Below are positions 1-64,000 of a stretch of DNA of 64,000 nucleotides, one piece after another (positions within the stretch are counted from its first letter, which is position 1; each line of letters opens with the position of its first letter). The notes under the pieces are model-generated. The model ran no database searches, was not told the DNA's origin, and was given only the letters and a program-made list of their open reading frames with translations. The DNA comes from an uncultured Gammaproteobacteria bacterium (GTDB lineage Bacteria > Pseudomonadota > Gammaproteobacteria > UBA6186 > Azoamicaceae): NCBI GenBank assembly GCA_963784575.1, contig CAWARU010000001.1, forward strand, positions 2,375,244 to 2,439,243. The letters run 5' to 3'. A program made the translations under genes and the position numbers.

Positions 1-141
1 GCTGTAGATTTAAATGAAACTGATATACAGAAAGTCATTAGTGACACCTATTCTGAAGATAATTCAGTTGAATCGGAGAGAGGTAGGAAGTTTATCAATA
101 ATATTTTTAAGTTTTTGGATAAATGTAACATTTATTTATAG
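1..141 (+). CDS. 3-prime end of an unidentified CDS that continues upstream of the window (partial)
   Basis: Frame 1 is open from base 1 to TAG at 139-141 (...FINNIFKFLDKCNIYL*). No domain recognised. Confidence 0.3.
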   Translation, partial: AVDLNETDIQKVISDTYSEDNSVESERGRKFINNIFKFLDKCNIYL

Positions 142-227
142 GCTTCAATTTGTATATTCTTAATTTTTTAAGTAATGGTATGAAATGAACACGCAGTTCA
201 TTTACCTGCATTTTATTTGAGGGTATT

Positions 228-1997
228 ATGTCTAAACCAAATTATATTCTAGGTACGGGTCTTTCTCATGATGGCTCTACCTGTCTTTTACGTGATGGTA
301 AAATAGTGGTTGCAATTGAAAAAGAAAGATTAACAAGGAAAAAACATGATGGATATAATGATGATCGAACAATACAATACTGCTTAGACACTGCTGGAAT
401 TACTTTTAAAGATATCGATCTGGTGGTGCAAGAAACAACTTATTATAATTTATTAGAACCTGATGAGCCTGAAAAAGTAAAGGGAAGAATTATTCCTAAA
501 GATATTCCGACTGTCACAATTTCACATCATTTGGCCCATGCTTATAGCGCTATTGGTACGGCTCCATTTGATACCATGTCAGTGGTAGTATTAGATGGTG
601 AAGGAAGTAATTTAGATCAATGTATTGATGTTAAAAATTGTAAACATTTACCTGAAGAAATAAAAAATTTAGCTCCCAAAAGCCAAAGAAAATATTGGGA
701 GTTTCTAAGTTATTATGCTTTTCAAGATGGTAAGATACAACCCATATTTAAGGATTTTGCAAAAATCTATGATAAAAAATCAGACAATTTTGTAATTTGG
801 TTGAGTACTCTTGGTGAATTTTATAAAGGTATAAGTACCTATATTTTCGATCAATGGTTTGCAGAGGGTAAAACCATGGGGCTCGCTCCATTTGGGAAAC
901 CAAATATATTTTCATTTGAAGCATTTAATTTTAATGACGGACGAATTGGGTTAAATAAAGATTGGATGGTACATTTTCAAGAAAAAAATAGCGGCGAATT
1001 TTTAGGTTTTTTTGAAAATTTCCAATTTTATGCAAATATGGCTTATTGGGGACAAAAGGAATTAGAAAAAGCTGTCATCGGATGTTTTAACAAAATGTAT
1101 GAATTATTTCCAAATGAAAATGTCGCCTATTCAGGTGGTGTTGCTCTAAACGCAGTAGCAAATTCTAAATTATTTTCAACCACTCAATTTAAGAATTTCC
1201 ATGTTCATCCTTCTCCCGCTGATAACGGGCTTGCTATAGGTTGCTGTTACTATGGCTGGCTAGAATATTTTCAAAAAGAAAAGGTTCAGGACAGAGGCTC
1301 AATTTATCTCGGTAGGACATACGAAAACAATGAAGCCATTGAAATATTGTCCAAAAATTCACATTTGGTGGATTTTTATGAAAGTGATAATTATATAGAG
1401 GAAACTGCCAATTTCCTTGCTGAAGGAAAAATAGTTGGTTGGTTTCAAGGTGGATCGGAATTTGGTCCAAGAGCGCTTGGTCATAGAAGTATCTTAGCAG
1501 ACCCTAGAAAACCTGGCATAAGAAATTTTATAAATAGAAAAATTAAACACAGAGAAGATTTTCGGCCATTTGCTCCTTCTGTGTTAATGGAAGACTTAAA
1601 AACATATTTTGACTGTGATTTTGAAAAGAGTCCCTATATGATTCAAGTGGGTAGAGTAAGACCTGAGTTTGCAGCAGAAATACCTGCAGTAGTTCATACA
1701 GATCTGTCTGCAAGAGTACAATCAGTTGAAGAACATTTGTTTCCTGAATACTATCAATTAATTAGAGCATTTAAAACTAAAACTAAACTTCCCATATTAT
1801 TAAATACTTCTTTCAATGGTGCAAATATGCCGATTGTTGAGACACCTGAAGAAGCCATTAATTTTTTTATAGAAATTCAAAACATTGATGTGTTGGTCAT
1901 AAATAATATCATTATAAAAAATAAAACTCCAAAATATTTAAGATTTATTTGTATGACCAAATATCAAGGCAGTGCAGATGATTATCCATCCGTTTAA
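228..1997 (+). CDS. Carbamoyltransferase, NodU/CmcH family
   Basis: 589-aa ORF. N-terminal ILGTGLSHDGSTCLL..AIEKERLTRKKH and C-terminal GPRALGHRSIL, REDFRPFAPSV and NTSFN motifs are typical of this family. Confidence 0.85.
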   Translation: MSKPNYILGTGLSHDGSTCLLRDGKIVVAIEKERLTRKKHDGYNDDRTIQYCLDTAGITFKDIDLVVQETTYYNLLEPDEPEKVKGRIIPKDIPTVTISHHLAHAYSAIGTAPFDTMSVVVLDGEGSNLDQCIDVKNCKHLPEEIKNLAPKSQRKYWEFLSYYAFQDGKIQPIFKDFAKIYDKKSDNFVIWLSTLGEFYKGISTYIFDQWFAEGKTMGLAPFGKPNIFSFEAFNFNDGRIGLNKDWMVHFQEKNSGEFLGFFENFQFYANMAYWGQKELEKAVIGCFNKMYELFPNENVAYSGGVALNAVANSKLFSTTQFKNFHVHPSPADNGLAIGCCYYGWLEYFQKEKVQDRGSIYLGRTYENNEAIEILSKNSHLVDFYESDNYIEETANFLAEGKIVGWFQGGSEFGPRALGHRSILADPRKPGIRNFINRKIKHREDFRPFAPSVLMEDLKTYFDCDFEKSPYMIQVGRVRPEFAAEIPAVVHTDLSARVQSVEEHLFPEYYQLIRAFKTKTKLPILLNTSFNGANMPIVETPEEAINFFIEIQNIDVLVINNIIIKNKTPKYLRFICMTKYQGSADDYPSV

Positions 1998-3108
1998 AGG
2001 ATCACGCCCTTCTAAAGAACAGCAAAATTCAGTAATAAATTTAAATGAGAGGTTATTTGATCCAACACAATCTATCGACCATTTTTCAGAAGTTTATGAT
2101 TTTCTTGAAAACCAACAAGCTCACTATATTCAAGACAGTGAGCCTTGCTACTACGTGTACCGTTTGGAATCAGACTATGGCTGTCAAACAGGGGTTATTG
2201 CATTAGTAGATTTGAATCATATGACATGCAATATCCACCCTCACGAGGAAGTAAAGCAATGGAAGAGCGATCTTTACATTGAGTTTCTGAATACCAAAAA
2301 AATACAGGCTAATCCTATTATCTTATTGCATAATTTTCTAGAGCCCATTCAATTACTGTTGCAAAGATTAACAGTCTCAGATCCAAATATCGATATTAAA
2401 TCTGTTGCGGGATGTAGTCATAAACTGTGGGTGATTGAAAATACTGATCTAATTAATTTGATTAATGATAATTATAAATTTATCAGTCATTATTATATTG
2501 GGGATGGACATCATCGCTATTATGCTGCAAAAAAAGGTTTTTTAGGGAATACAAAATCCTATTTGCTTTGTTGGCTTATTTCAGATGCAGAAGCATGTGT
2601 TCTACCTTTTCATTGGATCGTACCCATGCTAGGTGCGGTGGACAGAAAAATATTGTTTAGAGAATTGGGCCAGCATTTTGACATATATATTCGATCTATT
2701 GCTGTACAGCCTAAAATGCCAAATCAACTCGGATTATACATTGATGCTACCTGGTATCATCTAGAAATGAAATCCTCTAAGCCTGCATCACATATGAGTG
2801 TTTTTCTGAAAGAGTTTCTTAATCAAAAATTTGGTATTAACAATGTTATTAATACTTATGTTGATGTTCATAAGCTCGCAACAACGGTGAGTAATTCAAT
2901 GCATGATCTTGCTTTTTCTTTCCCAGAAATCAATATTAGCGATCTTCTCTCTTGGATTAATTCTGGACATATATTGCCTGTAAATACTACGTATTTTGTA
3001 CCAAAGCCCGCTATTGGATTAGTTAATTATTGTTTCGATCCCTCGATTACATCTCGAAATGAAACTAGATTAACTTCTAATAAAGAATCACTAACCTCCC
3101 CAAGCTAA
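1978..3108 (+). CDS. DUF1015 family protein (function unknown)
   Basis: Overlaps the previous gene by 20 nt. Starts MIIHPFKG (typical DUF1015 N-terminus) and contains GDGHHRY. Confidence 0.6.
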   Translation: MIIHPFKGSRPSKEQQNSVINLNERLFDPTQSIDHFSEVYDFLENQQAHYIQDSEPCYYVYRLESDYGCQTGVIALVDLNHMTCNIHPHEEVKQWKSDLYIEFLNTKKIQANPIILLHNFLEPIQLLLQRLTVSDPNIDIKSVAGCSHKLWVIENTDLINLINDNYKFISHYYIGDGHHRYYAAKKGFLGNTKSYLLCWLISDAEACVLPFHWIVPMLGAVDRKILFRELGQHFDIYIRSIAVQPKMPNQLGLYIDATWYHLEMKSSKPASHMSVFLKEFLNQKFGINNVINTYVDVHKLATTVSNSMHDLAFSFPEINISDLLSWINSGHILPVNTTYFVPKPAIGLVNYCFDPSITSRNETRLTSNKESLTSPS

Positions 3109-3189
3109 TTAACTGACGCTTATTAAATTGCTATAATTGCTATAGTGGAATATCAGGTTCGATTTGAGTGTTGTTTGTTAAGGAAAGTC

Positions 3190-3414
3190 TTAACTATTCT
3201 TAGCTTCTTCCATTTGCCTTCTTAAACTTAAAGGCCTCATATCTGTCCAAACCTCATCAACGTATGCTGCACATACTTCTTTTGTGCCTTCGATTCCTGT
3301 TTCTTTCCAGCCAAAAGGTATTTCTTTCTTAAAGCTCGGCCAAAAAGAATATTGCTCTTCAATATTAACCAGAACCTTGAAGGTTTGGGTTTCTTCTTTT
3401 TCATTCATAACCAT
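3190..3414 (-). CDS. MbtH-like protein (NRPS adenylation-domain chaperone family)
   Basis: The internal ATG at 3414 gives about 74 aa. [28 protein letters not shown] matches the MbtH signature with its invariant Trp residues. The 36 upstream codons of the tracked ORF are probably untranslated. Confidence 0.85.
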
Positions 3415-3695
3415 TTCGACTCCTAAGTTATTGCTAGTTTGAAAAAATAAGGTAACATTCTTAGATAAGCATTGTTGAGTGAAATCAATATTTGACGACT
3501 GTCCGCCGTGCTTTTCAGCCACTCAATTTGAAGTTAATTATACCCGCTTTTTGGAATTCATGCGATTATTTTATGACTTTTTCATATCGCAAGACTGGGA
3601 GGTAAAGTTAGTTAATATAACATTAATAGAATCTTGAATTCTTGAACATGTACTGTTAAAGTGGTTTATGGCGAATTTGAGGATGATTTTATTCA

Positions 3696-4662
3696 ATGAT
3701 AATTGACAGTATAGCAGATGTAAAGAGCAGTCCTATTTTTTTTAACATGAAAGGATTTGTGCCTTCGGATCTTTTATTAAAACTAGAAGGATTGAATATT
3801 GCAAAGTCAATCAAACTTAAAACAGCTAGGCACATGTTAGAAGCCCATGAGAAAAATGGTAATGTTATAAAAAACAAATCCCGAATTATTTGCTCAAGCT
3901 CAGGTAATTTGGCTATTGCTTTGGCTATACTTTGCAAAGAAAAAAAATATCCTATGATTGCAGTAGTAGATCCAAATACCAACTTACTGTCAAAAAAATT
4001 AATACCTTTATATGGTGGAGAACTTATTGAAGTTACAGAGCGTGATAGCAATGGGGGTTTCCTTCAAACCAGGATAGATTTAATTAATAAAATGCTTAAG
4101 GAAGATAAGTATCTATTTTGGATTAACCAATATGACGATCTGGAAAATTGTCATGCACATTATCACACCACAGCGGGTGAAATATTAAAGGAGGTTCCAG
4201 ACATCACCCATTTGTTTATTGGAGCAGGTACAACCGGGACTCTAATGGGCTGTGCTCAATATTTTAGGCAATACTCACCAAAGACCAAAGTTATAGCCGT
4301 AGATGCTGTGGGATTCTGTAACTTTCTCAAAAGTTCCAGCTAAACGGTATATTCCTGGTTTGGGTACCAGTATCGCACCTTCTATTGCAGATAAAAATGC
4401 TGTGGATGATATTATTTGGGTTCAAGAAAAAGACACGATTCGAACCTGCTATGAGATTTTGGAAAATCTTGGATTATGGATAGGTGGTTCAACTGGCACT
4501 GTATTACATGGTGTTCGTCAATACTCTATGGAATCATCCAAAAACAAAATAGTAGCTATAAGTCCTGATTTTGGAGACGCTTATTTAGATTCTGTCTATA
4601 ATTTTGATTGGATCAGAAGTAAGTACAATTGTGAAATTAAGGATATTTTACATGGAAGCTAA
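3696..4662 (+). pseudogene. sbnA: SbnA-like PLP enzyme (cysteine-synthase fold; first step of L-2,3-diaminopropionate synthesis), split by a 1-nt frameshift
   Basis: ORFs 3696-4343 and 4303-4662 lie in different frames and together give a full-length protein (KLEGLNIAKSIKLKTA lysine motif, SSGNLAIALA, GAGTTGT, IPGLGTS). Removing one T at 4314-4315 restores ..AVDAVGSVTFSKVPAKRYIPGLG.. Confidence 0.7.
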
Positions 4663-5689
4663 TTTACGTATAGTTGCTGCGAAGGTAATATCTGAAATTT
4701 TGAATAATAATACTGAAGCTTTATATAAAATAGTTAAAGATTGTTATTCAATGCATGATGAAGGTGGCAGCCTGACGGCGCCAAGTGCATTTCTCTTATT
4801 CCCTCATAAACCAGAAGCAAGAATTATCGGGCTCTCTGCAGCAATCAAACCCGATCAGAAAAATTTTAGTGAAATTGCAGGTATGAAATGGATTGCAAGC
4901 TATCCTAAAAATATTCAAAATAACTTACCGAGAGCTTCTGCCGTAATTATTTTAAATCATCCTGAAACAGGATTTCCAATAGCATGCCTTGAAGGTTCTT
5001 TAATCAGTGCTGCTCGTACTGCATTGTCTGCAGTCGCCGGAGCGGAATTCTTGTATAATCGTCATAAAGTTTGTTCTGCATTGGGCATTATTGGCAATGG
5101 TTTTATTGCAAAAAATATTTTAAAATATTTAATTTTACTCAATTGGGAAATAGATGAGATATATTTATATGATACTTTTCCTGCCTCGAGTAAGTCGTTT
5201 CAGCAGTATGCACAATCTTTAGGCAATTTTAAGGTAGTTATTCATCATTCTTCTGATAAGGTAATTCAATCATCGGATTTAATTATCTTTGCTACTACGG
5301 AAAGAACACCCAATGTTAAAAACCTAGATTTATTTCGACACAATCCTTGCGTTTTGCATATTTCATTACGTGATCTTGCTAACAATATTATTTTAAATAG
5401 TACAAATGTTGTGGATGATATTGAACATATTTTATCAGCAAAAACATCGGTACATCTTGCTTATGAAGAGAATAATCAAGATAGATCTTTTATTAACGGC
5501 ACTATTGGCCAGATGATATCAGGTACGCGATCTCTTCCGAGCGGTCGTAGCATAATTTATTCACCTATGGGCTTGGGAATATTAGACATCGCAGTGAGTC
5601 AATTTGTCTATCAGCAATCAATACAGTCTAATACATTTACTAATATTGAAAATTTTCTCCCATTAGAAAATTCTGTAATCGCAAGTTAA
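4652..5689 (+). CDS. sbnB: SbnB-like ornithine cyclodeaminase/mu-crystallin family dehydrogenase (second step of L-Dap synthesis)
   Basis: ATG at 4652 (MEANLRIV) overlaps the sbnA-like stop. Contains the Rossmann motif GIIGNGFIAK and sits next to the sbnA-like gene. Confidence 0.75.
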   Translation: MEANLRIVAAKVISEILNNNTEALYKIVKDCYSMHDEGGSLTAPSAFLLFPHKPEARIIGLSAAIKPDQKNFSEIAGMKWIASYPKNIQNNLPRASAVIILNHPETGFPIACLEGSLISAARTALSAVAGAEFLYNRHKVCSALGIIGNGFIAKNILKYLILLNWEIDEIYLYDTFPASSKSFQQYAQSLGNFKVVIHHSSDKVIQSSDLIIFATTERTPNVKNLDLFRHNPCVLHISLRDLANNIILNSTNVVDDIEHILSAKTSVHLAYEENNQDRSFINGTIGQMISGTRSLPSGRSIIYSPMGLGILDIAVSQFVYQQSIQSNTFTNIENFLPLENSVIAS

Positions 5690-5727
5690 GAATTATGATT
5701 ACCAAGCAATTAGGAAACTGCTGATAC

Positions 5728-6954
5728 ATGTATTCATTAAAAAATCCTCCTGCAACTCTCCTTCTAGAAGATGGATCTTTGTTTCATGGTTATTCTTTTG
5801 GAGTTGACGGATCCACATTAGGCGAAGTTGTTTTCAATACTTCAATGACCGGCTATCAAGAAATGTTGAGCGATTGCTCTTATGCTGGGCAAATTTTAAC
5901 TCTCTCTTATCCGCATATCGGAAATACTGGAATTAATTTGGAAGATAATGAATCTCATCGGATCTGGGCTCATGGTTTAATTGTTCGTCAATATTCAGAA
6001 TATTATAGCAATTGGCGCGCAGAAAAATCATTATCTTCGTTTCTAATGGAACAAAATGTTGTTGCCATCAGTCAAATTGATACCCGCTCTTTAATTCACG
6101 TGCTTCGAGAAAAAGGTTCGATGATGGGTTGCATTATTTCTGAAAGACTAGAAAAAAACTCGTTAAACTACCAAAATTCTTTATTACGATTAAAAGAATA
6201 TATCTTGAAAAAAACCATGGAAATGGATTTTACAAAAGAAGTTTCTTTAAAATCTTTTCAAGAATGGACTCTGAAAGAAAGAATGAATTCAAGTCCTACA
6301 CAACAAAATCTTCTTAATTTTAAAACCCCACATATTATTATTTATGATTTTGGTTTTAAGCACAATATTCCAAATTGTCTTCGCGCACTTGGTTGTCAGA
6401 TTACCATTATCCCTGCAAACACATCAGTTTCAGAATTTCTCAGAATTTTACCCGTTCCAAGTGGCATAGTTCTATCCAATGGCCCAGGCAATCCTAATTC
6501 CCTTAAAGATACAATTACGTTGGTTTCAGAGCTCATTGAAACGAATTTACCAATTCTTGGTATTTGCTTAGGACATCAATTATTAGCGCTTGCAAGTGGT
6601 GCAAGGGTTACCAAGATGAAATTTGGACATCACGGTGCGAATCATCCTGTCCTAAATCTAAAAACAGGTCACGTCATGATCACCAGTCAAAATCATGGAT
6701 ACACTGTTCAAGAAGAGTCTTTGCCGCCTGCATTTGAAATGACATATCGATCTTTATTCGATGGGACTTTACAAGGCTTTCAGCATACAGAAAAGCCCAT
6801 TATGGGGTTTCAAGGACATCCAGAAGCTAGTCCCGGACCTGAAGAAAGTATAGAAATATTCAAAGACTTTTTAACTATTGTAATGAACGAAAACAAAAAA
6901 CTTCCATCGGAACAACAGCCATTTAACTTCAAGCAGGTCATTGAAAATGCCTAG
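5728..6954 (+). CDS. carA: Carbamoyl-phosphate synthase small (glutaminase) subunit
   Basis: 408 aa. N-terminal [14 protein letters not shown], catalytic Cys context [10 protein letters not shown], plus HGANHPV and GFQGHPEA. Confidence 0.95.
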
Positions 6955-9832
6955 ACGATCAGATATTAATAGCATACTCATTATTGGCTCAGGTCCCATC
7001 ATTATTGGGCAAGGCTGTGAATTCGATTACTCTGGCGTACAAGCTTGCAGAGCTTTAAAAGAAGAAGGATACAAAATCATTCTGGTCAATTCTAATCCTG
7101 CAACGATAATGACCGATCCCGATTTCAGTGAAGTCACATACATCGAGCCTATCAATTGGAAAGAAATTACCAAGATTATCCTCAAAGAAAAACCTGATGC
7201 ATTGCTCCCCACCATGGGCGGCCAAACAGCTTTAAATTGCACATTGGATCTTTATAAAGAGGGTATCTTAAAAAAATACAACATAAAACTTATTGGCGCT
7301 TCAATCGATGCCATAGAAAAAGCCGAAAATCGAGAGCTTTTTCGAAAAGCCATGCAAACCATAGGTTTAGAGGTGCCTCGTTCTTCTGTCGCCACGTCCC
7401 TAGAAGAAGCGAAAGAAATTCAAACCACACTTGGATTTCCTACCATTATTCGTCCTTCTTATACCTTAGGAGGACATGGTGGCGGCATAGCGCACAATCA
7501 GCAAGAGTTTCTAGACATTTGCGAAAGAGGATTTGCATATTCTCCCATTCATACTTTATTAATTGAAGAGTCGTTATTGGGGTGGAAGGAATTCGAGCTT
7601 GAAGTTGTGCGTGACAAAAATGATAATTGTATTATAGTCTGCACCATAGAAAACATTGATCCCATGGGCATTCATACGGGTGATTCCATTACCTGTGCCC
7701 CCGCACAAACCTTAACCGATTTAGAATATCAGAAAATGCGAACTGCAGCGATTACCATACTACGAGAGGTGGGTGTTGAAACAGGCGGTGCAAACGTACA
7801 ATTTGCTGTAGACCCTAAAAACGGCAGAATGCTTGTTATCGAAATGAATCCTCGTGTTTCTCGTTCCTCCGCACTTGCCTCAAAAGCCACTGGATTTCCC
7901 ATTGCAAAAATAGCTGCCAAGCTCGCAATTGGTTATACTCTAGATGAATTAAAAAATGATATTACAAAAGGCTCGATTCCAGCTTCTTTTGAACCCACCT
8001 TAGACTATGTAGTCATAAAAATTCCCCGATTTAACTTTGATAAATTCATCGGTGCCAATCCGATTTTAACCACACAAATGAAGTCTGTTGGGGAAGTGAT
8101 GGCACTAGGGAGAACATTTCAGGAATCTCTTCAGAAAGCTTTGTGTAGTTTAGAAGCAGGTTTTGAAGGTGTTTACCCACCATTAAATTATATCACATCT
8201 AATTTATCGATTAATGAATTGAAACGGAAATTATTGGTATCTACTTTTGATCGTTTTTTTTACATATCTCTCGCATTTCAGAAAAATATGACTTTAACGG
8301 AAATAAATGAGTTGACAGGTATTGACTCCTGGTTTTTAAATCAAATCCAGGATTTAGTCATTACCGAACACAGTATTCGATCACATAATCTTGCTAACGT
8401 TGATCCCGAACATTTATTTCTATGGAAACAACAAGGGTTTAGTGACAAACGACTTGCAACCTTATTTGACACCTCTGAGGCCGAAATTCGCGCAATTAGA
8501 CATCGAAATAGTATACGGCCTGTTTATAAAAGAGTTGATAGCTGTGCTGCTGAGTTTCCAGCAAAAACGGCTTATCTTTACTCAACATATGAGACAACCT
8601 GCGAATCAAGGCCTAACCAAAACCCTAAAATTATTGTGCTTGGCAGTGGTCCGAATCGTATAGGACAAGGCATAGAATTTGATTACTGCTGCGTCCATGC
8701 TATCATGGCCATCCGTGAAGCGGGGTTTGAAACCATTATGATCAATTGTAATCCAGAAACAGTGTCCACAGATTATGATATCTCAGACCGCTTATATTTT
8801 GAACCTTTAACACTTGAAGCTGTCCTTGAAATTATTGATCTTGAAAAACCCTCTGGAATTTTCGTTCATTTTGGAGGACAAACGCCTCTTAAACTAGTTA
8901 AAAGCTTGGCTGAGTCAGGAGTAGCTTTATTAGGAACAAGCTGGCAGTCTATCCAGATTGCAGAGGATAGAAAATTATTTTTAAACCTTTTAAATCACCT
9001 TAAATTAATTCAACCTCAGAATGGAACGGCTGTCACACTTAAAGAAGGAATGGATGTTGCTAAAAAAATTGGTTATCCACTAATATTAAGACCTTCTTTT
9101 GTTCTGGGTGGACAGGCCATGAAGGTTGTTCACAATGATTCTGAATTAGAGAAATATTTTGAAAGAGCCATTCAAGTTTCCGATGGTAATCCCATATTAC
9201 TCGATAAATTTTTAGAAAATGCTATAGAAGTTGATGTTGACGCTATTTCAGATGGAAATCAAACCTTTATTGCTGGCATTTTAGAGCACCTAGAACCAGC
9301 AGGCATCCACTCTGGAGATTCAACTTGCTCTTTACCTCCTTTTAGTTTATCTCAAGATATTCAAGCAGAATTGTCAAAACAAGTAAGAATTTTAGCAGGA
9401 GCACTCCAAATTGTAGGTCCTCTAAATGTACAGTTTGCACTTAAAGACAATATTATTTATGTACTAGAAGTTAATCCCAGAGTCTCTAGAACCATGCCTT
9501 TCGTAGCAAAATCCATTGGGTTACCCATTGCAAAAATAGCAGCTCTTTCAATGCTCGGAAAATCCCTAAAAGAACAAGGTATAGAGAGAACTTATCAACA
9601 TAGCTATTTTTGTGTTAAATCGCCTGTTTTTTCATTTGATAAATTTCCTGAAGCCAATCATGAGCTAGGTCCTGAAATGAAATCAACTGGAGAAGTTATG
9701 GGCATTGACATGACTTTTGAAAAGGCCTTATTTAAAAGCAAAAGGGCTTCGTCTTCTATTTCTTCAGAAATTGATTCAGATTCCAAAGTATATTCGCTAC
9801 AAGAATTGCATAATAAGATTAATGGCACGTAA
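6947..9832 (+). CDS. carB: Carbamoyl-phosphate synthase large subunit lacking the C-terminal MGS-like allosteric domain
   Basis: ATG at 6947 overlaps the carA stop. Shows duplicated ATP-grasp halves ([17 protein letters not shown] and [17 protein letters not shown]). It is only about 961 aa and ends about 45 aa after MKSTGEVMG. Confidence 0.9.
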
Positions 9833-10131
9833 ATTTGTCAATCTTAAAACAATAACAATGAGTCTGAAGTAAAATTAAATTCAATTTTGGTATCTTTGGA
9901 TTCCTTATTAAATAAAGAAAAAATGACTGCAGTCATTTTGCGGTTTTCGGTCATCAGGGATGCACAACGATAGTGTCAATATTTTTTCAGACTTTTCATG
10001 TGGAGCCCCAATTTCCTTATCTAACCATCGCTTGAGTTGATTTGTAAGCCCTAAAAAATCCCACCTAGAGAAGACAACCATGATCGTTTTTAAACTCCCT
10101 CTAAGTCAAGAAATTAGGAGGGAATAACTTA

Positions 10132-10408
10132 TGAATGGTGATTTGGTTATCACGAAATATGCTAAGTGTAGATTTTCTTTTGAGGACAGACAGAGGTACT
10201 ATAATTCATGGAAAGATTCTGGATTGAATAAATTCAAATTCTGAAAGGACACAACTTGTTCGTGACAGCCTTCTCTCAACGGTGCAGCAAGCAAAATTTT
10301 TGGCTGCAGGTTAGTACGAGCTGTAACTGTTTTGAAAATGCTTCTTCTCAATCCCAAGTAGAGCTTAATGTTCCAACAGGTATCAAAACAACTCTTACAC
10401 TTTCAGTG
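10132..10408 (+). pseudogene. Decayed IS66-family tnpA (orf1)-like relic
   Basis: Short frames read RFSFEDRQRYYNSWKDSGLNKFKF* and, in a different frame, ..VELNVPTGIKTTLTLSV. These resemble the N- and C-terminal patterns of the IS66 orf1-like ORF at 14707. There are multiple stops and frame changes. Confidence 0.25.
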
Positions 10409-10882
10409 TAACTTTGCTAAGATATACATGCAGCCAGAAGCATAAGTAAACCAACTAAACTTGCGGGAAATTTTTTAAGTGAAGATGTACATGAACTATT
10501 TACATTTTTTTAATTCAGAATATCCAGCAAAAAAAATGAAAATGCTTATTCAAAAATTTGGCCAAAAAATATATATTTTTTTTTGTGCATTGCCTCCTGA
10601 GGAAGTAGGTGAAACACCGATTGCAAATAGCCATAGAATTTTTAATGCTATGAGAAGTAGTGGCTCATATTTTAGAGGTTTATGAGCAAGAAAAAATTAT
10701 GTTTCCCTGGCAAATGGGTGATTGTAAGATTTTGGATAATTTGTTAATGGCTCATGGGCATTCTCCTTATGTTGGCAATCGAAAGATCGTAGTTGCAATG
10801 ACCTAGACCTTGTATTGGATACATAGTAACTATCAGTATTGGAATTTATAATCTTAGCTTTGACATTTATTGGAGGGATAAG

Positions 10883-12646
10883 ATGAAAGACTTGGAAGAT
10901 AAAGAGAAAGAAGAAGCAAAAAAAATAGATACGAGCATTATTTGGAACAAGCATACTAAGATTTCATTGGCTTGGGCTTTCTTTTCTTTATTGCTGAAAG
11001 CGAGCTCTACCATTTGGCTTTCATTATTATTAAATGGTGGTTCGGATACAATGATGTTTGTCTGGCTAGGGTTATTGCTGGGATCGAATATTTTAGCGCC
11101 ATTACCAGATACCGCAGTTTTTGTAGGTCTAGAAAAAGCAGAATTAGAGTCGACCAAAATGTATGTATCTAAGTTCCGCCATACTCATAAAGATAAACCT
11201 CAATTATTAATTGATAAAAAACTGCGCGGAGAAACTGAACCAAATTTAACCGCTGAAGGTCGTCGTATTTATCGCGATGGTTTGGCTATTATTTATAATG
11301 GTGTCTTAAATTTTTCTTCTGTTGCCATAGATATTATTACTATGTCAAGATTTGTTGATTGGCGATACAGTGTTGGTTATGGTAGTACCATAGTCTTATT
11401 TTTCATGGGTGAAAAGTGCTTTCAAGGTAGAATAGAAACATTGTCGAAAACACATCAGGCAGAGAGTAATAAAGTAACAAATTTCTTAAAATCGGGTTGG
11501 GATAATATAGTAGTTGGTAATAAATATAATCGTAGTTTATGGATGAAAAAATTTGAAGAACACTTTAATAGCCTTTTAGATGCAACTGTAAGTTATACGC
11601 GCTATGTAAAGTTGTCTAGTGGTTTAGTCACTTTTGTTGCAAGCCTTCCAATGTTTGGCGTGACCGTTTATCTATTTCGTGACGCTCTTGGGAAAGTAGA
11701 TAGGATGGCTTTATTACTTGCCATTATTCCCCGTCAATTACAGGCTATTCAATCCTTAAATTCAGTCGGCTTGCAAATAGGTAGATGGGCAGGTGTTCGT
11801 GTAAACTTAGGTAAGTTAGCTGATTCTGTCGCTGATGATTTTCCTGGTGAAAACTATGCTGTGCTCACTTATAAAGTCAGCTTATCAAAAATTACAGTTT
11901 CTGTAAATAATTCCTCTCATCTTCTTCAATTGGCCTCAGTTGACACACTTTATGAAGACGTTATGAGAAGAACTCAAACCAAAGAATTCGGTAGATTGAC
12001 CCTAAGAGGTAATAATGCCACTGGAAAATCTATATTAATGTGTAAACTGGCCTGTCTTTTACTTGAATCCAATAGACGTCCTATCTATCTCCCTACTTCT
12101 GTCCCATTACTTTTTGATTCTCCTACAGATAAAATGTCTCAAGGGGAAAGAATGCTTGCACAGATTAATGAATTTGTAAGTAAATCAGACGAAGAAATCT
12201 ATCTACTAGATGAATGGGATGCTAATTTAGATGAAATAAATAAACAGAAAATTACTAAACTGTTGGATACTCTATCGAAAACAAAAGTGATTGTAGAGAT
12301 TCGTCATAGAAAAGATAAGGAAGTAATGGATCTTGGAAAATCAGTAGCGCCATCTCTAGTTCCATCAAAAACGATTGATAAGCAACCTGAAGTTGCAATA
12401 GTGGTCGCACCAGTTCAAGTTCAGACATCTGATTCTGAGCGCAAAAATAAGCAAGAGAGAGTTGTTGAGGTTGTAACAGAAAGTCCACCTGTACTTGTTA
12501 GTTTTGATTTAGTAAAACGCGCGCCACTTCGTGAGTATCTTATAAGTCCTAGTCCTACTATTGGAAGCATCAATAGCAGACCTGATCAACTCTCTGATCA
12601 ATTTAATGAACCATTACTGGTCACAACTACAAATTGGTTGGGATAA
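10883..12646 (+). CDS. Fused permease/ATPase ABC exporter, SyrD/YojI-like peptide exporter type
   Basis: N-terminal hydrophobic multi-helix domain, then Walker A GNNATGKS, signature MSQGER and Walker B IYLLDEWDANLD. GGAGG lies 6 nt upstream of the ATG. Carries a roughly 100-aa low-complexity C-terminal tail. Confidence 0.6.
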   Translation: MKDLEDKEKEEAKKIDTSIIWNKHTKISLAWAFFSLLLKASSTIWLSLLLNGGSDTMMFVWLGLLLGSNILAPLPDTAVFVGLEKAELESTKMYVSKFRHTHKDKPQLLIDKKLRGETEPNLTAEGRRIYRDGLAIIYNGVLNFSSVAIDIITMSRFVDWRYSVGYGSTIVLFFMGEKCFQGRIETLSKTHQAESNKVTNFLKSGWDNIVVGNKYNRSLWMKKFEEHFNSLLDATVSYTRYVKLSSGLVTFVASLPMFGVTVYLFRDALGKVDRMALLLAIIPRQLQAIQSLNSVGLQIGRWAGVRVNLGKLADSVADDFPGENYAVLTYKVSLSKITVSVNNSSHLLQLASVDTLYEDVMRRTQTKEFGRLTLRGNNATGKSILMCKLACLLLESNRRPIYLPTSVPLLFDSPTDKMSQGERMLAQINEFVSKSDEEIYLLDEWDANLDEINKQKITKLLDTLSKTKVIVEIRHRKDKEVMDLGKSVAPSLVPSKTIDKQPEVAIVVAPVQVQTSDSERKNKQERVVEVVTESPPVLVSFDLVKRAPLREYLISPSPTIGSINSRPDQLSDQFNEPLLVTTTNWLG

Positions 12647-13188
12647 AATTGGAATTTGCAATTTAATCTCCAAATAATAAAGCACTCAGAAAATTAACCA
12701 TTGATTATGCGGGTTTAGAAGATAGTGATATCTACATCTGCTTTAGTAACAGCAAGTCTTAGCATGAAGTTACCAACAACTTCTGATCGCCTTGTTTTTT
12801 TCAGATCATTAGCCAAAATTGATTGTGATAGAAAAAGAGCAAAAGAAATTGAGTAACGATTAACTCCCATTCGGAAGCTAATTGAAAGCACCCCTTGCGT
12901 CGAAGGGACCCGTGAAACTTGGACAGATCCGGAGAGTGGAAGAAATTATAAAATGACAATTACCATCGATGCACCTAAAAATGAAAAAGAAAAATTATCC
13001 GGCAATTTTCATTATGTTTGTCAGTTAGAGTCCAATTTACCGAATGAATCCATAAAACCCATACGTTATGAAATAAGATTATTGATTTGGATTGTCCCAA
13101 AATTGAAATTATGCAAGCTGATCGTCACTGGCGTGCCCCAACGGATTGTTTCCTTTATGTGATACCGGCTGAACAATTGAGAATGGCT

Positions 13189-14007
13189 TCAGCCAGCGAA
13201 GCAATTGGTAAGTCTATGGGAATGATTCCAGGCATCGAGATTGCCCATTATGATATATATCGAATCAACCGGATCTGAGACGGTAATTTGGGGTATGCAG
13301 TAATCCTTTATTTTTTTCTTTACTAAATCCATATCAACTTTTGCTCCTTGTTGTTTCAACCAATGAAAATCCCATAGATCTCTATATCTAATCCGAGGTT
13401 GACAATTAACAAACGCGATTAATTTATCAGCTAATATTTCATTTAAAGATTCAACTAAAACAATAGTGTCTTTGTAGCCATCTGGGAGAAAATCGTAATT
13501 ATGAATAAGCTGCTTTGCTTCTCGGGTGTATGCAGGAATATTTGCCACCTCGATTTTAATCATTTGTTTTGGTATATCTTTTTGACCAGGATGGGTTACT
13601 AAGCGAAGTTGCCAAATATCAACATTAATGTTTCTATTTGTTTCTTCTTTTAATAATTCTTTAGGCTCTTTGACGGTGATCTCTAATCCATATCGTTTCC
13701 CAATATAATCTTCGAGGCACGATTTTATTGTAACTAAGTTTTTAGATTCAAAATCTATGCCTCCAGCAAAATCTAAATCTTCACTAAATCTTGGAGCCCC
13801 GTAACATAAACGGAGTGAAGTACCGCCTTGAAAAGTTAAATTATCTAGTAAACCGGCGGTGTCGAGTGCAAATAATATATCATAATGTAGCAATTCCTTC
13901 TCTATAACAGGTCTCATATGAGGACGTCCTTGCACACGCATAGCTTTATCCACTATAAATTGAAAATCATTTTTTTCAGTGCTAATTAATTTCCCCAATA
14001 TTAACAA
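13189..14007 (-). CDS. AbiEii/AbiGii-family nucleotidyltransferase toxin (type IV TA, DUF1814)
   Basis: 272 aa. LHYDILFALDTAGLLDNLTFQGGTSLRLCYGAPRFSEDLDF is the characteristic NTase core. Confidence 0.8.
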   Translation of the reverse strand: MLILGKLISTEKNDFQFIVDKAMRVQGRPHMRPVIEKELLHYDILFALDTAGLLDNLTFQGGTSLRLCYGAPRFSEDLDFAGGIDFESKNLVTIKSCLEDYIGKRYGLEITVKEPKELLKEETNRNINVDIWQLRLVTHPGQKDIPKQMIKIEVANIPAYTREAKQLIHNYDFLPDGYKDTIVLVESLNEILADKLIAFVNCQPRIRYRDLWDFHWLKQQGAKVDMDLVKKKIKDYCIPQITVSDPVDSIYIIMGNLDAWNHSHRLTNCFAG

Positions 14008-14296
14008 GTTTTGTATTACGTCCTACACGTTTTAAATCTCGCCATGCAATTTCTTTTGATGCAATTCTTAAAGGTCTTCCTGGAACTTGTTTAATACCTG
14101 CGAGTATATTTTGTAAAGGTCTTTTCGTGTATAATCCCTCAAACAAAAAACACCATGAATAACCTTATATTTCATGTTCAAGACTTCTAAGTTTTCCTCC
14201 AGTTCTTGTAATATGCGGAGAATCGACTAGGAAACCCGTTCTGATAGTGTCTAGAGCTTGTTTTAAATGAATATCTTCGGTGTCAAGTTTGGACAT
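14008..14296 (-). pseudogene. Fragmented AbiEi/DUF6088-like antitoxin remnant upstream of the AbiEii toxin
   Basis: An ATG at 14296 opens a 43-codon frame (MSKLDTEDIHL..). Antitoxin-like pieces (..LQELEENLEVLNMKYKVIHGVF.. and ..EGLYTKRPLQNILAGIKQVPGRP..) continue in two other frames. No intact ORF is present. Confidence 0.4.
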
Positions 14297-14629
14297 TAGA
14301 CAAATAAAAATAAATTGTCCAATGTCCAGACTTGACACTTCAACACAATATCTAATAGATTGCGCTACCTTATAGTATTGGTATACTTATCGATAACAGC
14401 TAAAAATTTTATAAGTAGACTATGAGATTCACAAATAAAATAATTGATCATGAAATCAATAAAAACTATAAAACACGTTTTTCAAGCAATCAATTTTGAT
14501 TCAAAAATGATGCCCTTGATAAATGCAACGTGAGTGACAACTTCTTAGGATAAGGAAGATATATCGAGCATTTGGGAATATGAAAATATGATGTGCTTTT
14601 TGTAGTTTTCGTATATTTAAGGATAATTG

Positions 14630-15143
14630 GTATCCGTCCGTTCAATAGCACCTTCCATTGATTTAGTTAATTTGTAATGATTTCTTTTTAAAAGGAGGAG
14701 ATCATCATGGCAACTACTGAAAATACTATTATGGAGAAAAAACGTTCAAATTGGAAAAACCTTATCCAAGATTGGCTTAAGTCCAATTTCTCAATTGCCG
14801 AATACTGCAATCAAAATAACCTTTCTCAATCCACATTTCAATATTGGCGAGCAAAATTTGATGCAAATAATAAAGGAGGTAAAAAGGATGATATGATCGA
14901 AACACCCAAATTTGTTCCCGTAGAGATTGCCATGGAACCGTCAAAAGACAAAGAAAGCTATGATTCCTTACTCGTTCAATACCCAAATGGCAATATTGAT
15001 ACGCTGCAATATTTTGAGGTCAAATGCACTATTGATTCGTACCATGCAGCCATTTGGGTATTGAAGAACTATGGCCTCATGATTTTCTTTCTTTTTTGAT
15101 GGTTCTAAGGCACAATGGAAGGTGCTATTGAACGGACGGATAC
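14630..15143 (+). mobile_element. 514-bp IS66-derived mini-element (tnpA/orf1 only) bounded by perfect 31-bp inverted repeats
   Basis: 14630-14660 (gtatccgtccgttcaatagcaccttccattg) is the exact reverse complement of 15113-15143. It encloses a single orf1-like ORF. No flanking direct repeat was seen. Confidence 0.6.
14707..15099 (+). CDS. IS66-family orf1 (TnpA accessory protein)-like
   Basis: Contains the HTH-like SIAEYCNQNNLSQSTFQYWRAKF and the conserved FVPVEI motif, and is preceded by AGGAGG. The C-terminus is altered by an inverted 57-bp segment. Confidence 0.55.
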   Translation: MATTENTIMEKKRSNWKNLIQDWLKSNFSIAEYCNQNNLSQSTFQYWRAKFDANNKGGKKDDMIETPKFVPVEIAMEPSKDKESYDSLLVQYPNGNIDTLQYFEVKCTIDSYHAAIWVLKNYGLMIFFLF

Positions 15144-15510
15144 TTTCTATCACCAAGAACAAATGAAATTGTAATATTTGATACTTTTACTTCTCGTTTA
15201 AAAGAGATAGATAATTTCTTTAAGGGTGAAGAAGGGGAAAAAATAGATTTTAACCAAAGACTTAGTGGGAATCATAAAGGAATTTCTTGGGTATTATGAC
15301 GAAAAAACTACAAAGAAAGAATTCCCTTTGGATAAGATAATCTCAGGGGCTGGAAAAATCAGTATTCAAAAATCTGATACGGGTTCCTGTGTTATTATGT
15401 GAAGCTTTATCTTATACTATTTTTCTATAACCGGATCCGATCCTCTAGAAGAAGTTTCGGTCATCGTATATAGTTGTTAAAAAATTTACGAGTATGTTAA
15501 AGGAAACATT

Positions 15511-16545
15511 ATGCCATTGAACTATATCCCACAATTCTTGACAAGATTTAAACCAAACACTGTAAAGTCTAGTCCAAAGCCGCCCATTTTGAGGCAAAGC
15601 ACCGATTTAATAAGGCTTCAATGCTCCTTTTTAGATAATAACAGCCTAATGTCATTATCACAAACCTGCTGCACTTACAGTGATATTTTAAGCTTTCACA
15701 TAAAAACTATAAAAAAATTCGCTGAAGCGAGAGCTTCAGAGTTGTTAGATTGTGTTTTGAATATTGATGAAGGAAGAAAAAAAAGAATCTTAGAATTACT
15801 TGATCTTCCCAATTTGTCTAATAAATCGATAATACTGATCCATTCGAATGGCAAGGTGAAATCTCTAAGAAAAGGTATTTGTTCAAAGAAAAAAAAGGTC
15901 ACGAGAATGAAGTTTAATGACGTCAGTCCGCTACAAGCAGCGGCACTTTGTGGTGACTTCTTTTTAGTGCATTTATTTATTAAGAAACTCCCTGATCATC
16001 AAAAATATGCAGCTTGGCTTCAATTAGAAGCAATAAGAAGGCGGAAAGATTATCTGGCTGCTTTTTTTGCTTTGCAGAAAGCTTATCATGACTATCTTAA
16101 AAGATGGAATGCCCAAAATAAAAAGAAAGATCGTTTAAGTTTTTGGGTTACGATTTGGGACGAACCCGAATATCTCTGGGAAGAAGTGGGCGAGCATCAG
16201 AAAAAACTTTCAATTTTCGGTTTACAAGTATTGTGTAACCCAATTCCATATGGACAACTTCCAAATCTTACTCAAGAACCTATTCGCTCTCTCCTCGTGG
16301 ATCATGACAATGAATTAAATCTGGATTCGATTGGTATAGGTACCGAATCGGCTTTATCTAAAGGTTATTCAAGAGGAGCAAGACCGGAAATTTATTGGCA
16401 GGGAGGGGCATGGAACATAGAAGAAAATGCCAAAGAATGGGACATGGTATGTGAAGTGGTACAAAATGAATTAGATAAGGCAAGGAAGTTGTTATTAAGC
16501 TACACACACGCCGAAACTAGGAAACAGTTTGTTGGAGTATGCTGA
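15511..16545 (+). CDS. Hypothetical protein with a possible N-terminal F-box and one ankyrin-like repeat (effector-like)
   Basis: LIRLQCSFLDNNSLMSLSQTCCTYSDIL fits the F-box hydrophobic pattern. SPLQAAALCGDFFLVHLFIKKL resembles an ANK repeat. The domain calls are weak. Confidence 0.4.
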   Translation: MPLNYIPQFLTRFKPNTVKSSPKPPILRQSTDLIRLQCSFLDNNSLMSLSQTCCTYSDILSFHIKTIKKFAEARASELLDCVLNIDEGRKKRILELLDLPNLSNKSIILIHSNGKVKSLRKGICSKKKKVTRMKFNDVSPLQAAALCGDFFLVHLFIKKLPDHQKYAAWLQLEAIRRRKDYLAAFFALQKAYHDYLKRWNAQNKKKDRLSFWVTIWDEPEYLWEEVGEHQKKLSIFGLQVLCNPIPYGQLPNLTQEPIRSLLVDHDNELNLDSIGIGTESALSKGYSRGARPEIYWQGGAWNIEENAKEWDMVCEVVQNELDKARKLLLSYTHAETRKQFVGVC

Positions 16546-16905
16546 CCAACAAATGAAAAATTCTTACAACAAAAACACTCAAAACCGAGGATTCATATAG
16601 TAAAAATATGCGTTTTTTATATGGTTGCAATCCAACCTCTCAAAGGAGAGCTTTTAAAGTCTACTTATGATGTTAACTGGAAAAAAAAATGCCTTATAAT
16701 TAAGAGATGAAATTATGTCAATTTTTACAATTGAGCTAGAAAAAAATAGAAATTTTGCTATATTTTCTTAAATCTTCCTATTGAGATACAAAACAACTTG
16801 CTTAATCATAAAAAATATTGATATTTATAAAAATTTATTTTACGCTTATCATTCTCAAAACTTTTTTAGATTTCATGCGGAGAGTTTTATGCCACTTGCT
16901 AGACT

Positions 16906-17301
16906 GTGGAACGGAAAATTTCTAAACCCTTTACTTACACTAAGACCAAAGTTAGTGTGTCCCCTTACCTTCATTACAGATACTTAAAATCCCACGCATC
17001 AAAACCACTAGCAACATCACCAGTTGTTGATGAAGAATCTCTCTCGAAAATCTGGGGACCATTAGATAGAGAATACGTTAAAGAGAAATTTCCTAATTTG
17101 AGTGAGGCTGAATTTCAAAGAGCGAACGGTATTCTGAAAAACATATTAATAAAAAGACTAAAGCAGTATGGACACATTTCTGGGACTTTCGCGCTTACGG
17201 ACGAGGAAAGATGGGCTTCGCAATTTAGAAAGCCCATAGAAATAGAAATTGATGTTGATGATGACTATTATAAATATGGCAATGCCATTATCAGTTATTA
17301 A
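16906..17301 (+). CDS. Hypothetical protein (start uncertain)
   Basis: 131-aa ORF with a GTG start in the track. An SD-preceded ATG at 16889 lies in another frame, so a frameshift or alternative start is possible. No domain recognised. Confidence 0.35.
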   Translation: MERKISKPFTYTKTKVSVSPYLHYRYLKSHASKPLATSPVVDEESLSKIWGPLDREYVKEKFPNLSEAEFQRANGILKNILIKRLKQYGHISGTFALTDEERWASQFRKPIEIEIDVDDDYYKYGNAIISY

Positions 17302-17443
17302 CCAAATCTATATAAATGGTATGTTATTGAAAATGGAGGAAATATTTGCAAGAAACAGAACAGAACCTGGAGTCTATCCTGTTTCAGATTTAATGAGAGA
17401 TGGGGTGCTAGGAACAATAAAAACCAAAAGGTGTGTCGCAGAC

Positions 17444-20290
17444 TTATCCGGGTCTTTGTCCTTGTCCGCGATCTCTCCGTGCACCCTCTTCTCCTTCTTG
17501 CTCCCTCTCTTCACCTACTACCGCACTTATCATCGGTCCTTCATTCGCAATTGCACGACCAAGTTCTCTTGCAAAACCCGGATCTGGTGGTGCTTGAGTA
17601 AATTTTGCTGCACCAGGCGTAAAGCGAACTGCATATTCAGTAGTCGGGACAAGATCTAATTGCTTTTCTAAATGACCCTGAGGAAATCCTTGATGTGCAA
17701 GCCGTACTTGTCGCATCGTTTCATCTTCTCTCATAATCAGTTCAGGAGCACTTTCTTTAAATGATGCTGCCTGTGCTGCAGTAAAATTATGCCAGGAACA
17801 ATTTCCAGATTGTTGTATTGGCATAATAGGAGATTGTGTTTGATCTGCTATTGGCGTAAGTCCTCTAGGGCGATACATAGCGTCCACAGCGAACATTTCA
17901 GGAGCCCTTTGAATTTCCAAAAGTTTACTTATGTATTCATTTAGAGCGGGTGATGTTATTGGGACAGGTTCAAATGAATAAGTATGCACAAAATCAGCAT
18001 TTGCTTCATATCTTGTATGATAAAAACTTGGATCGTACCCTCCGTTATAAATTCTTATGGTAATTTGGTCGTTGTGTCTTTCAAATCGATGAGCTGTTGC
18101 ATGGCCCGGTGCGCCCGACCAACCAGTGGAAAGAATTTGGCTGCCTCCATCTGAAAGTTTTCTTATTCGTTCAAGAAAATCACTTGTTAACTGTAAGACT
18201 GTACCAAACGGCGTGAATGTACGATCATCAAAAATTCTATGCTCTATGTTAAAATTGTTATAGTCTTCAACGATAGCATGTATTAAGGCATCATTTCTAA
18301 CTTCAGAGCTTTCACAAAGCGCTATACAGTGGGCATACATTTTGTGCCTTATGGCTTCACCAGGTGAAGCTCCTTGTAAGTTAGTGACAACGGCATGAGG
18401 AAGATCAACAGCCATACCTGCAACTTGGTCTTCTGGCACAACAATACGTCCTCCACCTATAAGAGCATCTGGTGAAGAATATTCAAATCCCAATTCTCCT
18501 CTAACATGTCCCAATTGCTTTGAGATTCTGTCAACAACTGCCAAAGGTGCATCAGGTTTGTCTCTTGAAATACTATATAAAGTTTCCTTTTCAACACCTC
18601 TGAGCAGTTCCTTAAGATGCGGTACGTTTATGTCTTGTCCTGATAGTTTTTTTGCTAAATTTTCAAGGCGATCATCGGTAAAAAATACATCTATATCTGC
18701 CCGAGAATTTGTTAATCTGGCCTCGTCTAATCTTTTAATTTCAGCCTCCAATACTCTTCGATTTTTGGCTTTACTACCTTGTTGCGACATTTTAGCTAGA
18801 AGCGCCTCTTTTTCTTGCTCTTTTCGCATTTCTTTGTGAGATTTTTCATCTCTATCAGTCTTTCTCTCTATTGATTCTCTCTCTTTGCTTGATTCATCTC
18901 TAATTTCTACCTCTTCCTCCCTTCTCTTATCATCATCAGAAATTTGATGCAATTTTGCATCTCTTTGTTTTTTTCGTTTCTCATCTATTTTTTCTGCACT
19001 TAATTTCTCTTTTTTTCTTTGATCAGGTTTTTGATTCATATTCTGTTTATATCTAACTGTGCTTTGCATTCCACCCATTATTGCACCCAAAGTTCCTGCC
19101 TGTGCTGCTGCGCCAGCGACACCGTCTGTCCATGATTTTTGCTGGCCAGTTGCTTTTTCAACAGCATTCGTTGCTAATTTTGTCGCAGCACCACTTGCTG
19201 CACCAATAAAGCCTCCGGCGATGGCACCATTGAGTGCTGCATTTCCTTCACTTGTCGCCAGCAAACTCACTATTTCAATTTGTTTAATTGCAACAGCAGA
19301 GGTTAAACTTGAAATATTACCTGCAACAGCGCCTGAGAGTGCGTTTCTTGCAAGTTCTTTAGGTCTCAAGTCTTGTTGCAAAGATTCAAAATTAAACCTG
19401 GGTAATTCACCCCTAATTATTGGCGTAACGATATGTTTATTAACAAGTGGCGTTAGGACACCCAAAGCAGCACTGGATGCTGTTCGTTGTGCAAATGTTG
19501 TTAAAGGATTCATCATAGAGCTTGCAGCACCCGCGGTTGATGCACTAGGTACTACTCCCATGACTGCTCCTACTGCGAAACTTGCTCCAGCTTGTTTCAA
19601 ACAATGATCGTAGTTGATCTCTGATTCCGGAGTTGAAAGGGAATATTGCATTGTGTTTAAGCCAGAACTCAGCAAGCCAGAAACAAGTGGTGTAGCAACT
19701 CCCGGGTATGCAACAGAAATTCCTGCACCTAATGCGACTTGACTTGCCCCAAAAGCAAAAGTATAAAACTTATGCTTAACACCTCCTTCAATACGAACAT
19801 GTACGTGGACATCGCCTGTTGAAACAGTTAAATAACAGCTTTCCGAGAGTGCATTTCTTAACCAGCTAATCATTTCTTCATTGGAACAATCGATTATCGA
19901 ATTCATTCCTTTTACAAAAAAAGCCTGTTGTGTAGACCCTTCATTATCTGTCATTGTTGCTCTAATGAAACCTGTATCATCAGCAAATATGGTAACCAGG
20001 TATTGGGTATTCACGGTTTTTTTACTTACAAGTATTGTTCTATTTTCTGATAATTCTACTGACACCGTTTTCAAAGCAATATGAGATTTCAACTTGTCAC
20101 CGTCTTTTAATCTAATTTTTTTAGGTCCATTTTTGAAGCTATATTGTTGAAAAAATAATCCCCCTTTATCTGATAATTCGGAAGGAATTTTTTCACTTCC
20201 GGCAGAAATATAAATCTTGGGTCCCGCAGTGCTTGTTAAGCTTGAATCCCTTAAAACATCTGCAGCATCAGTTCGTTGTCTTTTAGGCAT
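17444..20290 (-). CDS. Large (948-aa) multidomain membrane-associated protein, a putative secreted effector with a C-terminal His..Cys (LRAT/permuted NlpC-P60-like) domain
   Basis: Long uninterrupted ORF. Contains a Gly/Ala-rich hydrophobic block, a KE-rich coil, GAPGHATAHRF..ITIRIYNGG about 100 aa before QQSGNCSWHNF, and a Glu-rich tail EEREQEGEEG. Confidence 0.75.
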   Translation of the reverse strand: MPKRQRTDAADVLRDSSLTSTAGPKIYISAGSEKIPSELSDKGGLFFQQYSFKNGPKKIRLKDGDKLKSHIALKTVSVELSENRTILVSKKTVNTQYLVTIFADDTGFIRATMTDNEGSTQQAFFVKGMNSIIDCSNEEMISWLRNALSESCYLTVSTGDVHVHVRIEGGVKHKFYTFAFGASQVALGAGISVAYPGVATPLVSGLLSSGLNTMQYSLSTPESEINYDHCLKQAGASFAVGAVMGVVPSASTAGAASSMMNPLTTFAQRTASSAALGVLTPLVNKHIVTPIIRGELPRFNFESLQQDLRPKELARNALSGAVAGNISSLTSAVAIKQIEIVSLLATSEGNAALNGAIAGGFIGAASGAATKLATNAVEKATGQQKSWTDGVAGAAAQAGTLGAIMGGMQSTVRYKQNMNQKPDQRKKEKLSAEKIDEKRKKQRDAKLHQISDDDKRREEEVEIRDESSKERESIERKTDRDEKSHKEMRKEQEKEALLAKMSQQGSKAKNRRVLEAEIKRLDEARLTNSRADIDVFFTDDRLENLAKKLSGQDINVPHLKELLRGVEKETLYSISRDKPDAPLAVVDRISKQLGHVRGELGFEYSSPDALIGGGRIVVPEDQVAGMAVDLPHAVVTNLQGASPGEAIRHKMYAHCIALCESSEVRNDALIHAIVEDYNNFNIEHRIFDDRTFTPFGTVLQLTSDFLERIRKLSDGGSQILSTGWSGAPGHATAHRFERHNDQITIRIYNGGYDPSFYHTRYEANADFVHTYSFEPVPITSPALNEYISKLLEIQRAPEMFAVDAMYRPRGLTPIADQTQSPIMPIQQSGNCSWHNFTAAQAASFKESAPELIMREDETMRQVRLAHQGFPQGHLEKQLDLVPTTEYAVRFTPGAAKFTQAPPDPGFARELGRAIANEGPMISAVVGEEREQEGEEGARRDRGQGQRPG

Positions 20291-20467
20291 AAGTTTGACT
20301 CCTGAACTAAAGTTAATAGAAAAACCTAATTTGGTATAAGTAATTTACTAATTGTTACTTACATACAAAACTTAAAATGAGAATATCAAAAAAAACCTCA
20401 TTAATCAAAAAATGTTCTTGTAAAATCCTATCTTAGCGCCCAATATTATGATGTATTTGAAAAACTT

Positions 20468-20540
20468 GATTAGGTGATTAGGTGATTAGGTGATTAGGTG
20501 ATTAGGTGATTAGGTGATTAGGTGATTAGGTGATTAGGTG
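20468..20540. repeat. Octanucleotide tandem repeat (GATTAGGT) x9 plus 1 nt
   Basis: Nine perfect head-to-tail units were counted directly. They lie 178-250 bp upstream of the start of the 948-aa gene. Confidence 0.95.
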
Positions 20541-20892
20541 CCCATCATTGGATTTAGCAGATGAAGTGAAGCAGCTGCAACTTCCTTTTGAATGCGAATA
20601 CCTGCTATGGAAATTGGTTTCAATGGACAGAGCACTGTATCAACTGGAAATGTTCGGATATATGCTAAATGTTCAGAAATCTTCCATAACTAGAATTTAC
20701 ATAATCAGACATGAAGATTCTTCGGAAGGGTTTCTGTCAGGATCGCCACCAAGTGCTTCAATTTTCGACTTTAATGTTCTCTCTTTTTGGTTCCCATTGT
20801 TCACATTGACAGCATGACGCAATGGTGTATCCCCATCGCAATCTACTTGGTGGTATCCAAGAGGAGCCCGGTTTTTCGGAAGCGGGACTATG

Positions 20893-21747
20893 TTAATATT
20901 TATCAGCCATTGAGTTACCCATTGAGTCATTTGTTACTTTTTTCCAAACGATAATCATACCATCTGCAGAACCGCTTGCAAAATGTTGTTCATCAAGTGC
21001 GAGTAAGCAAATCACTTCTCGGCTATGGCCTTGAAGCGTTTGTATACAATTAGAACCTTGCCAAATTCGAATTGTTGTATCATAACTTGCACTGACCAAT
21101 TTCCCATCGGCTAATACAATCAGGGCTCTTACTGCACCGGTGTGGCCTGTTAATATTTGTGGAACACTTTTATTCCAAACTCGAATAGTCCGGTCATGTG
21201 AACCACTTATTAAGATTCCCTCGGGGCTTTCTGTTAAAGCATATATTGGTTCTGTATGCCCGTAAAGTGTAGCAACATTTCGATAACCATCCCATAATTT
21301 GATAGTGGCGTCTCTAGATGTGCTCGCTAATAATTTCCTAGATAAAAATATTAAGTTTTGTATGGGTGCGTCGTGGGCTTGCATGCTATGAATAAGACCA
21401 TTTTGATTCCAAAACTTAATTGTCCTATCGTGTGAGCCACTGATAATCAATCCATCGTTCACGGTTAATGCAGAAATATAATCAGAGTGACCAATTAAGG
21501 TTTTTTCACATTTGCCAGCAGCCCATATCTTGATTGTGTTGTCTTCAGAGCCGCTGACAATACAATTGCCAAGAGACTTCACTGAAAAAACACCTTTTTT
21601 GTGTCCCTTAAGTGTTAAAACACGATTTCCTTGATACCAAAATTTAATTGTTTTATCAGCCGAGCTGCTGATTAAATAATTAGAATTATAACATAAGCTA
21701 AAGACACCCATTAAGTGTCCTAAATATTTCTTGTATATTTCAAACAC
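20893..21747 (-). CDS. Seven-bladed WD40 repeat protein (stand-alone beta-propeller)
   Basis: Seven units of GH-x-V...D-x-TI(K/R)-x-W (DKTIKFW, DNTIKIW, DRTIKFW, DATIKLW, DRTIRVW, DTTIRIW, DGMIIVW). Confidence 0.85.
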   Translation of the reverse strand: MFEIYKKYLGHLMGVFSLCYNSNYLISSSADKTIKFWYQGNRVLTLKGHKKGVFSVKSLGNCIVSGSEDNTIKIWAAGKCEKTLIGHSDYISALTVNDGLIISGSHDRTIKFWNQNGLIHSMQAHDAPIQNLIFLSRKLLASTSRDATIKLWDGYRNVATLYGHTEPIYALTESPEGILISGSHDRTIRVWNKSVPQILTGHTGAVRALIVLADGKLVSASYDTTIRIWQGSNCIQTLQGHSREVICLLALDEQHFASGSADGMIIVWKKVTNDSMGNSMADKY

Positions 21748-21748
21748 T

Positions 21749-23134
21749 TTATTTAAACATTTCTTTTATATAACGAAATACTGCCCTTATTGCCATCGTC
21801 TGGCCTCCTTCTTCTCTACCAAGCGTGTTTTGAGTATTCCAGGCCATAAAATCAAAATGTACCCAAGGAATGTTTTCTAACACAAATTCATTCAGAAATA
21901 ATCCAGCCATAATTGCTCCAGCATAGGGAGAAGATCCTGTTGAATTTATCTCACAAATATTGTTCTCCAAATATTTCTTGTAGGGTTTATAGAGAGGGAG
22001 TTGCCATAGAGGATCATTTTCTTGTTTCCCGTATTCCATTAATGTTTGTGCAAGAGTTTCGTTATTTGACATGAAAGCAGAAATTTCAGTGCCGACAGCA
22101 GCCAATGCTGCACCAGTGAGAGTTGAAAAATCTATCAATAATTGGGGTTTTTCACTACAAGCTTCTGTTAATGCATCGGATAGAATTAATCTACCTTCTG
22201 CATCAGTACTGCCAACTTCGACTTTTATTCCCTTACGAGTTGTGATGATGTCACCTCTTTTATAAGCATTGCCTGAGATAACATTATCTACAGCTGGTAT
22301 TAATAAGCGCAATCGTATTGGAAGATTTGCAGCCATAATCAAATACCCTAGACCAAGCGCATGAGCTGCACCTGCCATGTCTTTTTTCATTAAATTCATA
22401 TCATCGGAACGTTTTAAGTCAAGTCCGCCAGAGTCAAAACAAACACCTTTACCGACTAAGGTGACTTTAGGATTTTCAGGGTCTCCCCAAGTAATATCGA
22501 TTAAACAGGGAGTTCGACTGCTGGAACGACCCACCATAAATATACTGGGATAATTTTCAAGCAGCAGTTCACGATCTTTAACTATTTTAATTTGAGCATC
22601 AAAACGTGATGTAATGTCCTTCGAGGTATGTGCAATCTCTTCAGGACCCATGTCTTCGCTCGGTGTATTGATAAGATCTTGTATCAGGTATACTGCCTTC
22701 ACCATGTTTTCTATAGAATTATAATCTAGATCGTTTGAAATAAAAATTTTAGGATATAATTGCGGAATATTTTTGTATTTTTCGAATCGATAAGCACCTA
22801 TACCCCAAAATGTGAGGGCTTTTCTCATAAAATCTCAATCAGCGCCTTGTCAATCGAGGATGTAATGACCTTCGCCAAGAACATTAGGCAATATAGAATA
22901 TGATGTCACATCATAAAGATGCTCTATTCCAAACAAAATCTTGTCGGGTTTGCCATGATCATCTGGAATTAAACAATAACTACCCGCTCTCCCATCATAG
23001 CGAGTTTTTTGAATCCATACTTTGGTGCTATAAGTTTGTTCGTTTAGCCATTCTTCAAATTCTTGTTTTGTCAAAGGGATAATTGGGATACTCTCTTCTA
23101 GTGTTTTTGTAAAGCAATTAAGTTCCTTTAACAT
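21749..23134 (-). pseudogene. M17 leucyl aminopeptidase family protein interrupted by two in-frame TGA codons
   Basis: ORFs 22850-23134 (N-terminal domain) and 21749-22828 (catalytic domain, GSTDAEGRL motif) are in the same frame. The junction reads ..HYILD*QGAD*DFMRKALTFWG.. Confidence 0.6.
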
Positions 23135-23290
23135 GACTTTTCCTATTTAAAACTTTCGTTCAGTGTCGACATAAATAATATCATGATTAGAGAGGATTTG
23201 ATGCCTACTGATATCATTTAAAGATAAAGAATTAGGTGATTAGATAACTATCTTGAATGCAAAGAATATAAAAAACTACTGAAATTACTA

Positions 23291-23319
23291 TTGATTTTCT
23301 AACTTTACTTAAATAATAT
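23291..23319 (+). promoter_or_regulatory. Sigma70-like promoter upstream of the precursor peptide gene
   Basis: TTGATT (23291-96), a 17-nt spacer, then TAATAT (23314-19), about 40 nt upstream of the ATG at 23359. Confidence 0.35.
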
Positions 23320-23358
23320 TAAATTGTCTAAATAAATGAGTAAACCCAGGGAGGAGAC

Positions 23359-23544
23359 ATGAACGATCGCGAAGTTGATATGAAAAATCTAACAGACTCA
23401 AGCACTTCTTCAGATAATAGCCTGACCTCAATAAGTTGTACCGAGGATCCAGGCGTTATAGTTTATGAAAAACCAAGTTTTGTTTTCTGTGATGAACATC
23501 CATCTGGAAAGCTTGGGGCAAATAATTGCTGCAGTAAATGTTAG
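23359..23544 (+). CDS. Putative RiPP precursor peptide (61 aa, Cys-rich C-terminal core)
   Basis: A strong SD GGGAGGAG lies 3 nt upstream of the ATG. The leader is Ser/Thr/Asp-rich. Cys residues sit at positions 27, 44, 57, 58 and 61 (..NNCCSKC*). The gene lies directly upstream of two RRE-fused radical-SAM genes. Confidence 0.6.
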   Translation: MNDREVDMKNLTDSSTSSDNSLTSISCTEDPGVIVYEKPSFVFCDEHPSGKLGANNCCSKC

Positions 23545-23559
23545 AATGAGTTCTATAAA

Positions 23560-23592
23560 CTGGGGAATATCAATACCCTTGATATTCCCCAG
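23560..23592 (+). terminator. Perfect 14-bp stem hairpin just after the precursor gene (attenuator/partial terminator candidate)
   Basis: ctggggaatatcaa (23560-73), loop taccc, ttgatattccccag (23579-92). It begins 16 nt after the stop codon. The trailing sequence is only moderately T-rich. Confidence 0.45.
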
Positions 23593-23615
23593 TTCATCAT
23601 TTAACTTGGCAAACA

Positions 23616-23790
23616 TAACTGTTCAGGCACAGGAGATTCGCTTTGGAAAAACGTCCAGATTTGAGGCAAGGTTGCTTTAAAAATTCAACAAAACAGCGGA
23701 GTTTACACATAGTAAATGAGCAATTTTTGTTGAATTTTTAATGCGAGATTGCCCAAAGATGGGCGTTCCAGGGCAGTGCGGGAACGATTG
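23616..23790. repeat. About 175-bp palindromic (MITE/REP-like) element, full-length copy
   Basis: The imperfect outer arms 23616-23676 and 23745-23790 are reverse-complementary. A perfect 17-bp inner stem pairs 23677-93 with 23725-41. Arm sequences recur at 54562-54607, 44001-44012 and 57924-57937. Confidence 0.6.
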
Positions 23791-23815
23791 CAGGAAATCT
23801 ACTGAAGGACGCTTT

Positions 23816-25195
23816 ATGTCAGAAACTACTATCAGCTTTAATCACAAGGAAGTTGCCTTTAGGAACCTTTACAACACTGGTATGTTGATGTATAAGGGTG
23901 ATTTATATGAAGTTGAAAAGCTGGGTTTAGATCTTATATCTAAAATAAAAAATAAAAATACGACTATTGCCGAACTCGGACATTATATAAGTCAAAAATA
24001 CAATATTAGCATTGAAAACTCGATAGAAGATGTATCCGTTTTCATAAATGCGCTTTTTGAGACCGGTCTCATATTAATCGATGGTAAAAAAGTAATTATA
24101 AAATCGAACGGTCAGATCACAGATGAAAAAAATAGAATGAAAAGAAACGATGAGTTTGGATACTCAAAGTGTTGGGCGCTTGCGAAAAGAAATCAGGTAC
24201 CACTTAAATGTAAATTTAATACCACTTATCGTTGTAATATTGCTTGCAAATATTGCTATAACGGAGAAAGACCTGGTATTCCAGGCGGCGATAATTATGC
24301 TAAAAAAACAGAATTATCATTAACAGAAATAGATAATCTGTTCCAAGAAATGTATGGTTTAGGGACATTTTTCTTTGATTTTGCGGGAGGCGAGCCTTTT
24401 GCAAGACAGGATTTTGATGAAATTTTATCTTTGACAGATAAGTATGAATTTGCGGTTGAAATTTCAACCAATGGCACTTATGTGAAAGAGGATGTTGCTA
24501 AAAGGTTATCAGAACACCGAATTCAACTCGTTGTTGTATCTATGTTTAGCCCAAATTCTAGCATTCACGACGCTTTTACTCAAGTAGATGGTACATTCAA
24601 ACGTGCCTGTAATGGAATAGAGTTATTGCTAAAACATGGAATTGAAGTGGGCGTTAGATGTTCCATAAATAAATCAAATTTCGCACAATGGAAAGAGTTA
24701 AGAAATTTAGTATTGGGCTGGGGGGCCAGGTATTTTCCACATACTCAGGTACATTTATCAAGTGATCGCAAAGTAGATACGCGTCATTTACGCTTAGACA
24801 ACGATCAACTCAAAGAAATCTTTGATGAAGGAATAACATTAAATGAGAATCAAAGATGTGAAGTCGGTTTTGCGCGGGTTGATATTATGCCAAACGGTGA
24901 TGTTGCTCTCTGCTCGTTACTTACCCATCCCCTAGGAAATATTCGAGAACAATCGTTTGAAACAATATGGAAAGAATCTAAAAATTTAAATACTGTCAGA
25001 ACACTCTTAGGAGGAGAAGTAAATAGTTGTTCTGGTTGTAAGTCTTTCGGTGAAGATGTCTACAGGTGTACCGCTGATGCGTTGTTTGATGATGGTGCAT
25101 TTAACGTTCCTTCTTCAGAAGCCATTCGAGTAATTCGAGCATATGAAAACACAGCAAAACAGTCCTCTCATGGAGAACTTAGCAAACAAGCTTGA
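23816..25195 (+). CDS. Radical SAM peptide maturase with N-terminal PqqD-like RRE and C-terminal SPASM/twitch-type Cys motifs
   Basis: ATG at 23816 (MSETTISF). About 90-aa PqqD-like domain, CX3CX2C (CNIACKYC), GGEP, CX12GX4C (CEVGFARVDIMPNGDVALC) and CSGC-x9-C. Confidence 0.85.
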   Translation: MSETTISFNHKEVAFRNLYNTGMLMYKGDLYEVEKLGLDLISKIKNKNTTIAELGHYISQKYNISIENSIEDVSVFINALFETGLILIDGKKVIIKSNGQITDEKNRMKRNDEFGYSKCWALAKRNQVPLKCKFNTTYRCNIACKYCYNGERPGIPGGDNYAKKTELSLTEIDNLFQEMYGLGTFFFDFAGGEPFARQDFDEILSLTDKYEFAVEISTNGTYVKEDVAKRLSEHRIQLVVVSMFSPNSSIHDAFTQVDGTFKRACNGIELLLKHGIEVGVRCSINKSNFAQWKELRNLVLGWGARYFPHTQVHLSSDRKVDTRHLRLDNDQLKEIFDEGITLNENQRCEVGFARVDIMPNGDVALCSLLTHPLGNIREQSFETIWKESKNLNTVRTLLGGEVNSCSGCKSFGEDVYRCTADALFDDGAFNVPSSEAIRVIRAYENTAKQSSHGELSKQA

Positions 25196-26321
25196 GGACT
25201 CCTGGTTTTTTGAGGAAGTAAGATTGTATCAAAAATCCGATGATGATAGGCTAACAGAATTGTATATAAAGTGTGGAATGTTAGCAGAGGATGGCAAAGA
25301 CGCTCCTATATTTCTAAGAAGCCATCATTTGGCTGATCTTGTCTTGGTAGTAGATAGAGGGTTTGGTGCTGAGGCAGTTATTTGTTTTATAAAGAGATCT
25401 TCCTCCGTCCTCTGGGCATACAATCTGGTTTATGATAAAGCCATTAAAAAACAAAGCAAAACAACAAATCTTTGGAAAACTGCCTTTAGGATTGCTAAAG
25501 AACAAAAGGTAGATTGGCTGACTGCTCAGCCTATGGCAAGGAAATCTGAAGCCCTTCAAAGATATTTTCATTATTATGGTTGGTTTTCATATGCAGACGA
25601 TGAAATAATAAATCCTTTGCCATTATGCTATAAGATTTGGCAAAAATTTGACCTTAACCCAATGCTTCCGAACCGAATGTCCTTTACTAAGGAAAGTTTT
25701 ATCATAGAAAATGTAAATTCAAGAATTATTATTAATAAAAAAGACAATAATTTATCAAGTTTTTTAGGGAAACAGGAAATTATATATAACGAAAATGTTG
25801 CAGATATTAATGTGTTATTTTCTAATGTCGATGCACAACCCCAACACCTACAAAATTTGCGATTTTTTCAATCCAATGGCGCCATTTCTCTTTTAAAATC
25901 TGGTTTTAGTTTGTTACAACCTTGGTGGACTTCTATCAGTACCGAAGAATTAGTACTTCCAGCAAGAGATTTTTGGCCTTGGGATGAAATTTTGAATCAG
26001 AATCATCAAATAGAATTTATCCAACATGATGGTGAATTAAAAAATAGACTTAACATTTTACAACTGAGTAAAATAGAATTTCAATTTCAATTCAGAGGAA
26101 ATCCGTCCTCTTCATATACCAGATTGTTGTTTGAGAGTTATAATAAGCCGATCGTAAGAGAAGGCGAAATCGAGATAGGGGACAGCATCCTAAATTTTGG
26201 TGAATTAGCATATAATGTCATCTATTTGAAATGTAATAGTGTTTGGCGGACATTTGTCTTTGTTTGTAAAGGTACTTTTAATCTTGATGTAAGTGTAAGG
26301 AAACAGTATGAGCTGCATTAA
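25170..26321 (+). CDS. Hypothetical protein, possible N-terminal GNAT-like fold, unknown C-terminal domain
   Basis: Overlaps the upstream stop (25195) and the downstream start (26308), so it is translationally coupled within the operon. Similarity to GNAT (..ALQRYFHYYGWF) is weak. Confidence 0.55.
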   Translation: MENLANKLEDSWFFEEVRLYQKSDDDRLTELYIKCGMLAEDGKDAPIFLRSHHLADLVLVVDRGFGAEAVICFIKRSSSVLWAYNLVYDKAIKKQSKTTNLWKTAFRIAKEQKVDWLTAQPMARKSEALQRYFHYYGWFSYADDEIINPLPLCYKIWQKFDLNPMLPNRMSFTKESFIIENVNSRIIINKKDNNLSSFLGKQEIIYNENVADINVLFSNVDAQPQHLQNLRFFQSNGAISLLKSGFSLLQPWWTSISTEELVLPARDFWPWDEILNQNHQIEFIQHDGELKNRLNILQLSKIEFQFQFRGNPSSSYTRLLFESYNKPIVREGEIEIGDSILNFGELAYNVIYLKCNSVWRTFVFVCKGTFNLDVSVRKQYELH

Positions 26322-27621
26322 TAATCATGTTCTTGCAATGCAAAAGCTTGGAGAGGTCTGGTTTGTAAAGCATATTCCAAGTAGAAGATTTTTTGAATTT
26401 TCGAATACTTTAGGGATACTTTGGGAGTGCTTACTGTCAACGCAAAGTATCAATGACGCCAAAGAAAAATTTGAAAGAAAATTTCCTTCTGTAAAAGAAG
26501 TTGGGGATGATTTTGTTGATGCGATAAAGCAACTAGAAAAATACGGGTTACTTAACAATAATAATTTACGTGACAATAAAATAGTTGGTTCAAACTCGGC
26601 TTCACACACTTTGAATGATATAGGAAGCATACAAAAGAAAATGGCTTCTATAAGTAGAAAAACCAACAGACCACTTTTGGCAGAGTATGAAATGACTTAT
26701 CGATGTAATTTACGCTGCGTCTATTGCTATCAACCCAATTATTTAAAACATGCGAAAATAAATGAGTTAACAAAAGAAGAAATTACTGTAATGTTGCAAG
26801 ATTTTTCAAAGTCTGGTTTATTTTTCTTTAATGTCACTGGAGGTGAATGTACGTTAATGCCGAATTTTCCTCATGTTATTGAAGAAGCCAGAAAACTCCA
26901 TTTGGATTTAACAGTACTTACTAATGCAACAGCCATAAAACCTCATATATTAGATTTATTTAGCGAATATGAAATTTCAGAGATCAAAGTAAGCATCTAT
27001 GGTTCCTCAGCAGAGACTTATAAAAAGTTTACTGGGTTTGAATCTGGTTTTAACAAAGTAGTAAATAATCTAAAAAAAATGAAGGAAGCAAATTTAAATG
27101 TGACAGGCAAAATCATTGTAACTTCTTACCAGGAAAAAGAGTATAAAGAGACTGTACGATTGCTGCAGGATCTTGATATAAACATTGAAGTTAATAGTCA
27201 TATAATGCCAGCTATGGATGGTGATTTATATCCTCTGGAGTTTCGTCCGCAATCTTCTACGCTCAAAGAACTTATGGAAACAGGATATATTGACATTGAG
27301 GGGGGCTGTAGGGCTTGCACAGCGGGCACTCTAAAATTTCGTATAACGCCTGATGGTTCTGTCAATGCATGTGAATTAACACGTGAAACGCTTGGCAATA
27401 TTCGCCAAGGCAATATTTTGGATATTTTAAATTCTTCTAAGTCCAAATCAGTCAAAAATGAGGTTTGGCAAGCGATCAAAAGTCAGGATAAAGAAAAAGT
27501 CTGGGCATTGCCTTGTCCTGCTATTGGAAAGATGGAGGAAGGAAGTTGGGTCGAGCCCTCTAAAGAGGCCATGAGATGGACTAATATTGCGATTGAACTT
27601 AAGGAACATGGTATTGCTTAA
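26308..27621 (+). CDS. Second radical SAM peptide maturase with N-terminal PqqD-like RRE and a twitch-like auxiliary-cluster motif
   Basis: CX3CX2C (CNLRCVYC), GGEC, CX12GX4C (CTAGTLKFRITPDGSVNAC). The N-terminal ~100 aa resemble PqqD (..DDFVDAIKQLEKYGLL). Confidence 0.85.
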   Translation: MSCINNHVLAMQKLGEVWFVKHIPSRRFFEFSNTLGILWECLLSTQSINDAKEKFERKFPSVKEVGDDFVDAIKQLEKYGLLNNNNLRDNKIVGSNSASHTLNDIGSIQKKMASISRKTNRPLLAEYEMTYRCNLRCVYCYQPNYLKHAKINELTKEEITVMLQDFSKSGLFFFNVTGGECTLMPNFPHVIEEARKLHLDLTVLTNATAIKPHILDLFSEYEISEIKVSIYGSSAETYKKFTGFESGFNKVVNNLKKMKEANLNVTGKIIVTSYQEKEYKETVRLLQDLDINIEVNSHIMPAMDGDLYPLEFRPQSSTLKELMETGYIDIEGGCRACTAGTLKFRITPDGSVNACELTRETLGNIRQGNILDILNSSKSKSVKNEVWQAIKSQDKEKVWALPCPAIGKMEEGSWVEPSKEAMRWTNIAIELKEHGIA

Positions 27622-27636
27622 TATAACAAAAAAAAT

Positions 27637-28818
27637 ATGCCGTTAAAAAACTTGGAATTATTAGTCTTCAAGCTAATTGCTCTGATAGATTCTTTAAGTT
27701 TTGCAATCATTCTTCCATGCCTACCTTATTTTGCGATGAAATTTGGTGCGACTCCCTTAGAAATCACTGGTTTGACAGCCATTTATTACCTGGGTTTTTT
27801 CATATCTGTTCCTATTATTGGCTATTTGATAGATAAACAATTTATCGAAAAAAAATTATTACTTTTTACAATAAATGGCATCATATTTTCTTACGTAGTC
27901 CTACTTGTATCCAAAAATGTATTCTTAATATATGTTGCGCGATTTATTATGGGTTTAATGTCAGGAAATTTATGTATTTTGCAAGTTGCTATTACCAATT
28001 TATCGAAAAAAGAAGAGCTGACTGAAAATTTTGCTGCCCTTTCTGTATTTGGAAATATAGGTGATATTTTAGGAATGGGAATGTGTATCAGTCTGCCATT
28101 TATTTTTCAAGAGGATTTGGTTTATCAAAATATTTTTCTTTTTTCTATAATAATTAACTTCCTGATTTCTTTCGCACTTATTAAGTGCGTTCGTAGATCA
28201 ATACCAAAAAAAAACCAGGTCCAAAAGGTGCAGGATTTTTCATGGAAGAATATTAATTTAAATATATTATCTTATTTATTTTTTAACTTTTCATTAATGA
28301 GTATTTCTTCCGTACTTCCACTATTAGTTTATGAAAAATTTGGCTTTACCACCCAAGCCCTTGCGGCATTATTTTTATTGTATATAATGGTTGGTACTCT
28401 GGCTCAAAAGCTGGTGCTTAGAGGATCTATTGAAAATAATAAGTTGGCTATAGTTTTATCCTGCTATTCATTATGTTTTATCTCTTGCATGCTCTTTGAA
28501 AAGGCAAATAGTCCTATTGTATTCATAATACTCTGTATTATCTTTTCTGTAGGCGTATATTTACTTTCGCCATTAATTCTTTTCAATATAGCAAGTTCAT
28601 CACTTAACTCTGGTAGAACGGGTGTAATAATGGGAATTTCGGACTGCACAAAAGCTTTGGCAACAATTGTCGCATCTATTTCTTCTGGGTTTTTGTACCA
28701 AAATTATTCTGAAAACATAGTTTTTTATACCAGCGGTGCCTTATTGCTTCTCAGTTTTTTCTTCTACATAAGTTATTCGAAACCCTATTTTTTGTTCAGG
28801 AAAATATATGACAAATGA
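27637..28818 (+). CDS. MFS transporter (probable exporter)
   Basis: 393 aa, about 12 hydrophobic helices, in the same operon. Confidence 0.8.
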   Translation: MPLKNLELLVFKLIALIDSLSFAIILPCLPYFAMKFGATPLEITGLTAIYYLGFFISVPIIGYLIDKQFIEKKLLLFTINGIIFSYVVLLVSKNVFLIYVARFIMGLMSGNLCILQVAITNLSKKEELTENFAALSVFGNIGDILGMGMCISLPFIFQEDLVYQNIFLFSIIINFLISFALIKCVRRSIPKKNQVQKVQDFSWKNINLNILSYLFFNFSLMSISSVLPLLVYEKFGFTTQALAALFLLYIMVGTLAQKLVLRGSIENNKLAIVLSCYSLCFISCMLFEKANSPIVFIILCIIFSVGVYLLSPLILFNIASSSLNSGRTGVIMGISDCTKALATIVASISSGFLYQNYSENIVFYTSGALLLLSFFFYISYSKPYFLFRKIYDK

Positions 28819-30022
28819 AGAGAATAAAATAATTAGAATTTTATTATTATTTACTTGGTTTACAGTTATAATTCTCGCATTAAAATTTGTTCAAAGAAAG
28901 CTTGCCAGAGCTGCCAGCAAGTTCATTTTACCAGCGCAATCAAGAGATTTTACCTATCTAAAGGTTGGTCTAGACAATAATCGTGTTTTGGCATCAGAGT
29001 ACATGGCTATTTGGAAAGCAAATATTGTGGAGAATAATATGCGATTTTATGTGCATAAATTGCCTCTCCAGAGATTGAATGTTTTTGAAATAGAGGTTTC
29101 AGCGGAAGCTCAAGATATCATAGTTTTCAACACAAATGATTCGTGTTATGAAGAGAATCTCGAATATCTTTTTTTAATGGCTCAAGGTACAAAATGCAAT
29201 ATTTTTGCTTTTAATTATAGGACTGTTAATTCTAATAGAAGAGAGGGAATTATTAAACAAGAATTAATCGATGATGGAAAGGAAGTCTATCGTTTTGTTA
29301 AAACTAGAAGAGGTAGATCAAATGGAATAATTTTGTATGGTCATTCCTTAGGTGCAATGATTGCCATATTTGTTGCCATTGATTGTTTTAAAAATAACCA
29401 GTCCGTTAAAATATTCAGTGATCGTGCTCCCGCAAGCTTATCTGAAGCTGTTTGCGGTTTGGCACGAACAATCTTTGAAAATCCAGATAAAATAGGATTA
29501 AACTGTTCTCCAAGACCAATGATTGGTAGGATTCTGTCTATGATTATTTGGCCAATCGTTAAAATTGGTTTAATATTGCTCGGATGGGAAATGAATGTAG
29601 CGACTGCATTCAGAGAAATTCCAGATGATGTTAAAGAATATACGGTGATTCGATCAAAAAAAGAGGATCGAAGTTATGATCGCTTAAGTGCCAGGCATGT
29701 TGATGATCTCATTATTTATTTTCGCAGTAGTTTATATGCTGCCTTAAGTCGAGAAACAAAAGCACAGAAAAACAGTCTTAAGTCCACAATTCAAGAAATG
29801 CAGCTTGAACAGCAATTTGGAAAAACTATTGATGAGGAGCGTCTTAAGCAAGTACAACAGCGTCTCGCTCTTTTAAAGGCTAGGAAGTTTAATGGATCAA
29901 CAAAAGATAGTCATGGTGTACCATTGATGTTTTTGAAGAGTCGTAATGATGATAGAACGGGGCTAAAGTTACTCGCAGAATTTTGCCATAGAAACCAGGA
30001 TATACAAATTCCTAAATTTTAG
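28808..30022 (+). CDS. Membrane-anchored alpha/beta-hydrolase (GxSxG serine hydrolase)
   Basis: Start overlaps the MFS stop. Has an N-terminal TM helix and the nucleophile elbow GHSLGA within ..GIILYGHSLGAMIAIF.. Confidence 0.65.
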   Translation: MTNEENKIIRILLLFTWFTVIILALKFVQRKLARAASKFILPAQSRDFTYLKVGLDNNRVLASEYMAIWKANIVENNMRFYVHKLPLQRLNVFEIEVSAEAQDIIVFNTNDSCYEENLEYLFLMAQGTKCNIFAFNYRTVNSNRREGIIKQELIDDGKEVYRFVKTRRGRSNGIILYGHSLGAMIAIFVAIDCFKNNQSVKIFSDRAPASLSEAVCGLARTIFENPDKIGLNCSPRPMIGRILSMIIWPIVKIGLILLGWEMNVATAFREIPDDVKEYTVIRSKKEDRSYDRLSARHVDDLIIYFRSSLYAALSRETKAQKNSLKSTIQEMQLEQQFGKTIDEERLKQVQQRLALLKARKFNGSTKDSHGVPLMFLKSRNDDRTGLKLLAEFCHRNQDIQIPKF

Positions 30023-30054
30023 ATGGTAACCGGCCATTGGCATGGCAAATTTGT

Positions 30055-31269
30055 TTAATCGACCAGTCCTGATAGATTTTCTATTATTTTCTTTATGTGC
30101 TGCAAGAATTTGGAGGCTTCAATACCATTAATGATACGATGGTCAATTGTCAGTGAGAGATGAAGGTAGTTTAATTCTGGAGGGTAGGGGGAGCCTAAAA
30201 ACAACAGTGCTATTGCGGGATCAACTAAAAGAGGCGACCCCCAGACTACCCCACAATCTCCCATATAACTTAAAATGATATTGGGCCGTAATTTGATTTG
30301 ATCTTCCCCATCTAATGCTCGTTCAACGCGGGTTTGCAAAGCATCTATGAAGCTATCAAAATTTAAGGTGTCTGCTGCAGGGATCACAGCTGTTACTAAA
30401 TCATCTTGGTGAGTTTGAACAGCAATCCCTAAATTAACATGAGAAAATTCGCGTTTAATAGATTTACCGATGAGCATGGTTCGAAATAAAGGATATTTTA
30501 TACAAGCTTGTGCTACACAATAAGCAAATGCTTGGAAGACAGAAATTGCTTTTTGATTATCCAAATCAGCACCCTGTTCCCTAAAGAATTGCGCAACTTT
30601 TTCTAATTTAATCAATTCAATAGTTGCGACCAAGGTTGCAGGAATAATATTCTGCTGGCTGGCTTTAAATCGCGCATTTAACATTTGTTGTTGTTCTGGG
30701 ATGTAAATGTCCTGATATATTCGTATATCTTCTTCCGCAGTTCTGGATACATTTTGCAGTTTATTTTTTTGTTCAAGATAATTGTCTACATCTGTTGATA
30801 ACAAAACAGAACCATCCTGCGGTATTGCCAGCATTTCCGCTAAAGATATCCCCGCCTCTTTACAATAGAGTCGAGTCCTGGGGGGAATTTTTCTGAATAT
30901 TTTTTTTTCGTCTTCACTCAACAAAAGTTGTTTGTCATTTTGTGATGGAAAATTTGACATACTTTCTTTTTCAGGCTCGCAAACAACTTTGGAGTGTGTA
31001 TCTATGGTTTCAATTGTACCAATTCTAGCACCTACGGCTACGATATCTCCTTCATTTACTTCCCAACTCAGCAAATGACCGCCAACCAGAGCTTCAATTT
31101 CGAAAGTAGATTTATCTGTTTCCATTATATATAAAACCTGATCTTTTTCTATTTTTTCACCAAGATTTTTTAAAAAACGAATAATAGTTACCTCTCTCAA
31201 TCCTTCCCCCATTTGAGGAACAATAATTTCAGAAATAACAGGGCTAATTGTTGCAGTTTGTTTAGACAT
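30055..31269 (-). CDS. 2-oxoacid dehydrogenase E2 (dihydrolipoamide acyltransferase)
   Basis: Lipoyl-lysine motif METDKSTFEIEA and catalytic DHRIINGIEASKFL. Confidence 0.85.
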   Translation of the reverse strand: MSKQTATISPVISEIIVPQMGEGLREVTIIRFLKNLGEKIEKDQVLYIMETDKSTFEIEALVGGHLLSWEVNEGDIVAVGARIGTIETIDTHSKVVCEPEKESMSNFPSQNDKQLLLSEDEKKIFRKIPPRTRLYCKEAGISLAEMLAIPQDGSVLLSTDVDNYLEQKNKLQNVSRTAEEDIRIYQDIYIPEQQQMLNARFKASQQNIIPATLVATIELIKLEKVAQFFREQGADLDNQKAISVFQAFAYCVAQACIKYPLFRTMLIGKSIKREFSHVNLGIAVQTHQDDLVTAVIPAADTLNFDSFIDALQTRVERALDGEDQIKLRPNIILSYMGDCGVVWGSPLLVDPAIALLFLGSPYPPELNYLHLSLTIDHRIINGIEASKFLQHIKKIIENLSGLVD

Positions 31270-31277
31270 ATATTTCT

Positions 31278-33356
31278 CTAGAGAATTGTTAAGGTGTTTT
31301 TAATTGCCGCAATGACATCTTCTACGGATGGCAAGACAGCATATTCTAGACTTGGATGATAAGGAATATGGATATCATCGCGCGCTACTAATTGGGGAGG
31401 AGCATATAAAAAAGAAAACCATTCCGTATTGGAAACAATATTGGATATGATGGTAGACCCAAAACTACTGGTTTTGTTATCTTCTTGCACGACTACCAAA
31501 CGACCCGTTTTTTCCAAGGATTTTGCTATCGTTTTCATATCGCAAGGTACAAGGCTTCGCAAATCAATTATTTCTAAGGAAATTCCAATTTCACTATAAT
31601 AAGCATCGACTTTTTCCATAAGTTCTAATATGTTTCCCCAACATACTACAGTGACATCTGTGCCCTCTTTTACAATCGAGGCAATACCGAAAGATATGGC
31701 CTTGAATTTCGTGACAGATTTCTTTATTCTCGTAATATGCTTTGGTATCAAAATGAGAGAAGGATCAAGATCTTGCATTGCGGCAGCAAATAAGCCAAAG
31801 GCATCTTCTGGTGTACTTGGTACGGCTACTCTAAGGCCAGGGATGTGCGTCCACCACCCTTCATTGCTTTGACTATGCCAAAGTCCTCCTGCTGGTAAGT
31901 ACGCACCGTATGGCGCATATAGAACCATAGGGCAAGACCATTGACTACAACTACGCCATCTCAAGCTCGCAACTTGAGAAACCAACTGATCAAACCCAGG
32001 CGTAATAAAATCAATAAATTGTATTTCAAATACGGGTCTATATCCATGAACAGCTAAGCCTACTGCTGCTCCAATAATTGTAGCTTCTGCAATGGGCGCA
32101 TTGGTTACACGATTGGGATAAAGAGTGCTAAGCCCCTTAGTAAAACCAAAAACACCGCCCTTTGGATCTTCGATATCTTGACCAAAAAGTAACATATTAC
32201 TATTTTCTTGAAGTCCTAAGTTAAGTGCCAGATTTATTGTATCCACCATTGTCAGCGGAGTCTGCAAAGTCTGCGGAGGTTGCAAAGTCTGCGAAGACTG
32301 CGAAATTTGCTGAGACAGAGGGAATTCCGTGAATAGTTCGCGATGGGTAACGGCCGCACCATACAAATGTTCTTTTATATTTAGATCGGGTTCCTCTTTT
32401 TGATTTTCTAAAACTTCATCAAAAGTAGCAAAGACATCATTTTGCAGAGATAGTTCTATTTTTGTTAATTCTTCTTCTGTTAAGTGGCCCTGTTTTATAA
32501 GATGAGCGGCATAAACCTGGATCGGATCACACAAAGCCGCCAATTCATCAGGCGTTCTATAAAGTCTGTGATCTTCTCCCACGGTATGTGAATCAAGCCT
32601 ATCTACAGAACACCATAAAATACTTGGGCCTAGACCTTGCCTCACTTTTTCAATTGCTCGGGCTGCACAATCAAGAACTTGCAATACATCCCGGCCATCT
32701 ATCTGAGTCAGCAATTCTTGATTAAATATGCCCATCTGAAAAGGTAAGAATTTTGCAGTAGGAGTGCTAATTGCATATTGATTATCTTCTACTAAAAAAA
32801 TAATGGGTAATTGCTCTTGGACGGCATGGCAAACTGCCTCATAAAATTCTCCCTCACGGGTTGCTCCATCTCCAATGCTACAAACGGTGAGATGATTCAA
32901 TTTGTCCATTTTTTGGGCCCAGGCTGAACCAACGGCAGGCAAACATTGTGATGCAGTCGGGGCAGCACTCGGAAAGACTTTATAAGTGAATGAACCACAA
33001 TGAGCAACCATACTTCTACCCCCAGAAGTCGAAGATGGCTTTGCTAAGAAATCCTGGACTAATTCTTTGATGGTTATCCCTTTCCCAAGCATTAAATGAC
33101 TTCCCCTATAGTAGGGAAAAAGATAATCTTCTTTATTCAATAAAAAAGGAATAGCCATCAAACCTTCATGTCCACTACTTGAGACATGAACATGAGCCCT
33201 ACCTTGTCTTACCAGCATAGCGCTTTTTTTATCAAATGAGCGCACTTGAAGCATCAAGCGAAGTAAATTTAAGTGCGTACTTCTCTTCACTCTCTTCATG
33301 AGAATGTCTTCCGGCGAATGCTGATGTTGCTCCTGCAAAACTATTTCATTAAACAT
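31278..33356 (-). CDS. Fused E1 alpha-beta subunit of a (branched-chain) 2-oxoacid dehydrogenase, TPP-dependent
   Basis: 692 aa. TPP motif GDGATREGEFYEA in the N-half and a transketolase-like beta half. The halves are joined by a short QTLQ-repeat linker. Confidence 0.85.
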   Translation of the reverse strand: MFNEIVLQEQHQHSPEDILMKRVKRSTHLNLLRLMLQVRSFDKKSAMLVRQGRAHVHVSSSGHEGLMAIPFLLNKEDYLFPYYRGSHLMLGKGITIKELVQDFLAKPSSTSGGRSMVAHCGSFTYKVFPSAAPTASQCLPAVGSAWAQKMDKLNHLTVCSIGDGATREGEFYEAVCHAVQEQLPIIFLVEDNQYAISTPTAKFLPFQMGIFNQELLTQIDGRDVLQVLDCAARAIEKVRQGLGPSILWCSVDRLDSHTVGEDHRLYRTPDELAALCDPIQVYAAHLIKQGHLTEEELTKIELSLQNDVFATFDEVLENQKEEPDLNIKEHLYGAAVTHRELFTEFPLSQQISQSSQTLQPPQTLQTPLTMVDTINLALNLGLQENSNMLLFGQDIEDPKGGVFGFTKGLSTLYPNRVTNAPIAEATIIGAAVGLAVHGYRPVFEIQFIDFITPGFDQLVSQVASLRWRSCSQWSCPMVLYAPYGAYLPAGGLWHSQSNEGWWTHIPGLRVAVPSTPEDAFGLFAAAMQDLDPSLILIPKHITRIKKSVTKFKAISFGIASIVKEGTDVTVVCWGNILELMEKVDAYYSEIGISLEIIDLRSLVPCDMKTIAKSLEKTGRLVVVQEDNKTSSFGSTIISNIVSNTEWFSFLYAPPQLVARDDIHIPYHPSLEYAVLPSVEDVIAAIKNTLTIL

Positions 33357-34462
33357 TGGGCAGCCAGGTTGTAAGGAAGGTTATGATCTTTTGAATATGT
33401 CAATAAATCTAATACTTTCTTGTGGATATTATCTTCGATCCATTTTTGGGCGTGTTCTAATGGGTGCCCTAGATAAGAGTTTCCAGCAAAAACTGCGCCC
33501 CCAACATTTGCGATAAAATCGGGGATATAAATGATATTTCTTTTATATAAGAGATCGTCCATCTCTTCAGAAGCTAAAATATTATTTGCTGAACCACAAA
33601 TTATTTTTGCGTTAATGTCAGTGATTGTTGCATTATTAATCACTTCTCCTAAACCACAGGGTGCAAAAATATCATACTCACCTTTATGTATGTGAGAGGG
33701 CTCGACAACTTGTGTCTTGTGTGTCTTGCATTTCTCCTGAAATAGATGAGTTCTCTGCAAATCGATGTCAGTCACTGTGAGCTTTGCGCCTTGTTCATAT
33801 AAAACGCTCGCCAAAAGATATCCGACTTTTCCAAGACCTTGTACTGCAATTTTTAATCCTGACAGGTTGCTTTTTCCGAACTTAAACAGAGCTGCTGCTT
33901 TCATTGCTTCTAATACGCCGGCCACTGTCAAGGAAGCCAAATGGTCTATGTTATCATGGGAGGTTAAAGCTGTAATATAATTGGTGTTCTTAGCCGCAAT
34001 TTGTAAATCTTCTGGGGAAACACCACTGTCGCAGCCCGTGATGATACGCCCCTCTAGACTCTCGATAAATTGACCGTATTCTAGAAAGTAATTATGCTTA
34101 TCCACATTCTTCGATGGCTTAATCAAAACAGCTTTTCCTCCATTAAAGGGAAGCTCTGCAAATTTTGCTTTATACGTCATTGCTCTCGATAATTTGACTG
34201 CATCGAAAATGGCGTCCTCAATTGAGGAATAATAAATACAACGCGTACCCCCCAATGCTGACTTGTATTCCGAGTTTGCGCGATCAATCGATATAATCGC
34301 AATGAGATTTGAGACAGGATTAATCTTTACATACAATTCATTAGGACCAGTAATCATTTTATATAATGATTTTTGTAGTGAATCATGTGTTGAATTATGT
34401 GTTGAAGTATTTAATGAAGTATAGTCATGTCTTGAAATTACAGTTTGTTCGATACTCATCAT
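33341..34462 (-). CDS. Leu/Val/Phe dehydrogenase family amino-acid dehydrogenase
   Basis: GGTRCIYY, catalytic Lys context FNGGKAVL and NAD motif GLGKVGYLLA. Confidence 0.85.
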   Translation of the reverse strand: MMSIEQTVISRHDYTSLNTSTHNSTHDSLQKSLYKMITGPNELYVKINPVSNLIAIISIDRANSEYKSALGGTRCIYYSSIEDAIFDAVKLSRAMTYKAKFAELPFNGGKAVLIKPSKNVDKHNYFLEYGQFIESLEGRIITGCDSGVSPEDLQIAAKNTNYITALTSHDNIDHLASLTVAGVLEAMKAAALFKFGKSNLSGLKIAVQGLGKVGYLLASVLYEQGAKLTVTDIDLQRTHLFQEKCKTHKTQVVEPSHIHKGEYDIFAPCGLGEVINNATITDINAKIICGSANNILASEEMDDLLYKRNIIYIPDFIANVGGAVFAGNSYLGHPLEHAQKWIEDNIHKKVLDLLTYSKDHNLPYNLAAQCLMK

Positions 34463-34485
34463 GCCAAGCTCTCTAAACTACAACC

Positions 34486-35421
34486 TTACAATGCAGAGAG
34501 GATTTGTTGTAACCCTTCTTTCAATGTTGTTAAATGTTTCAAATTGGTAAACTTGAAAAATTGCGTTGGATCTCCGAACCGTCTGCTGACTTCATAATCA
34601 TACCTTTCAGGGGGCATTTCATGAAATTCTAATTTGGATTTCGAATTGGTTAATTCAATCACCTGTTCTGCCAGTGCTCTAATGGTTCCTTCTTGTCCAG
34701 TGGAGATGTTGAGAACACGAAAGTTGCTGCTGTCTTCCTTGTTCACTCTAATTGTTAATAACTTGACAATGGCTTCTGCGCCATCCTTAACATAGGTAAA
34801 ATCCCGTGTCTGCATCCCATCACCGTATACTTTAAGGTTATTGCCAGCTAAACCTGCTTCAATAAAGCGTGGGATAACCATTCGATTATCCTGTCTCGGA
34901 CCGTATAGATTAAAAGGGCGTATGACTGTTACATTAATATTTTCAGATTCGGCTTGACACTTAGCATATTTTTCTCCCCAAGCTTTTGCAATTGAATAGG
35001 AAGAAGAACCTGAAATTGGCATATCTTCAAAAGCAGCAATTCCTTGGTTCATAGAACCATACACGGAACTACTTGAAGCATAGATGACAGGGCATTTATT
35101 GTTGCTTTTACTCGCCTCAAAGACTGCTCTTACAATTTCGACTTCATTATCCATCTGCTTGGTAGAGTTTGAAATAACATTATCAACTCCTACGACTGAA
35201 GCAAGATTGACAATTCCATTTGCATCGCGAGCCAGTACCTTTAATAAACCAGGTTCGCGTGCATCTCTTGCTTTAAAATCGATATTTGCTTTTATATGAT
35301 CTGGCAATTTATTGCCGTTTGAAAGAAAATCAATAGCAGTGACGTCCCAACCTTGATTTAAAAATGCTTCTACAACGTGACTGCCATAGAAACCTGCCCC
35401 ACCTACAACAAGGACTTTCAT
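34486..35421 (-). CDS. NAD-dependent sugar epimerase/dehydratase (extended SDR)
   Basis: VVGGAGFYGSHV and YSIAK (YxxxK). Confidence 0.85.
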   Translation of the reverse strand: MKVLVVGGAGFYGSHVVEAFLNQGWDVTAIDFLSNGNKLPDHIKANIDFKARDAREPGLLKVLARDANGIVNLASVVGVDNVISNSTKQMDNEVEIVRAVFEASKSNNKCPVIYASSSSVYGSMNQGIAAFEDMPISGSSSYSIAKAWGEKYAKCQAESENINVTVIRPFNLYGPRQDNRMVIPRFIEAGLAGNNLKVYGDGMQTRDFTYVKDGAEAIVKLLTIRVNKEDSSNFRVLNISTGQEGTIRALAEQVIELTNSKSKLEFHEMPPERYDYEVSRRFGDPTQFFKFTNLKHLTTLKEGLQQILSAL

Positions 35422-36491
35422 ATTGTTTCCTCATTTTTGCCAGTTAAAATTTTCTCATACAATTGATTTATCGAAGTTCTTTGAATTTCTAAAGTAAAAT
35501 GGTTGTTGTAAATGTTAGAGCTTTCTTGGCCAAACAAAAGTTTTTTGTCTTTATTATTTAAGAGATCAAGTGAACACTCAGCAAGTTTTAAATAATTCCC
35601 TTTTTCAACCAAATAGCCATTTTTATTAGGAGTAACAAGTTCTTTTAATCCACCTACATTTGTGGCGACGATAGGCTTGCCGCAAGACATAGCTTCTACA
35701 ACAACTCTTGGTGTACCTTCTGTATCAGATGATAGAATTAAAAATTCTATTTGATTGTATAAATTAGCAAGGAGATTTCTGTCCAATATCAATCCGGTAA
35801 AAATAATTTTATTTTCCAGTCCAAGAGTTTTAGATAATTCTTTTAATTTTTCCTTTTCTGGACCAGACCCCACAATAAAAAATGCCAATTCTTCTTTATA
35901 ATTTTGTAATATTTCTCTGCAACATTTCAGAAAGATATCGAGTCTTTTTTCAGAGGATAGGCGCCCCACACATGCTATTATTTTAGTGTTAGGCTTTAAT
36001 TTAAACATTTCATTTATATCGATATAATTGCTTACAGCGGGTGGAAACACTCCATTGGGAATATATTGAACGGGAACTTTAGGATATTTTTCTTGGATTA
36101 CCAGCATATTGTGGCCGTCTACTGTTAAAGCGTTGGCAATCCTGTATGTATATATGTCCAAAGCGGTTTTCAATTTAAGGGAAAAAGAGGTTCTCACCCA
36201 ACCATGACAAGACATTACTATTGGAATATGAGTACCCAAAAATTTAGTTATTAAATAAGTAATATAATTGGCGTCATATCCGTGGCTGTGAATTAAATCA
36301 ATTTTGTTGCTGCTGACCCATTTGCTCAAATTTTGTAGATGCTTGATGTATCCTTCCTTTTTTTTAAAATAGAGATATTTTATTTTTTCCTTCTCCAAGA
36401 GATTTACAAAACTATCATTTTGATTAATAAAAATGGTATTTTCAAAATTAAGATCTTGCTTTTGACCTTTAAGGAGTTCCAGTAGATGCAT
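35418..36491 (-). CDS. Glycosyltransferase family 4 (GT-B)
   Basis: E-x7-E region EGTPRVVVEAMSCGKPIVATNVGGLKELV. Overlaps the SDR gene start by 4 nt. Confidence 0.85.
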   Translation of the reverse strand: MHLLELLKGQKQDLNFENTIFINQNDSFVNLLEKEKIKYLYFKKKEGYIKHLQNLSKWVSSNKIDLIHSHGYDANYITYLITKFLGTHIPIVMSCHGWVRTSFSLKLKTALDIYTYRIANALTVDGHNMLVIQEKYPKVPVQYIPNGVFPPAVSNYIDINEMFKLKPNTKIIACVGRLSSEKRLDIFLKCCREILQNYKEELAFFIVGSGPEKEKLKELSKTLGLENKIIFTGLILDRNLLANLYNQIEFLILSSDTEGTPRVVVEAMSCGKPIVATNVGGLKELVTPNKNGYLVEKGNYLKLAECSLDLLNNKDKKLLFGQESSNIYNNHFTLEIQRTSINQLYEKILTGKNEETI

Positions 36492-36545
36492 ATCTACTCC
36501 CCCATCTCACCTTCAGGTTCTGGTTCTAATATATGTAGGATTTTC

Positions 36546-37322
36546 CTAGGATTTTTTAAGCCAGTATCTTTCATAATACACTTCTGTTTGATTTGAAATA
36601 AAAGAGGAGTATTCCTCATACACTTTAATCATATGATCTTTGTCTTGCCATAACATTCTTGCCTGTGAGGCATACATGCCAATCGCATGTAATTTTCTCT
36701 GATAATCTATATCATGAATTAATTCTAACGCAGGGCTTAGGGAATTATCAATATAAGGAGACCCTTGCACTCCTTGATGAGCATATGGCATATCTTCATA
36801 ATACTTGATTTTATCAGTAAACAAATTTGTTTTCGAGAGATTTTCGATACTTTTCCTTGTAATTACGTGATCCACATGATTGCCAATACTCAGTGGGATA
36901 AAGATTGCATCAAATCGATTCTTCTCCTGAATATCTGCAATTTCCTGCTCCAGAATTGAAATTAATTTTCCTTCTTTTTCGGCTTTCCCTTCAAAAACCT
37001 CGTCAAACGAAGCATAGAAGTGCTTACCAATTTCATTGAATCTATATTGGCTTTCGAATTGATCGAGAAATAAAGGAATGAATCCAAGCTCTTTTGAAGC
37101 AGCTATTTCTTCTTTTCGGCGGATCTCTATGGCATTAGGGCCTAATCCACAACTTTGATGAAATTGTATAGCAGCATCTGATAGATTATTGGCTTCCGGA
37201 AGTCCGGTAAAAATATTTAATACATAGACTTCTGAGTTGTTTAGTCGCACTTCTTTACTTATAAGGCCTCCACAGGATAAGACGGCATCATCTAGATGGG
37301 GAGAAACAAACAATATTTTCAT
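36546..37322 (-). CDS. PIG-L/LmbE family N-acetylglucosaminyl deacetylase
   Basis: FVSPHLDDAVLSCGG and GNHVDH metal-binding motifs. Confidence 0.85.
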   Translation of the reverse strand: MKILFVSPHLDDAVLSCGGLISKEVRLNNSEVYVLNIFTGLPEANNLSDAAIQFHQSCGLGPNAIEIRRKEEIAASKELGFIPLFLDQFESQYRFNEIGKHFYASFDEVFEGKAEKEGKLISILEQEIADIQEKNRFDAIFIPLSIGNHVDHVITRKSIENLSKTNLFTDKIKYYEDMPYAHQGVQGSPYIDNSLSPALELIHDIDYQRKLHAIGMYASQARMLWQDKDHMIKVYEEYSSFISNQTEVYYERYWLKKS

Positions 37323-37469
37323 AAAGTCAACCTAAGTCAATTTAAGCCCAATGGCTAAGATGTAACAGACGCTAGTCGACAGTATACACTTCGTTTAGTC
37401 CATCAATCCACTATTTAATTTATTAAAAACTTATCCTTTAATTCCATTTTTTCATCGAATAGGTTAATG

Positions 37470-37499
37470 TAAGGAGTTTTCAATTAAGGAGTTTTCAAT
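37470..37499. repeat. Tandem 15-bp direct repeat (taaggagttttcaat x2) in a divergent promoter region
   Basis: Read directly. A second pair of atcaggttttt motifs lies at 37586-96 and 37606-16, spaced 20 bp apart. Confidence 0.8.
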
Positions 37500-37629
37500 T
37501 TTTGAACTTTTGAATTTATGTAGGCATTAAAGATAAAAAAATACCGGAAGATTGTGATGGTATGTTAGCTGTCAAATTAGATTCAATCAGGTTTTTGAAA
37601 CTTCTATCAGGTTTTTAAAAATAGATATT

Positions 37630-38232
37630 TTGAATAAGGCGGATCAGACAATGGATTTGAGCAGAATTGAACTCTTATTGAGTAAACATGAAAAAGTAGA
37701 GCAAGCAAGGGCTCTATTAAAAGAAAATGACCTGGAGAACAATATTGAGGTTTATATAAAATTGCATGAAGGATTGGATTTGGATTATGACAAGGATAAG
37801 GATAAAGTTATCCAAGAAATGAAAAAATACATGGCCCTTAACTTGCCTTATTCATTAATGCCTTCTCATATTGAAATAATGACTGCATGTTTATCTGATT
37901 CACTTGAAAACGACGGCAAAGATGAACCGATAGCAAAGCGAGCTTCAGAAGCTTCAAATGATGAAAATAAAACAGAAAACGGAGAATACAACAATCTTAG
38001 GGTAGAATCGGTTCTTCTGGATGTATGGCGCAGTGTTTTGGGAAATAAAGGAATACAGGTTGATGACAATTTCATGGACTTGGGTGGAGATTCCCTCAAA
38101 GCTACTGCCATCATTTCTCAGATTAAAAAGATACTGCAAGTTAATATATCCTTTAGAGAATTTTTTTCTTTTCCCAAAATATGTTTGCTCTGTAAACTAA
38201 TTGATGAAAAGAACTCAGTAAAAACACAGTAA
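37630..38232 (+). CDS. NRPS fragment: adenylation C-terminal subdomain (A8-A10) fused to a peptidyl carrier protein
   Basis: Begins within an A8-like RIELLL.., then LPYSLMP (A9-like) and NDGK (A10 Lys), followed by the PCP motif LGGDSLKA. There is no A-core upstream. The track uses a TTG start. Confidence 0.7.
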   Translation: MNKADQTMDLSRIELLLSKHEKVEQARALLKENDLENNIEVYIKLHEGLDLDYDKDKDKVIQEMKKYMALNLPYSLMPSHIEIMTACLSDSLENDGKDEPIAKRASEASNDENKTENGEYNNLRVESVLLDVWRSVLGNKGIQVDDNFMDLGGDSLKATAIISQIKKILQVNISFREFFSFPKICLLCKLIDEKNSVKTQ

Positions 38233-38281
38233 GCAAAGGCCATATATAAACTAAATTTTACCAAAGATAAAAAGGTGTCAT

Positions 38282-39814
38282 TTGAGTAATTATTTATTTC
38301 CCATTTCCTATGCCCAAAAGAGAGTCTGGAATTTAGATAAGTTTATGAGTCAAAACTTTGGCTTTGCTATATTTAACATTCCTTATATCATAGAAGTGGC
38401 AGGGGACCTTAATGTAGAAATATTAAATAAATCTATTAATTTTTTAATTGCGAGGCACTTATCTTTAAGAACAGGAATTCTAGAGAAGGACGGAGAACTA
38501 TTCCAAAAAGTGTTTGATAAGGTTGAATATAAGCTAGAGGTAAAGAAGCCATGCAATGAACAAAAATTTAGTAAAAAAGAAATACAGTGTATTTTAGAGC
38601 AAGAGATAAATCATACCTTCAACTTAAATCAAGCTCCTCTATTCAGGGCTACTTTAATTGAATTGGATAATGATAAATATATATTAGTTTTTTTGTTGCA
38701 TCATATCATAAGTGATGAATGGTCTGTAGGCATTTTTTCTCAAGAATTAAGTAGGATTTATACAAATTATCTACAAGGACATCTTCCGGGTCTGATAAAA
38801 CTCGAGTCATCCTATGGACAATTCTCAACATGGCAAAAAGCTTGGTTTGAAGGCGAGAAGCTTGATCAGCAGTTAAACTTTTGGAAAAGTAAGCTAGATA
38901 ATCACAAGCTTTTCCATATCCCATTTGATCACGAGAATAACGAAGTGGTAAGCGAATCAGGTTCTTACCGTTTTAGCCTTAATGAAGAAATAACCAGAAA
39001 ATTAAAAGAATTAAGCGCCGGTGTTTCATCAACATTATTTATAACTCTTTTAGCCATTTATAAAGTGGCATTACATAAAATTTACAATCAAAACGATATC
39101 CTTGTCGTTTCCCCTATTTCTAGCAGACACTACGATGGTGTAGAAAATTTAATTGGTTGTTTCGTGAACTATATCATATTGCGAAGTAAAATAGAAGAAG
39201 AGTGCTCTTTCTTGGCTTTATTGAATGACATAAAAATATCTGCACTGGAAGCTTATGATAACCAAGATATTCCTTTTGATATGTTAATGGATAATGTAAG
39301 CGAGGAAGAGGGATACCAAAAATATTTTCCACAATTATTTTTCGAAATGAAGAAAGCTAAAAAATACTCGTTAGATTTTCCAGGAACAACGACAAAATGG
39401 TGCAATAACCTAGATATAGAAAGTTTGCTAAACAATGATTTGCGAAATAACGATGATGAGAAAAGTAGTGAGGAAATTTCCGATTGCAATGCACTGGATA
39501 TTGAAATCGAATATTCGGCAGCCCTTTATAATGAATCGACTTTTGCTCGCTTAGCAGATAATTTTATGTTTATAACTAAACAAATTATAGATAATCCGCA
39601 AATAATAATTAGCCAAATTTCATTACTGCAGAAGGGCACAGAAAATGGCATAGAAAAGGTCACAGAAAAAAGCGCAAAAAAGGATCCAGAAAGAGGATCT
39701 ATTTCTCGTTCTGAAGGTGTCTGTATCCCAAGTCTACCCAGAAAAAGACAGCCTAATAGCGGCATCATAGAAAAACTTAATAAGTATCTTAAATTTTCAG
39801 TAAAAGAACTGTAA
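38282..39814 (+). CDS. Stand-alone NRPS condensation domain protein
   Basis: C1-like SYAQKRVWNLD and C3 HHIISDEWS. About 430-aa C domain plus a charged tail. TTG start in the track. Confidence 0.8.
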   Translation: MSNYLFPISYAQKRVWNLDKFMSQNFGFAIFNIPYIIEVAGDLNVEILNKSINFLIARHLSLRTGILEKDGELFQKVFDKVEYKLEVKKPCNEQKFSKKEIQCILEQEINHTFNLNQAPLFRATLIELDNDKYILVFLLHHIISDEWSVGIFSQELSRIYTNYLQGHLPGLIKLESSYGQFSTWQKAWFEGEKLDQQLNFWKSKLDNHKLFHIPFDHENNEVVSESGSYRFSLNEEITRKLKELSAGVSSTLFITLLAIYKVALHKIYNQNDILVVSPISSRHYDGVENLIGCFVNYIILRSKIEEECSFLALLNDIKISALEAYDNQDIPFDMLMDNVSEEEGYQKYFPQLFFEMKKAKKYSLDFPGTTTKWCNNLDIESLLNNDLRNNDDEKSSEEISDCNALDIEIEYSAALYNESTFARLADNFMFITKQIIDNPQIIISQISLLQKGTENGIEKVTEKSAKKDPERGSISRSEGVCIPSLPRKRQPNSGIIEKLNKYLKFSVKEL

Positions 39815-39878
39815 TTGTTCGAATATCTTTTATCTTGAGGGTTCATTTATTCTTCGCATTGATTCAGGGATCGAAATG

Positions 39879-41789
39879 CTACGGCCACCAACCCCGTGGC
39901 GGCCACCAGCGGCTTTTTGACCTTGCTTCTCTTTTAGGATTAACTCCGACTTCAGGTTCTTTTGCTTTTGAATGTTCACTGATGTTTCTGTAGCTGAAAG
40001 TAAGTAAAGTTTCCGAAGATGAGTCATCCATGTCAGCAGAAAGAGGCATTCTAATTTCATCAGATTGTGGAGATTGAACCTCATCTCCAGTTTCAGCACC
40101 ATTGTGTATGGTTTGGATGGTAGTAATTTTAACTTGTGGCGTATGTTCTGGAGGAACCTCATCAGACACAACTGCTGAGGTTCCTTCTATTGTTGGAGAC
40201 ACCTCTAGTGTTTGAGACACCTCTATTTCAGAGGCAGGTTTAATTGCAGGGGACATATCAAGCGCGGTAGATGCTGATGCAGCAGGAGGCAACAACCAAT
40301 TTTTGATTTTTCGCAGCCAGTAACCTAATAAAAAGCTTCCTCCGATCGAAACTCCAATTCCTTGTGCTGTGGCCACACCGATTAAGCCAAGTCTGGCTGG
40401 AAAACCAAGTGCATAAGCTAAAGTAAGACCAATCAAGCCTATATTAACTACTTCAGATATCATGGCAGTTTTGCTTTCTTTAAAAGCACCTTGAATGCTA
40501 CCCGCAGTAATCATTCGGATAGAATCGAAGGTCTGCATCAAACCTTTGATTACGAATAATATTTGGGCATTCCTAACGATTTCATCGTTCTCTGGATCAT
40601 CCACATCAATTAAAGGTTTCATTAATTCTTTTGAAATTGTGGCCATAAATCCGCAAAGCAGAAATGAGATCCCTCCTCCCAAAAGAATACAAAAAGTGCC
40701 AATTTTTTTCGCCTGATTGATCCTATGTGCCCCACTCTCTCTTCCGACTAAAATAATTGTTGATTGGTTTAATCCAGAAGTGAGTACACCTGCTAGTAAA
40801 ATATATTGCGAAGAAATTTGATAGGCAGAAAGTGCATTTACCCCAAGATTTCCAACAAAGGCAGAGTACCCTAATAGGAACAAAAACTCAGAACCAGCTT
40901 GCAGCCCGCAGGGAAGACCTATTCGAAACAATTCTTTTAGGGTACTTTTTACCTCTTTTAATTCACTGAATAAATCAAATTTATAATCCCGGAAGCGAGG
41001 GCCATATTTCAAATAAGTTGTGAAAAAAATGAGTTCGAGCCAATTGGTGATGCTCGATGCAAAACCTAACCCAGCCACGCCCATTTCTTCCCCCAATATT
41101 CCGTTTACAAAGAGATACCCCAATAATGAGACAGATACACTATCTAACAAGGTCAGGATATTGACAGATTTGATATCACCAACGCCTAGTGCAATTTGTT
41201 TTTCAAGATACACCACAAAGATGGCTGGTATTCCCCAGGAATAAGCAATAAAATATTCCTCCACACTTCCAAGCAGCTCTTCTGGCTGCTGGCACGCTTG
41301 TAAAACTTTTCGGCTGCAAAGAGAGCTTATAACCGCAGGCACGGACAAGATCAAAGCAAATGCTACCCCTCCCTTTAAACTATGCCGAATCTTCGCAAGT
41401 GCTCGCTCTGGATTATGTTCTTTCTCACCAAAGGCATTACTTACGATCGTGCAAGCGGTGCTTAATATCACGCAGCCCGTCGTGGTGTTCAGGAGCTGAT
41501 AACTGCCAATTAAAGCACTGGCGGGTAGTGTCTTATTGGCCAGAATAATAATATTCACAAAGTGAGAACCCATTTCAATGCCAGGCGCAATGCTGTTTGA
41601 TACGGTATAATAAGCAATTTCTTTGAGTGTCTTATAATCTGGACATTTATTATTTTCTTCTTGTGAAGCAGAATGAGGCCCTAAATTTTGGCTTTGTTCT
41701 CGTTGAATTTTTCTGAGGGCTTGGTATCGAGTTAACATCCTGTATCCTTTATCGTAATTGTTCAAGGACGGTGCGTGAACGCTTTTCAT
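39879..41789 (-). CDS. MATE family efflux transporter with a roughly 150-aa C-terminal extension
   Basis: About 12 hydrophobic helices with a MATE-like layout and a low-complexity Ser/Glu/Pro tail. Confidence 0.75.
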   Translation of the reverse strand: MKSVHAPSLNNYDKGYRMLTRYQALRKIQREQSQNLGPHSASQEENNKCPDYKTLKEIAYYTVSNSIAPGIEMGSHFVNIIILANKTLPASALIGSYQLLNTTTGCVILSTACTIVSNAFGEKEHNPERALAKIRHSLKGGVAFALILSVPAVISSLCSRKVLQACQQPEELLGSVEEYFIAYSWGIPAIFVVYLEKQIALGVGDIKSVNILTLLDSVSVSLLGYLFVNGILGEEMGVAGLGFASSITNWLELIFFTTYLKYGPRFRDYKFDLFSELKEVKSTLKELFRIGLPCGLQAGSEFLFLLGYSAFVGNLGVNALSAYQISSQYILLAGVLTSGLNQSTIILVGRESGAHRINQAKKIGTFCILLGGGISFLLCGFMATISKELMKPLIDVDDPENDEIVRNAQILFVIKGLMQTFDSIRMITAGSIQGAFKESKTAMISEVVNIGLIGLTLAYALGFPARLGLIGVATAQGIGVSIGGSFLLGYWLRKIKNWLLPPAASASTALDMSPAIKPASEIEVSQTLEVSPTIEGTSAVVSDEVPPEHTPQVKITTIQTIHNGAETGDEVQSPQSDEIRMPLSADMDDSSSETLLTFSYRNISEHSKAKEPEVGVNPKREARSKSRWWPPRGWWP

Positions 41790-41919
41790 GTGTAAGATTA
41801 CAAAATACTCTGTTTATAAGTCAACAGATTGTGTATCATGGCAAATTCGACCTTCCTTCAAGAAGGATGTTGTAAAACTAACAAATATTGGAAAGGCAAT
41901 ATAAAGGTAATAGAGGAAT

Positions 41920-42948
41920 ATGAAAACCACCTTTAGAATCATAAGCAGTTCGAAAGAATTGTTTAGCATTAAGAAGGATTGGGACACTCTGTATCACTCC
42001 GGAAATTTCGATATTTTTCAATCATTTGAATGGTTTTATCTGTGGTGGAAATATTTTGGGCAAGATTTGAAGCTCTTCTGTTTATGCTTTTATAATGAAA
42101 AATCAGATCTGATTTTTGTTGCTCCGCTTATCATTTCTATTGAGGGGAATAATAGAATTTTGAGATTTTCAGGTGGCAATCTAAGTGATTATAATTTTTT
42201 AATAACTCATGCTGGATACACTAATGGAATCATCATGAAGATTTTTTATACCACAATAATGCAATTTATGGGTACTCATTTTGACGAAATTCAATTGAAA
42301 CACGTAAATTTATTAAAGCACAATATGTTAGAATTTCATTTTCAAGAGTCAGGGTTAGCATTACAGCCTTTAGAAGACGAGCTTGCTATGAAAATTGTTT
42401 TGCCTGGGTCTTTGGAAGAGTATTATGGGCAAATAGAAGGAAAACGCAAGAAAGTTTTTGATTACTATGAAAGAAATGTATTTAAAAAATTGGGTTTCCA
42501 GTTCAATTTTTTAGAAGAAAAACAAGATATCGAGAAATACACTCGTTGGTTTGAAGAACAAAAAAAATACCTTTGGAAACAATATAACCTATATGAAAGA
42601 TTACCTCCTGAAATACAGCATGAAGATTTTTTCAATTATTTAAATGACATTATCTTGGCGAATCAAGAAACTAAATTCTTGTTGATACCCTGCATTACGA
42701 AAGACGATATGCTATTAGCATCTGGCTTTTATTTTTATTATAAAAACACAGTATTTAAGTTCATGCAATCCTGGGATTATAATTATAAAAGCAGTAGTAT
42801 AGGAACAGTGCTAGACTGGAAGATGATACAATATTCGATAATAAATGGATTCAAGTATTTTGATCTAGGAAGGGGTGATGAAGCATACAAATCTAGGTTT
42901 GGCGCATTGCCTGTCACGTTATCTGGTTTTAGAGTAACATGCCAATGA
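41920..42948 (+). CDS. CelD/BioF2-like GNAT acyltransferase (Acetyltransf_6 type)
   Basis: N-terminal W..L......FQSFEWFYLWWKYFG pattern and C-terminal FDLGRGDEAYKSRFG. Confidence 0.65.
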   Translation: MKTTFRIISSSKELFSIKKDWDTLYHSGNFDIFQSFEWFYLWWKYFGQDLKLFCLCFYNEKSDLIFVAPLIISIEGNNRILRFSGGNLSDYNFLITHAGYTNGIIMKIFYTTIMQFMGTHFDEIQLKHVNLLKHNMLEFHFQESGLALQPLEDELAMKIVLPGSLEEYYGQIEGKRKKVFDYYERNVFKKLGFQFNFLEEKQDIEKYTRWFEEQKKYLWKQYNLYERLPPEIQHEDFFNYLNDIILANQETKFLLIPCITKDDMLLASGFYFYYKNTVFKFMQSWDYNYKSSSIGTVLDWKMIQYSIINGFKYFDLGRGDEAYKSRFGALPVTLSGFRVTCQ

Positions 42949-44003
42949 ATATGAAAAAAGCAATTTATTTTTCTACTTTTACTTCAGGATTGGGCGGCAT
43001 CATTGAGCCTCTTTTGAAAAAGAAGTTAAAATCAATAAAAATCATTAAACTATTTGATGGTGGAATCTTATATGAAACTGCCGGTAATGTTTCTCAAATT
43101 GGAAATTTCGAATTTTTAAACAATTCTTTTTTAGTTTTATTCTATCTCAAACAAACTACTTCGATGCCATTCCAAAAAGTAATCCAAGGCATGCTCGAAA
43201 AAAAAATAAGTTTCAATAAATCTTTACAGTTTAAGAGCAGAGAATTTAAATTATTTTTTTCAAATGAGAATCAATTTGAAAGTGTTGATAGGAATATAAA
43301 AAACGGATTTGAAGCTCTCATTCGCAAGAATTTTCACATGTCTTATATTCCGAGCTCCAGTAAAAAAACTGCCAATGAATTTTGGGTCCTGCGACGAAGC
43401 GAAAATTATTGTTTCTTGATGTTAAGAATATCAGAGAATAATGAAAAACCTATGAAGGGAGAATTGAGAAGAGAATTAGCCTATATTATGGCATACTTAT
43501 CTAAACCTTCTCCTGAAGATAAATTTATCGATCCTTTTGCTGGGTATGGTTCAATTCCTTTGTTAAGACTGGCTTCACCTTTCAAAAGGATGTGTATTTT
43601 AGATATAGAACAACCCTGTGTAGAATTTATCCGAAAAAAGATTAACGCCATGAAAATTCAAAGAAGAGGCGATATTTTCATCGGACAGCAAGATTTCTTT
43701 AAAACTTCGTTGCAAGAAAATTATTTTAATAAAATAGTGAGTGATCCTCCATGGGGGACGTTCAGTAAAATGGATAACATTGAGGATTTCTATGCTGAGA
43801 TGTTTGATAAATTCCTATATATTCTTGCGGAGGAAGGACTCATCGTTTTATTAGTCGAAAGGAAACTCGATGCCATTGTCGAGCGAATCTTGCGAAAACA
43901 GAAAGATCAATTGATACTAGATGTAAAATTTGAAATACTGTTGTCTGGTAGAAAGGCAACTATTTATAGGATCATTAAAAAGACTCAAAAGCATCATTCG
44001 TAA
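42939..44003 (+). CDS. SAM-dependent methyltransferase, THUMP/UPF0020-like (DPPW class)
   Basis: Motif I DPFAGYGSIPL and motif IV SDPPWG. The stop TAA is the first 3 nt of a taactgttcagg repeat motif. Confidence 0.65.
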   Translation: MPMNMKKAIYFSTFTSGLGGIIEPLLKKKLKSIKIIKLFDGGILYETAGNVSQIGNFEFLNNSFLVLFYLKQTTSMPFQKVIQGMLEKKISFNKSLQFKSREFKLFFSNENQFESVDRNIKNGFEALIRKNFHMSYIPSSSKKTANEFWVLRRSENYCFLMLRISENNEKPMKGELRRELAYIMAYLSKPSPEDKFIDPFAGYGSIPLLRLASPFKRMCILDIEQPCVEFIRKKINAMKIQRRGDIFIGQQDFFKTSLQENYFNKIVSDPPWGTFSKMDNIEDFYAEMFDKFLYILAEEGLIVLLVERKLDAIVERILRKQKDQLILDVKFEILLSGRKATIYRIIKKTQKHHS

Positions 44004-44202
44004 CTGTTCAGGATTCAATCGACAACTTACGACATGATGAAATGGAAAAATTAACCTGGAAAATAAATTTAAAAGAAAATATCAGTAAATCAGATCACCA
44101 AAATGCCTGATTTTTTTGAAGTAATTCTTGAAATCATGTTGTATTTTGACTTAAAATATGTTATATAATTACTGCGTTTTGAAATTTGAGAGGAGACAAA
44201 AC

Positions 44203-44409
44203 ATGGCGAAATCAGCAAAAATAAATGAAGTATTCGAAGGTACTGATTTGGAAAAAGAAGAAAAAAATCGAGATAAAGCTCGTATTTATAAAATTGGCCA
44301 TATAATTCGTAAAATTCATAGAGAGCAGGGAACAATGCCTTATTTAATTCAAGTAATAGAGCCTCATTTGACAAAGCAAGAGAGAAGTTTATTTGGTTTG
44401 CCTTTCTAA
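44203..44409 (+). CDS. Small hypothetical protein
   Basis: ATG at 44203 preceded by GAGGAG. 68 aa, basic, no domain recognised. Confidence 0.35.
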   Translation: MAKSAKINEVFEGTDLEKEEKNRDKARIYKIGHIIRKIHREQGTMPYLIQVIEPHLTKQERSLFGLPF

Positions 44410-44540
44410 TAAAATTGAACTTTTTTATTAGTGAGGCATGAAGAGACTCTGTATTCCCAAAAAATTATTGGTATGAACATTCGAGAATACAAAACTAACT
44501 TTAAATAAATCTGTGTTTGGTTTAAGAGGAATATTATTGC

Positions 44541-45215
44541 ATGATTGAATGGGGTGTGTCGATAGTAATTGGGGTTGTTGGTTCTATATTAGCAGTGTAC
44601 TTAAAGGAATCTTTGAGATTCTCTCGAAAACAAAAAATAACGATAATTCAATTGGAATCATACTTGAGATTTTGGAGATCTATTATTTCGAAAGATCCAT
44701 ATATAAAGATGATAGCCTTTTTGTTAGACGTGAATGAAAAAATTATAAATTCTTTCGAAACAGATGGTATTGACGAGGCAGTTAAATCCTTAAAAAACAA
44801 ACTAGTTAATATTGAAGGCTTCCGCCAGAAAATTTTAGATGCTCTAGAGGGCAATGATGAAATAAAAACTCTTAATGGATTTAATAAAAGTTTAGAAAAA
44901 GATAGCATCAATGTCATTAAAAAAGGAATTTTAGAAAATAAAATTTTTCTTTCAGATAAAGAAGTTTCATGTTTGCCAATCAAGATTACTCAAAAGGTCA
45001 TTAGGGTAAAATTGAGAATCATCTTATTGCTAGATAAATTATCATATTTGATATTCATTACTGAACAAGCAAATCAACAAAAGAACGAAATCATTGCCGA
45101 TATAGGCGTATTACTTTTGAAAATATTTGATGATCTGCTTCTTTTGTCAAATGAAACTGTTAGTTTTGGAAAAAAATCATTTATTGCTCTCACAGTCAAA
45201 AATTTGTTTTGTTAA
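44541..45215 (+). CDS. Hypothetical protein with an N-terminal transmembrane helix
   Basis: 224-aa ORF. WGVSIVIGVVGSILAVY is a TM segment and the rest is helical and charged. Confidence 0.45.
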   Translation: MIEWGVSIVIGVVGSILAVYLKESLRFSRKQKITIIQLESYLRFWRSIISKDPYIKMIAFLLDVNEKIINSFETDGIDEAVKSLKNKLVNIEGFRQKILDALEGNDEIKTLNGFNKSLEKDSINVIKKGILENKIFLSDKEVSCLPIKITQKVIRVKLRIILLLDKLSYLIFITEQANQQKNEIIADIGVLLLKIFDDLLLLSNETVSFGKKSFIALTVKNLFC

Positions 45216-45393
45216 TTCACTCCGAGTTAAAAGACATGGTAAGGTAAAAATGGCATCCATGTACGCATTTTGTTATACAATAAATTACAATATTCACAAT
45301 AGGTCGGTTAACTTGAATTCATAAAAAATGTCCATTGTAAGTACGAAAGCGTGTATAACTATGATCTGTATCCGATTTTCCAGACTTCCTTCT

Positions 45394-46293
45394 CTATGCT
45401 GCAAGAGCCATCATCTCATACTTTTCAGGCGATTGGTAGCCCAATGTAGAATGACGTCTCTTGCGGTTATAAAAAACCTCAATATACTCGAAAATACTCT
45501 GCGCAGCCTCTTCTCTGGTCTTATATCTACAATGATGTACAAGCTCTGTCTTCAGAGTGTGAAAAAAGCTTTCAACAACACTATTATCCCAGCAATTACC
45601 CTTCCTGCTCATACTGGAAATTATATTTCTGCTAGCTAAAAGTGTTTGATATTCATTGGATGCATACTGAACTCCTCGGTCAGAATGATGCAGTAATCCA
45701 TCACTTACACCACGACTATCCAGTGCCATTAGCAAAGCAGATTTGACTAACCCCGTCTTCATGTTTTCTTCCATCGACCATCCAATCACTTTGCGCGAAA
45801 ATAAGTCTATTATAACAGCCAAATACAACCATCCCTCACCTGTTGGCACGTAGCTAATATCAGATGCCCAGTGAGTATTGGGCGTTAATACATTAAATTC
45901 CCGATTTAAAACATTTTCTTTTATTGGAAAGTTATGTTTGGAATCGGTAGTAGCCTTAAATCGCTTCTTGGCTTTAGCTAGGATGCCGGCCTTACGTTTA
46001 AGACGCAGGACGCGGTTTAAGCTATATGGCATTCCCTGCTCACGTAGCTCGGCAAAAATTCGTAGACCTCCGTACGTACCTCGACTCTCTTGATGGATTT
46101 TCTGTATCTTTTGGGTTAATTCCATATTAATTTTCTCCCTATTGCTCATCTCTCCATCTAGCCACTCATAATAGCCACTTTTTGAGACATTCATTAAGCA
46201 AAACATAGTGCTCATTGTAAATTCCTCGCGATGTTGATTAATAAATTGATATTTTATTCTGACGCTTTCGCGAAGAAGGTTGCCGCCTTTTTT
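45394..46293 (-). CDS. IS3 transposase OrfB (DDE), expressed as OrfAB by a -1 frameshift
   Basis: rve-type DDE core (WASDISYV.., HSDRGVQY.., [12 protein letters not shown]). The -1 frame is open from the slippery site. Confidence 0.85.
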
Positions 46294-46544
46294 AAAATTT
46301 CCCGCTCCTCCTTTAAGCGGGCATTTTCTTTCCTTAGCCTTGCAAGTTCTTCGTGAACATCTATGCCTTCTTGACCATGTTTTTCAATGTATTTAGTTTT
46401 ATTTTTCTTTACCCAGGAATACAAAGTCGCGTGGTTAATACCAAGGTCCTTTGCAGTGATAGCGATTGGTTGTGATGAGGATAAAGCAAGCTTAATAGCT
46501 TTTTGCTTAAATTCCTGATTGTGCCTCTTTGATTTGGTACCCAT
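46254..46544 (-). CDS. IS3 transposase OrfA (HTH)
   Basis: 96 aa with an HTH and leucine zipper ([22 protein letters not shown]). Ends just after the AAAAAAG site at 46287-93. Confidence 0.85.
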
Positions 46545-46609
46545 AAAGTCTCCTTTTTCCTAATGCTAAGTTTATCAAATTAGGAGTCCGGAGAAACGGG
46601 ATCAGATCA

Positions 46610-47262
46610 CTATCACTTGAGGGAAAGGTGGCAAAGGGCTGTACAACCCTTTGCCATGCGATCGTGGGCGACCGAGGGTCCATAGGCCCTTGATTAACTA
46701 TTCTGACTTCATGCTCTTCAATGAAACCCAGAGAAGACGGAATCTTCGATTTAAGGTAATTAAGGATCCGGAATTTTGCTGCAGTCATATTGTTTAGATC
46801 TTTGGGCTTAAATATTTTGGTGTCAACATGAGCACCTCCATCTGTATCTCGAACTGCTCTTATTATTTCTAATCTACTTAGCTTGATAGATCTCGATTTA
46901 ATAGTAATAATTTCCATATTTAGCCATTCGTCAATTGATAGTTCCTTTTCAAAAGGTCCATAAATTGGTACATTTTTACCAGTTTCAATATCAATTCTAA
47001 TTTTTGGTGTGGTATCTCTGATAAGTTTATTAATTTTAGGGACTGTGCAATTATTTTTTTGAATGTATTCATTTCTATAATTAATAAAATCTTTTTCTGA
47101 AAGATATAATGATTTTATTTTATAATTTTTGAATTCATTATAAAAAATTTTAAATAGTGGCTTACCACCATCACCACTTTTATACAATAGAATCCAAAGA
47201 TTTATTGAAATTCTTTTGGCTTCATAGGTTTCACCTGCATCATAACTTAGTGCAGAATTCAC
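46610..47262 (-). pseudogene. Hypothetical gene truncated by the IS3 insertion (native 3-prime end at 45319-45361)
   Basis: The ORF runs into the IS at codon 218. Removing the IS and one CTA copy restores ..ATFPSSDSYTRFRTYNGHFL* with a stop at 45319-21. Confidence 0.6.
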
Positions 47263-47447
47263 TAAAAAACTAATTTGTTCCCAAAATAGAGCTTGAACTC
47301 TTGTTTCCTGAACGGGATAATCTCTTTGATAATTGTCATTTTTATATGTTCGTTTTAATTTAAATAGAATCCATTTATTTATGATAATGGAAATTATTTT
47401 TCAATCTCCTGATTGACTAACCTGCTCTGTACCTGAATTTTGCACAC

Positions 47448-48110
47448 TTAATTATCAATATATTTAATGAATTTATCAGCTAATGATGTCGTTCTTTTTG
47501 TGTAAATTCCTGAACCAGTCATTGTTACATCTAAAATGCTTTTTTCGGCTGATAAAAGTCCTTTGCTATAAAGATCATCCCAAATTGCATTTAATAATTC
47601 GCGATCATTTTGTAATTCTATAATCTCTTTAAGAAGATGATGACTTATGCCTCCAAACCCAAATTGTTGCTGGGATATTCTTGAGGGATCTTGCATAAAC
47701 TTCAACAATTTAATGTGTATAAGGGTAAACATATCAATATAATTTAAAAACAAATGTTGTAATTCAAACATTGGTGCATCTTTGTTCACAGAATGTATAA
47801 TGGCATTTTTCAATGCCTGCCTTTTCTCCTCTTGATGCTGTCTAATTGCGATTGCAGCTGTTTGCAGAACTATATCAATAAACTCATCATTCTTTTTTAG
47901 ATCTTCTATTTTGAAACCACTAGTCATAAGATCATTTAAAGCATCTGTTACCATTATTTGCCATATTTCAACACGTTTTTGATACGGACTTTTTACTAAT
48001 TCTAATAATATTCCTGAAACAGTACCTCCTACTGGAATAAGTTCTGATATAGCTTTTGCATAGTTAATTACTTTATCAGTCAGCCCTTCATTTGGTGCTT
48101 TGATATTCAT
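47448..48110 (-). CDS. Hypothetical helical protein (about 220 aa)
   Basis: ATG at 48110 preceded by GAGGAAAC. No domain confidently recognised. Confidence 0.5.
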   Translation of the reverse strand: MNIKAPNEGLTDKVINYAKAISELIPVGGTVSGILLELVKSPYQKRVEIWQIMVTDALNDLMTSGFKIEDLKKNDEFIDIVLQTAAIAIRQHQEEKRQALKNAIIHSVNKDAPMFELQHLFLNYIDMFTLIHIKLLKFMQDPSRISQQQFGFGGISHHLLKEIIELQNDRELLNAIWDDLYSKGLLSAEKSILDVTMTGSGIYTKRTTSLADKFIKYIDN

Positions 48111-48698
48111 AAAAATTGTTTCCTCTTCACAACAATTTACGCACATGTAAAAATTTAAAAAGGTAATCTAAATAGCTTCCTATTATCTTTAGCTTCTCTG
48201 TTTCTTAATTTCAATATGAATATCATGTAATTTATCATTAATATTATTCAACTTTTCGGATAATAATCCTATGCCAAAGCAAACTATAAAAATTAAAAAA
48301 ATAAAAAACTTGTTATCCATAAAACCACCTAATATGTAAAAATCCTGTATTTAAATTCTTAGTTGAAAACTTAAATAAGGCATTTCTTCTCGTGATTCAG
48401 TATTGAGCAAATTAAATGAAGGGCACGCCATATGAAATTTAACGATACAGTAATTGAACTCAAAAAGCCAGATGCGTGCGTATGTTGTAATGATAGGTGT
48501 GATTATCACAGTAATCAAACATGTCTATGTAATCTTCTAATAAAATCTAGGTGAATTTTTTACAACGATGATGGGGCATAGATCGTCCAGGATAAGAAGG
48601 TGGTTGTTGATCTATAGACCAATATAATACTGAAGGTATTGCATGCTGTTACGTTCCGCAATAAATTAAATGATTCGTTTCGACCTAATTTAAGTGAA

Positions 48699-48737
48699 AC
48701 AGTCAGCAGTTAAACCTACCTCGCTGACTGTTTTTTC
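48699..48737 (+). terminator. Stem-loop plus T-run near the left end of the transposon
   Basis: acagtcagc (48699-707) pairs with gctgactgt (48723-31) and is followed by ttttt. It is oriented to stop rightward transcription entering the element. Confidence 0.35.
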
Positions 48738-48742
48738 AACAA

Positions 48743-48943
48743 TTAAAATGGATCGACTCCTTCAACCTCCTCGCATCCAAAACTTAAATTACTTTCTTCA
48801 TCTGATGTCTTGGTATAGCGTCTAAGCTGCGGCATATAGTGATTTTCAAGCGCCAATACAAAATCTTGCAAAAATTCCACAAGTTCATAAGCCGCTTCAT
48901 CTGTTAGAGTAGGTGGTGTAAATAACATGATAATCTCCCTCAT
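48743..48943 (-). CDS. Small acidic hypothetical protein of the transposon
   Basis: 66 aa. Its start overlaps the ATPase stop (ATGA). Confidence 0.4.
   Translation of the reverse strand: MREIIMLFTPPTLTDEAAYELVEFLQDFVLALENHYMPQLRRYTKTSDEESNLSFGCEEVEGVDPF

Positions 48944-64000: not shown

Follow-up and report, generated by a model that had tools for sequence, protein, structure and literature searches.

The locus at positions 228-9832 of the window (the whole 64,000-nucleotide stretch analysed here) raises the question of what a set of genes combining a route to L-2,3-diaminopropionate (L-Dap), a carbamoyl-phosphate synthetase, a carbamoyltransferase and an MbtH-like protein might supply. Open reading frame and profile searches located all seven genes (7/7) where a sequence-only reading had placed them and settled their identities. 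The block most likely supplies L-Dap and carbamoyl phosphate for a carbamoylated metabolite, and we favour, at a probability of roughly 55%, a precursor-supply cassette of two operons serving one carbamoylated, Dap-containing secondary metabolite whose assembly enzymes are encoded outside the block.

The genes form two plus-strand units, one of the carbamoyltransferase (228..1997) and DUF1015 (1972/1978..3108) genes and one of sbnA, sbnB, carA and carB, with the MbtH-like gene lying antisense between them. The two modules are thus interleaved, the transferase being co-oriented with the DUF1015 gene and sbnAB with carAB. Genes overlap at both the sbnA/sbnB and the carA/carB junction, the ATG of sbnB lying over the sbnA stop and that of carB over the carA stop, and 38 bp separate sbnB from carA within the same operon. 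Support for one pathway comes from this interleaving, from the overlapping junctions and from the order carbamoyltransferase-DUF1015-MbtH, which is kept in the closest relative, L009 (81% nucleotide identity), including an MbtH copy that is 81% identical and has the same position and orientation. As L009 carries an unrelated membrane protein gene where sbnA would follow, the seven-gene arrangement is not conserved. L009 also has about 137 extra intergenic bases between the transferase and DUF1015 genes, and the overlap of the two in the window is derived; both differences count against the favoured reading. About 1 kb of non-coding DNA lies 3' of carB, and IS3 and Mu-like transposases and an AbiEii toxin gene are scattered near the block; elsewhere the window encodes a myo-inositol-1-phosphate synthase, an inositol monophosphatase, a DegT aminotransferase, glycosyltransferases and a PIG-L deacetylase. 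Three features had been overlooked in the sequence-only reading, namely the split sbnA, the minus-strand position of the MbtH-like gene and the lack of an allosteric domain in CarB.

In the favoured scheme, the DUF1015 protein, with its SbnI/SerK fold, would phosphorylate free L-serine to O-phospho-L-serine, from which PLP-dependent SbnA would form ACEGA with L-glutamate, and NAD+-dependent SbnB would oxidatively cleave ACEGA to L-Dap and 2-oxoglutarate. CarAB would produce carbamoyl phosphate from glutamine, bicarbonate and 2 ATP, and the reactions of SbnA, SbnB and CarAB are established biochemistry. The TobZ-type transferase would then form carbamoyl-AMP from carbamoyl phosphate and ATP and pass the carbamoyl group to an acceptor, by prediction from the enzyme family a hydroxyl group, with the beta-amine of Dap as the alternative, while the MbtH-like protein would serve to activate an adenylation domain whose gene lies elsewhere. 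The gene identities and folds are results of the searches; we infer the serine phosphorylation, the carbamoyl transfer, the activation by the MbtH-like protein and the single shared product.

The proposal that the block is an L-Dap supply module held up well. The sbnB-like NAD-dependent dehydrogenase gene (4652..5689, plus strand; 345 aa) passes the equivalog model TIGR03944 (344; cutoff 326.9) and matches PF02423 (7e-30), and a Logan assembly includes a gene call with the identical 345-aa product. The SbnA-like PLP enzyme appears borderline. Its gene (3696..4662, plus strand) is not a single reading frame but two, 3696-4343 and 4303-4662, both PALP, separated by a +1 frameshift due to one extra base (T) in GGA-T-TCT at about 4314/4315. 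Removal of this T yields a 321-aa protein that aligns end to end with Staphylococcus aureus SbnA (5d87, E 3e-54), with CmnB as the second-best PDB family match (1.3e-41), and reaches 346.3 on TIGR03945, just under the cutoff of 349.95. In the alignment of the repaired product the PLP-binding Lys and the residues at the SbnA R132 and Y152 positions are kept, and the S185 position is occupied by Gly. As sequenced, the Dap branch is broken at the SbnA step. However, two short-read contigs of run ERR11571144 (L094 and L013), 100% identical to the window over 1721-4311 and 4317-8839, break at this very site, one ending at 4311 and the other resuming at 4317 with 4312-4316 uncovered, a pattern that would fit an assembly error or a mixed population better than a lesion fixed in the organism.

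The 376-aa DUF1015 protein (from the ATG at 1978; PF06245, 9.4e-36) probably makes the O-phosphoserine that SbnA needs, in place of SbnI, since its structural model matches only SbnI and SerK, both kinases of free serine, and its subclade adjoins SbnA-SbnB. Foldseek comparison of the AF2 model (pLDDT 91.3, pTM 0.88) with the PDB returned only nine matches at E<=1e-3, all of them SbnI (6nr6, 5ujd, 5uje), SerK (5x0b/e/g/j/k) or the P. furiosus SerK homologue (1vk1), at probability 1.00 with E values from 3.7e-8 to 4.5e-7; the match that follows has E 2e-3 and probability 0.21. The likeness is one of fold only (11-15% identity, TM 0.55-0.65 normalised to target length), and a PDB sequence profile search with the protein gave no match, SbnI included. 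The ten residues invariant across the family, DGHHR among them, are all kept. The protein belongs to a small subclade: of 1.84 billion cluster representatives (50% identity), only four score 488-550 bits and all others at most 288 bits. An SbnA-SbnB-DUF1015 triad was found in all three of the relatives' subclade loci with enough flank (L006/L007, L008 and the P0248 contig), compared with one of 80 control loci with general DUF1015 proteins. DUF1015 proteins have independently been proposed as serine kinases with SbnI as top Foldseek match, in a study that allows either a kinase or a phosphatase (bioRxiv 10.1101/2024.10.14.618325).

The suggestion of a dedicated rather than housekeeping CarAB is likewise supported, because the group of CarB proteins lacking the allosteric domain is found in glycan or metabolite clusters in every context examined. 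CarA (5728..6954, plus strand; 408 aa; TIGR01368 443, cutoff 307) contains a linker insertion of roughly 25 aa and retains the GICLGHQ and HPE triad motifs. CarB (6947..9832, plus strand; 961-963 aa; NF003671 1520) matches only positions 1-929 of the 1058-position model; the MGS-like allosteric domain (PF02142) is absent from it, and no MGS remnant was found anywhere in the window, including downstream. Roughly 105 aa have been excised in frame with retention of a short extreme C-terminal motif, as in the relatives, the nearest of which (63-67% identity, 960-1014 aa) likewise lack PF02142. A neighbour-joining tree of catalytic cores placed 13 CarBs without a recognisable allosteric domain, that of the window among them, apart from 109 canonical ones. 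All five examined contexts of this group are glycan or metabolite clusters and four of them hold TobZ-type carbamoyltransferases; among the relatives, L001, L005 and L011 carry one and L004 does not. That these genes are instead the only, housekeeping synthetase of the organism, placed here incidentally, appears improbable: the identity of the catalytic core with ordinary CarB from gamma- and betaproteobacteria is 62-65% and, as a weak pointer, the best 120 matches listed include no further CarB of the same 3.83-Mb contig, but neither the missing regulatory domain, nor the company kept by this CarB group, nor the position of carA within the sbnB operon fits such a role. Since CarB has no binding domain for UMP, IMP and ornithine, the output of the enzyme would escape throttling by pyrimidine and arginine status.

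The carbamoyltransferase (589 aa) consists of an N-terminal Kae1-like domain (PF02543, Carbam_trans_N, 2.3e-32) and a C-terminal YrdC-like domain (PF16861, Carbam_trans_C, 3.7e-65) and is of the CmcH/NodU/TobZ type. Its PDB relatives are 7xb6, GdmN, TobZ and NovN (E 1e-55 to 1e-61), the top match 7xb6 being named only 'carbamoyltransferase' and the three function-named enzymes all acting on hydroxyl groups. It contains LSHDGS, SHHLAHAY, LDGEG and PADNGLAIG, which we take to resemble the metal-site motifs of the TobZ Kae1-like domain. Its closest relatives (60-61% identity) adjoin CarAB in aminosugar-type clusters with sugar aminotransferase, oxidoreductase and glycosyltransferase genes, and no Dap genes stand beside them.

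This family assignment bears directly on the product. A tentative possibility is that the transferase N-carbamoylates the beta-amine of free or carrier-bound L-Dap to beta-ureidoalanine (albizziine), which an MbtH-dependent NRPS would incorporate. Such a product would account for a block that contains no more than a route to Dap, one to carbamoyl phosphate and a single transferase, interleaved over two operons, for the lack of hydroxylated scaffold genes in 228-9832 and for the transferase, DUF1015 and MbtH genes staying together in L009. N-carbamoyl chemistry is carried out by the related Kae1/YrdC machinery in forming the tRNA modification t6A, and the fold is thus not limited to oxygen acceptors. 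The nearest transferase relatives, however, sit among sugar rather than Dap genes, and the function-named structural relatives use hydroxyl acceptors. In viomycin, capreomycin and zwittermicin, L-Dap is carbamoylated by transcarbamylases of the OTCase fold that attack carbamoyl phosphate directly, the known Dab carbamoylases share this fold, and all known members of the CmcH/NodU/TobZ class, which use the carbamoyl-AMP route, are treated as O-carbamoyltransferases (PMC6022934). A search of the window for an OTCase-type gene or motif found none. The ureido-Dap product put forward in the sequence-only reading is therefore at best possible and is not what the enzyme family predicts.

The contexts of the relatives also invite a reading as two unrelated neighbours, in which the transferase and CarAB would O-carbamoylate a sugar or cyclitol, as part of a cell-surface glycan or an inositol/aminosugar product encoded at 30-61 kb, while DUF1015-SbnA-SbnB would supply Dap for a peptide or siderophore. 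The transferase and CarAB do recur without Dap genes in L001, L005 and L011, as does the SbnA-SbnB-DUF1015 triad without either of them in its loci, and inositol, DegT, glycosyltransferase and PIG-L genes are at hand in the window. We nevertheless consider this unlikely, as the modules are interleaved rather than juxtaposed, with tight or overlapping junctions, the sugar genes lie 20-50 kb away behind the toxin gene, WD40 and orphan genes and IS elements, and no orthologue of any other L011 or L001 cluster gene occurs in the window.

The assembly enzymes expected under the favoured, single-product reading are not visible nearby. The MbtH-like protein (3190..3414, minus strand, within a mechanical reading frame extending to 3522; 74 aa from an internal ATG; PF03621, 5.1e-17) aligns along its length with PA2412, a protein of the same kind from Pseudomonas aeruginosa (E 6e-22), and contains the SxWP, GW and WTDMRP motifs. 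As had been observed before, it has no visible partner: tblastn with two AMP-binding queries found no adenylation domain core in the window, and a Pfam scan of all window reading frames of at least 120 aa gave no more than a fragment of 200 aa that joins the C-terminal part of an adenylation domain to a carrier domain (37630-38232) and a free condensation domain (38282-39814), about 28 kb from the block. The missing adenylation core, with only these NRPS remnants left, and the nearby IS elements and toxin gene mean that the locus may be decaying, which, like the sbnA frameshift in the assembled genome, speaks against the favoured reading. Taken further, the cassette could be a non-functional remnant of a horizontally acquired cluster, a view to which the non-coding stretch after carB also lends itself. 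We regard this as doubtful, given that all of the seven genes but sbnA are intact and keep their catalytic motifs, that the CarB domain loss is a clean architecture common to its whole protein group rather than a truncation, and that the short-read contigs break at the frameshift itself.

Comparison with known systems places the block between several of them. The staphyloferrin B module SbnA/SbnB/SbnI of S. aureus follows the same proposed logic, in which a free serine kinase would feed SbnA and SbnB, and the likeness extends to SbnB at the equivalog level, to SbnA at full length against a solved structure and to the DUF1015 model. In contrast, the putative kinase of the window differs in sequence from SbnI, sbnA reads as frameshifted, staphyloferrin (NIS) synthetase genes are lacking, and CarAB, a carbamoyltransferase and an MbtH-like protein accompany the module. 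SerBK, the DUF1015 protein encoded next to serA/serC (bioRxiv 10.1101/2024.10.14.618325), belongs to the same Pfam family and has the ten invariant residues in common, whereas the window protein is only 21-27% identical to the general family and falls into a separate subclade of 356-395 aa (compared with about 410 aa) linked to SbnA/SbnB, where only the kinase direction would be useful.

Relative to canonical E. coli-type CarAB, the block retains an intact CarA glutaminase and, in CarB, an intact oligomerisation domain and two intact ATP-grasp halves, but CarB has lost the MGS-like domain and groups with 12 others, the examined ones in accessory clusters. TobZ, GdmN and NovN share the two-domain architecture, clear sequence homology and presumably the carbamoyl-AMP mechanism with the window enzyme, which differs in having no adjacent aminoglycoside, ansamycin or aminocoumarin scaffold genes and in being paired with a private carbamoyl-phosphate synthetase. 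With viomycin and capreomycin (VioB/VioK/VioL/VioN) and with the carbamoylation of Dap in zwittermicin, the block shares an SbnA/SbnB-type route, an MbtH-like protein and a carbamoyl-phosphate-using step. The analogy to VioL drawn in the sequence-only reading does not hold, as VioL-type enzymes are OTCase-fold N-transcarbamylases (PMC6022934). Of the earlier interpretation, the L-Dap supply, the dedicated CarAB and the missing adenylation domain are supported. Compared with the tuberactinomycin clusters, the block comes without an NRPS and brings a CarAB of its own.

All seven genes listed in the sequence-only reading are present within 228–9832 of the window, which has a GC content of ~35%. 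The plus strand encodes a CmcH/NodU/TobZ-type carbamoyltransferase (CT; 228–1997), a DUF1015 protein (ATG at 1978, end at 3108), an SbnA-like PLP enzyme (3696–4662), an SbnB-like dehydrogenase (4652–5689), CarA (5728–6954) and CarB (6947–9832), and the minus strand encodes an MbtH-like protein (3190–3414, counted from an internal ATG). What that reading had overlooked is the arrangement into two compact units of co-oriented genes (CT-DUF1015 on one side, sbnA-sbnB-carA-carB on the other), with the MbtH-like gene placed antisense between them, along with a split in sbnA and an early end of the CarB match. The sbnA/sbnB and carA/carB junctions overlap. Rfam and tRNA scans of the window returned no RNA genes, a scan for promoter and terminator signals gave no more sites than shuffled sequence, and a repeat search revealed no element boundaries, the sole repeat being the internal duplication of CarB. 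Upstream of the cassette, positions 1–141 (plus strand) hold the C-terminal end of a gene that runs off the window start and whose product ends in ...FINNIFKFLDKCNIYL before the stop codon.

The CT carries a Kae1-like N-terminal domain (PF02543, 113 bits) and a YrdC-like C-terminal domain (PF16861, 219 bits), both well over cutoff, and is homologous to TobZ, GdmN and NovN. Its closest full-length relatives are the CTs of the related loci L001 and L011 (60–61% identity). The top solved relative, 7xb6, is named only 'carbamoyltransferase', and the solved relatives with a named function (TobZ, GdmN, NovN) act on hydroxyl acceptors. An assignment as NodU equivalog was ruled out (score 138 vs 1000). 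The sequence-only reading had likened this enzyme to VioL. However, the carbamoylation of L-2,3-diaminopropionate (Dap) in viomycin, capreomycin and zwittermicin biosynthesis is carried out by transcarbamylases of the OTCase fold through direct attack on carbamoyl phosphate, whereas CmcH/NodU enzymes proceed via carbamoyl-AMP and are described as an O-carbamoylating class (PMC6022934). Based on this division and on the O-acting solved relatives, the CT belongs to the wrong class for a VioL equivalent, which corrects a tempting mis-annotation of NodU-type CTs adjoining Dap genes. Furthermore, no match to the OTCace Pfam family was obtained among the window ORFs of at least 120 aa (plus 3190–3522 and 4303–4662), and the SxRTR and HPxQ carbamoyl-phosphate motifs occur in the window solely in stop-interrupted frames, leaving it with no OTCase-type gene. 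Taken together, the two enzyme classes, the O-acting relatives and the lack of an OTCase gene in the window suggest that formation of albizziine (ureido-Dap) by the CT is possible, yet not what its family would predict.

The DUF1015 protein scores 123.8 bits against PF06245 (cutoff 25.8) and retains each of the ten residues found invariant over a 130-sequence alignment, namely H91, E92, D178-G-H-H-R182 (DGHHR), P336, T340 and K345. A word-indexed search of 5.8 billion proteins yielded only six relatives; when 1.84 billion cluster representatives were searched exhaustively with a profile, 8738 DUF1015 representatives emerged at E ≤ 1e-3. Four representatives stand alone at 488–550 bits, while all remaining ones score ≤288 bits, and this gap indicates that the window protein is a member of a small, divergent subclade. 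Every subclade locus of a relative with enough flanking sequence (L006/L007, L008 and the contig of P0248) carries the order SbnA-SbnB-DUF1015; on the P0248 contig the three genes overlap and lie downstream of an NRPS adenylation-methyltransferase protein. A metagenome scan with the subclade alignment retrieved general family members alone and no further subclade members. These general DUF1015 proteins (21–27% identity) served as a control, in which SbnA and SbnB adjoined the DUF1015 gene in 1 of 80 loci (856 kb).

A first structural model of the DUF1015 protein from seven sequences (pLDDT 49) was superseded by one built from the 130-sequence alignment, with a pLDDT of 91.3 and a pTM of 0.88. 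In a Foldseek search of this model against the PDB, all nine matches at E ≤ 1e-3 were SbnI (6nr6, 5ujd, 5uje), Thermococcus SerK (5x0b/e/g/j/k) or the SerK homologue 1vk1 from Pyrococcus furiosus, with E-values of 3.7e-8 to 4.5e-7, a probability of 1.00 and TM scores of 0.55–0.65 normalised to target length. The first match beyond these nine had an E-value of 2e-3 and a probability of 0.21. Identity to SbnI and SerK in the structural alignments amounts to 11–15%, and phmmer and profile searches of PDB sequences gave no sequence homology between SbnI/SerK and DUF1015, only chance matches. SbnI and SerK belong to the free serine kinases of ParB/Srx-like fold. In staphyloferrin B synthesis, SbnI is described as phosphorylating serine to provide SbnA with O-phospho-L-serine (Verstraete et al. 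2018, as cited in PMC12704722), and SerK is an ADP-dependent kinase of free serine (PMC5120207). A GapMind preprint (2026; bioRxiv 10.1101/2024.10.14.618325) independently proposed DUF1015 proteins encoded beside serA/serC as serine kinases and left undecided whether the family acts as kinase or as phosphoserine phosphatase. From fold, synteny and the preprint genetics, we infer that the DUF1015 protein may replace SbnI in giving SbnA its O-phosphoserine, the SbnA-SbnB linkage and the published genetics lending indirect support to its prediction as a free-L-serine kinase. Beside SbnA and SbnB, the kinase direction alone is biochemically sensible, and the cassette thus makes the kinase-or-phosphatase question directly testable for a family with thousands of members.

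The gene sbnA is split into two ORFs of 215 and 119 aa by one extra base in GGA-T-TCT at ~4314 (+1 frameshift). Removal of this base restores a 321-aa SbnA that aligns over its full length with SbnA of S. aureus (3e-54) and scores 346.3 against TIGR03945, slightly under the cutoff of 349.95, compared to 178.9 for the next best family, cysKM. Aligned to 5d87, the repaired protein keeps the PLP-binding Lys (SIK) and the Arg (QTRI) and Tyr (NQY) residues and has a Gly at the position equivalent to S185; R132, Y152 and S185 are substrate-binding residues of SbnA. The downstream sbnB overlaps the sbnA stop codon, and its product passes the curated TIGR03944 cutoff (344 vs 326.9). The frameshift could reflect decay. 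Against decay, two short-read Logan contigs of run ERR11571144, L094 (covering 1721–4311) and L013 (covering 4317–8839), are both 100% identical to the window and leave bases 4312–4316 (GATTC), exactly the frameshift site, bare, which suggests a polymorphic or mis-assembled position. Both sbnA fragments are on record in the 3.83-Mb assembly alone, whereas the Logan assembly also has calls for DUF1015, SbnB and CarA. Assuming ~3 contig breaks over ~9 kb, we roughly estimate that an unrelated break would fall this close (a few bases) to the frameshift with a probability well below 1%, and a heterogeneous or mis-assembled site is more likely than a clean mutation.

CarB comprises two ATP-grasp halves and the oligomerisation domain (NF003671 1520, TIGR01369 1398, both over cutoff), and its match stops at position 929 of the 1058-position CarB model. 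The MGS-like allosteric domain (PF02142) is absent from the protein, and a search for a remnant across the whole window found none. The closest relatives (63–67% identity) are 960–1014 aa long and likewise devoid of PF02142, followed by ordinary proteobacterial proteins of ~1075 aa at 62–65% identity. As the short CarBs retain the extreme C-terminal '...LQ.LH...' motif, the domain is excised in frame and not truncated. A neighbour-joining tree built on the catalytic core sets 13 CarBs without a Pfam-recognisable allosteric domain (the window's, P0126–P0133, P0146, P0210 and those of L001 and L011) apart from 109 canonical ones. CarA measures 408 aa, ~25 aa over the usual length; the additional residues are inserted into the linker that connects the N-terminal and glutaminase domains. 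In L004, the CarA partner of P0126 has a comparable length (407 aa).

All four readable contexts of the CarB relatives are glycan or metabolite clusters. Locus L004 encodes a glycosyltransferase, a UDP-glucose dehydrogenase, epimerases and an asparagine-synthase-like gene in the absence of a CT, and L005 encodes glycosyltransferases and a TobZ-type CT adjoining carAB. L001 and L011 share an oxidoreductase, a DegT aminotransferase, a GT2 glycosyltransferase and a radical-SAM enzyme, with two CTs in L001 and three in L011. L001 additionally holds APH(6)-like kinase genes, hinting at an aminoglycoside-like product with self-resistance. Judging from these contexts, the combination of a TobZ-type CT with a private CarAB, the latter presumably insensitive to feedback, is a recurring module. 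In E. coli carbamoyl phosphate synthetase, the MGS-like domain is the site of regulation by UMP, IMP and ornithine (review PMC6022934), and by analogy we infer feedback insensitivity for the CarAB of the window as well. The loss of the allosteric domain looks like an uncoupling of carbamoyl-phosphate supply from pyrimidine and arginine control, which would serve secondary metabolism or glycan decoration. No description of this CarB group, or of dedicated CarAB enzymes in gene clusters, was found in the literature searched.

The MbtH-like protein (PF03621, 61.5 bits) is canonical, with SxWP, GW and WTDMRP motifs that align closely with PA2412 (E 6e-22). The earlier observation that the window offers it no adenylation partner stands, as no AMP-binding core was found in the 64 kb. 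The only NRPS pieces in the window are a 200-aa fragment (37630–38232), consisting of the C-terminal part of an adenylation domain and a carrier domain, and a free condensation domain (38282–39814). Lacking an adenylation core, this NRPS would be either truncated or an unusual split system.

In the pathway we propose, serine would be phosphorylated to O-phosphoserine by the DUF1015 protein, as fold, synteny and the preprint genetics suggest. SbnA would then combine O-phosphoserine and glutamate to ACEGA, from which SbnB would release L-Dap and 2-oxoglutarate; both assignments draw on the established chemistry of SbnA/SbnB and on the family membership scores of this analysis. CarAB, whose chemistry is likewise established, would convert glutamine, bicarbonate and 2 ATP to carbamoyl phosphate, with regulation probably lost together with the allosteric domain. 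Following the known mechanism of its family, the CT would use carbamoyl phosphate and ATP to form carbamoyl-AMP and from it the carbamoylated acceptor. The MbtH-like protein would presumably aid an adenylation domain whose gene lies elsewhere.

We favour one product that carries both Dap and, at some position, a carbamoyl group. The CT/CarAB and Dap modules might instead belong to separate pathways, as each of them is found alone elsewhere. The closest relative, locus L009 (81% nucleotide identity; protein identity 85% for the CT, 63% for DUF1015 and 81% for MbtH), provides arguments on both sides. There, the MbtH gene is followed by an unrelated membrane protein and not by sbnA, and ~137 extra intergenic bases separate CT and DUF1015, so that the overlap of these two genes in the window is derived, both of which would fit separate pathways. 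However, L009 keeps the CT-DUF1015-MbtH order and orientation, and in the window the modules are interleaved, with the CT joined to the kinase candidate and sbnAB to carAB, which speaks for a single product. A search of the window for orthologues of the cluster genes of L011, L001, L006 and L008, intended to tie the cassette to the sugar genes, gave beyond CT and CarAB only weak family-level matches (DegT 36%, MatE 25%). To the more specific reading, in which the TobZ-type CT N-carbamoylates Dap to albizziine and is fed by a feedback-blind CarAB and an SbnI-replacing DUF1015 kinase, we assign a probability of roughly one in four. Albizziine formation would, to our knowledge, be the first N-carbamoylation of an amino acid by this class of transferase, and the reading as a whole, if true, would also provide the first natural context showing DUF1015 acting as a kinase and not a phosphatase.

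A second biosynthetic block lies at 30055–44003. Its minus strand encodes a 2-oxoacid dehydrogenase E2, a fused E1 alpha/beta, an ELFV-dehydrogenase-like protein, an NAD epimerase, a GT4 glycosyltransferase and a PIG-L deacetylase, the plus strand carries the adenylation/carrier fragment and the free condensation domain, and a MATE exporter (minus), a FemAB-like Acetyltransf_6 protein and a methyltransferase (both plus) follow. On the minus strand at 54605–61263 are genes for an FkbM-type methyltransferase, a myo-inositol-1-phosphate synthase, a GT1 glycosyltransferase, a DegT aminotransferase and an inositol monophosphatase, which together with GT4/PIG-L (35–37 kb) resemble early mycothiol or aminocyclitol (GlcN-inositol) synthesis. 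The plus-strand stretch 23741–30022, with two radical-SAM/SPASM enzymes around a 392-aa ORF without Pfam match, followed by an MFS transporter and a DUF818 (Chlamydia CHLPS-like) hydrolase, resembles a RiPP-like cluster for peptide modification. In the metagenomic locus L006/L007, the same SbnA-SbnB-DUF1015 triad occurs in a compact cluster without carbamoylation genes, accompanied by an Orn/DAP decarboxylase, a carrier protein, an acyl-CoA dehydrogenase, a KAS III, an AMP-binding enzyme, an FAD oxidase, an ABC exporter and an ATP-grasp ligase, and looks like the source of a different Dap-containing product.

The minus strand of the window also harbours an AbiEii toxin gene (13189–14007), a 284-aa WD40-repeat protein (20893–21747), an IS3-family transposase (45394–46215) and a Mu/Tn7-like transposase with an AAA_22 ATPase (48940–51094). 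The IS3 transposase has no match of ≥60% identity in the plasmid collection, its best matches stemming from Megaera, Methylomonas and Piscirickettsia, and megablast of the IS region against plasmids gave no match. These genes, together with many orphan ORFs and ~1-kb non-coding gaps, point to a mosaic island whose bacterium would be host-associated and low in GC. The affinities of CarB and MbtH suggest a low-GC member of the Pseudomonadota, and in a scan of genome contigs the only relative to turn up was one from the Acidobacteriota at 49% identity.

No description of a cassette combining SbnA/SbnB, a CT and CarAB was found in the literature searched. The cassette differs from the tuberactinomycin systems in having a transferase of another fold and no NRPS, and is thus not a tuberactinomycin-type unit. 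Its mode of working would rather resemble that of the staphyloferrin B precursor module SbnA/SbnB/SbnI, with a kinase candidate that is by sequence not a member of the SbnI family, and to this is joined a carbamoylation module of TobZ type that has a CarAB of its own.

Follow-up and report, generated by a model that had tools for sequence, protein, structure and literature searches.

The locus examined here, positions 23359-30022 on the forward strand of a 64,000-nucleotide window, comprises a 61-aa ORF, two RRE-radical SAM (rSAM) genes, an orphan gene encoding 383 or 392 aa, an MFS pump gene and an alpha/beta hydrolase gene, and it raises the question of whether these genes together produce a modified peptide and, if so, of what kind. 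The earlier note had proposed that these genes form a RiPP operon not described before, in which a Cys-rich precursor is accompanied by two RRE-fused rSAM maturases. Our analysis supports this proposal, and the contrary observations that the note had named were not made where the corresponding analyses were run. The best explanation is a four-gene cassette of a previously unnamed and very rare radical SAM RiPP family, extended here by the MFS pump and the membrane alpha/beta hydrolase, to which we assign a probability of about 0.7.

The precursor peptide and the conserved core

The precursor gene (23359..23544, + strand) encodes 61 aa, and the strong Shine-Dalgarno sequence attributed to it was read directly as GGGAGGAG at 23349..23356 (+), 4 nt 5′ of the ATG. 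In all seven other loci recovered (GC 36-63%), a homologous small ORF directly precedes rSAM1; the loci with such an ORF include L002, L003, L004, L005/6, L007/8 and L009 as well as a divergent eighth locus (L171). Matches to the precursor HMM (E 1e-14 to 1e-30) were confined to cassette loci among approximately 170 fetched loci. The 61-aa peptide is a conserved gene, beyond chance, and its neighbourhood is kept: the small ORF does accompany the rSAM homologues, which the earlier note had made a test of its proposal. The conserved core consists of four genes, encoding the precursor, rSAM1, a GNAT-fold/beta-sandwich protein and rSAM2.

The N-terminal part of the peptide is variable. In the C-terminal 26 residues, conservation extends, free of indels, across hosts ranging from 23 to 63% GC. 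In the window, the conserved part extends from Y36-E-K-P-S-F (YxxPx[L/I/F]) to DEHPSGKLGANNCCSKC directly before the stop codon, and the family consensus is YxxPxL...ENPSGKLGGNACCxxC. The Y, P, L, C58 and C61 residues are invariant in nine of nine peptides, with zero indels from the Tyr to the C-terminus. Conserved Glu/Asn/Asp residues upstream of the Cys could be acceptors, and the divergent L171 peptides have Gln in place of the conserved Lys. The precursor was matched by no Pfam or NCBIfam model, in line with the claim that it lies outside any named family; the NCBIfam/family-model search gave no SCIFF-type match, and the motif was absent from the papers in the literature library searched.

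A perfect 16-bp stem-loop (23558..23594, +) begins 14 nt after the precursor stop codon (RNA fold −28.2 kcal/mol, z = −5.4 versus shuffles). L171 and L009 have a similar hairpin, but not every locus does. This stem-loop is a candidate attenuator or mRNA-stabilising hairpin, and could set the ratio of precursor to enzyme.

The two RRE-radical SAM enzymes

rSAM1 (459 aa; 23816..25195, +) comprises an N-terminal RRE (PqqD-like), a radical SAM core with CNIACKYC and a SPASM-type C-terminal domain. Its start, as read from the sequence, is most likely ATG 23816, which is preceded by GAAGGA 6 nt upstream and agrees with the N-termini of homologues; alternative upstream starts occur at 23741, which gives the longest ORF, and 23759. 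rSAM2 (26308..27621, +) has an N-terminal RRE-like domain, a radical SAM core with CNLRCVYC and a twitch-like half-SPASM. Both core motifs previously described were found in the sequence, as was the C-terminal CX12GX4C of each enzyme (C348-C366 in rSAM1, C337-C355 in rSAM2). The eight to nine extra Cys residues conserved in rSAM1 (C119, C132, C265, C282, C348, C366, C405, C408 and C418) are SPASM-like, while rSAM2 has only four (C337 and C355 of CX12GX4C, C403, and C181 in GGEC) and is twitch-like.

Pfam searches matched rSAM1 to Radical_SAM (9e-21), SPASM (7e-10) and, below the Pfam cut-off, PqqD (0.002), and matched rSAM2 to Radical_SAM (3e-23) and SPASM (2e-6), with no PqqD match in the window copy. 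The claim that each enzyme begins with a PqqD-like domain is therefore weak for the window copies, but it holds at the family level, PF05402 (PqqD) matching 9 of 12 rSAM1 homologues (best 1e-11) and 3 of 7 rSAM2 homologues (best 5.5e-10). For rSAM1 it is also borne out by the AF2 model (pLDDT 80.5 overall), in which residues 1-88 form strands followed by three helices with pLDDT >90.

Both enzymes group with RiPP maturases, with SkfB first, followed by SuiB, CteB and PqqE. SkfB was the best PDB profile match of rSAM1 (2.7e-25) and of rSAM2 (9.2e-23) and the best NCBIfam match of rSAM2, and Foldseek placed SkfB, SuiB, CteB and TigE as the best full-length structural matches of rSAM1. All NCBIfam equivalogs, RiPP and non-RiPP, scored far below their cut-offs (SkfB 78.6 versus 300, AlbA 78.5 versus 850, PapB 60 versus 340, PqqE 74 versus 381 and MftC 94 versus 265), and only about 11 close homologues of rSAM1, at 42-52% identity, were found among 5.8 billion clusters. 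The weak NCBIfam matches include AhbD/NirJ and MoaA, as would be expected if the rSAMs were non-peptide enzymes (a sulfatase maturase, or a haem or molybdopterin-type cofactor enzyme) and the small ORF were a chance ORF. These matches, however, all lie far below cut-offs, every locus keeps the small ORF in both sequence and position, and the structures that match over the full length are those of RRE-containing RiPP maturases. Taken together with the cassette-only matches of the precursor HMM, this effectively refutes the non-peptide-enzyme reading, which we regard as extremely improbable; by PDB profiles and structure, RiPP maturases are closest, and the grouping with anaerobic sulfatase maturases or cofactor enzymes that would have spoken against the earlier proposal was not seen.

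Among characterized systems, SkfB (sporulation killing factor) and AlbA (subtilosin) have the same layout of N-terminal RRE, radical SAM core and C-terminal twitch/SPASM domain, with a Cys-containing substrate peptide encoded just upstream. They differ in showing only about 20% identity, in an unrelated precursor and in occurring in Bacillus, whereas the present cassette has two maturases and a GNAT-fold protein and comes from a genome of low GC and Gram-negative type as well as from metagenomic contigs with 36-63% GC. Ranthipeptides/SCIFF (CteB, PapB) and the QhpD-type Cys-to-Asp/Glu thioethers likewise involve RRE-rSAM-SPASM enzymes acting on C-terminal Cys-rich peptides, but here the CCxxC stands at the very C-terminus, in another Cys pattern. 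In thuricin CD, two different rSAM maturases (TrnC and TrnD) are also present in one cluster and act together; such two-rSAM sactibiotic clusters have two precursors (PMC12093266), whereas here a single short core is conserved and each enzyme has its own RRE.

The leader motif suggests how the peptide may be held. In lasso peptides, YxxPxL has been documented as a leader motif to which RREs bind (PMC10368454), and RRE specificity is set by YxxP/WxxP (PMC13381572). The present precursor has in common with lasso peptides (B1/B RRE) an invariant Y-x-x-P-x-(L/I/F) with constant spacing to the modified residues (PMC10368454; PMC13381572), although no lasso cyclase or B2 protease is found here and the RREs are fused to radical SAM enzymes. 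The N-terminal RREs of both rSAMs may bind the leader YxxPx(L/I) motif as lasso-peptide RREs do, which would position the C-terminal tail of the peptide (...GKLGGNACCxxC) within the active sites at a constant distance. In each rSAM, hydrogen abstraction and crosslinking of the tail would then depend on a 5′-deoxyadenosyl radical together with the auxiliary Fe-S cluster(s) of the enzyme. By analogy with SkfB, AlbA and CteB, the most likely products would be Cys-S-to-carbon thioethers, with the two invariant Cys as donors, and the product is probably thioether-crosslinked; this argument draws on the nearest solved homologue only, at about 20% identity. SPASM/twitch enzymes also form C-C and C-O links or epimerise. 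Two distinct modification chemistries may act on one peptide.

The orphan GNAT-fold protein and the associated ACPs

The orphan tailoring protein (25170..26321, +; 383 aa, or 392 aa from 25143) is encoded between both rSAM genes in every cassette. The 'unknown' status given to it earlier stands insofar as no Pfam or NCBIfam family covers the window protein, and falls insofar as its fold is now recognised: the AF2 model (pLDDT 81.8, pTM 0.82) has an N-terminal GNAT fold of about 150 aa and a C-terminal all-beta sandwich of about 210 aa, and Foldseek aligned it with numerous acetyltransferases of the GNAT type (target-normalised TM up to 0.75). Pfam GNAT models matched 2 of 12 family members, with a best value of 3e-5. 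An exhaustive HMMER search of 1.84 billion representatives found a family of 14 proteins only, and among the approximately 170 fetched loci the HMM matches were confined to cassette loci.

ACPs occur in four of the seven related loci, fused to rSAM2, after it or beside it, and three lack them. The ACP-rSAM2 fusion is found in L005/L006, a separate ACP of 87-92 aa with an LDSLD motif directly follows rSAM2 in L004 and L007/8, and an ACP, a FabF-like KS and a P450 adjoin L009. The literature searches run gave no precedent for an ACP fused to an rSAM enzyme.

GNATs are acyl-/acetyl-transferases in several RiPPs (selidamides, lipolanthines, albusnodin, goadsporin and microviridins), and in selidamides and lipolanthines (goadvionin, microvionin) they join an ACP- or PKS/FAS-derived acyl group to a Lys/Orn side chain or to the N-terminus (PMC8842026). 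The present family resembles these in that the GNAT-fold protein co-occurs with an ACP, KS or adenylating enzyme in relatives. Core chemistry in the GNAT-lipidated RiPPs is not radical SAM, and here the GNAT, which is without the CoA loop, forms one protein with a beta-sandwich and has only about 14 sequence relatives, with the ACP fused to the rSAM. By this analogy the product is possibly acylated: the GNAT-fold protein may put an acyl or other group on an amine, either the conserved Lys or a new N-terminus formed by leader removal. The acyl donor in relatives would probably be carried on the ACP fused or adjacent to rSAM2; the window cluster has no ACP, and only a housekeeping acyl-ACP or acyl-CoA could act as donor here.

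It is possible, though unlikely, that the GNAT-fold protein is instead a self-resistance enzyme or a non-catalytic scaffold, and that the nearby ACPs are unrelated or serve rSAM2-specific chemistry. In cassette members the GNAT domain has not kept the canonical CoA pyrophosphate loop (Q/RxxGxG/A), so that it may use another donor or be non-catalytic; the invariant residues (R85, S86, W91, P273, D276 and R327) lie outside the classical GNAT motifs; and both the fusion of the ACP to rSAM2 rather than to the GNAT protein and its absence from the window agree with this alternative. On the other hand, the gene lies between the two maturase genes throughout, often with overlapping stops and starts, divergent members retain a QGKGA-type loop and match the Pfam GNAT models, and GNATs have the lipidation precedent cited above.

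The downstream genes and the nature of the product

The MFS transporter (27637..28818, +; 393 aa; Pfam MFS_1 9e-31) is weakly Tet-like by NCBIfam and is a candidate exporter or self-resistance pump, which may export the product. The 404-aa membrane-anchored alpha/beta hydrolase (28808..30022, +; Pfam DUF818, 28.7 bits versus a cut-off of 20) does contain the GxSxG and membrane features ascribed to it, with GHSLG at residues 178-182 and a hydrophobic N-terminal stretch spanning residues 6-30. It is only tentatively linked to the peptide and may process the leader or an ester, or be an unrelated neighbour.

The start/stop overlaps previously reported are all confirmed: the middle gene starts (ATG 25143 or 25170) before rSAM1 ends at 25195, its own stop at 26321 lies beyond the rSAM2 start (ATG 26308), and the MFS stop at 28818 lies beyond the hydrolase start (ATG 28808). 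A consensus scan found only one terminator-like site across these tightly packed genes, a hairpin at 30033..30046 (+) between the hydrolase stop and a convergent gene (30055-31269, −), which is likely the end of the transcription unit. Gene packing thus agrees with the single transcription unit claimed earlier, but the MFS and hydrolase genes do not belong to the conserved system, as neither has a counterpart in the seven related cassettes; they are window-specific accessory genes. They may form an independent two-gene module merely downstream of the RiPP cassette, for example with a membrane/effector-type hydrolase of an intracellular bacterium, a reading to which we give somewhat under even odds. 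The hydrolase is distantly like Chlamydia CPn0927/0928 (35.2 versus a cut-off of 200) and Legionella SdbB/C (SdbBC 33.8 versus 400), and a sigma-70-like match lies inside rSAM2 (27179-27206), although such matches were no commoner in the scan than by chance. Against a separate module stand the common strand, the gap of 15 nt after rSAM2 with no predicted terminator before 30033, the 11-nt MFS/hydrolase overlap and the fact that an exporter is an expected accessory gene of a RiPP cluster.

CPBP/Rce1-like genes, of a family typical of bacteriocin immunity, are present in L002 and L171; together with the MFS pump of the window, these genes suggest that the product is bioactive and exported. The family as a whole shares no protease, immunity gene or exporter, and conservation of the modified region is unusually high for hosts so different, as in PqqA/MftA and not as in diversifying bacteriocins. 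These features, and the presence of PqqE and MftC among the detectable relatives, would suit a peptide-derived cofactor, metallophore or signal for the cell itself, with the CCxxC tail as its metal- or redox-active part, rather than a secreted antimicrobial RiPP. Mycofactocin (MftA/B/C) and PQQ (PqqA/D/E) also start from a short peptide whose C-terminal core is strongly conserved and which an RRE-dependent rSAM-SPASM enzyme modifies; however, equivalents of MftD/E/F or PqqB/C are missing here, two rSAMs and a GNAT-fold protein being found instead. Given also that the PqqE and MftC scores are far below cut-offs, that the neighbourhood has no conserved gene for a dependent dehydrogenase or another step of a cofactor pathway, that the extremely patchy distribution fits a cofactor poorly and that the MFS and CPBP genes suggest export or immunity, we consider a cofactor-like role improbable.

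The radical SAM RiPP family remains the preferred reading. A scan of species-representative genomes found no close relative; the cluster is real, very rare and so far unnamed, and is a promising source of a novel peptide natural product.

Gene organization of the cassette and its surroundings

Direct reading of the sequence gave an ORF map of 23291-30022 that agrees with the description in the earlier note. The 61-aa ORF of the putative precursor peptide lies at 23359-23544 (+), and the very strong Shine-Dalgarno sequence ascribed to it was found as GGGAGGAG directly ahead of the ORF. On the same strand follow the radical SAM gene rSAM1 (23816-25195), a gene for a 383- or 392-aa protein (the middle protein), the second radical SAM gene rSAM2 (26308-27621), an MFS transporter gene (27637-28818), and an alpha/beta hydrolase gene with a GHSLG motif (28808-30022). 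The start of rSAM1 is most likely 23816, since the N-termini of its homologues agree and GAAGGA is present 6 nt upstream. The three start/stop overlaps described earlier are present: the ATG of the middle gene (25143 or 25170) precedes the rSAM1 stop at 25195, the ATG of rSAM2 (26308) precedes the middle-gene stop at 26321, and the ATG of the hydrolase gene (28808) lies ahead of the MFS stop at 28818. The gap between rSAM2 and the MFS gene, also read directly, is 15 nt, and the sole terminator-like site downstream of the cassette genes (30033-30046) follows the hydrolase gene. This packing is consistent with the proposal that the last two genes belong to the same unit, although the pair is present in none of the related cassettes. 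A perfect 16-bp hairpin (23558-23594; -28.2 kcal/mol, z = -5.4) lies 3′ of the precursor stop; it was rejected as a family feature because it is not kept in all loci. An Rfam search of the whole window gave no match.

The hydrolase passes Pfam DUF818 (28.7 against a cut-off of 20), but scored 33.8 against 400 for the SdbB/C Dot/Icm effector hydrolases (NF045526) and 35.2 against 200 for the Chlamydia CPn0927/0928 family. Its likeness to CPn0927/0928 and Legionella SdbB/C is only distant. A search of the plasmid collection with the hydrolase gave no match.

Other gene groups surround the cassette. A separate small-molecule cluster at 228-9832 (+) comprises a NodU-like carbamoyltransferase, an unknown gene, a short (215-aa) SbnA-like gene, SbnB (2,3-diaminopropionate synthesis), CarA, and a CarB-like protein. 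The last lacks the MGS allosteric domain and has no relative above 67% identity; its named matches are from gamma- and betaproteobacteria only, at 63-64% identity. A third natural-product-like group (37630-44003) contains a carrier protein (37630-38232; PP-binding, 1e-12) and a stand-alone NRPS condensation domain (38282-39814), followed 3′ by a MATE exporter (39879-41789, -), a FemAB-like GNAT (41920-42948), and a methyltransferase (42939-44003). Convergent to the cassette, an operon at 30055-37322 (-) encodes a 2-oxoacid dehydrogenase E2, a fused E1 alpha/beta, and a Glu/Leu-type amino-acid dehydrogenase, together with an NAD epimerase, a GT4 glycosyltransferase, and a PIG-L deacetylase. At 17444-21747 (-), a eukaryote-like WD40 repeat protein (284 aa; WD40, 2e-58) adjoins a 948-aa Lys/Glu-rich orphan that matched nothing in Pfam, NCBIfam, or the PDB; a PDB search with the two large orphan proteins of the window likewise gave no match. 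The WD40 protein and its neighbour fit, but do not prove, an 'effector' repertoire in the style of intracellular bacteria. The suspected Legionellales affinity of the host is drawn from just three traits, namely low GC, the eukaryote-like WD40 gene, and the DUF818/SdbB-like hydrolase. Two IS transposases are encoded at 45394-46215 (-) and 49730-51094 (-); one of them has an rve/IS3-like core and the other is IS481-like. The second shares about 55% protein identity with copies on Burkholderia, Pandoraea, and Cupriavidus plasmids, and the IS region had no nucleotide match in the plasmid collection.

The radical SAM enzymes and the conserved Cys-ended peptide

The motifs CNIACKYC (rSAM1) and CNLRCVYC (rSAM2) noticed earlier are both present; each enzyme has the CX3CX2C cluster motif and matches Pfam Radical_SAM (9e-21 and 3e-23, respectively). 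The CX12GX4C auxiliary-cluster motif is likewise found in both, with Pfam SPASM matches of 7e-10 (rSAM1) and 2e-6 (rSAM2). Beyond the SAM cluster, 8-9 conserved Cys residues occur in rSAM1 and four in rSAM2, one of them within GGEC, and by sequence the rSAM2 set is a reduced, twitch-like one. The PqqD-like N-terminal domains proposed in the earlier note hold at the family level, where 9 of 12 rSAM1 and 3 of 7 rSAM2 homologues matched PF05402 and the RRE was therefore counted as present, whereas the window copies themselves stayed below threshold (0.002 for rSAM1, no match for rSAM2).

In the AF2 model of rSAM1 (pLDDT 80.5, pTM 0.83), strands precede three helices in the N-terminal domain, where pLDDT exceeds 90. 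The best full-length Foldseek matches of this model were SkfB, SuiB, CteB, and TigE, over 415-510 columns (415-496 for the first three); for anSME, MoaA, and viperin, all devoid of an N-terminal RRE, the alignments spanned only about 300-385 columns. A profile search of PDB sequences ranked the sactipeptide maturase SkfB first for both rSAMs (2.7e-25 and 9.2e-23), followed by PqqE, SuiB, CteB, and anSME. Clustering with sulfatase maturases or cofactor enzymes, named earlier as an outcome that would speak against a RiPP operon, was seen neither in the profiles nor with Foldseek.

Both rSAMs scored far under the cut-offs of the NCBIfam equivalogs, RiPP and non-RiPP alike. For SkfB (TIGR04403, cut-off 300), AlbA (NF012164, 850), and StsB (NF045574, 625), the scores were 78.6, 78.5, and 67.8 with rSAM2 and 51.2, 57.8, and 61.6 with rSAM1. 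The ranthipeptide/SCIFF maturase PapB (NF047865) gave 60 against 340, and none of the nine precursor family members matched any NCBIfam model, in keeping with the earlier impression that the peptide belongs to no named family; the precursor also matched no Pfam model. MftC of mycofactocin (TIGR03962) scored 94.4 against 265 and PqqE of PQQ (TIGR02109) 74 against 381, and no MftD/E/F or PqqB/C is present in the window or the related loci. The anaerobic sulfatase maturase model (TIGR03942) gave 54.2 against 349; unlike that family, the cassette rSAMs have an RRE, and no sulfatase gene was seen among the annotated neighbouring genes.

Searching 5.8 billion protein clusters with rSAM1 returned only about 11 close relatives (42-52% identity), below which identity falls abruptly to 31% and lower; this census depends on short metagenomic contigs. 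With the rSAM1 profile, no close relative was found on the contigs of 185,579 GTDB species representatives (best, 30% identity), a scan that did not recover the source genome itself either, and a metagenome scan added nothing to the already known L006 contig. The contigs L002, L003, L004, L005/L006, L007/L008, and L009 share the gene order small ORF, rSAM1, 340-390-aa unknown protein, and rSAM2, the small ORFs overlooked by gene callers having been recovered through translation. Contrary to the second outcome named as adverse, that the small ORF would not be conserved beside the rSAM homologues, it is kept in all seven related loci and in the divergent locus L171. The precursors align without indel from an invariant Tyr through the C-terminal Cys, with the consensus Y-[ST]-x-P-x-L-[RK]-x-G-S-E-N-P-S-G-K-L-G-G-N-A-C-C-[SG]-x-C-stop, and their N-terminal halves are mutually unrelated. 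HMM searches of some 170 fetched loci with more distantly related rSAMs gave precursor matches in cassette loci only, and the same held for the middle protein. The distant loci L010-L169, lacking both, were rejected as members. Since the related loci span 36% to 63% GC, the cassette forms a coherent and mobile unit.

L171 (GCA_020718555.1, 23% GC; 1470-5685) encodes two tandem 30-aa peptides, MKKKYVLPKIVICVGHKSNQLGSANCCKKC, with a near-zero leader. These peptides (MKKKYVLPKIV...CCKKC and ...YCKVC) keep Y, P, L, and C-x-x-C at equal spacing, which argues that the functional information sits in the last 26 residues. The rSAM1 of this locus comes in two parts, a PqqD part of 115 aa and another of 279 aa, and an rSAM2-like gene is also present. 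Its 175-aa protein gave a non-significant GNAT match and showed no profile similarity to the middle protein. Another locus, L170 (91-5954; rSAM P0013, 31% identity), was rejected as a different three-rSAM system; it combines a 42-aa peptide (…VINVCDSGCA) and an MFS transporter with three RRE-rSAM-SPASM genes in tandem, and a GNAT-fold gene is absent.

The middle protein and the accessory genes

The middle protein, previously described as unknown, matched no Pfam or NCBIfam model, but its fold can now be assigned as GNAT plus beta-sandwich. Only 14 proteins of its family were recovered when 1.84 billion representatives were searched exhaustively with HMMER, and the family is therefore an orphan one. 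The AF2 model built with 12 of these (pLDDT 81.8, pTM 0.82) predicts the GNAT order beta1-alpha1-alpha2-beta2-4-alpha3-beta5-alpha4-beta6 for the N-terminal ~150 residues and an all-beta sandwich for the C-terminal ~210. Foldseek matched the N-terminal domain to dozens of GNAT acetyltransferases, e.g., Ard1, YhbS, and RimI (target-normalised TM 0.6-0.75), and the C-terminal one to generic beta-sandwich domains. In profile testing of the family, 2 of 12 members, both divergent, matched Pfam Acetyltransf_1/7/10 (best 3e-5), and there was one marginal RimI match. Alignments showed that the CoA pyrophosphate loop Q/RxxGxG/A (beta4-alpha3) is not conserved in cassette members, a QGKGAS-like loop being seen only in P0133, one of the two divergent family proteins with Pfam GNAT matches. 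The modelled fold assignment thus appears solid.

A distant GNAT/beta-sandwich homologue, P0135, is located in another rSAM-rich cluster (L174, 3227-12441; L175) with two B12-binding rSAMs, a ferredoxin-like protein, an ABC exporter, and a 437-aa rSAM adjoined by a 31-aa peptide, MNHYSLSCNDGCSSSETEAAVVVAADEVVAC, which is Cys-ended as well. Tailoring of RiPPs may be a general role of the orphan family.

The accessory genes speak for acyl chemistry and export. In L005/L006, rSAM2 carries a C-terminally fused ACP domain, and an 87-92-aa ACP with an LDSLD motif directly follows rSAM2 in L004 and L007/L008. In L009, an ACP, a FabF-like ketosynthase, and a P450 are immediately adjacent to the cassette; in L003, a methyltransferase, a Rieske oxygenase, and an F390-synthetase-like adenylating enzyme are found in place of an ACP. 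Compared with GNAT/ACP-dependent lipidated RiPPs, an ACP is thus present in four of the seven related loci and a KS or adenylating enzyme in two, while the cluster in the window has none of these; the carrier protein at 37630-38232 belongs to the separate NRPS-like group. The lanthionine and avionin machinery of lipolanthines is absent here.

Several further genes accompany these loci. A CPBP/Rce1-like membrane protease occurs in L002 and L171; the CaaX-like reading of the C-terminal C-x-x-C that it suggests was set aside as speculation. A conserved 208-218-aa helical protein is encoded just 5′ of the precursor in L003 (4992-5624), L004 (3163-3789), L005 (723-1373), and L007 (1647-2303); it has no Pfam or NCBIfam match and no counterpart in the window, L002, or L009. 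In the window, the gene divergent from the precursor encodes an M17 leucyl aminopeptidase (21749-23134, -) and is split by two in-frame TGA codons within 8 codons (22829-22852) into a 94-aa N-terminal and a 359-aa catalytic piece, which could mean that the gene is a pseudogene, that it is recoded at this site, or that the sequencing is at fault here. An M1 aminopeptidase gene directly follows rSAM2-ACP in L005. The aminopeptidases might trim the precursor leader.

Proposed chemistry and significance

Y-x-x-P-x-L is a documented RRE-binding motif of lasso-peptide leaders (PMC10368454), and RRE specificity is decided by YxxP versus WxxP (PMC13381572). Because the precursors carry this motif, we propose, by analogy, that both fused RREs would dock on it, and the fixed 20-residue spacing would in that case bring the CCxxC tail into the active sites of the radical SAM enzymes. 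By comparison with the nearest solved homologues, the product would most likely contain at least one Cys-S-to-carbon thioether, with C-C or C-O links as alternatives. In selidamides, lipolanthines, and several acetylated RiPPs, Lys/Orn side chains or N-termini are the sites at which GNAT enzymes attach acyl groups (PMC8842026), and the recurrent ACP suggests that acyl-ACP may be the donor for the GNAT-fold protein in the relatives. On gene packing alone, the MFS pump is a plausible exporter of the product.

A bolder reading, to which we give roughly one chance in five, is that the product belongs to a new class of hybrid natural products: a Cys peptide crosslinked by the two rSAMs, to which an ACP-borne acyl chain is then joined by the GNAT/beta-sandwich enzyme. 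The very short C-terminal Cys peptide of such a hybrid would perhaps comprise only the last 7-16 residues, and rSAM2, being fused to an ACP in L005/L006, may act on the carrier protein itself or in direct concert with it.

Judged by sequence, the cassette is a new family among RRE-dependent radical SAM RiPPs, whose modification we infer. The orphan tailoring enzyme and, in relatives, the rSAM-ACP fusion are unusual traits of this family. The peptide motif was not found in the searched literature, and that on Legionella rSAM RiPPs and on rSAM+GNAT+ACP RiPPs described no such cluster. Radical SAM RiPPs rank among the main sources of narrow-spectrum antibiotics and of new chemistry for crosslinking peptides. 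With four genes in 4.3 kb, a clear substrate, and two maturases that differ from each other, the present cassette is compact and self-contained, and therefore offers a directly testable system for a new crosslink and possibly a new lipidation of ribosomal peptides. The orphan GNAT-fold enzyme without annotated relatives and the rSAM-fused carrier protein of the relatives both make it worth pursuing, and YxxPx(L/I) at a fixed distance from the Cys tail provides a clean case of one leader serving two RRE-enzymes. Secretion of a modified peptide by an intracellular bacterium of the Legionella type, should the host be one, would be ecologically interesting. If the hybrid reading is true, the product would be a radical-SAM lipopeptide RiPP made by a new pairing of enzymes coupled to an ACP, sporadically distributed in genomes of 23%-63% GC, including the present Legionella-like one.

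Follow-up and report, generated by a model that had tools for sequence, protein, structure and literature searches.

A rare, conserved gene cluster combining a dehydrogenase/E1/E2 cassette, a PCP and C domain pair and inositol-sugar genes in an uncultured gammaproteobacterium

Results

Gene content and conservation of the cluster

The window, a 64,000-nucleotide stretch of DNA from an uncultured gammaproteobacterium, was analyzed around 11 ORFs flagged in an original prediction, all of which were found at the coordinates and with the domains that it gave. These genes are the left half of one rare, conserved gene cluster of roughly 17 genes (30055-44003 and 54605-61263). The right boundary had been drawn too narrowly, and the inositol half, with five further genes (FkbM, MIPS, GT1, DegT and IMPase), had been overlooked. 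The two halves are about 10.6 kb apart, with IS, toxin and unknown sequences in between. The features are as follows.

30055..31269, minus: E2 dihydrolipoyl acyltransferase (Pfam Biotin_lipoyl and 2-oxoacid_dh)
31278..33356, minus: fused E1 alpha-beta, ThDP-dependent 2-oxoacid decarboxylase component (Pfam E1_dh, Transket_pyr and Transketolase_C)
33341..34462, minus: ELFV-family L-amino-acid dehydrogenase (Pfam)
34486..35421, minus: SDR nucleotide-sugar epimerase/4,6-dehydratase, LegB-like (Pfam, NCBIfam)
35418..36491, minus: GT4 glycosyltransferase resembling BshA (transfers GlcNAc onto a small acceptor)
36546..37322, minus: PIG-L/LmbE-family de-N-acetylase (Pfam, 54.7 bits)
37323..37650: intergenic region from which the sugar/acyl operon and the PCP-C pair diverge (ORF map)
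37651..38232, plus: vestigial adenylation C-terminal subdomain (Asub) and PCP (profile search against PDB)
38282..39814, plus: free-standing condensation (C) domain (Pfam, 243 bits)
39879..41789, minus: MATE efflux transporter (Pfam MatE, NCBIfam)
41920..42948, plus: Acetyltransf_6 (GNAT/FemAB-like) acyl- or aminoacyl-transferase, core (Pfam)
42939..44003, plus: THUMP-type RNA guanine-N2 methyltransferase homologue, core (UPF0020, IVSDPPWG)
44004..54604: intervening non-pathway DNA with IS3-like, IS21-like, DUF6431, HigB/Gp49-like toxin and unknown ORFs (Pfam)
45394-46544: IS3-like transposase (Pfam)
48687-51191: IS21-like element with 19-nt terminal inverted repeats
53285-53632: HigB/Gp49-like toxin (Pfam)
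54605..55423, minus: FkbM-family methyltransferase (Pfam, NCBIfam)
55492..56685, minus: myo-inositol-1-phosphate synthase (MIPS), core (Pfam)
56929..57903, plus: unconserved ORF inside the cluster, with a faint LRR signal only (Pfam E = 0.008)
57973..59166, minus: group-1 glycosyltransferase (GT1), core (Pfam)
59133..60386, minus: DegT/StrS-family PLP aminotransferase, core (Pfam, 300 bits)
60394..61263, minus: inositol monophosphatase family protein (IMPase), core (Pfam, 154 bits)

The intergenic distances in the leftward operon (37322 to 30055) were +8, -16, +23, -4 and +54 nt, which agrees with the 4-54 nt first noted. A promoter scan of 37323-37650 gave no signal above shuffled controls. 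The MATE gene, thought to follow in line after the C gene, lies on the minus strand and is convergent with it. No E3 (Pyr_redox) was present in any scanned window ORF of at least 100 aa, as had been remarked, and no PPTase was found in the locus.

The gene set recurred on independent contigs. Twelve orthologues (42-84% identity) from both halves lie contiguously in L002, without mobile DNA; two Alphaproteobacteria MAGs (L004/L006) and L071 contain 10-11 orthologues, and L074 contains those of the C domain and MIPS. The ORFs of 44004-54604 had no homologues in L002, L004 or L071, and the ORF at 56929-57903, which had no homologue in the related loci, is probably an insertion. About 95 other fetched C-domain loci had no second cluster gene in common with the window. 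A third architecture, L110, keeps the RNA methyltransferase, IMPase, Acetyltransf_6, GT1, DegT, FkbM and MIPS, and encodes a single A-PCP-C protein (motifs A1-A10) without the dehydrogenase, E1 or E2. This synteny across divergent lineages supports the dedicated pathway originally proposed, in which an acyl group and an amino-sugar-type acceptor are joined through the C domain.

The dehydrogenase, E1 and E2

Alignment of the E2 showed the lipoyl domain motif METDKS, a PSBD-like segment and the catalytic motif DHRIING, and the protein scored far under every NCBIfam E2 cut-off. Its orthologues were 62% (L002) and 42% (L004/L071) identical, and the nearest non-orthologous E2s (43-44% identity) were fusions with PP-binding domains. 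In a simple neighbor-joining (NJ) tree, the E2s of the window, L002 and L004 and eight E2::ACP fusions, several of them located before trans-AT PKS genes, formed one clade with a bootstrap value of 95/100; two catabolic E2s fell outside it, at only slightly greater distance (36-39% identity). The top PDB matches of the E1 were the branched-chain E1s of Thermus and Pseudomonas. Its closest relatives of known context (57-74% identity) belonged to this cluster type or stood beside E2::ACP in PKS/NRPS clusters, and the E1s of the inositol clusters did not all group together in the E1 tree.

The dehydrogenase matched LeuDH (206 bits) and TrpDH (196 bits) in the PDB, and its top NCBIfam match was the Trp dehydrogenase ScyB (252 bits versus a cut-off of 600). 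The catalytic residues K68, K80, D115 and N262 are retained, but the pocket reads TGCDSGV / GGAVFA instead of the LeuDH sequences TAEDVGT / GGVINV (A113G, E114C, V116S, V291A and V294A). Because the substrate pocket differs from that of LeuDH, the LeuDH/branched-chain label is not established: the names "LeuDH" and "BKD" given originally hold at the family level and not beyond it. The branched-chain acyl-CoA product was likewise not borne out. Since the E2 lies in a clade of carrier-protein-fused E2s, its placement argues that acyl-S-PCP is a more likely product than acyl-CoA.

In L064, L069 and L070 a dehydrogenase-E1ab-E2::ACP cassette immediately precedes trans-AT PKS genes, and Legionella septentrionalis (L065) has E1ab-E2::ACP, without the dehydrogenase, within a PKS/NRPS cluster. 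These are the closest relatives of the window E1 (57-64%), E2 (39-44%) and dehydrogenase (47-51%; none in L065). The three complete cassettes share the gene order of the window and its unusual dehydrogenase pocket (TGCDSGV / GGAV[FY]A). However, in all four loci the E2 carries a fused PKS-type ACP and supplies a polyketide synthase, whereas the window E2 is unfused and its partner would be an NRPS PCP with a C domain. A literature search found no paper on dehydrogenase-E1ab-E2::ACP cassettes.

The PCP and C domain as remains of an A-PCP-C protein

The likeliest start of the PCP gene is ATG 37651 (193 aa, as on the Logan contig), with TTG 37630 as the alternative. A profile of three orthologues aligned end-to-end with the Asub and PCP regions of LgrA (602-769), PvdL (1444-1628) and TycA (430-599), which verified the A-subdomain-PCP reading. 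The GGDSL serine of the PCP is intact, and in the alignment the A10 lysine of the Asub is not conserved. Residues 8-194 matched residues 320-498 of the L110 A-PCP-C protein, beginning exactly at the A8 hinge, and tblastn detected no A-core remnant in the window (including 37323-37650), L002, L004 or L071. The NRPS parts, described earlier as orphan, are thus remains of a protein still intact in L110. Because L110 has this intact protein instead of the cassette, and because the Asub-PCP starts at the A8 hinge, the dehydrogenase/E1/E2 cassette most likely took over PCP loading from the adenylation core, judging from these sequence comparisons.

The C domain is LCL-like, with the motif HHIISDE and a conserved C-terminal tail (KLNKYLKFSVKEL), and its top PDB match was TycC (2jgp). 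Only a handful of close relatives occur among 5.8 billion clusters, and the PCP and C genes adjoin in every instance of the gene cluster. The stand-alone PCP is NRPS-type (LGGDSLKA), but the domains fused to the related E2s are PKS-type ACPs (LGLQGMDS); the E2-PCP partnership would therefore not be an inherited one. The L110 A domain has the equivalent of Asp235, which implies an aminoacyl donor. The donor of an E1/E2 route would be deaminated and one carbon shorter, so that the product of one architecture cannot be identical to that of the other.

Sugar and inositol genes

The GT4 was closest to BshA (5d00, 85 bits; MshA, 41 bits) in the PDB and scored 104 bits against the NCBIfam BshA cut-off of 274; the PIG-L protein reached only 22.7 bits for BshB1 (NCBIfam). 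Both were found in the window and L002 only, and the SDR has an orthologue in L002 only (80%). The three genes are lineage-specific accessories. Since neither L071 nor L110, both complete clusters, contains them, the free amine that GT4 and PIG-L had been predicted to generate cannot be the conserved acceptor.

The candidate for the conserved acceptor is the amine from the DegT aminotransferase, the likely source of a conserved amine. Its top PDB match was glutamine--scyllo-inositol transaminase (7b0d, 150 bits), with sugar aminotransferases about equal, and its orthologues were 53-72% identical. The minimal clusters lacked an inositol dehydrogenase and any other obvious enzyme that could form a ketone for DegT. 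Orthologues of MIPS were found in L002 (73%), L004/L071 (58%), L074 (60%) and L110 (partial, 42%), those of GT1 in L002, L004, L071 and L110 (46-60%), those of the IMPase in L004, L071 and L110 (40-43%), and those of FkbM in L002 (84%) and L110 (73%).

The exporter, the GNAT-like transferase and the RNA methyltransferase

The MATE core spans approximately residues 105-483, between long termini; L002, L004 and L071 have an ABC transporter at the corresponding place instead. The Acetyltransf_6 protein gave weak FemAB/FemX matches and has orthologues (35-37%) in L004, L071 and L110.

The DPPW methyltransferase had been listed among the pathway genes and is unlike a tailoring enzyme: its AF2 model (pLDDT 95) has an RNA m2G methyltransferase fold, with full-length Foldseek matches to Trm14 (TM 0.74) and TrmN (0.73-0.77) and a match to RlmLK (0.67). 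It is kept in three cluster lineages (orthologues of 40% in L071 and 36% in L110), and its best three matches among 1.84 billion representatives all came from inositol clusters; the more remote members of the family are housekeeping genes of archaea. EmtA, which methylates 23S rRNA G2470 and confers resistance to the oligosaccharide antibiotic evernimicin (PMC13602947), was the NCBIfam top match for 42/42 family members sampled. The DPPW motif is common to the window protein, EmtA, Trm14, TrmN, Trm11 and RlmL. However, the family scored 34-55 bits against the EmtA cut-off of 625, and is therefore not an EmtA equivalog.

Discussion

Enzymes related in organization have been described in other biosynthetic clusters. 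The PDH-like starter-loading complex of ripostatin gives a phenylacetyl-S-carrier protein (Fu et al. 2017, via PMC5490192), and QncN/QncL/QncM give glycolicacyl-ACP (PMC6335953). As described, these systems and SclQ1-4 (PMC6335953) resemble the window in having a ThDP-dependent E1 and a lipoyl-E2 in a biosynthetic cluster and no dedicated E3, and resemble the proposed route in that an acyl group on a carrier protein, not on CoA, feeds an assembly enzyme. The comparison with ripostatin and Qnc was made from their published descriptions. The window differs in three respects: its carrier is a separate NRPS-type PCP that retains a dead adenylation subdomain, one free C domain acts downstream in place of a PKS or multimodular NRPS, and the cassette includes an amino-acid dehydrogenase.

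The C domain stands alone, like VibH-type enzymes, and its acceptor may likewise be a soluble amine; it is LCL-like with TycC as the best match, and VibH was not among its strong PDB matches. Stand-alone C enzymes of the VibH type acylate a soluble amine with a group borne by a separate carrier protein. The mycothiol/bacillithiol core pathway uses a GT4 (MshA/BshA), a deacetylase (MshB/BshB) and Ino1, and aminoglycoside pathways have a GlcNAc-transferase/deacetylase pair and, as in butirosin, ACP-dependent N-acylation. MIPS, the BshA-like GT4, the PIG-L/LmbE deacetylase and the DegT/StrS-family aminotransferase recall these pathways, as do amino-sugar amide formation and the carrier-protein-borne acyl group proposed here. 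In contrast to them, the window has no MshC, MshD or inositol dehydrogenase, its amide would be made by a C domain, and its GT4 and PIG-L, which the minimal clusters lack, are far under the cut-offs for BshA, MshA and BshB.

From these data we infer that the cluster product is probably, though by no means certainly, a small, N-acylated glycoside of the amino-sugar/inositol type (a pseudo-oligosaccharide akin to aminoglycosides and to the mycothiol core), acylated by the C domain after E2-to-PCP loading. The ELFV dehydrogenase would deaminate an L-amino acid to a 2-oxo acid, which the fused ThDP-dependent E1 would decarboxylate, acylating the lipoyl arm of the E2. The acyl group would pass to the phosphopantetheine of the stand-alone Asub-PCP, not to CoA, and the free C domain would transfer it to the amine of a soluble acceptor; the housekeeping E3 of the cell would re-oxidise the reduced lipoyl group. 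The cassette would in this way substitute for the adenylation core still present in the sister architecture. Inositol or inositol phosphate would come from MIPS and IMPase, a sugar would be added by the core glycosyltransferase, the amine installed by DegT, and a second acyl or aminoacyl group added by the Fem/GNAT-like transferase. In this lineage the BshA-like GT4, PIG-L, SDR and FkbM may attach another amino sugar and modify it, and the product would be exported by the MATE pump.

A classical acyl-CoA supply is a rather unlikely alternative, in which a BKD-type complex would release acyl-CoA for use by the Acetyltransf_6 protein or, in the manner of some starter C domains, by the C domain itself, and the Asub-PCP would be loaded otherwise or act as a scaffold. 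The E2 does retain all features of CoA-using E2s, including the PSBD-like segment, the E1 is most like branched-chain E1 structures, the PCP is not of the ACP type to which related E2s are fused, and in L004 and L071 Acetyltransf_6 lies directly upstream of dehydrogenase-E1-E2. However, the E2 clade (95/100) otherwise consists of carrier-protein fusions only, L110 has a PCP-loading adenylation core at the place of the cassette, and PCP and C always adjoin. Acetyltransf_6 is retained in L110 without E1/E2 and is therefore independent of the cassette.

A cell-envelope or host-directed glycoconjugate (an inositol glycolipid, a GPI-core mimic or a surface-glycan modification), with the RNA methyltransferase as a passenger, is improbable. 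The combination of GT4, PIG-L and inositol recalls the GlcN-inositol core found in GPI anchors and in mycothiol, the glycosyltransferases score highest against exopolysaccharide-system models, and eukaryote-like repeat proteins encoded in the window suggest an intracellular lifestyle. Against this, the scanned window ORFs include no phosphatidylinositol synthase, polyprenyl-phosphate transferase, Wzx-type flippase or polymerase; an exporter (MATE or ABC) together with a PCP/C pair is a typical feature of small-molecule clusters; and conservation of the methyltransferase in three divergent architectures makes a passenger gene unlikely. The patchwork offered as an alternative in the original prediction, in which housekeeping BKD/LeuDH genes would lie by chance beside sugar genes of the LPS type and decayed fragments of NRPS genes, is contradicted by the synteny in divergent lineages. 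We strongly disfavour it as extremely improbable, even though the region is IS-rich and a very large number of fused E1s annotated as 2-oxoisovalerate dehydrogenase share about 53% identity with the E1: the same combination recurs in four or more independent lineages, extending to a second bacterial class, the E2 and dehydrogenase are far under curated housekeeping cut-offs, all catalytic motifs are intact, and the NRPS parts are conserved orthologues and not pseudogenes.

For the favored N-acylated glycoside, the THUMP-type RNA m2G methyltransferase would probably modify the producer's own rRNA or tRNA; it is a candidate self-resistance determinant. Its conservation hints that the product may be a translation-targeting antibiotic.

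Extent of the cluster and its relatives

The eleven genes at 30055-44003 were found to have the coordinates and domains given for them in the original prediction, although the strand of the MATE gene, which is present, has to be corrected to minus. The leftward operon runs from the PIG-L gene (37322) to the E2 gene (30055) with junctions of +54, -4, +23, -16 and +8 nt; E1 is one alpha-beta fusion of 692 aa, and the gene for the peptidyl carrier protein (PCP) probably starts at the ATG at 37651. The GC content of the window is about 35%. A promoter and terminator scan of 29800-44600 gave counts not above those of shuffled sequence, and Rfam (gathering thresholds) and tRNA scans of the whole window gave no match.

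These eleven genes are half of a larger cluster. Close relatives of the free condensation (C) domain are very scarce in a set of 5.8 billion protein clusters, and the contigs that carry them show the same gene neighbourhood as the window. A further locus, L110, was found through the genomic context of the closest relatives of the window methyltransferase. MIPS is myo-inositol-1-phosphate synthase, IMPase is inositol monophosphatase, DegT is a PLP aminotransferase, GT1 is the core group-1 glycosyltransferase, Asub-PCP is an adenylation C-terminal subdomain with a PCP, and the dehydrogenase is of the ELFV family.

Related loci and their genes
L002 (C domain 52% identical to that of the window), contiguous: DegT, GT1, ABC exporter, Asub-PCP, C, PIG-L, GT4, SDR, dehydrogenase, E1ab, E2, FkbM methyltransferase, MIPS
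L004/L006 (two Alphaproteobacteria MAGs; C domain 35% identical): ABC, Asub-PCP, C, MIPS, DegT, GT1, Acetyltransf_6, dehydrogenase, E1ab, E2, IMPase
L071, complete compact version, used as the complete example of the L004-type cluster: genes as in L004, then UPF0020 (DPPW) methyltransferase (40% identical to that of the window), transposase, conjugative T4SS genes
L074, fragment: C and MIPS
L110, third architecture: methyltransferase, one large A-PCP-C protein, IMPase, cupin, Acetyltransf_6, GT1, DegT, FkbM, MIPS

The window orthologues of FkbM, MIPS, GT1, DegT and IMPase lie at 54605-61263, 10.6 kb from the eleven genes. The stretch between the two halves holds ORFs without counterpart in the related loci and the following mobile or toxin genes.

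45394-46544, IS3-like transposase
48687-51191, IS21-like element with 19-nt terminal inverted repeats, encoding AAA_22 and rve/Mu-C transposase proteins
53285-53632, HigB/Gp49-like toxin

A search of PLSDB with the IS21-like element gave weak betaproteobacterial matches (about 67% identity). The gene order of the window differs from that of L002 by inversions, and since mobile DNA also separates the halves, the window copy is a rearranged, IS-invaded version of the cluster; all its reading frames are intact. The shared core consists of Asub-PCP, C, MIPS, IMPase, DegT, GT1, Acetyltransf_6, dehydrogenase, E1ab, E2, methyltransferase and an exporter. PIG-L, GT4 and SDR were found in the window/L002 lineage only, while FkbM occurs in this lineage and in L110 and is missing from the compact L004/L071 clusters. 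About 95 other C-domain loci from two collection scans had no second gene in common with the cluster.

The dehydrogenase cassette and the proposed loading of the carrier protein

The labels "LeuDH" and "BKD" given to the cassette of dehydrogenase, fused E1ab and E2 were right at the family level, but equivalog scores were not reached and the LeuDH substrate pocket was not retained. The single E1 polypeptide contains the Pfam domains E1_dh, Transket_pyr and Transketolase_C, and its best PDB matches are BKD E1 structures. The E1 halves scored 191-215 bits against NCBIfam cut-offs of 321-411, and the best score of E2 was 113 bits against a cut-off of 449, both below the BKD equivalog level. The absence of an E3 held up: no dedicated E3 was found among the window ORFs of at least 100 aa that were scanned, nor in any related locus. 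At about residues 345-368 of E1ab (31278-33356), the alpha/beta linker carries a Gln/Pro/Thr-rich insertion, SQQISQSSQTLQPPQTLQTPLT; with it, the window protein exceeds its orthologues in length by about 40 aa.

A PCP gene is present in every cassette instance of the inositol-type cluster. The nearest non-orthologous E2s (43-44% identity) have a C-terminal PP-binding domain, and in a simple neighbour-joining (NJ) tree the E2s of the window, L002 and L004 formed one clade with eight fusions of E2 to a carrier domain (E2::ACP), with a bootstrap value of 95/100. Two E2s from catabolic contexts with ETF, acyl-CoA dehydrogenase and methylcitrate genes (P0197 and P0200, used as outgroup and not as cluster instances) fell outside this clade. 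The closest E1ab relatives with known context (57-64% identity) are followed by E2::ACP, and the fused E1s annotated as 2-oxoisovalerate dehydrogenase (about 53% identical) are more distant. A simple NJ tree of E1, which was not used as evidence, placed the window and L002 among PKS-linked E1s and the alphaproteobacterial inositol-cluster E1s elsewhere. The window PCP is of NRPS type; the domains fused to the related E2s are PKS-type ACPs.

The order dehydrogenase, fused E1ab and E2::ACP was also seen directly upstream of trans-AT PKS genes in three loci (L064, L069 and L070), and ACP, E1ab and E2::ACP occur within a PKS/NRPS cluster of Legionella septentrionalis. Dehydrogenase-E1ab-E2::ACP is apparently a recurrent, undescribed starter cassette; we found no description of E2::ACP or of dehydrogenase cassettes in trans-AT PKSs in the literature.

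The PDH-like complex of ripostatin is described as converting phenylpyruvate to phenylacetyl-S-carrier protein (PMC5490192), and glycolicacyl-ACP is given as the product of QncN/L/M (PMC6335953). The window locus shares with such ripostatin- and quinocarcin-type complexes a cluster-encoded E1 and lipoyl-E2 with a carrier protein, and its E2 has kin that bear a carrier domain on the same polypeptide. By analogy, the acyl group would be transferred from lipoyl-E2 to holo-PCP.

Probable replacement of the adenylation core

The call of an adenylation subdomain with a PCP was borne out, as a profile of three orthologues aligned end to end with the Asub and PCP regions of LgrA, PvdL, TycA and SrfA-C. 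No complete adenylation domain (A1-A10) is present in the window, only the C-terminal subdomain from A8 on, and a tblastn search of the window, L002, L004 and L071 detected no remnant of an A core. In the orthologue alignment the A10 lysine of Asub-PCP was not conserved, while the GGDSL phosphopantetheine site was invariant, as was the HHxxxD motif of the C domain, which is intact in the window (HHIISDE).

These NRPS parts had been described as orphans, which they are not, because they are the counterparts of an intact A-PCP-C protein in L110. Residues 8-194 of the window Asub-PCP aligned to residues 320-498 of that protein, from IELDQIE after the A8 hinge, and the window C domain aligned to residues 514-942. 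The dehydrogenase/E1/E2 cassette is not present in L110. The L110 A domain has motifs A3-A10 inside the called ORF and A1 and A2 in frame just upstream; the equivalent of Asp235 is present, and the Stachelhaus code extracted by hand is an unassignable string. The stretch with A1 and A2 (L110 1218-1508) lies upstream of the first ATG/GTG/TTG, with about 97 codons lacking a canonical start, which points to a start codon of another kind or a fault in the assembly.

Read most simply, these sequences point to an A-PCP-C ancestor that was split and deprived of its A core, with loading of the PCP passing to the cassette.

The C domains of the window (39740-39814), L002, L004 and L110 have at their end, after a variable linker, a conserved tail some 15 aa long (KLNKYLKFSVKEL in the window, NKLIKFTIKNTR in L110), which could be a docking or localisation peptide.

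The dehydrogenase pocket and the acyl group

With LeuDH the dehydrogenase shares 39% identity, and alignment to LeuDH 6acf showed that the catalytic residues Lys68, Lys80, Asp115 and Asn262 are all conserved. Its best NCBIfam model was the Trp dehydrogenase ScyB, far under the cut-off. In the side-chain pocket of LeuDH, which we take to be Leu40/Ala113/Val291/Val294, L40 is kept, and A113G, V291A and V294A, together with E114C and V116S, differ from LeuDH (TGCDSGV and GGAVFA in place of TAEDVGT and GGVINV). This signature is common to L002, L004 and the PKS-linked L064 and L069, with Thr at position 291 in L069. Gly at position 113 is presumably the state found in PheDH. The smaller residues in the pocket point to a substrate with more bulk than leucine; judged from these residues, a branched-chain acyl group is possible.

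Inositol, sugar and amine genes

The core includes MIPS and a phosphatase of the IMPase family, from which inositol or inositol phosphate is predicted as a building block of the product. In L004 and L071, MIPS and DegT, a cyclitol synthase with a StrS/DegT aminotransferase, lie side by side and overlap. The top PDB match of DegT was glutamine:scyllo-inositol transaminase, with sugar 4-aminotransferases almost equal in score, and its best NCBIfam model was PseC. No inositol or cyclitol dehydrogenase (Gfo/Idh/MocA-type) is encoded in the window cluster, L071 or L110, and therefore the amine may be placed on either the cyclitol or the sugar. Acetyltransf_6, which had weak FemAB/FemX matches, could add an acyl or aminoacyl group.

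One more amino sugar would be attached and modified in the window/L002 lineage by the BshA-like GT4, the PIG-L deacetylase and the LegB-like SDR; FkbM, which L110 has too, would methylate the product. The suggested scheme, in which PIG-L makes the amine that the C domain acylates, cannot be the one conserved across the clusters, because PIG-L, GT4 and SDR are absent from L071 and L110; a PIG-L-derived amine could serve an extra acylation in the window/L002 lineage. GT4 scored 104 bits for BshA (cut-off 274) and 72 for MshA (cut-off 462), and PIG-L scored 23 bits for BshB1 (cut-off 182), all below equivalog level. Neither a cysteine ligase (MshC/BshC) nor MshD was found among the scanned window ORFs. 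We found no literature describing clusters that combine inositol genes with a C domain.

The RNA methyltransferase

The family of the DPPW methyltransferase counts 219 representatives (E <= 1e-30) in a library of 1.84 billion proteins, and the three best matches in this library were all from inositol clusters. All 42 sampled family members matched the EmtA, Trm11-like and Trm14 models. The protein is not an EmtA equivalog: the NCBIfam EmtA scores (cut-off 625 bits) were 34.5 bits for the window protein and 54.5 for that of L071, and the best EmtA-model match among the 42 relatives had E = 5.6e-26.

A single-sequence AlphaFold model (pLDDT 35) was discarded, and an alignment-based AF2 model (pLDDT 95) was used instead. 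Foldseek matched it over the full length to Trm14, TrmN and RlmLK at TM 0.67-0.77 (0.73-0.77 for Trm14/TrmN). The model has an N-terminal ferredoxin-like/THUMP module and a Rossmann methyltransferase domain with the (D/N)PP(F/Y/W) motif, and DPPW is invariant in the family. Because of this full-length fold match, the protein is taken to be a homologue of THUMP-type RNA guanine-N2 methyltransferases, and the (D/N)PPW motif agrees with nucleobase N-methylation.

Distant relatives of the methyltransferase were seen in an archaeal genome (L112, GCA_902385655.1) among proteasome, eIF-5/eIF-2B-domain and beta-CASP nuclease genes. These relatives are housekeeping genes, and so the bacterial cluster methyltransferase may derive from an archaeal-type RNA methyltransferase family. 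EmtA acts on G2470 of 23S rRNA, and this methylation confers resistance to evernimicin, an oligosaccharide antibiotic (PMC13602947). The RNA methyltransferase of the cluster is retained in three architectures, as would be expected of a self-resistance gene, and is a candidate for that role.

Neighbouring genes and signs of the host

The stretch at 23359-28818, directly left of the eleven genes, resembles a RiPP cluster of the sactipeptide or ranthipeptide type. It has two radical SAM/SPASM maturase-like genes, immediately preceded by a 61-aa ORF whose C-terminus is Cys-rich (...FVFCDEHPSGKLGANNCCSKC); a 392-aa ORF without an assigned function and a gene for an MFS transporter are also present. 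Another small-molecule locus at 228-9832 encodes a NodU-like carbamoyltransferase, DUF1015, SbnA, SbnB (344 bits, above the cut-off of 327), CarA and CarB, which point to L-2,3-diaminopropionate synthesis and carbamoylation. The SbnA frame is broken, probably by a frameshift, into a pair of ORFs that overlap (3696-4343 and 4303-4662).

13189-14007, AbiEii toxin
20893-21747, WD40 propeller protein
23741-25195 and 26308-27621, radical SAM/SPASM maturase-like genes
28808-30022, DUF818/SdbB-SdbC-like alpha/beta hydrolase, weak match to a Dot/Icm effector family
56929-57903, ORF inside the cluster with a faint LRR signal
61970-63556, ORF with a weak, sub-threshold ankyrin-repeat match

The low GC content, the WD40, ankyrin and LRR-like proteins and the weak SdbB/C-like hydrolase match suggest an intracellular, Legionellales-like host.

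Proposed pathway and alternatives

From the observed gene content, synteny, intact motifs, E2 placement and methyltransferase fold, a pathway with predicted substrates can be drawn. The dehydrogenase would convert an amino acid to a 2-oxo acid, E1ab would decarboxylate this to give acyl-lipoyl-E2, and E2 would pass the acyl group to Asub-PCP. The free C domain would then join the acyl group in an amide to the amine of an inositol-containing glycoside, built by MIPS, IMPase, GT1, DegT and Acetyltransf_6 and, in the window lineage, also by GT4, PIG-L, SDR and FkbM. The product would be exported by the MATE pump, and RNA methylation would protect the producer.

Other readings were weighed against this pathway. 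The family-level kinship of the cassette with LeuDH and BKD would suit a patchwork of housekeeping genes, set side by side by chance; the cassette lies among PCP, C and sugar genes, not catabolic or fatty-acid-primer genes, and the core of the cluster recurs in separate genomes, so that such a patchwork is extremely improbable. The same kinship would agree with classical supply, in which E2 releases acyl-CoA for Acetyltransf_6 or the C domain. This seems unlikely, given the clade with E2::ACP fusions and the adenylation core that stands in place of the cassette in L110. The glycosyltransferases and host signs would also accord with an envelope or host-directed glycoconjugate as product, which we consider less likely still beside the RNA methyltransferase that accompanies the cluster.

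With the proposed pathway, we suggest, tentatively and with rather low confidence, that the cluster makes an antibiotic of a new class, an acylated amino-glycosyl-inositol directed at translation, and that its makers, a Legionellales-like gammaproteobacterium and Alphaproteobacteria, live inside cells or in association with protists; the THUMP-type m2G methyltransferase would be a new self-resistance rRNA/tRNA methyltransferase from an archaeal-type housekeeping family, and the A core would have been swapped naturally for the cassette. Taken singly, the parts have precedents: loading of a carrier by a PDH-like complex, a free C domain in the manner of VibH, sugar-inositol chemistry as in mycothiol and aminoglycosides, and resistance by rRNA methyltransferase. 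By the features compared here, the locus falls outside the housekeeping BKD, LeuDH, the canonical NRPS module, the mycothiol/bacillithiol pathway and the EmtA equivalog. No description of the combination was found in the literature, and two Legionella BGC surveys mention nothing similar.

If true, this would be a clear natural case of an adenylation domain functionally replaced by a 2-oxoacid dehydrogenase cassette, with the dead A-subdomain left on the PCP as the trace of the swap, and it would bear on the evolution and re-engineering of NRPS loading. Understanding the window cassette would also help to annotate a wider class of starter modules before uncharacterised trans-AT PKSs. Inositol/amino-sugar chemistry with a travelling RNA methyltransferase is the pattern expected of a ribosome-directed antibiotic with self-resistance, for which intracellular low-GC proteobacteria are seldom mined, and the methyltransferase would be a candidate transferable resistance determinant.
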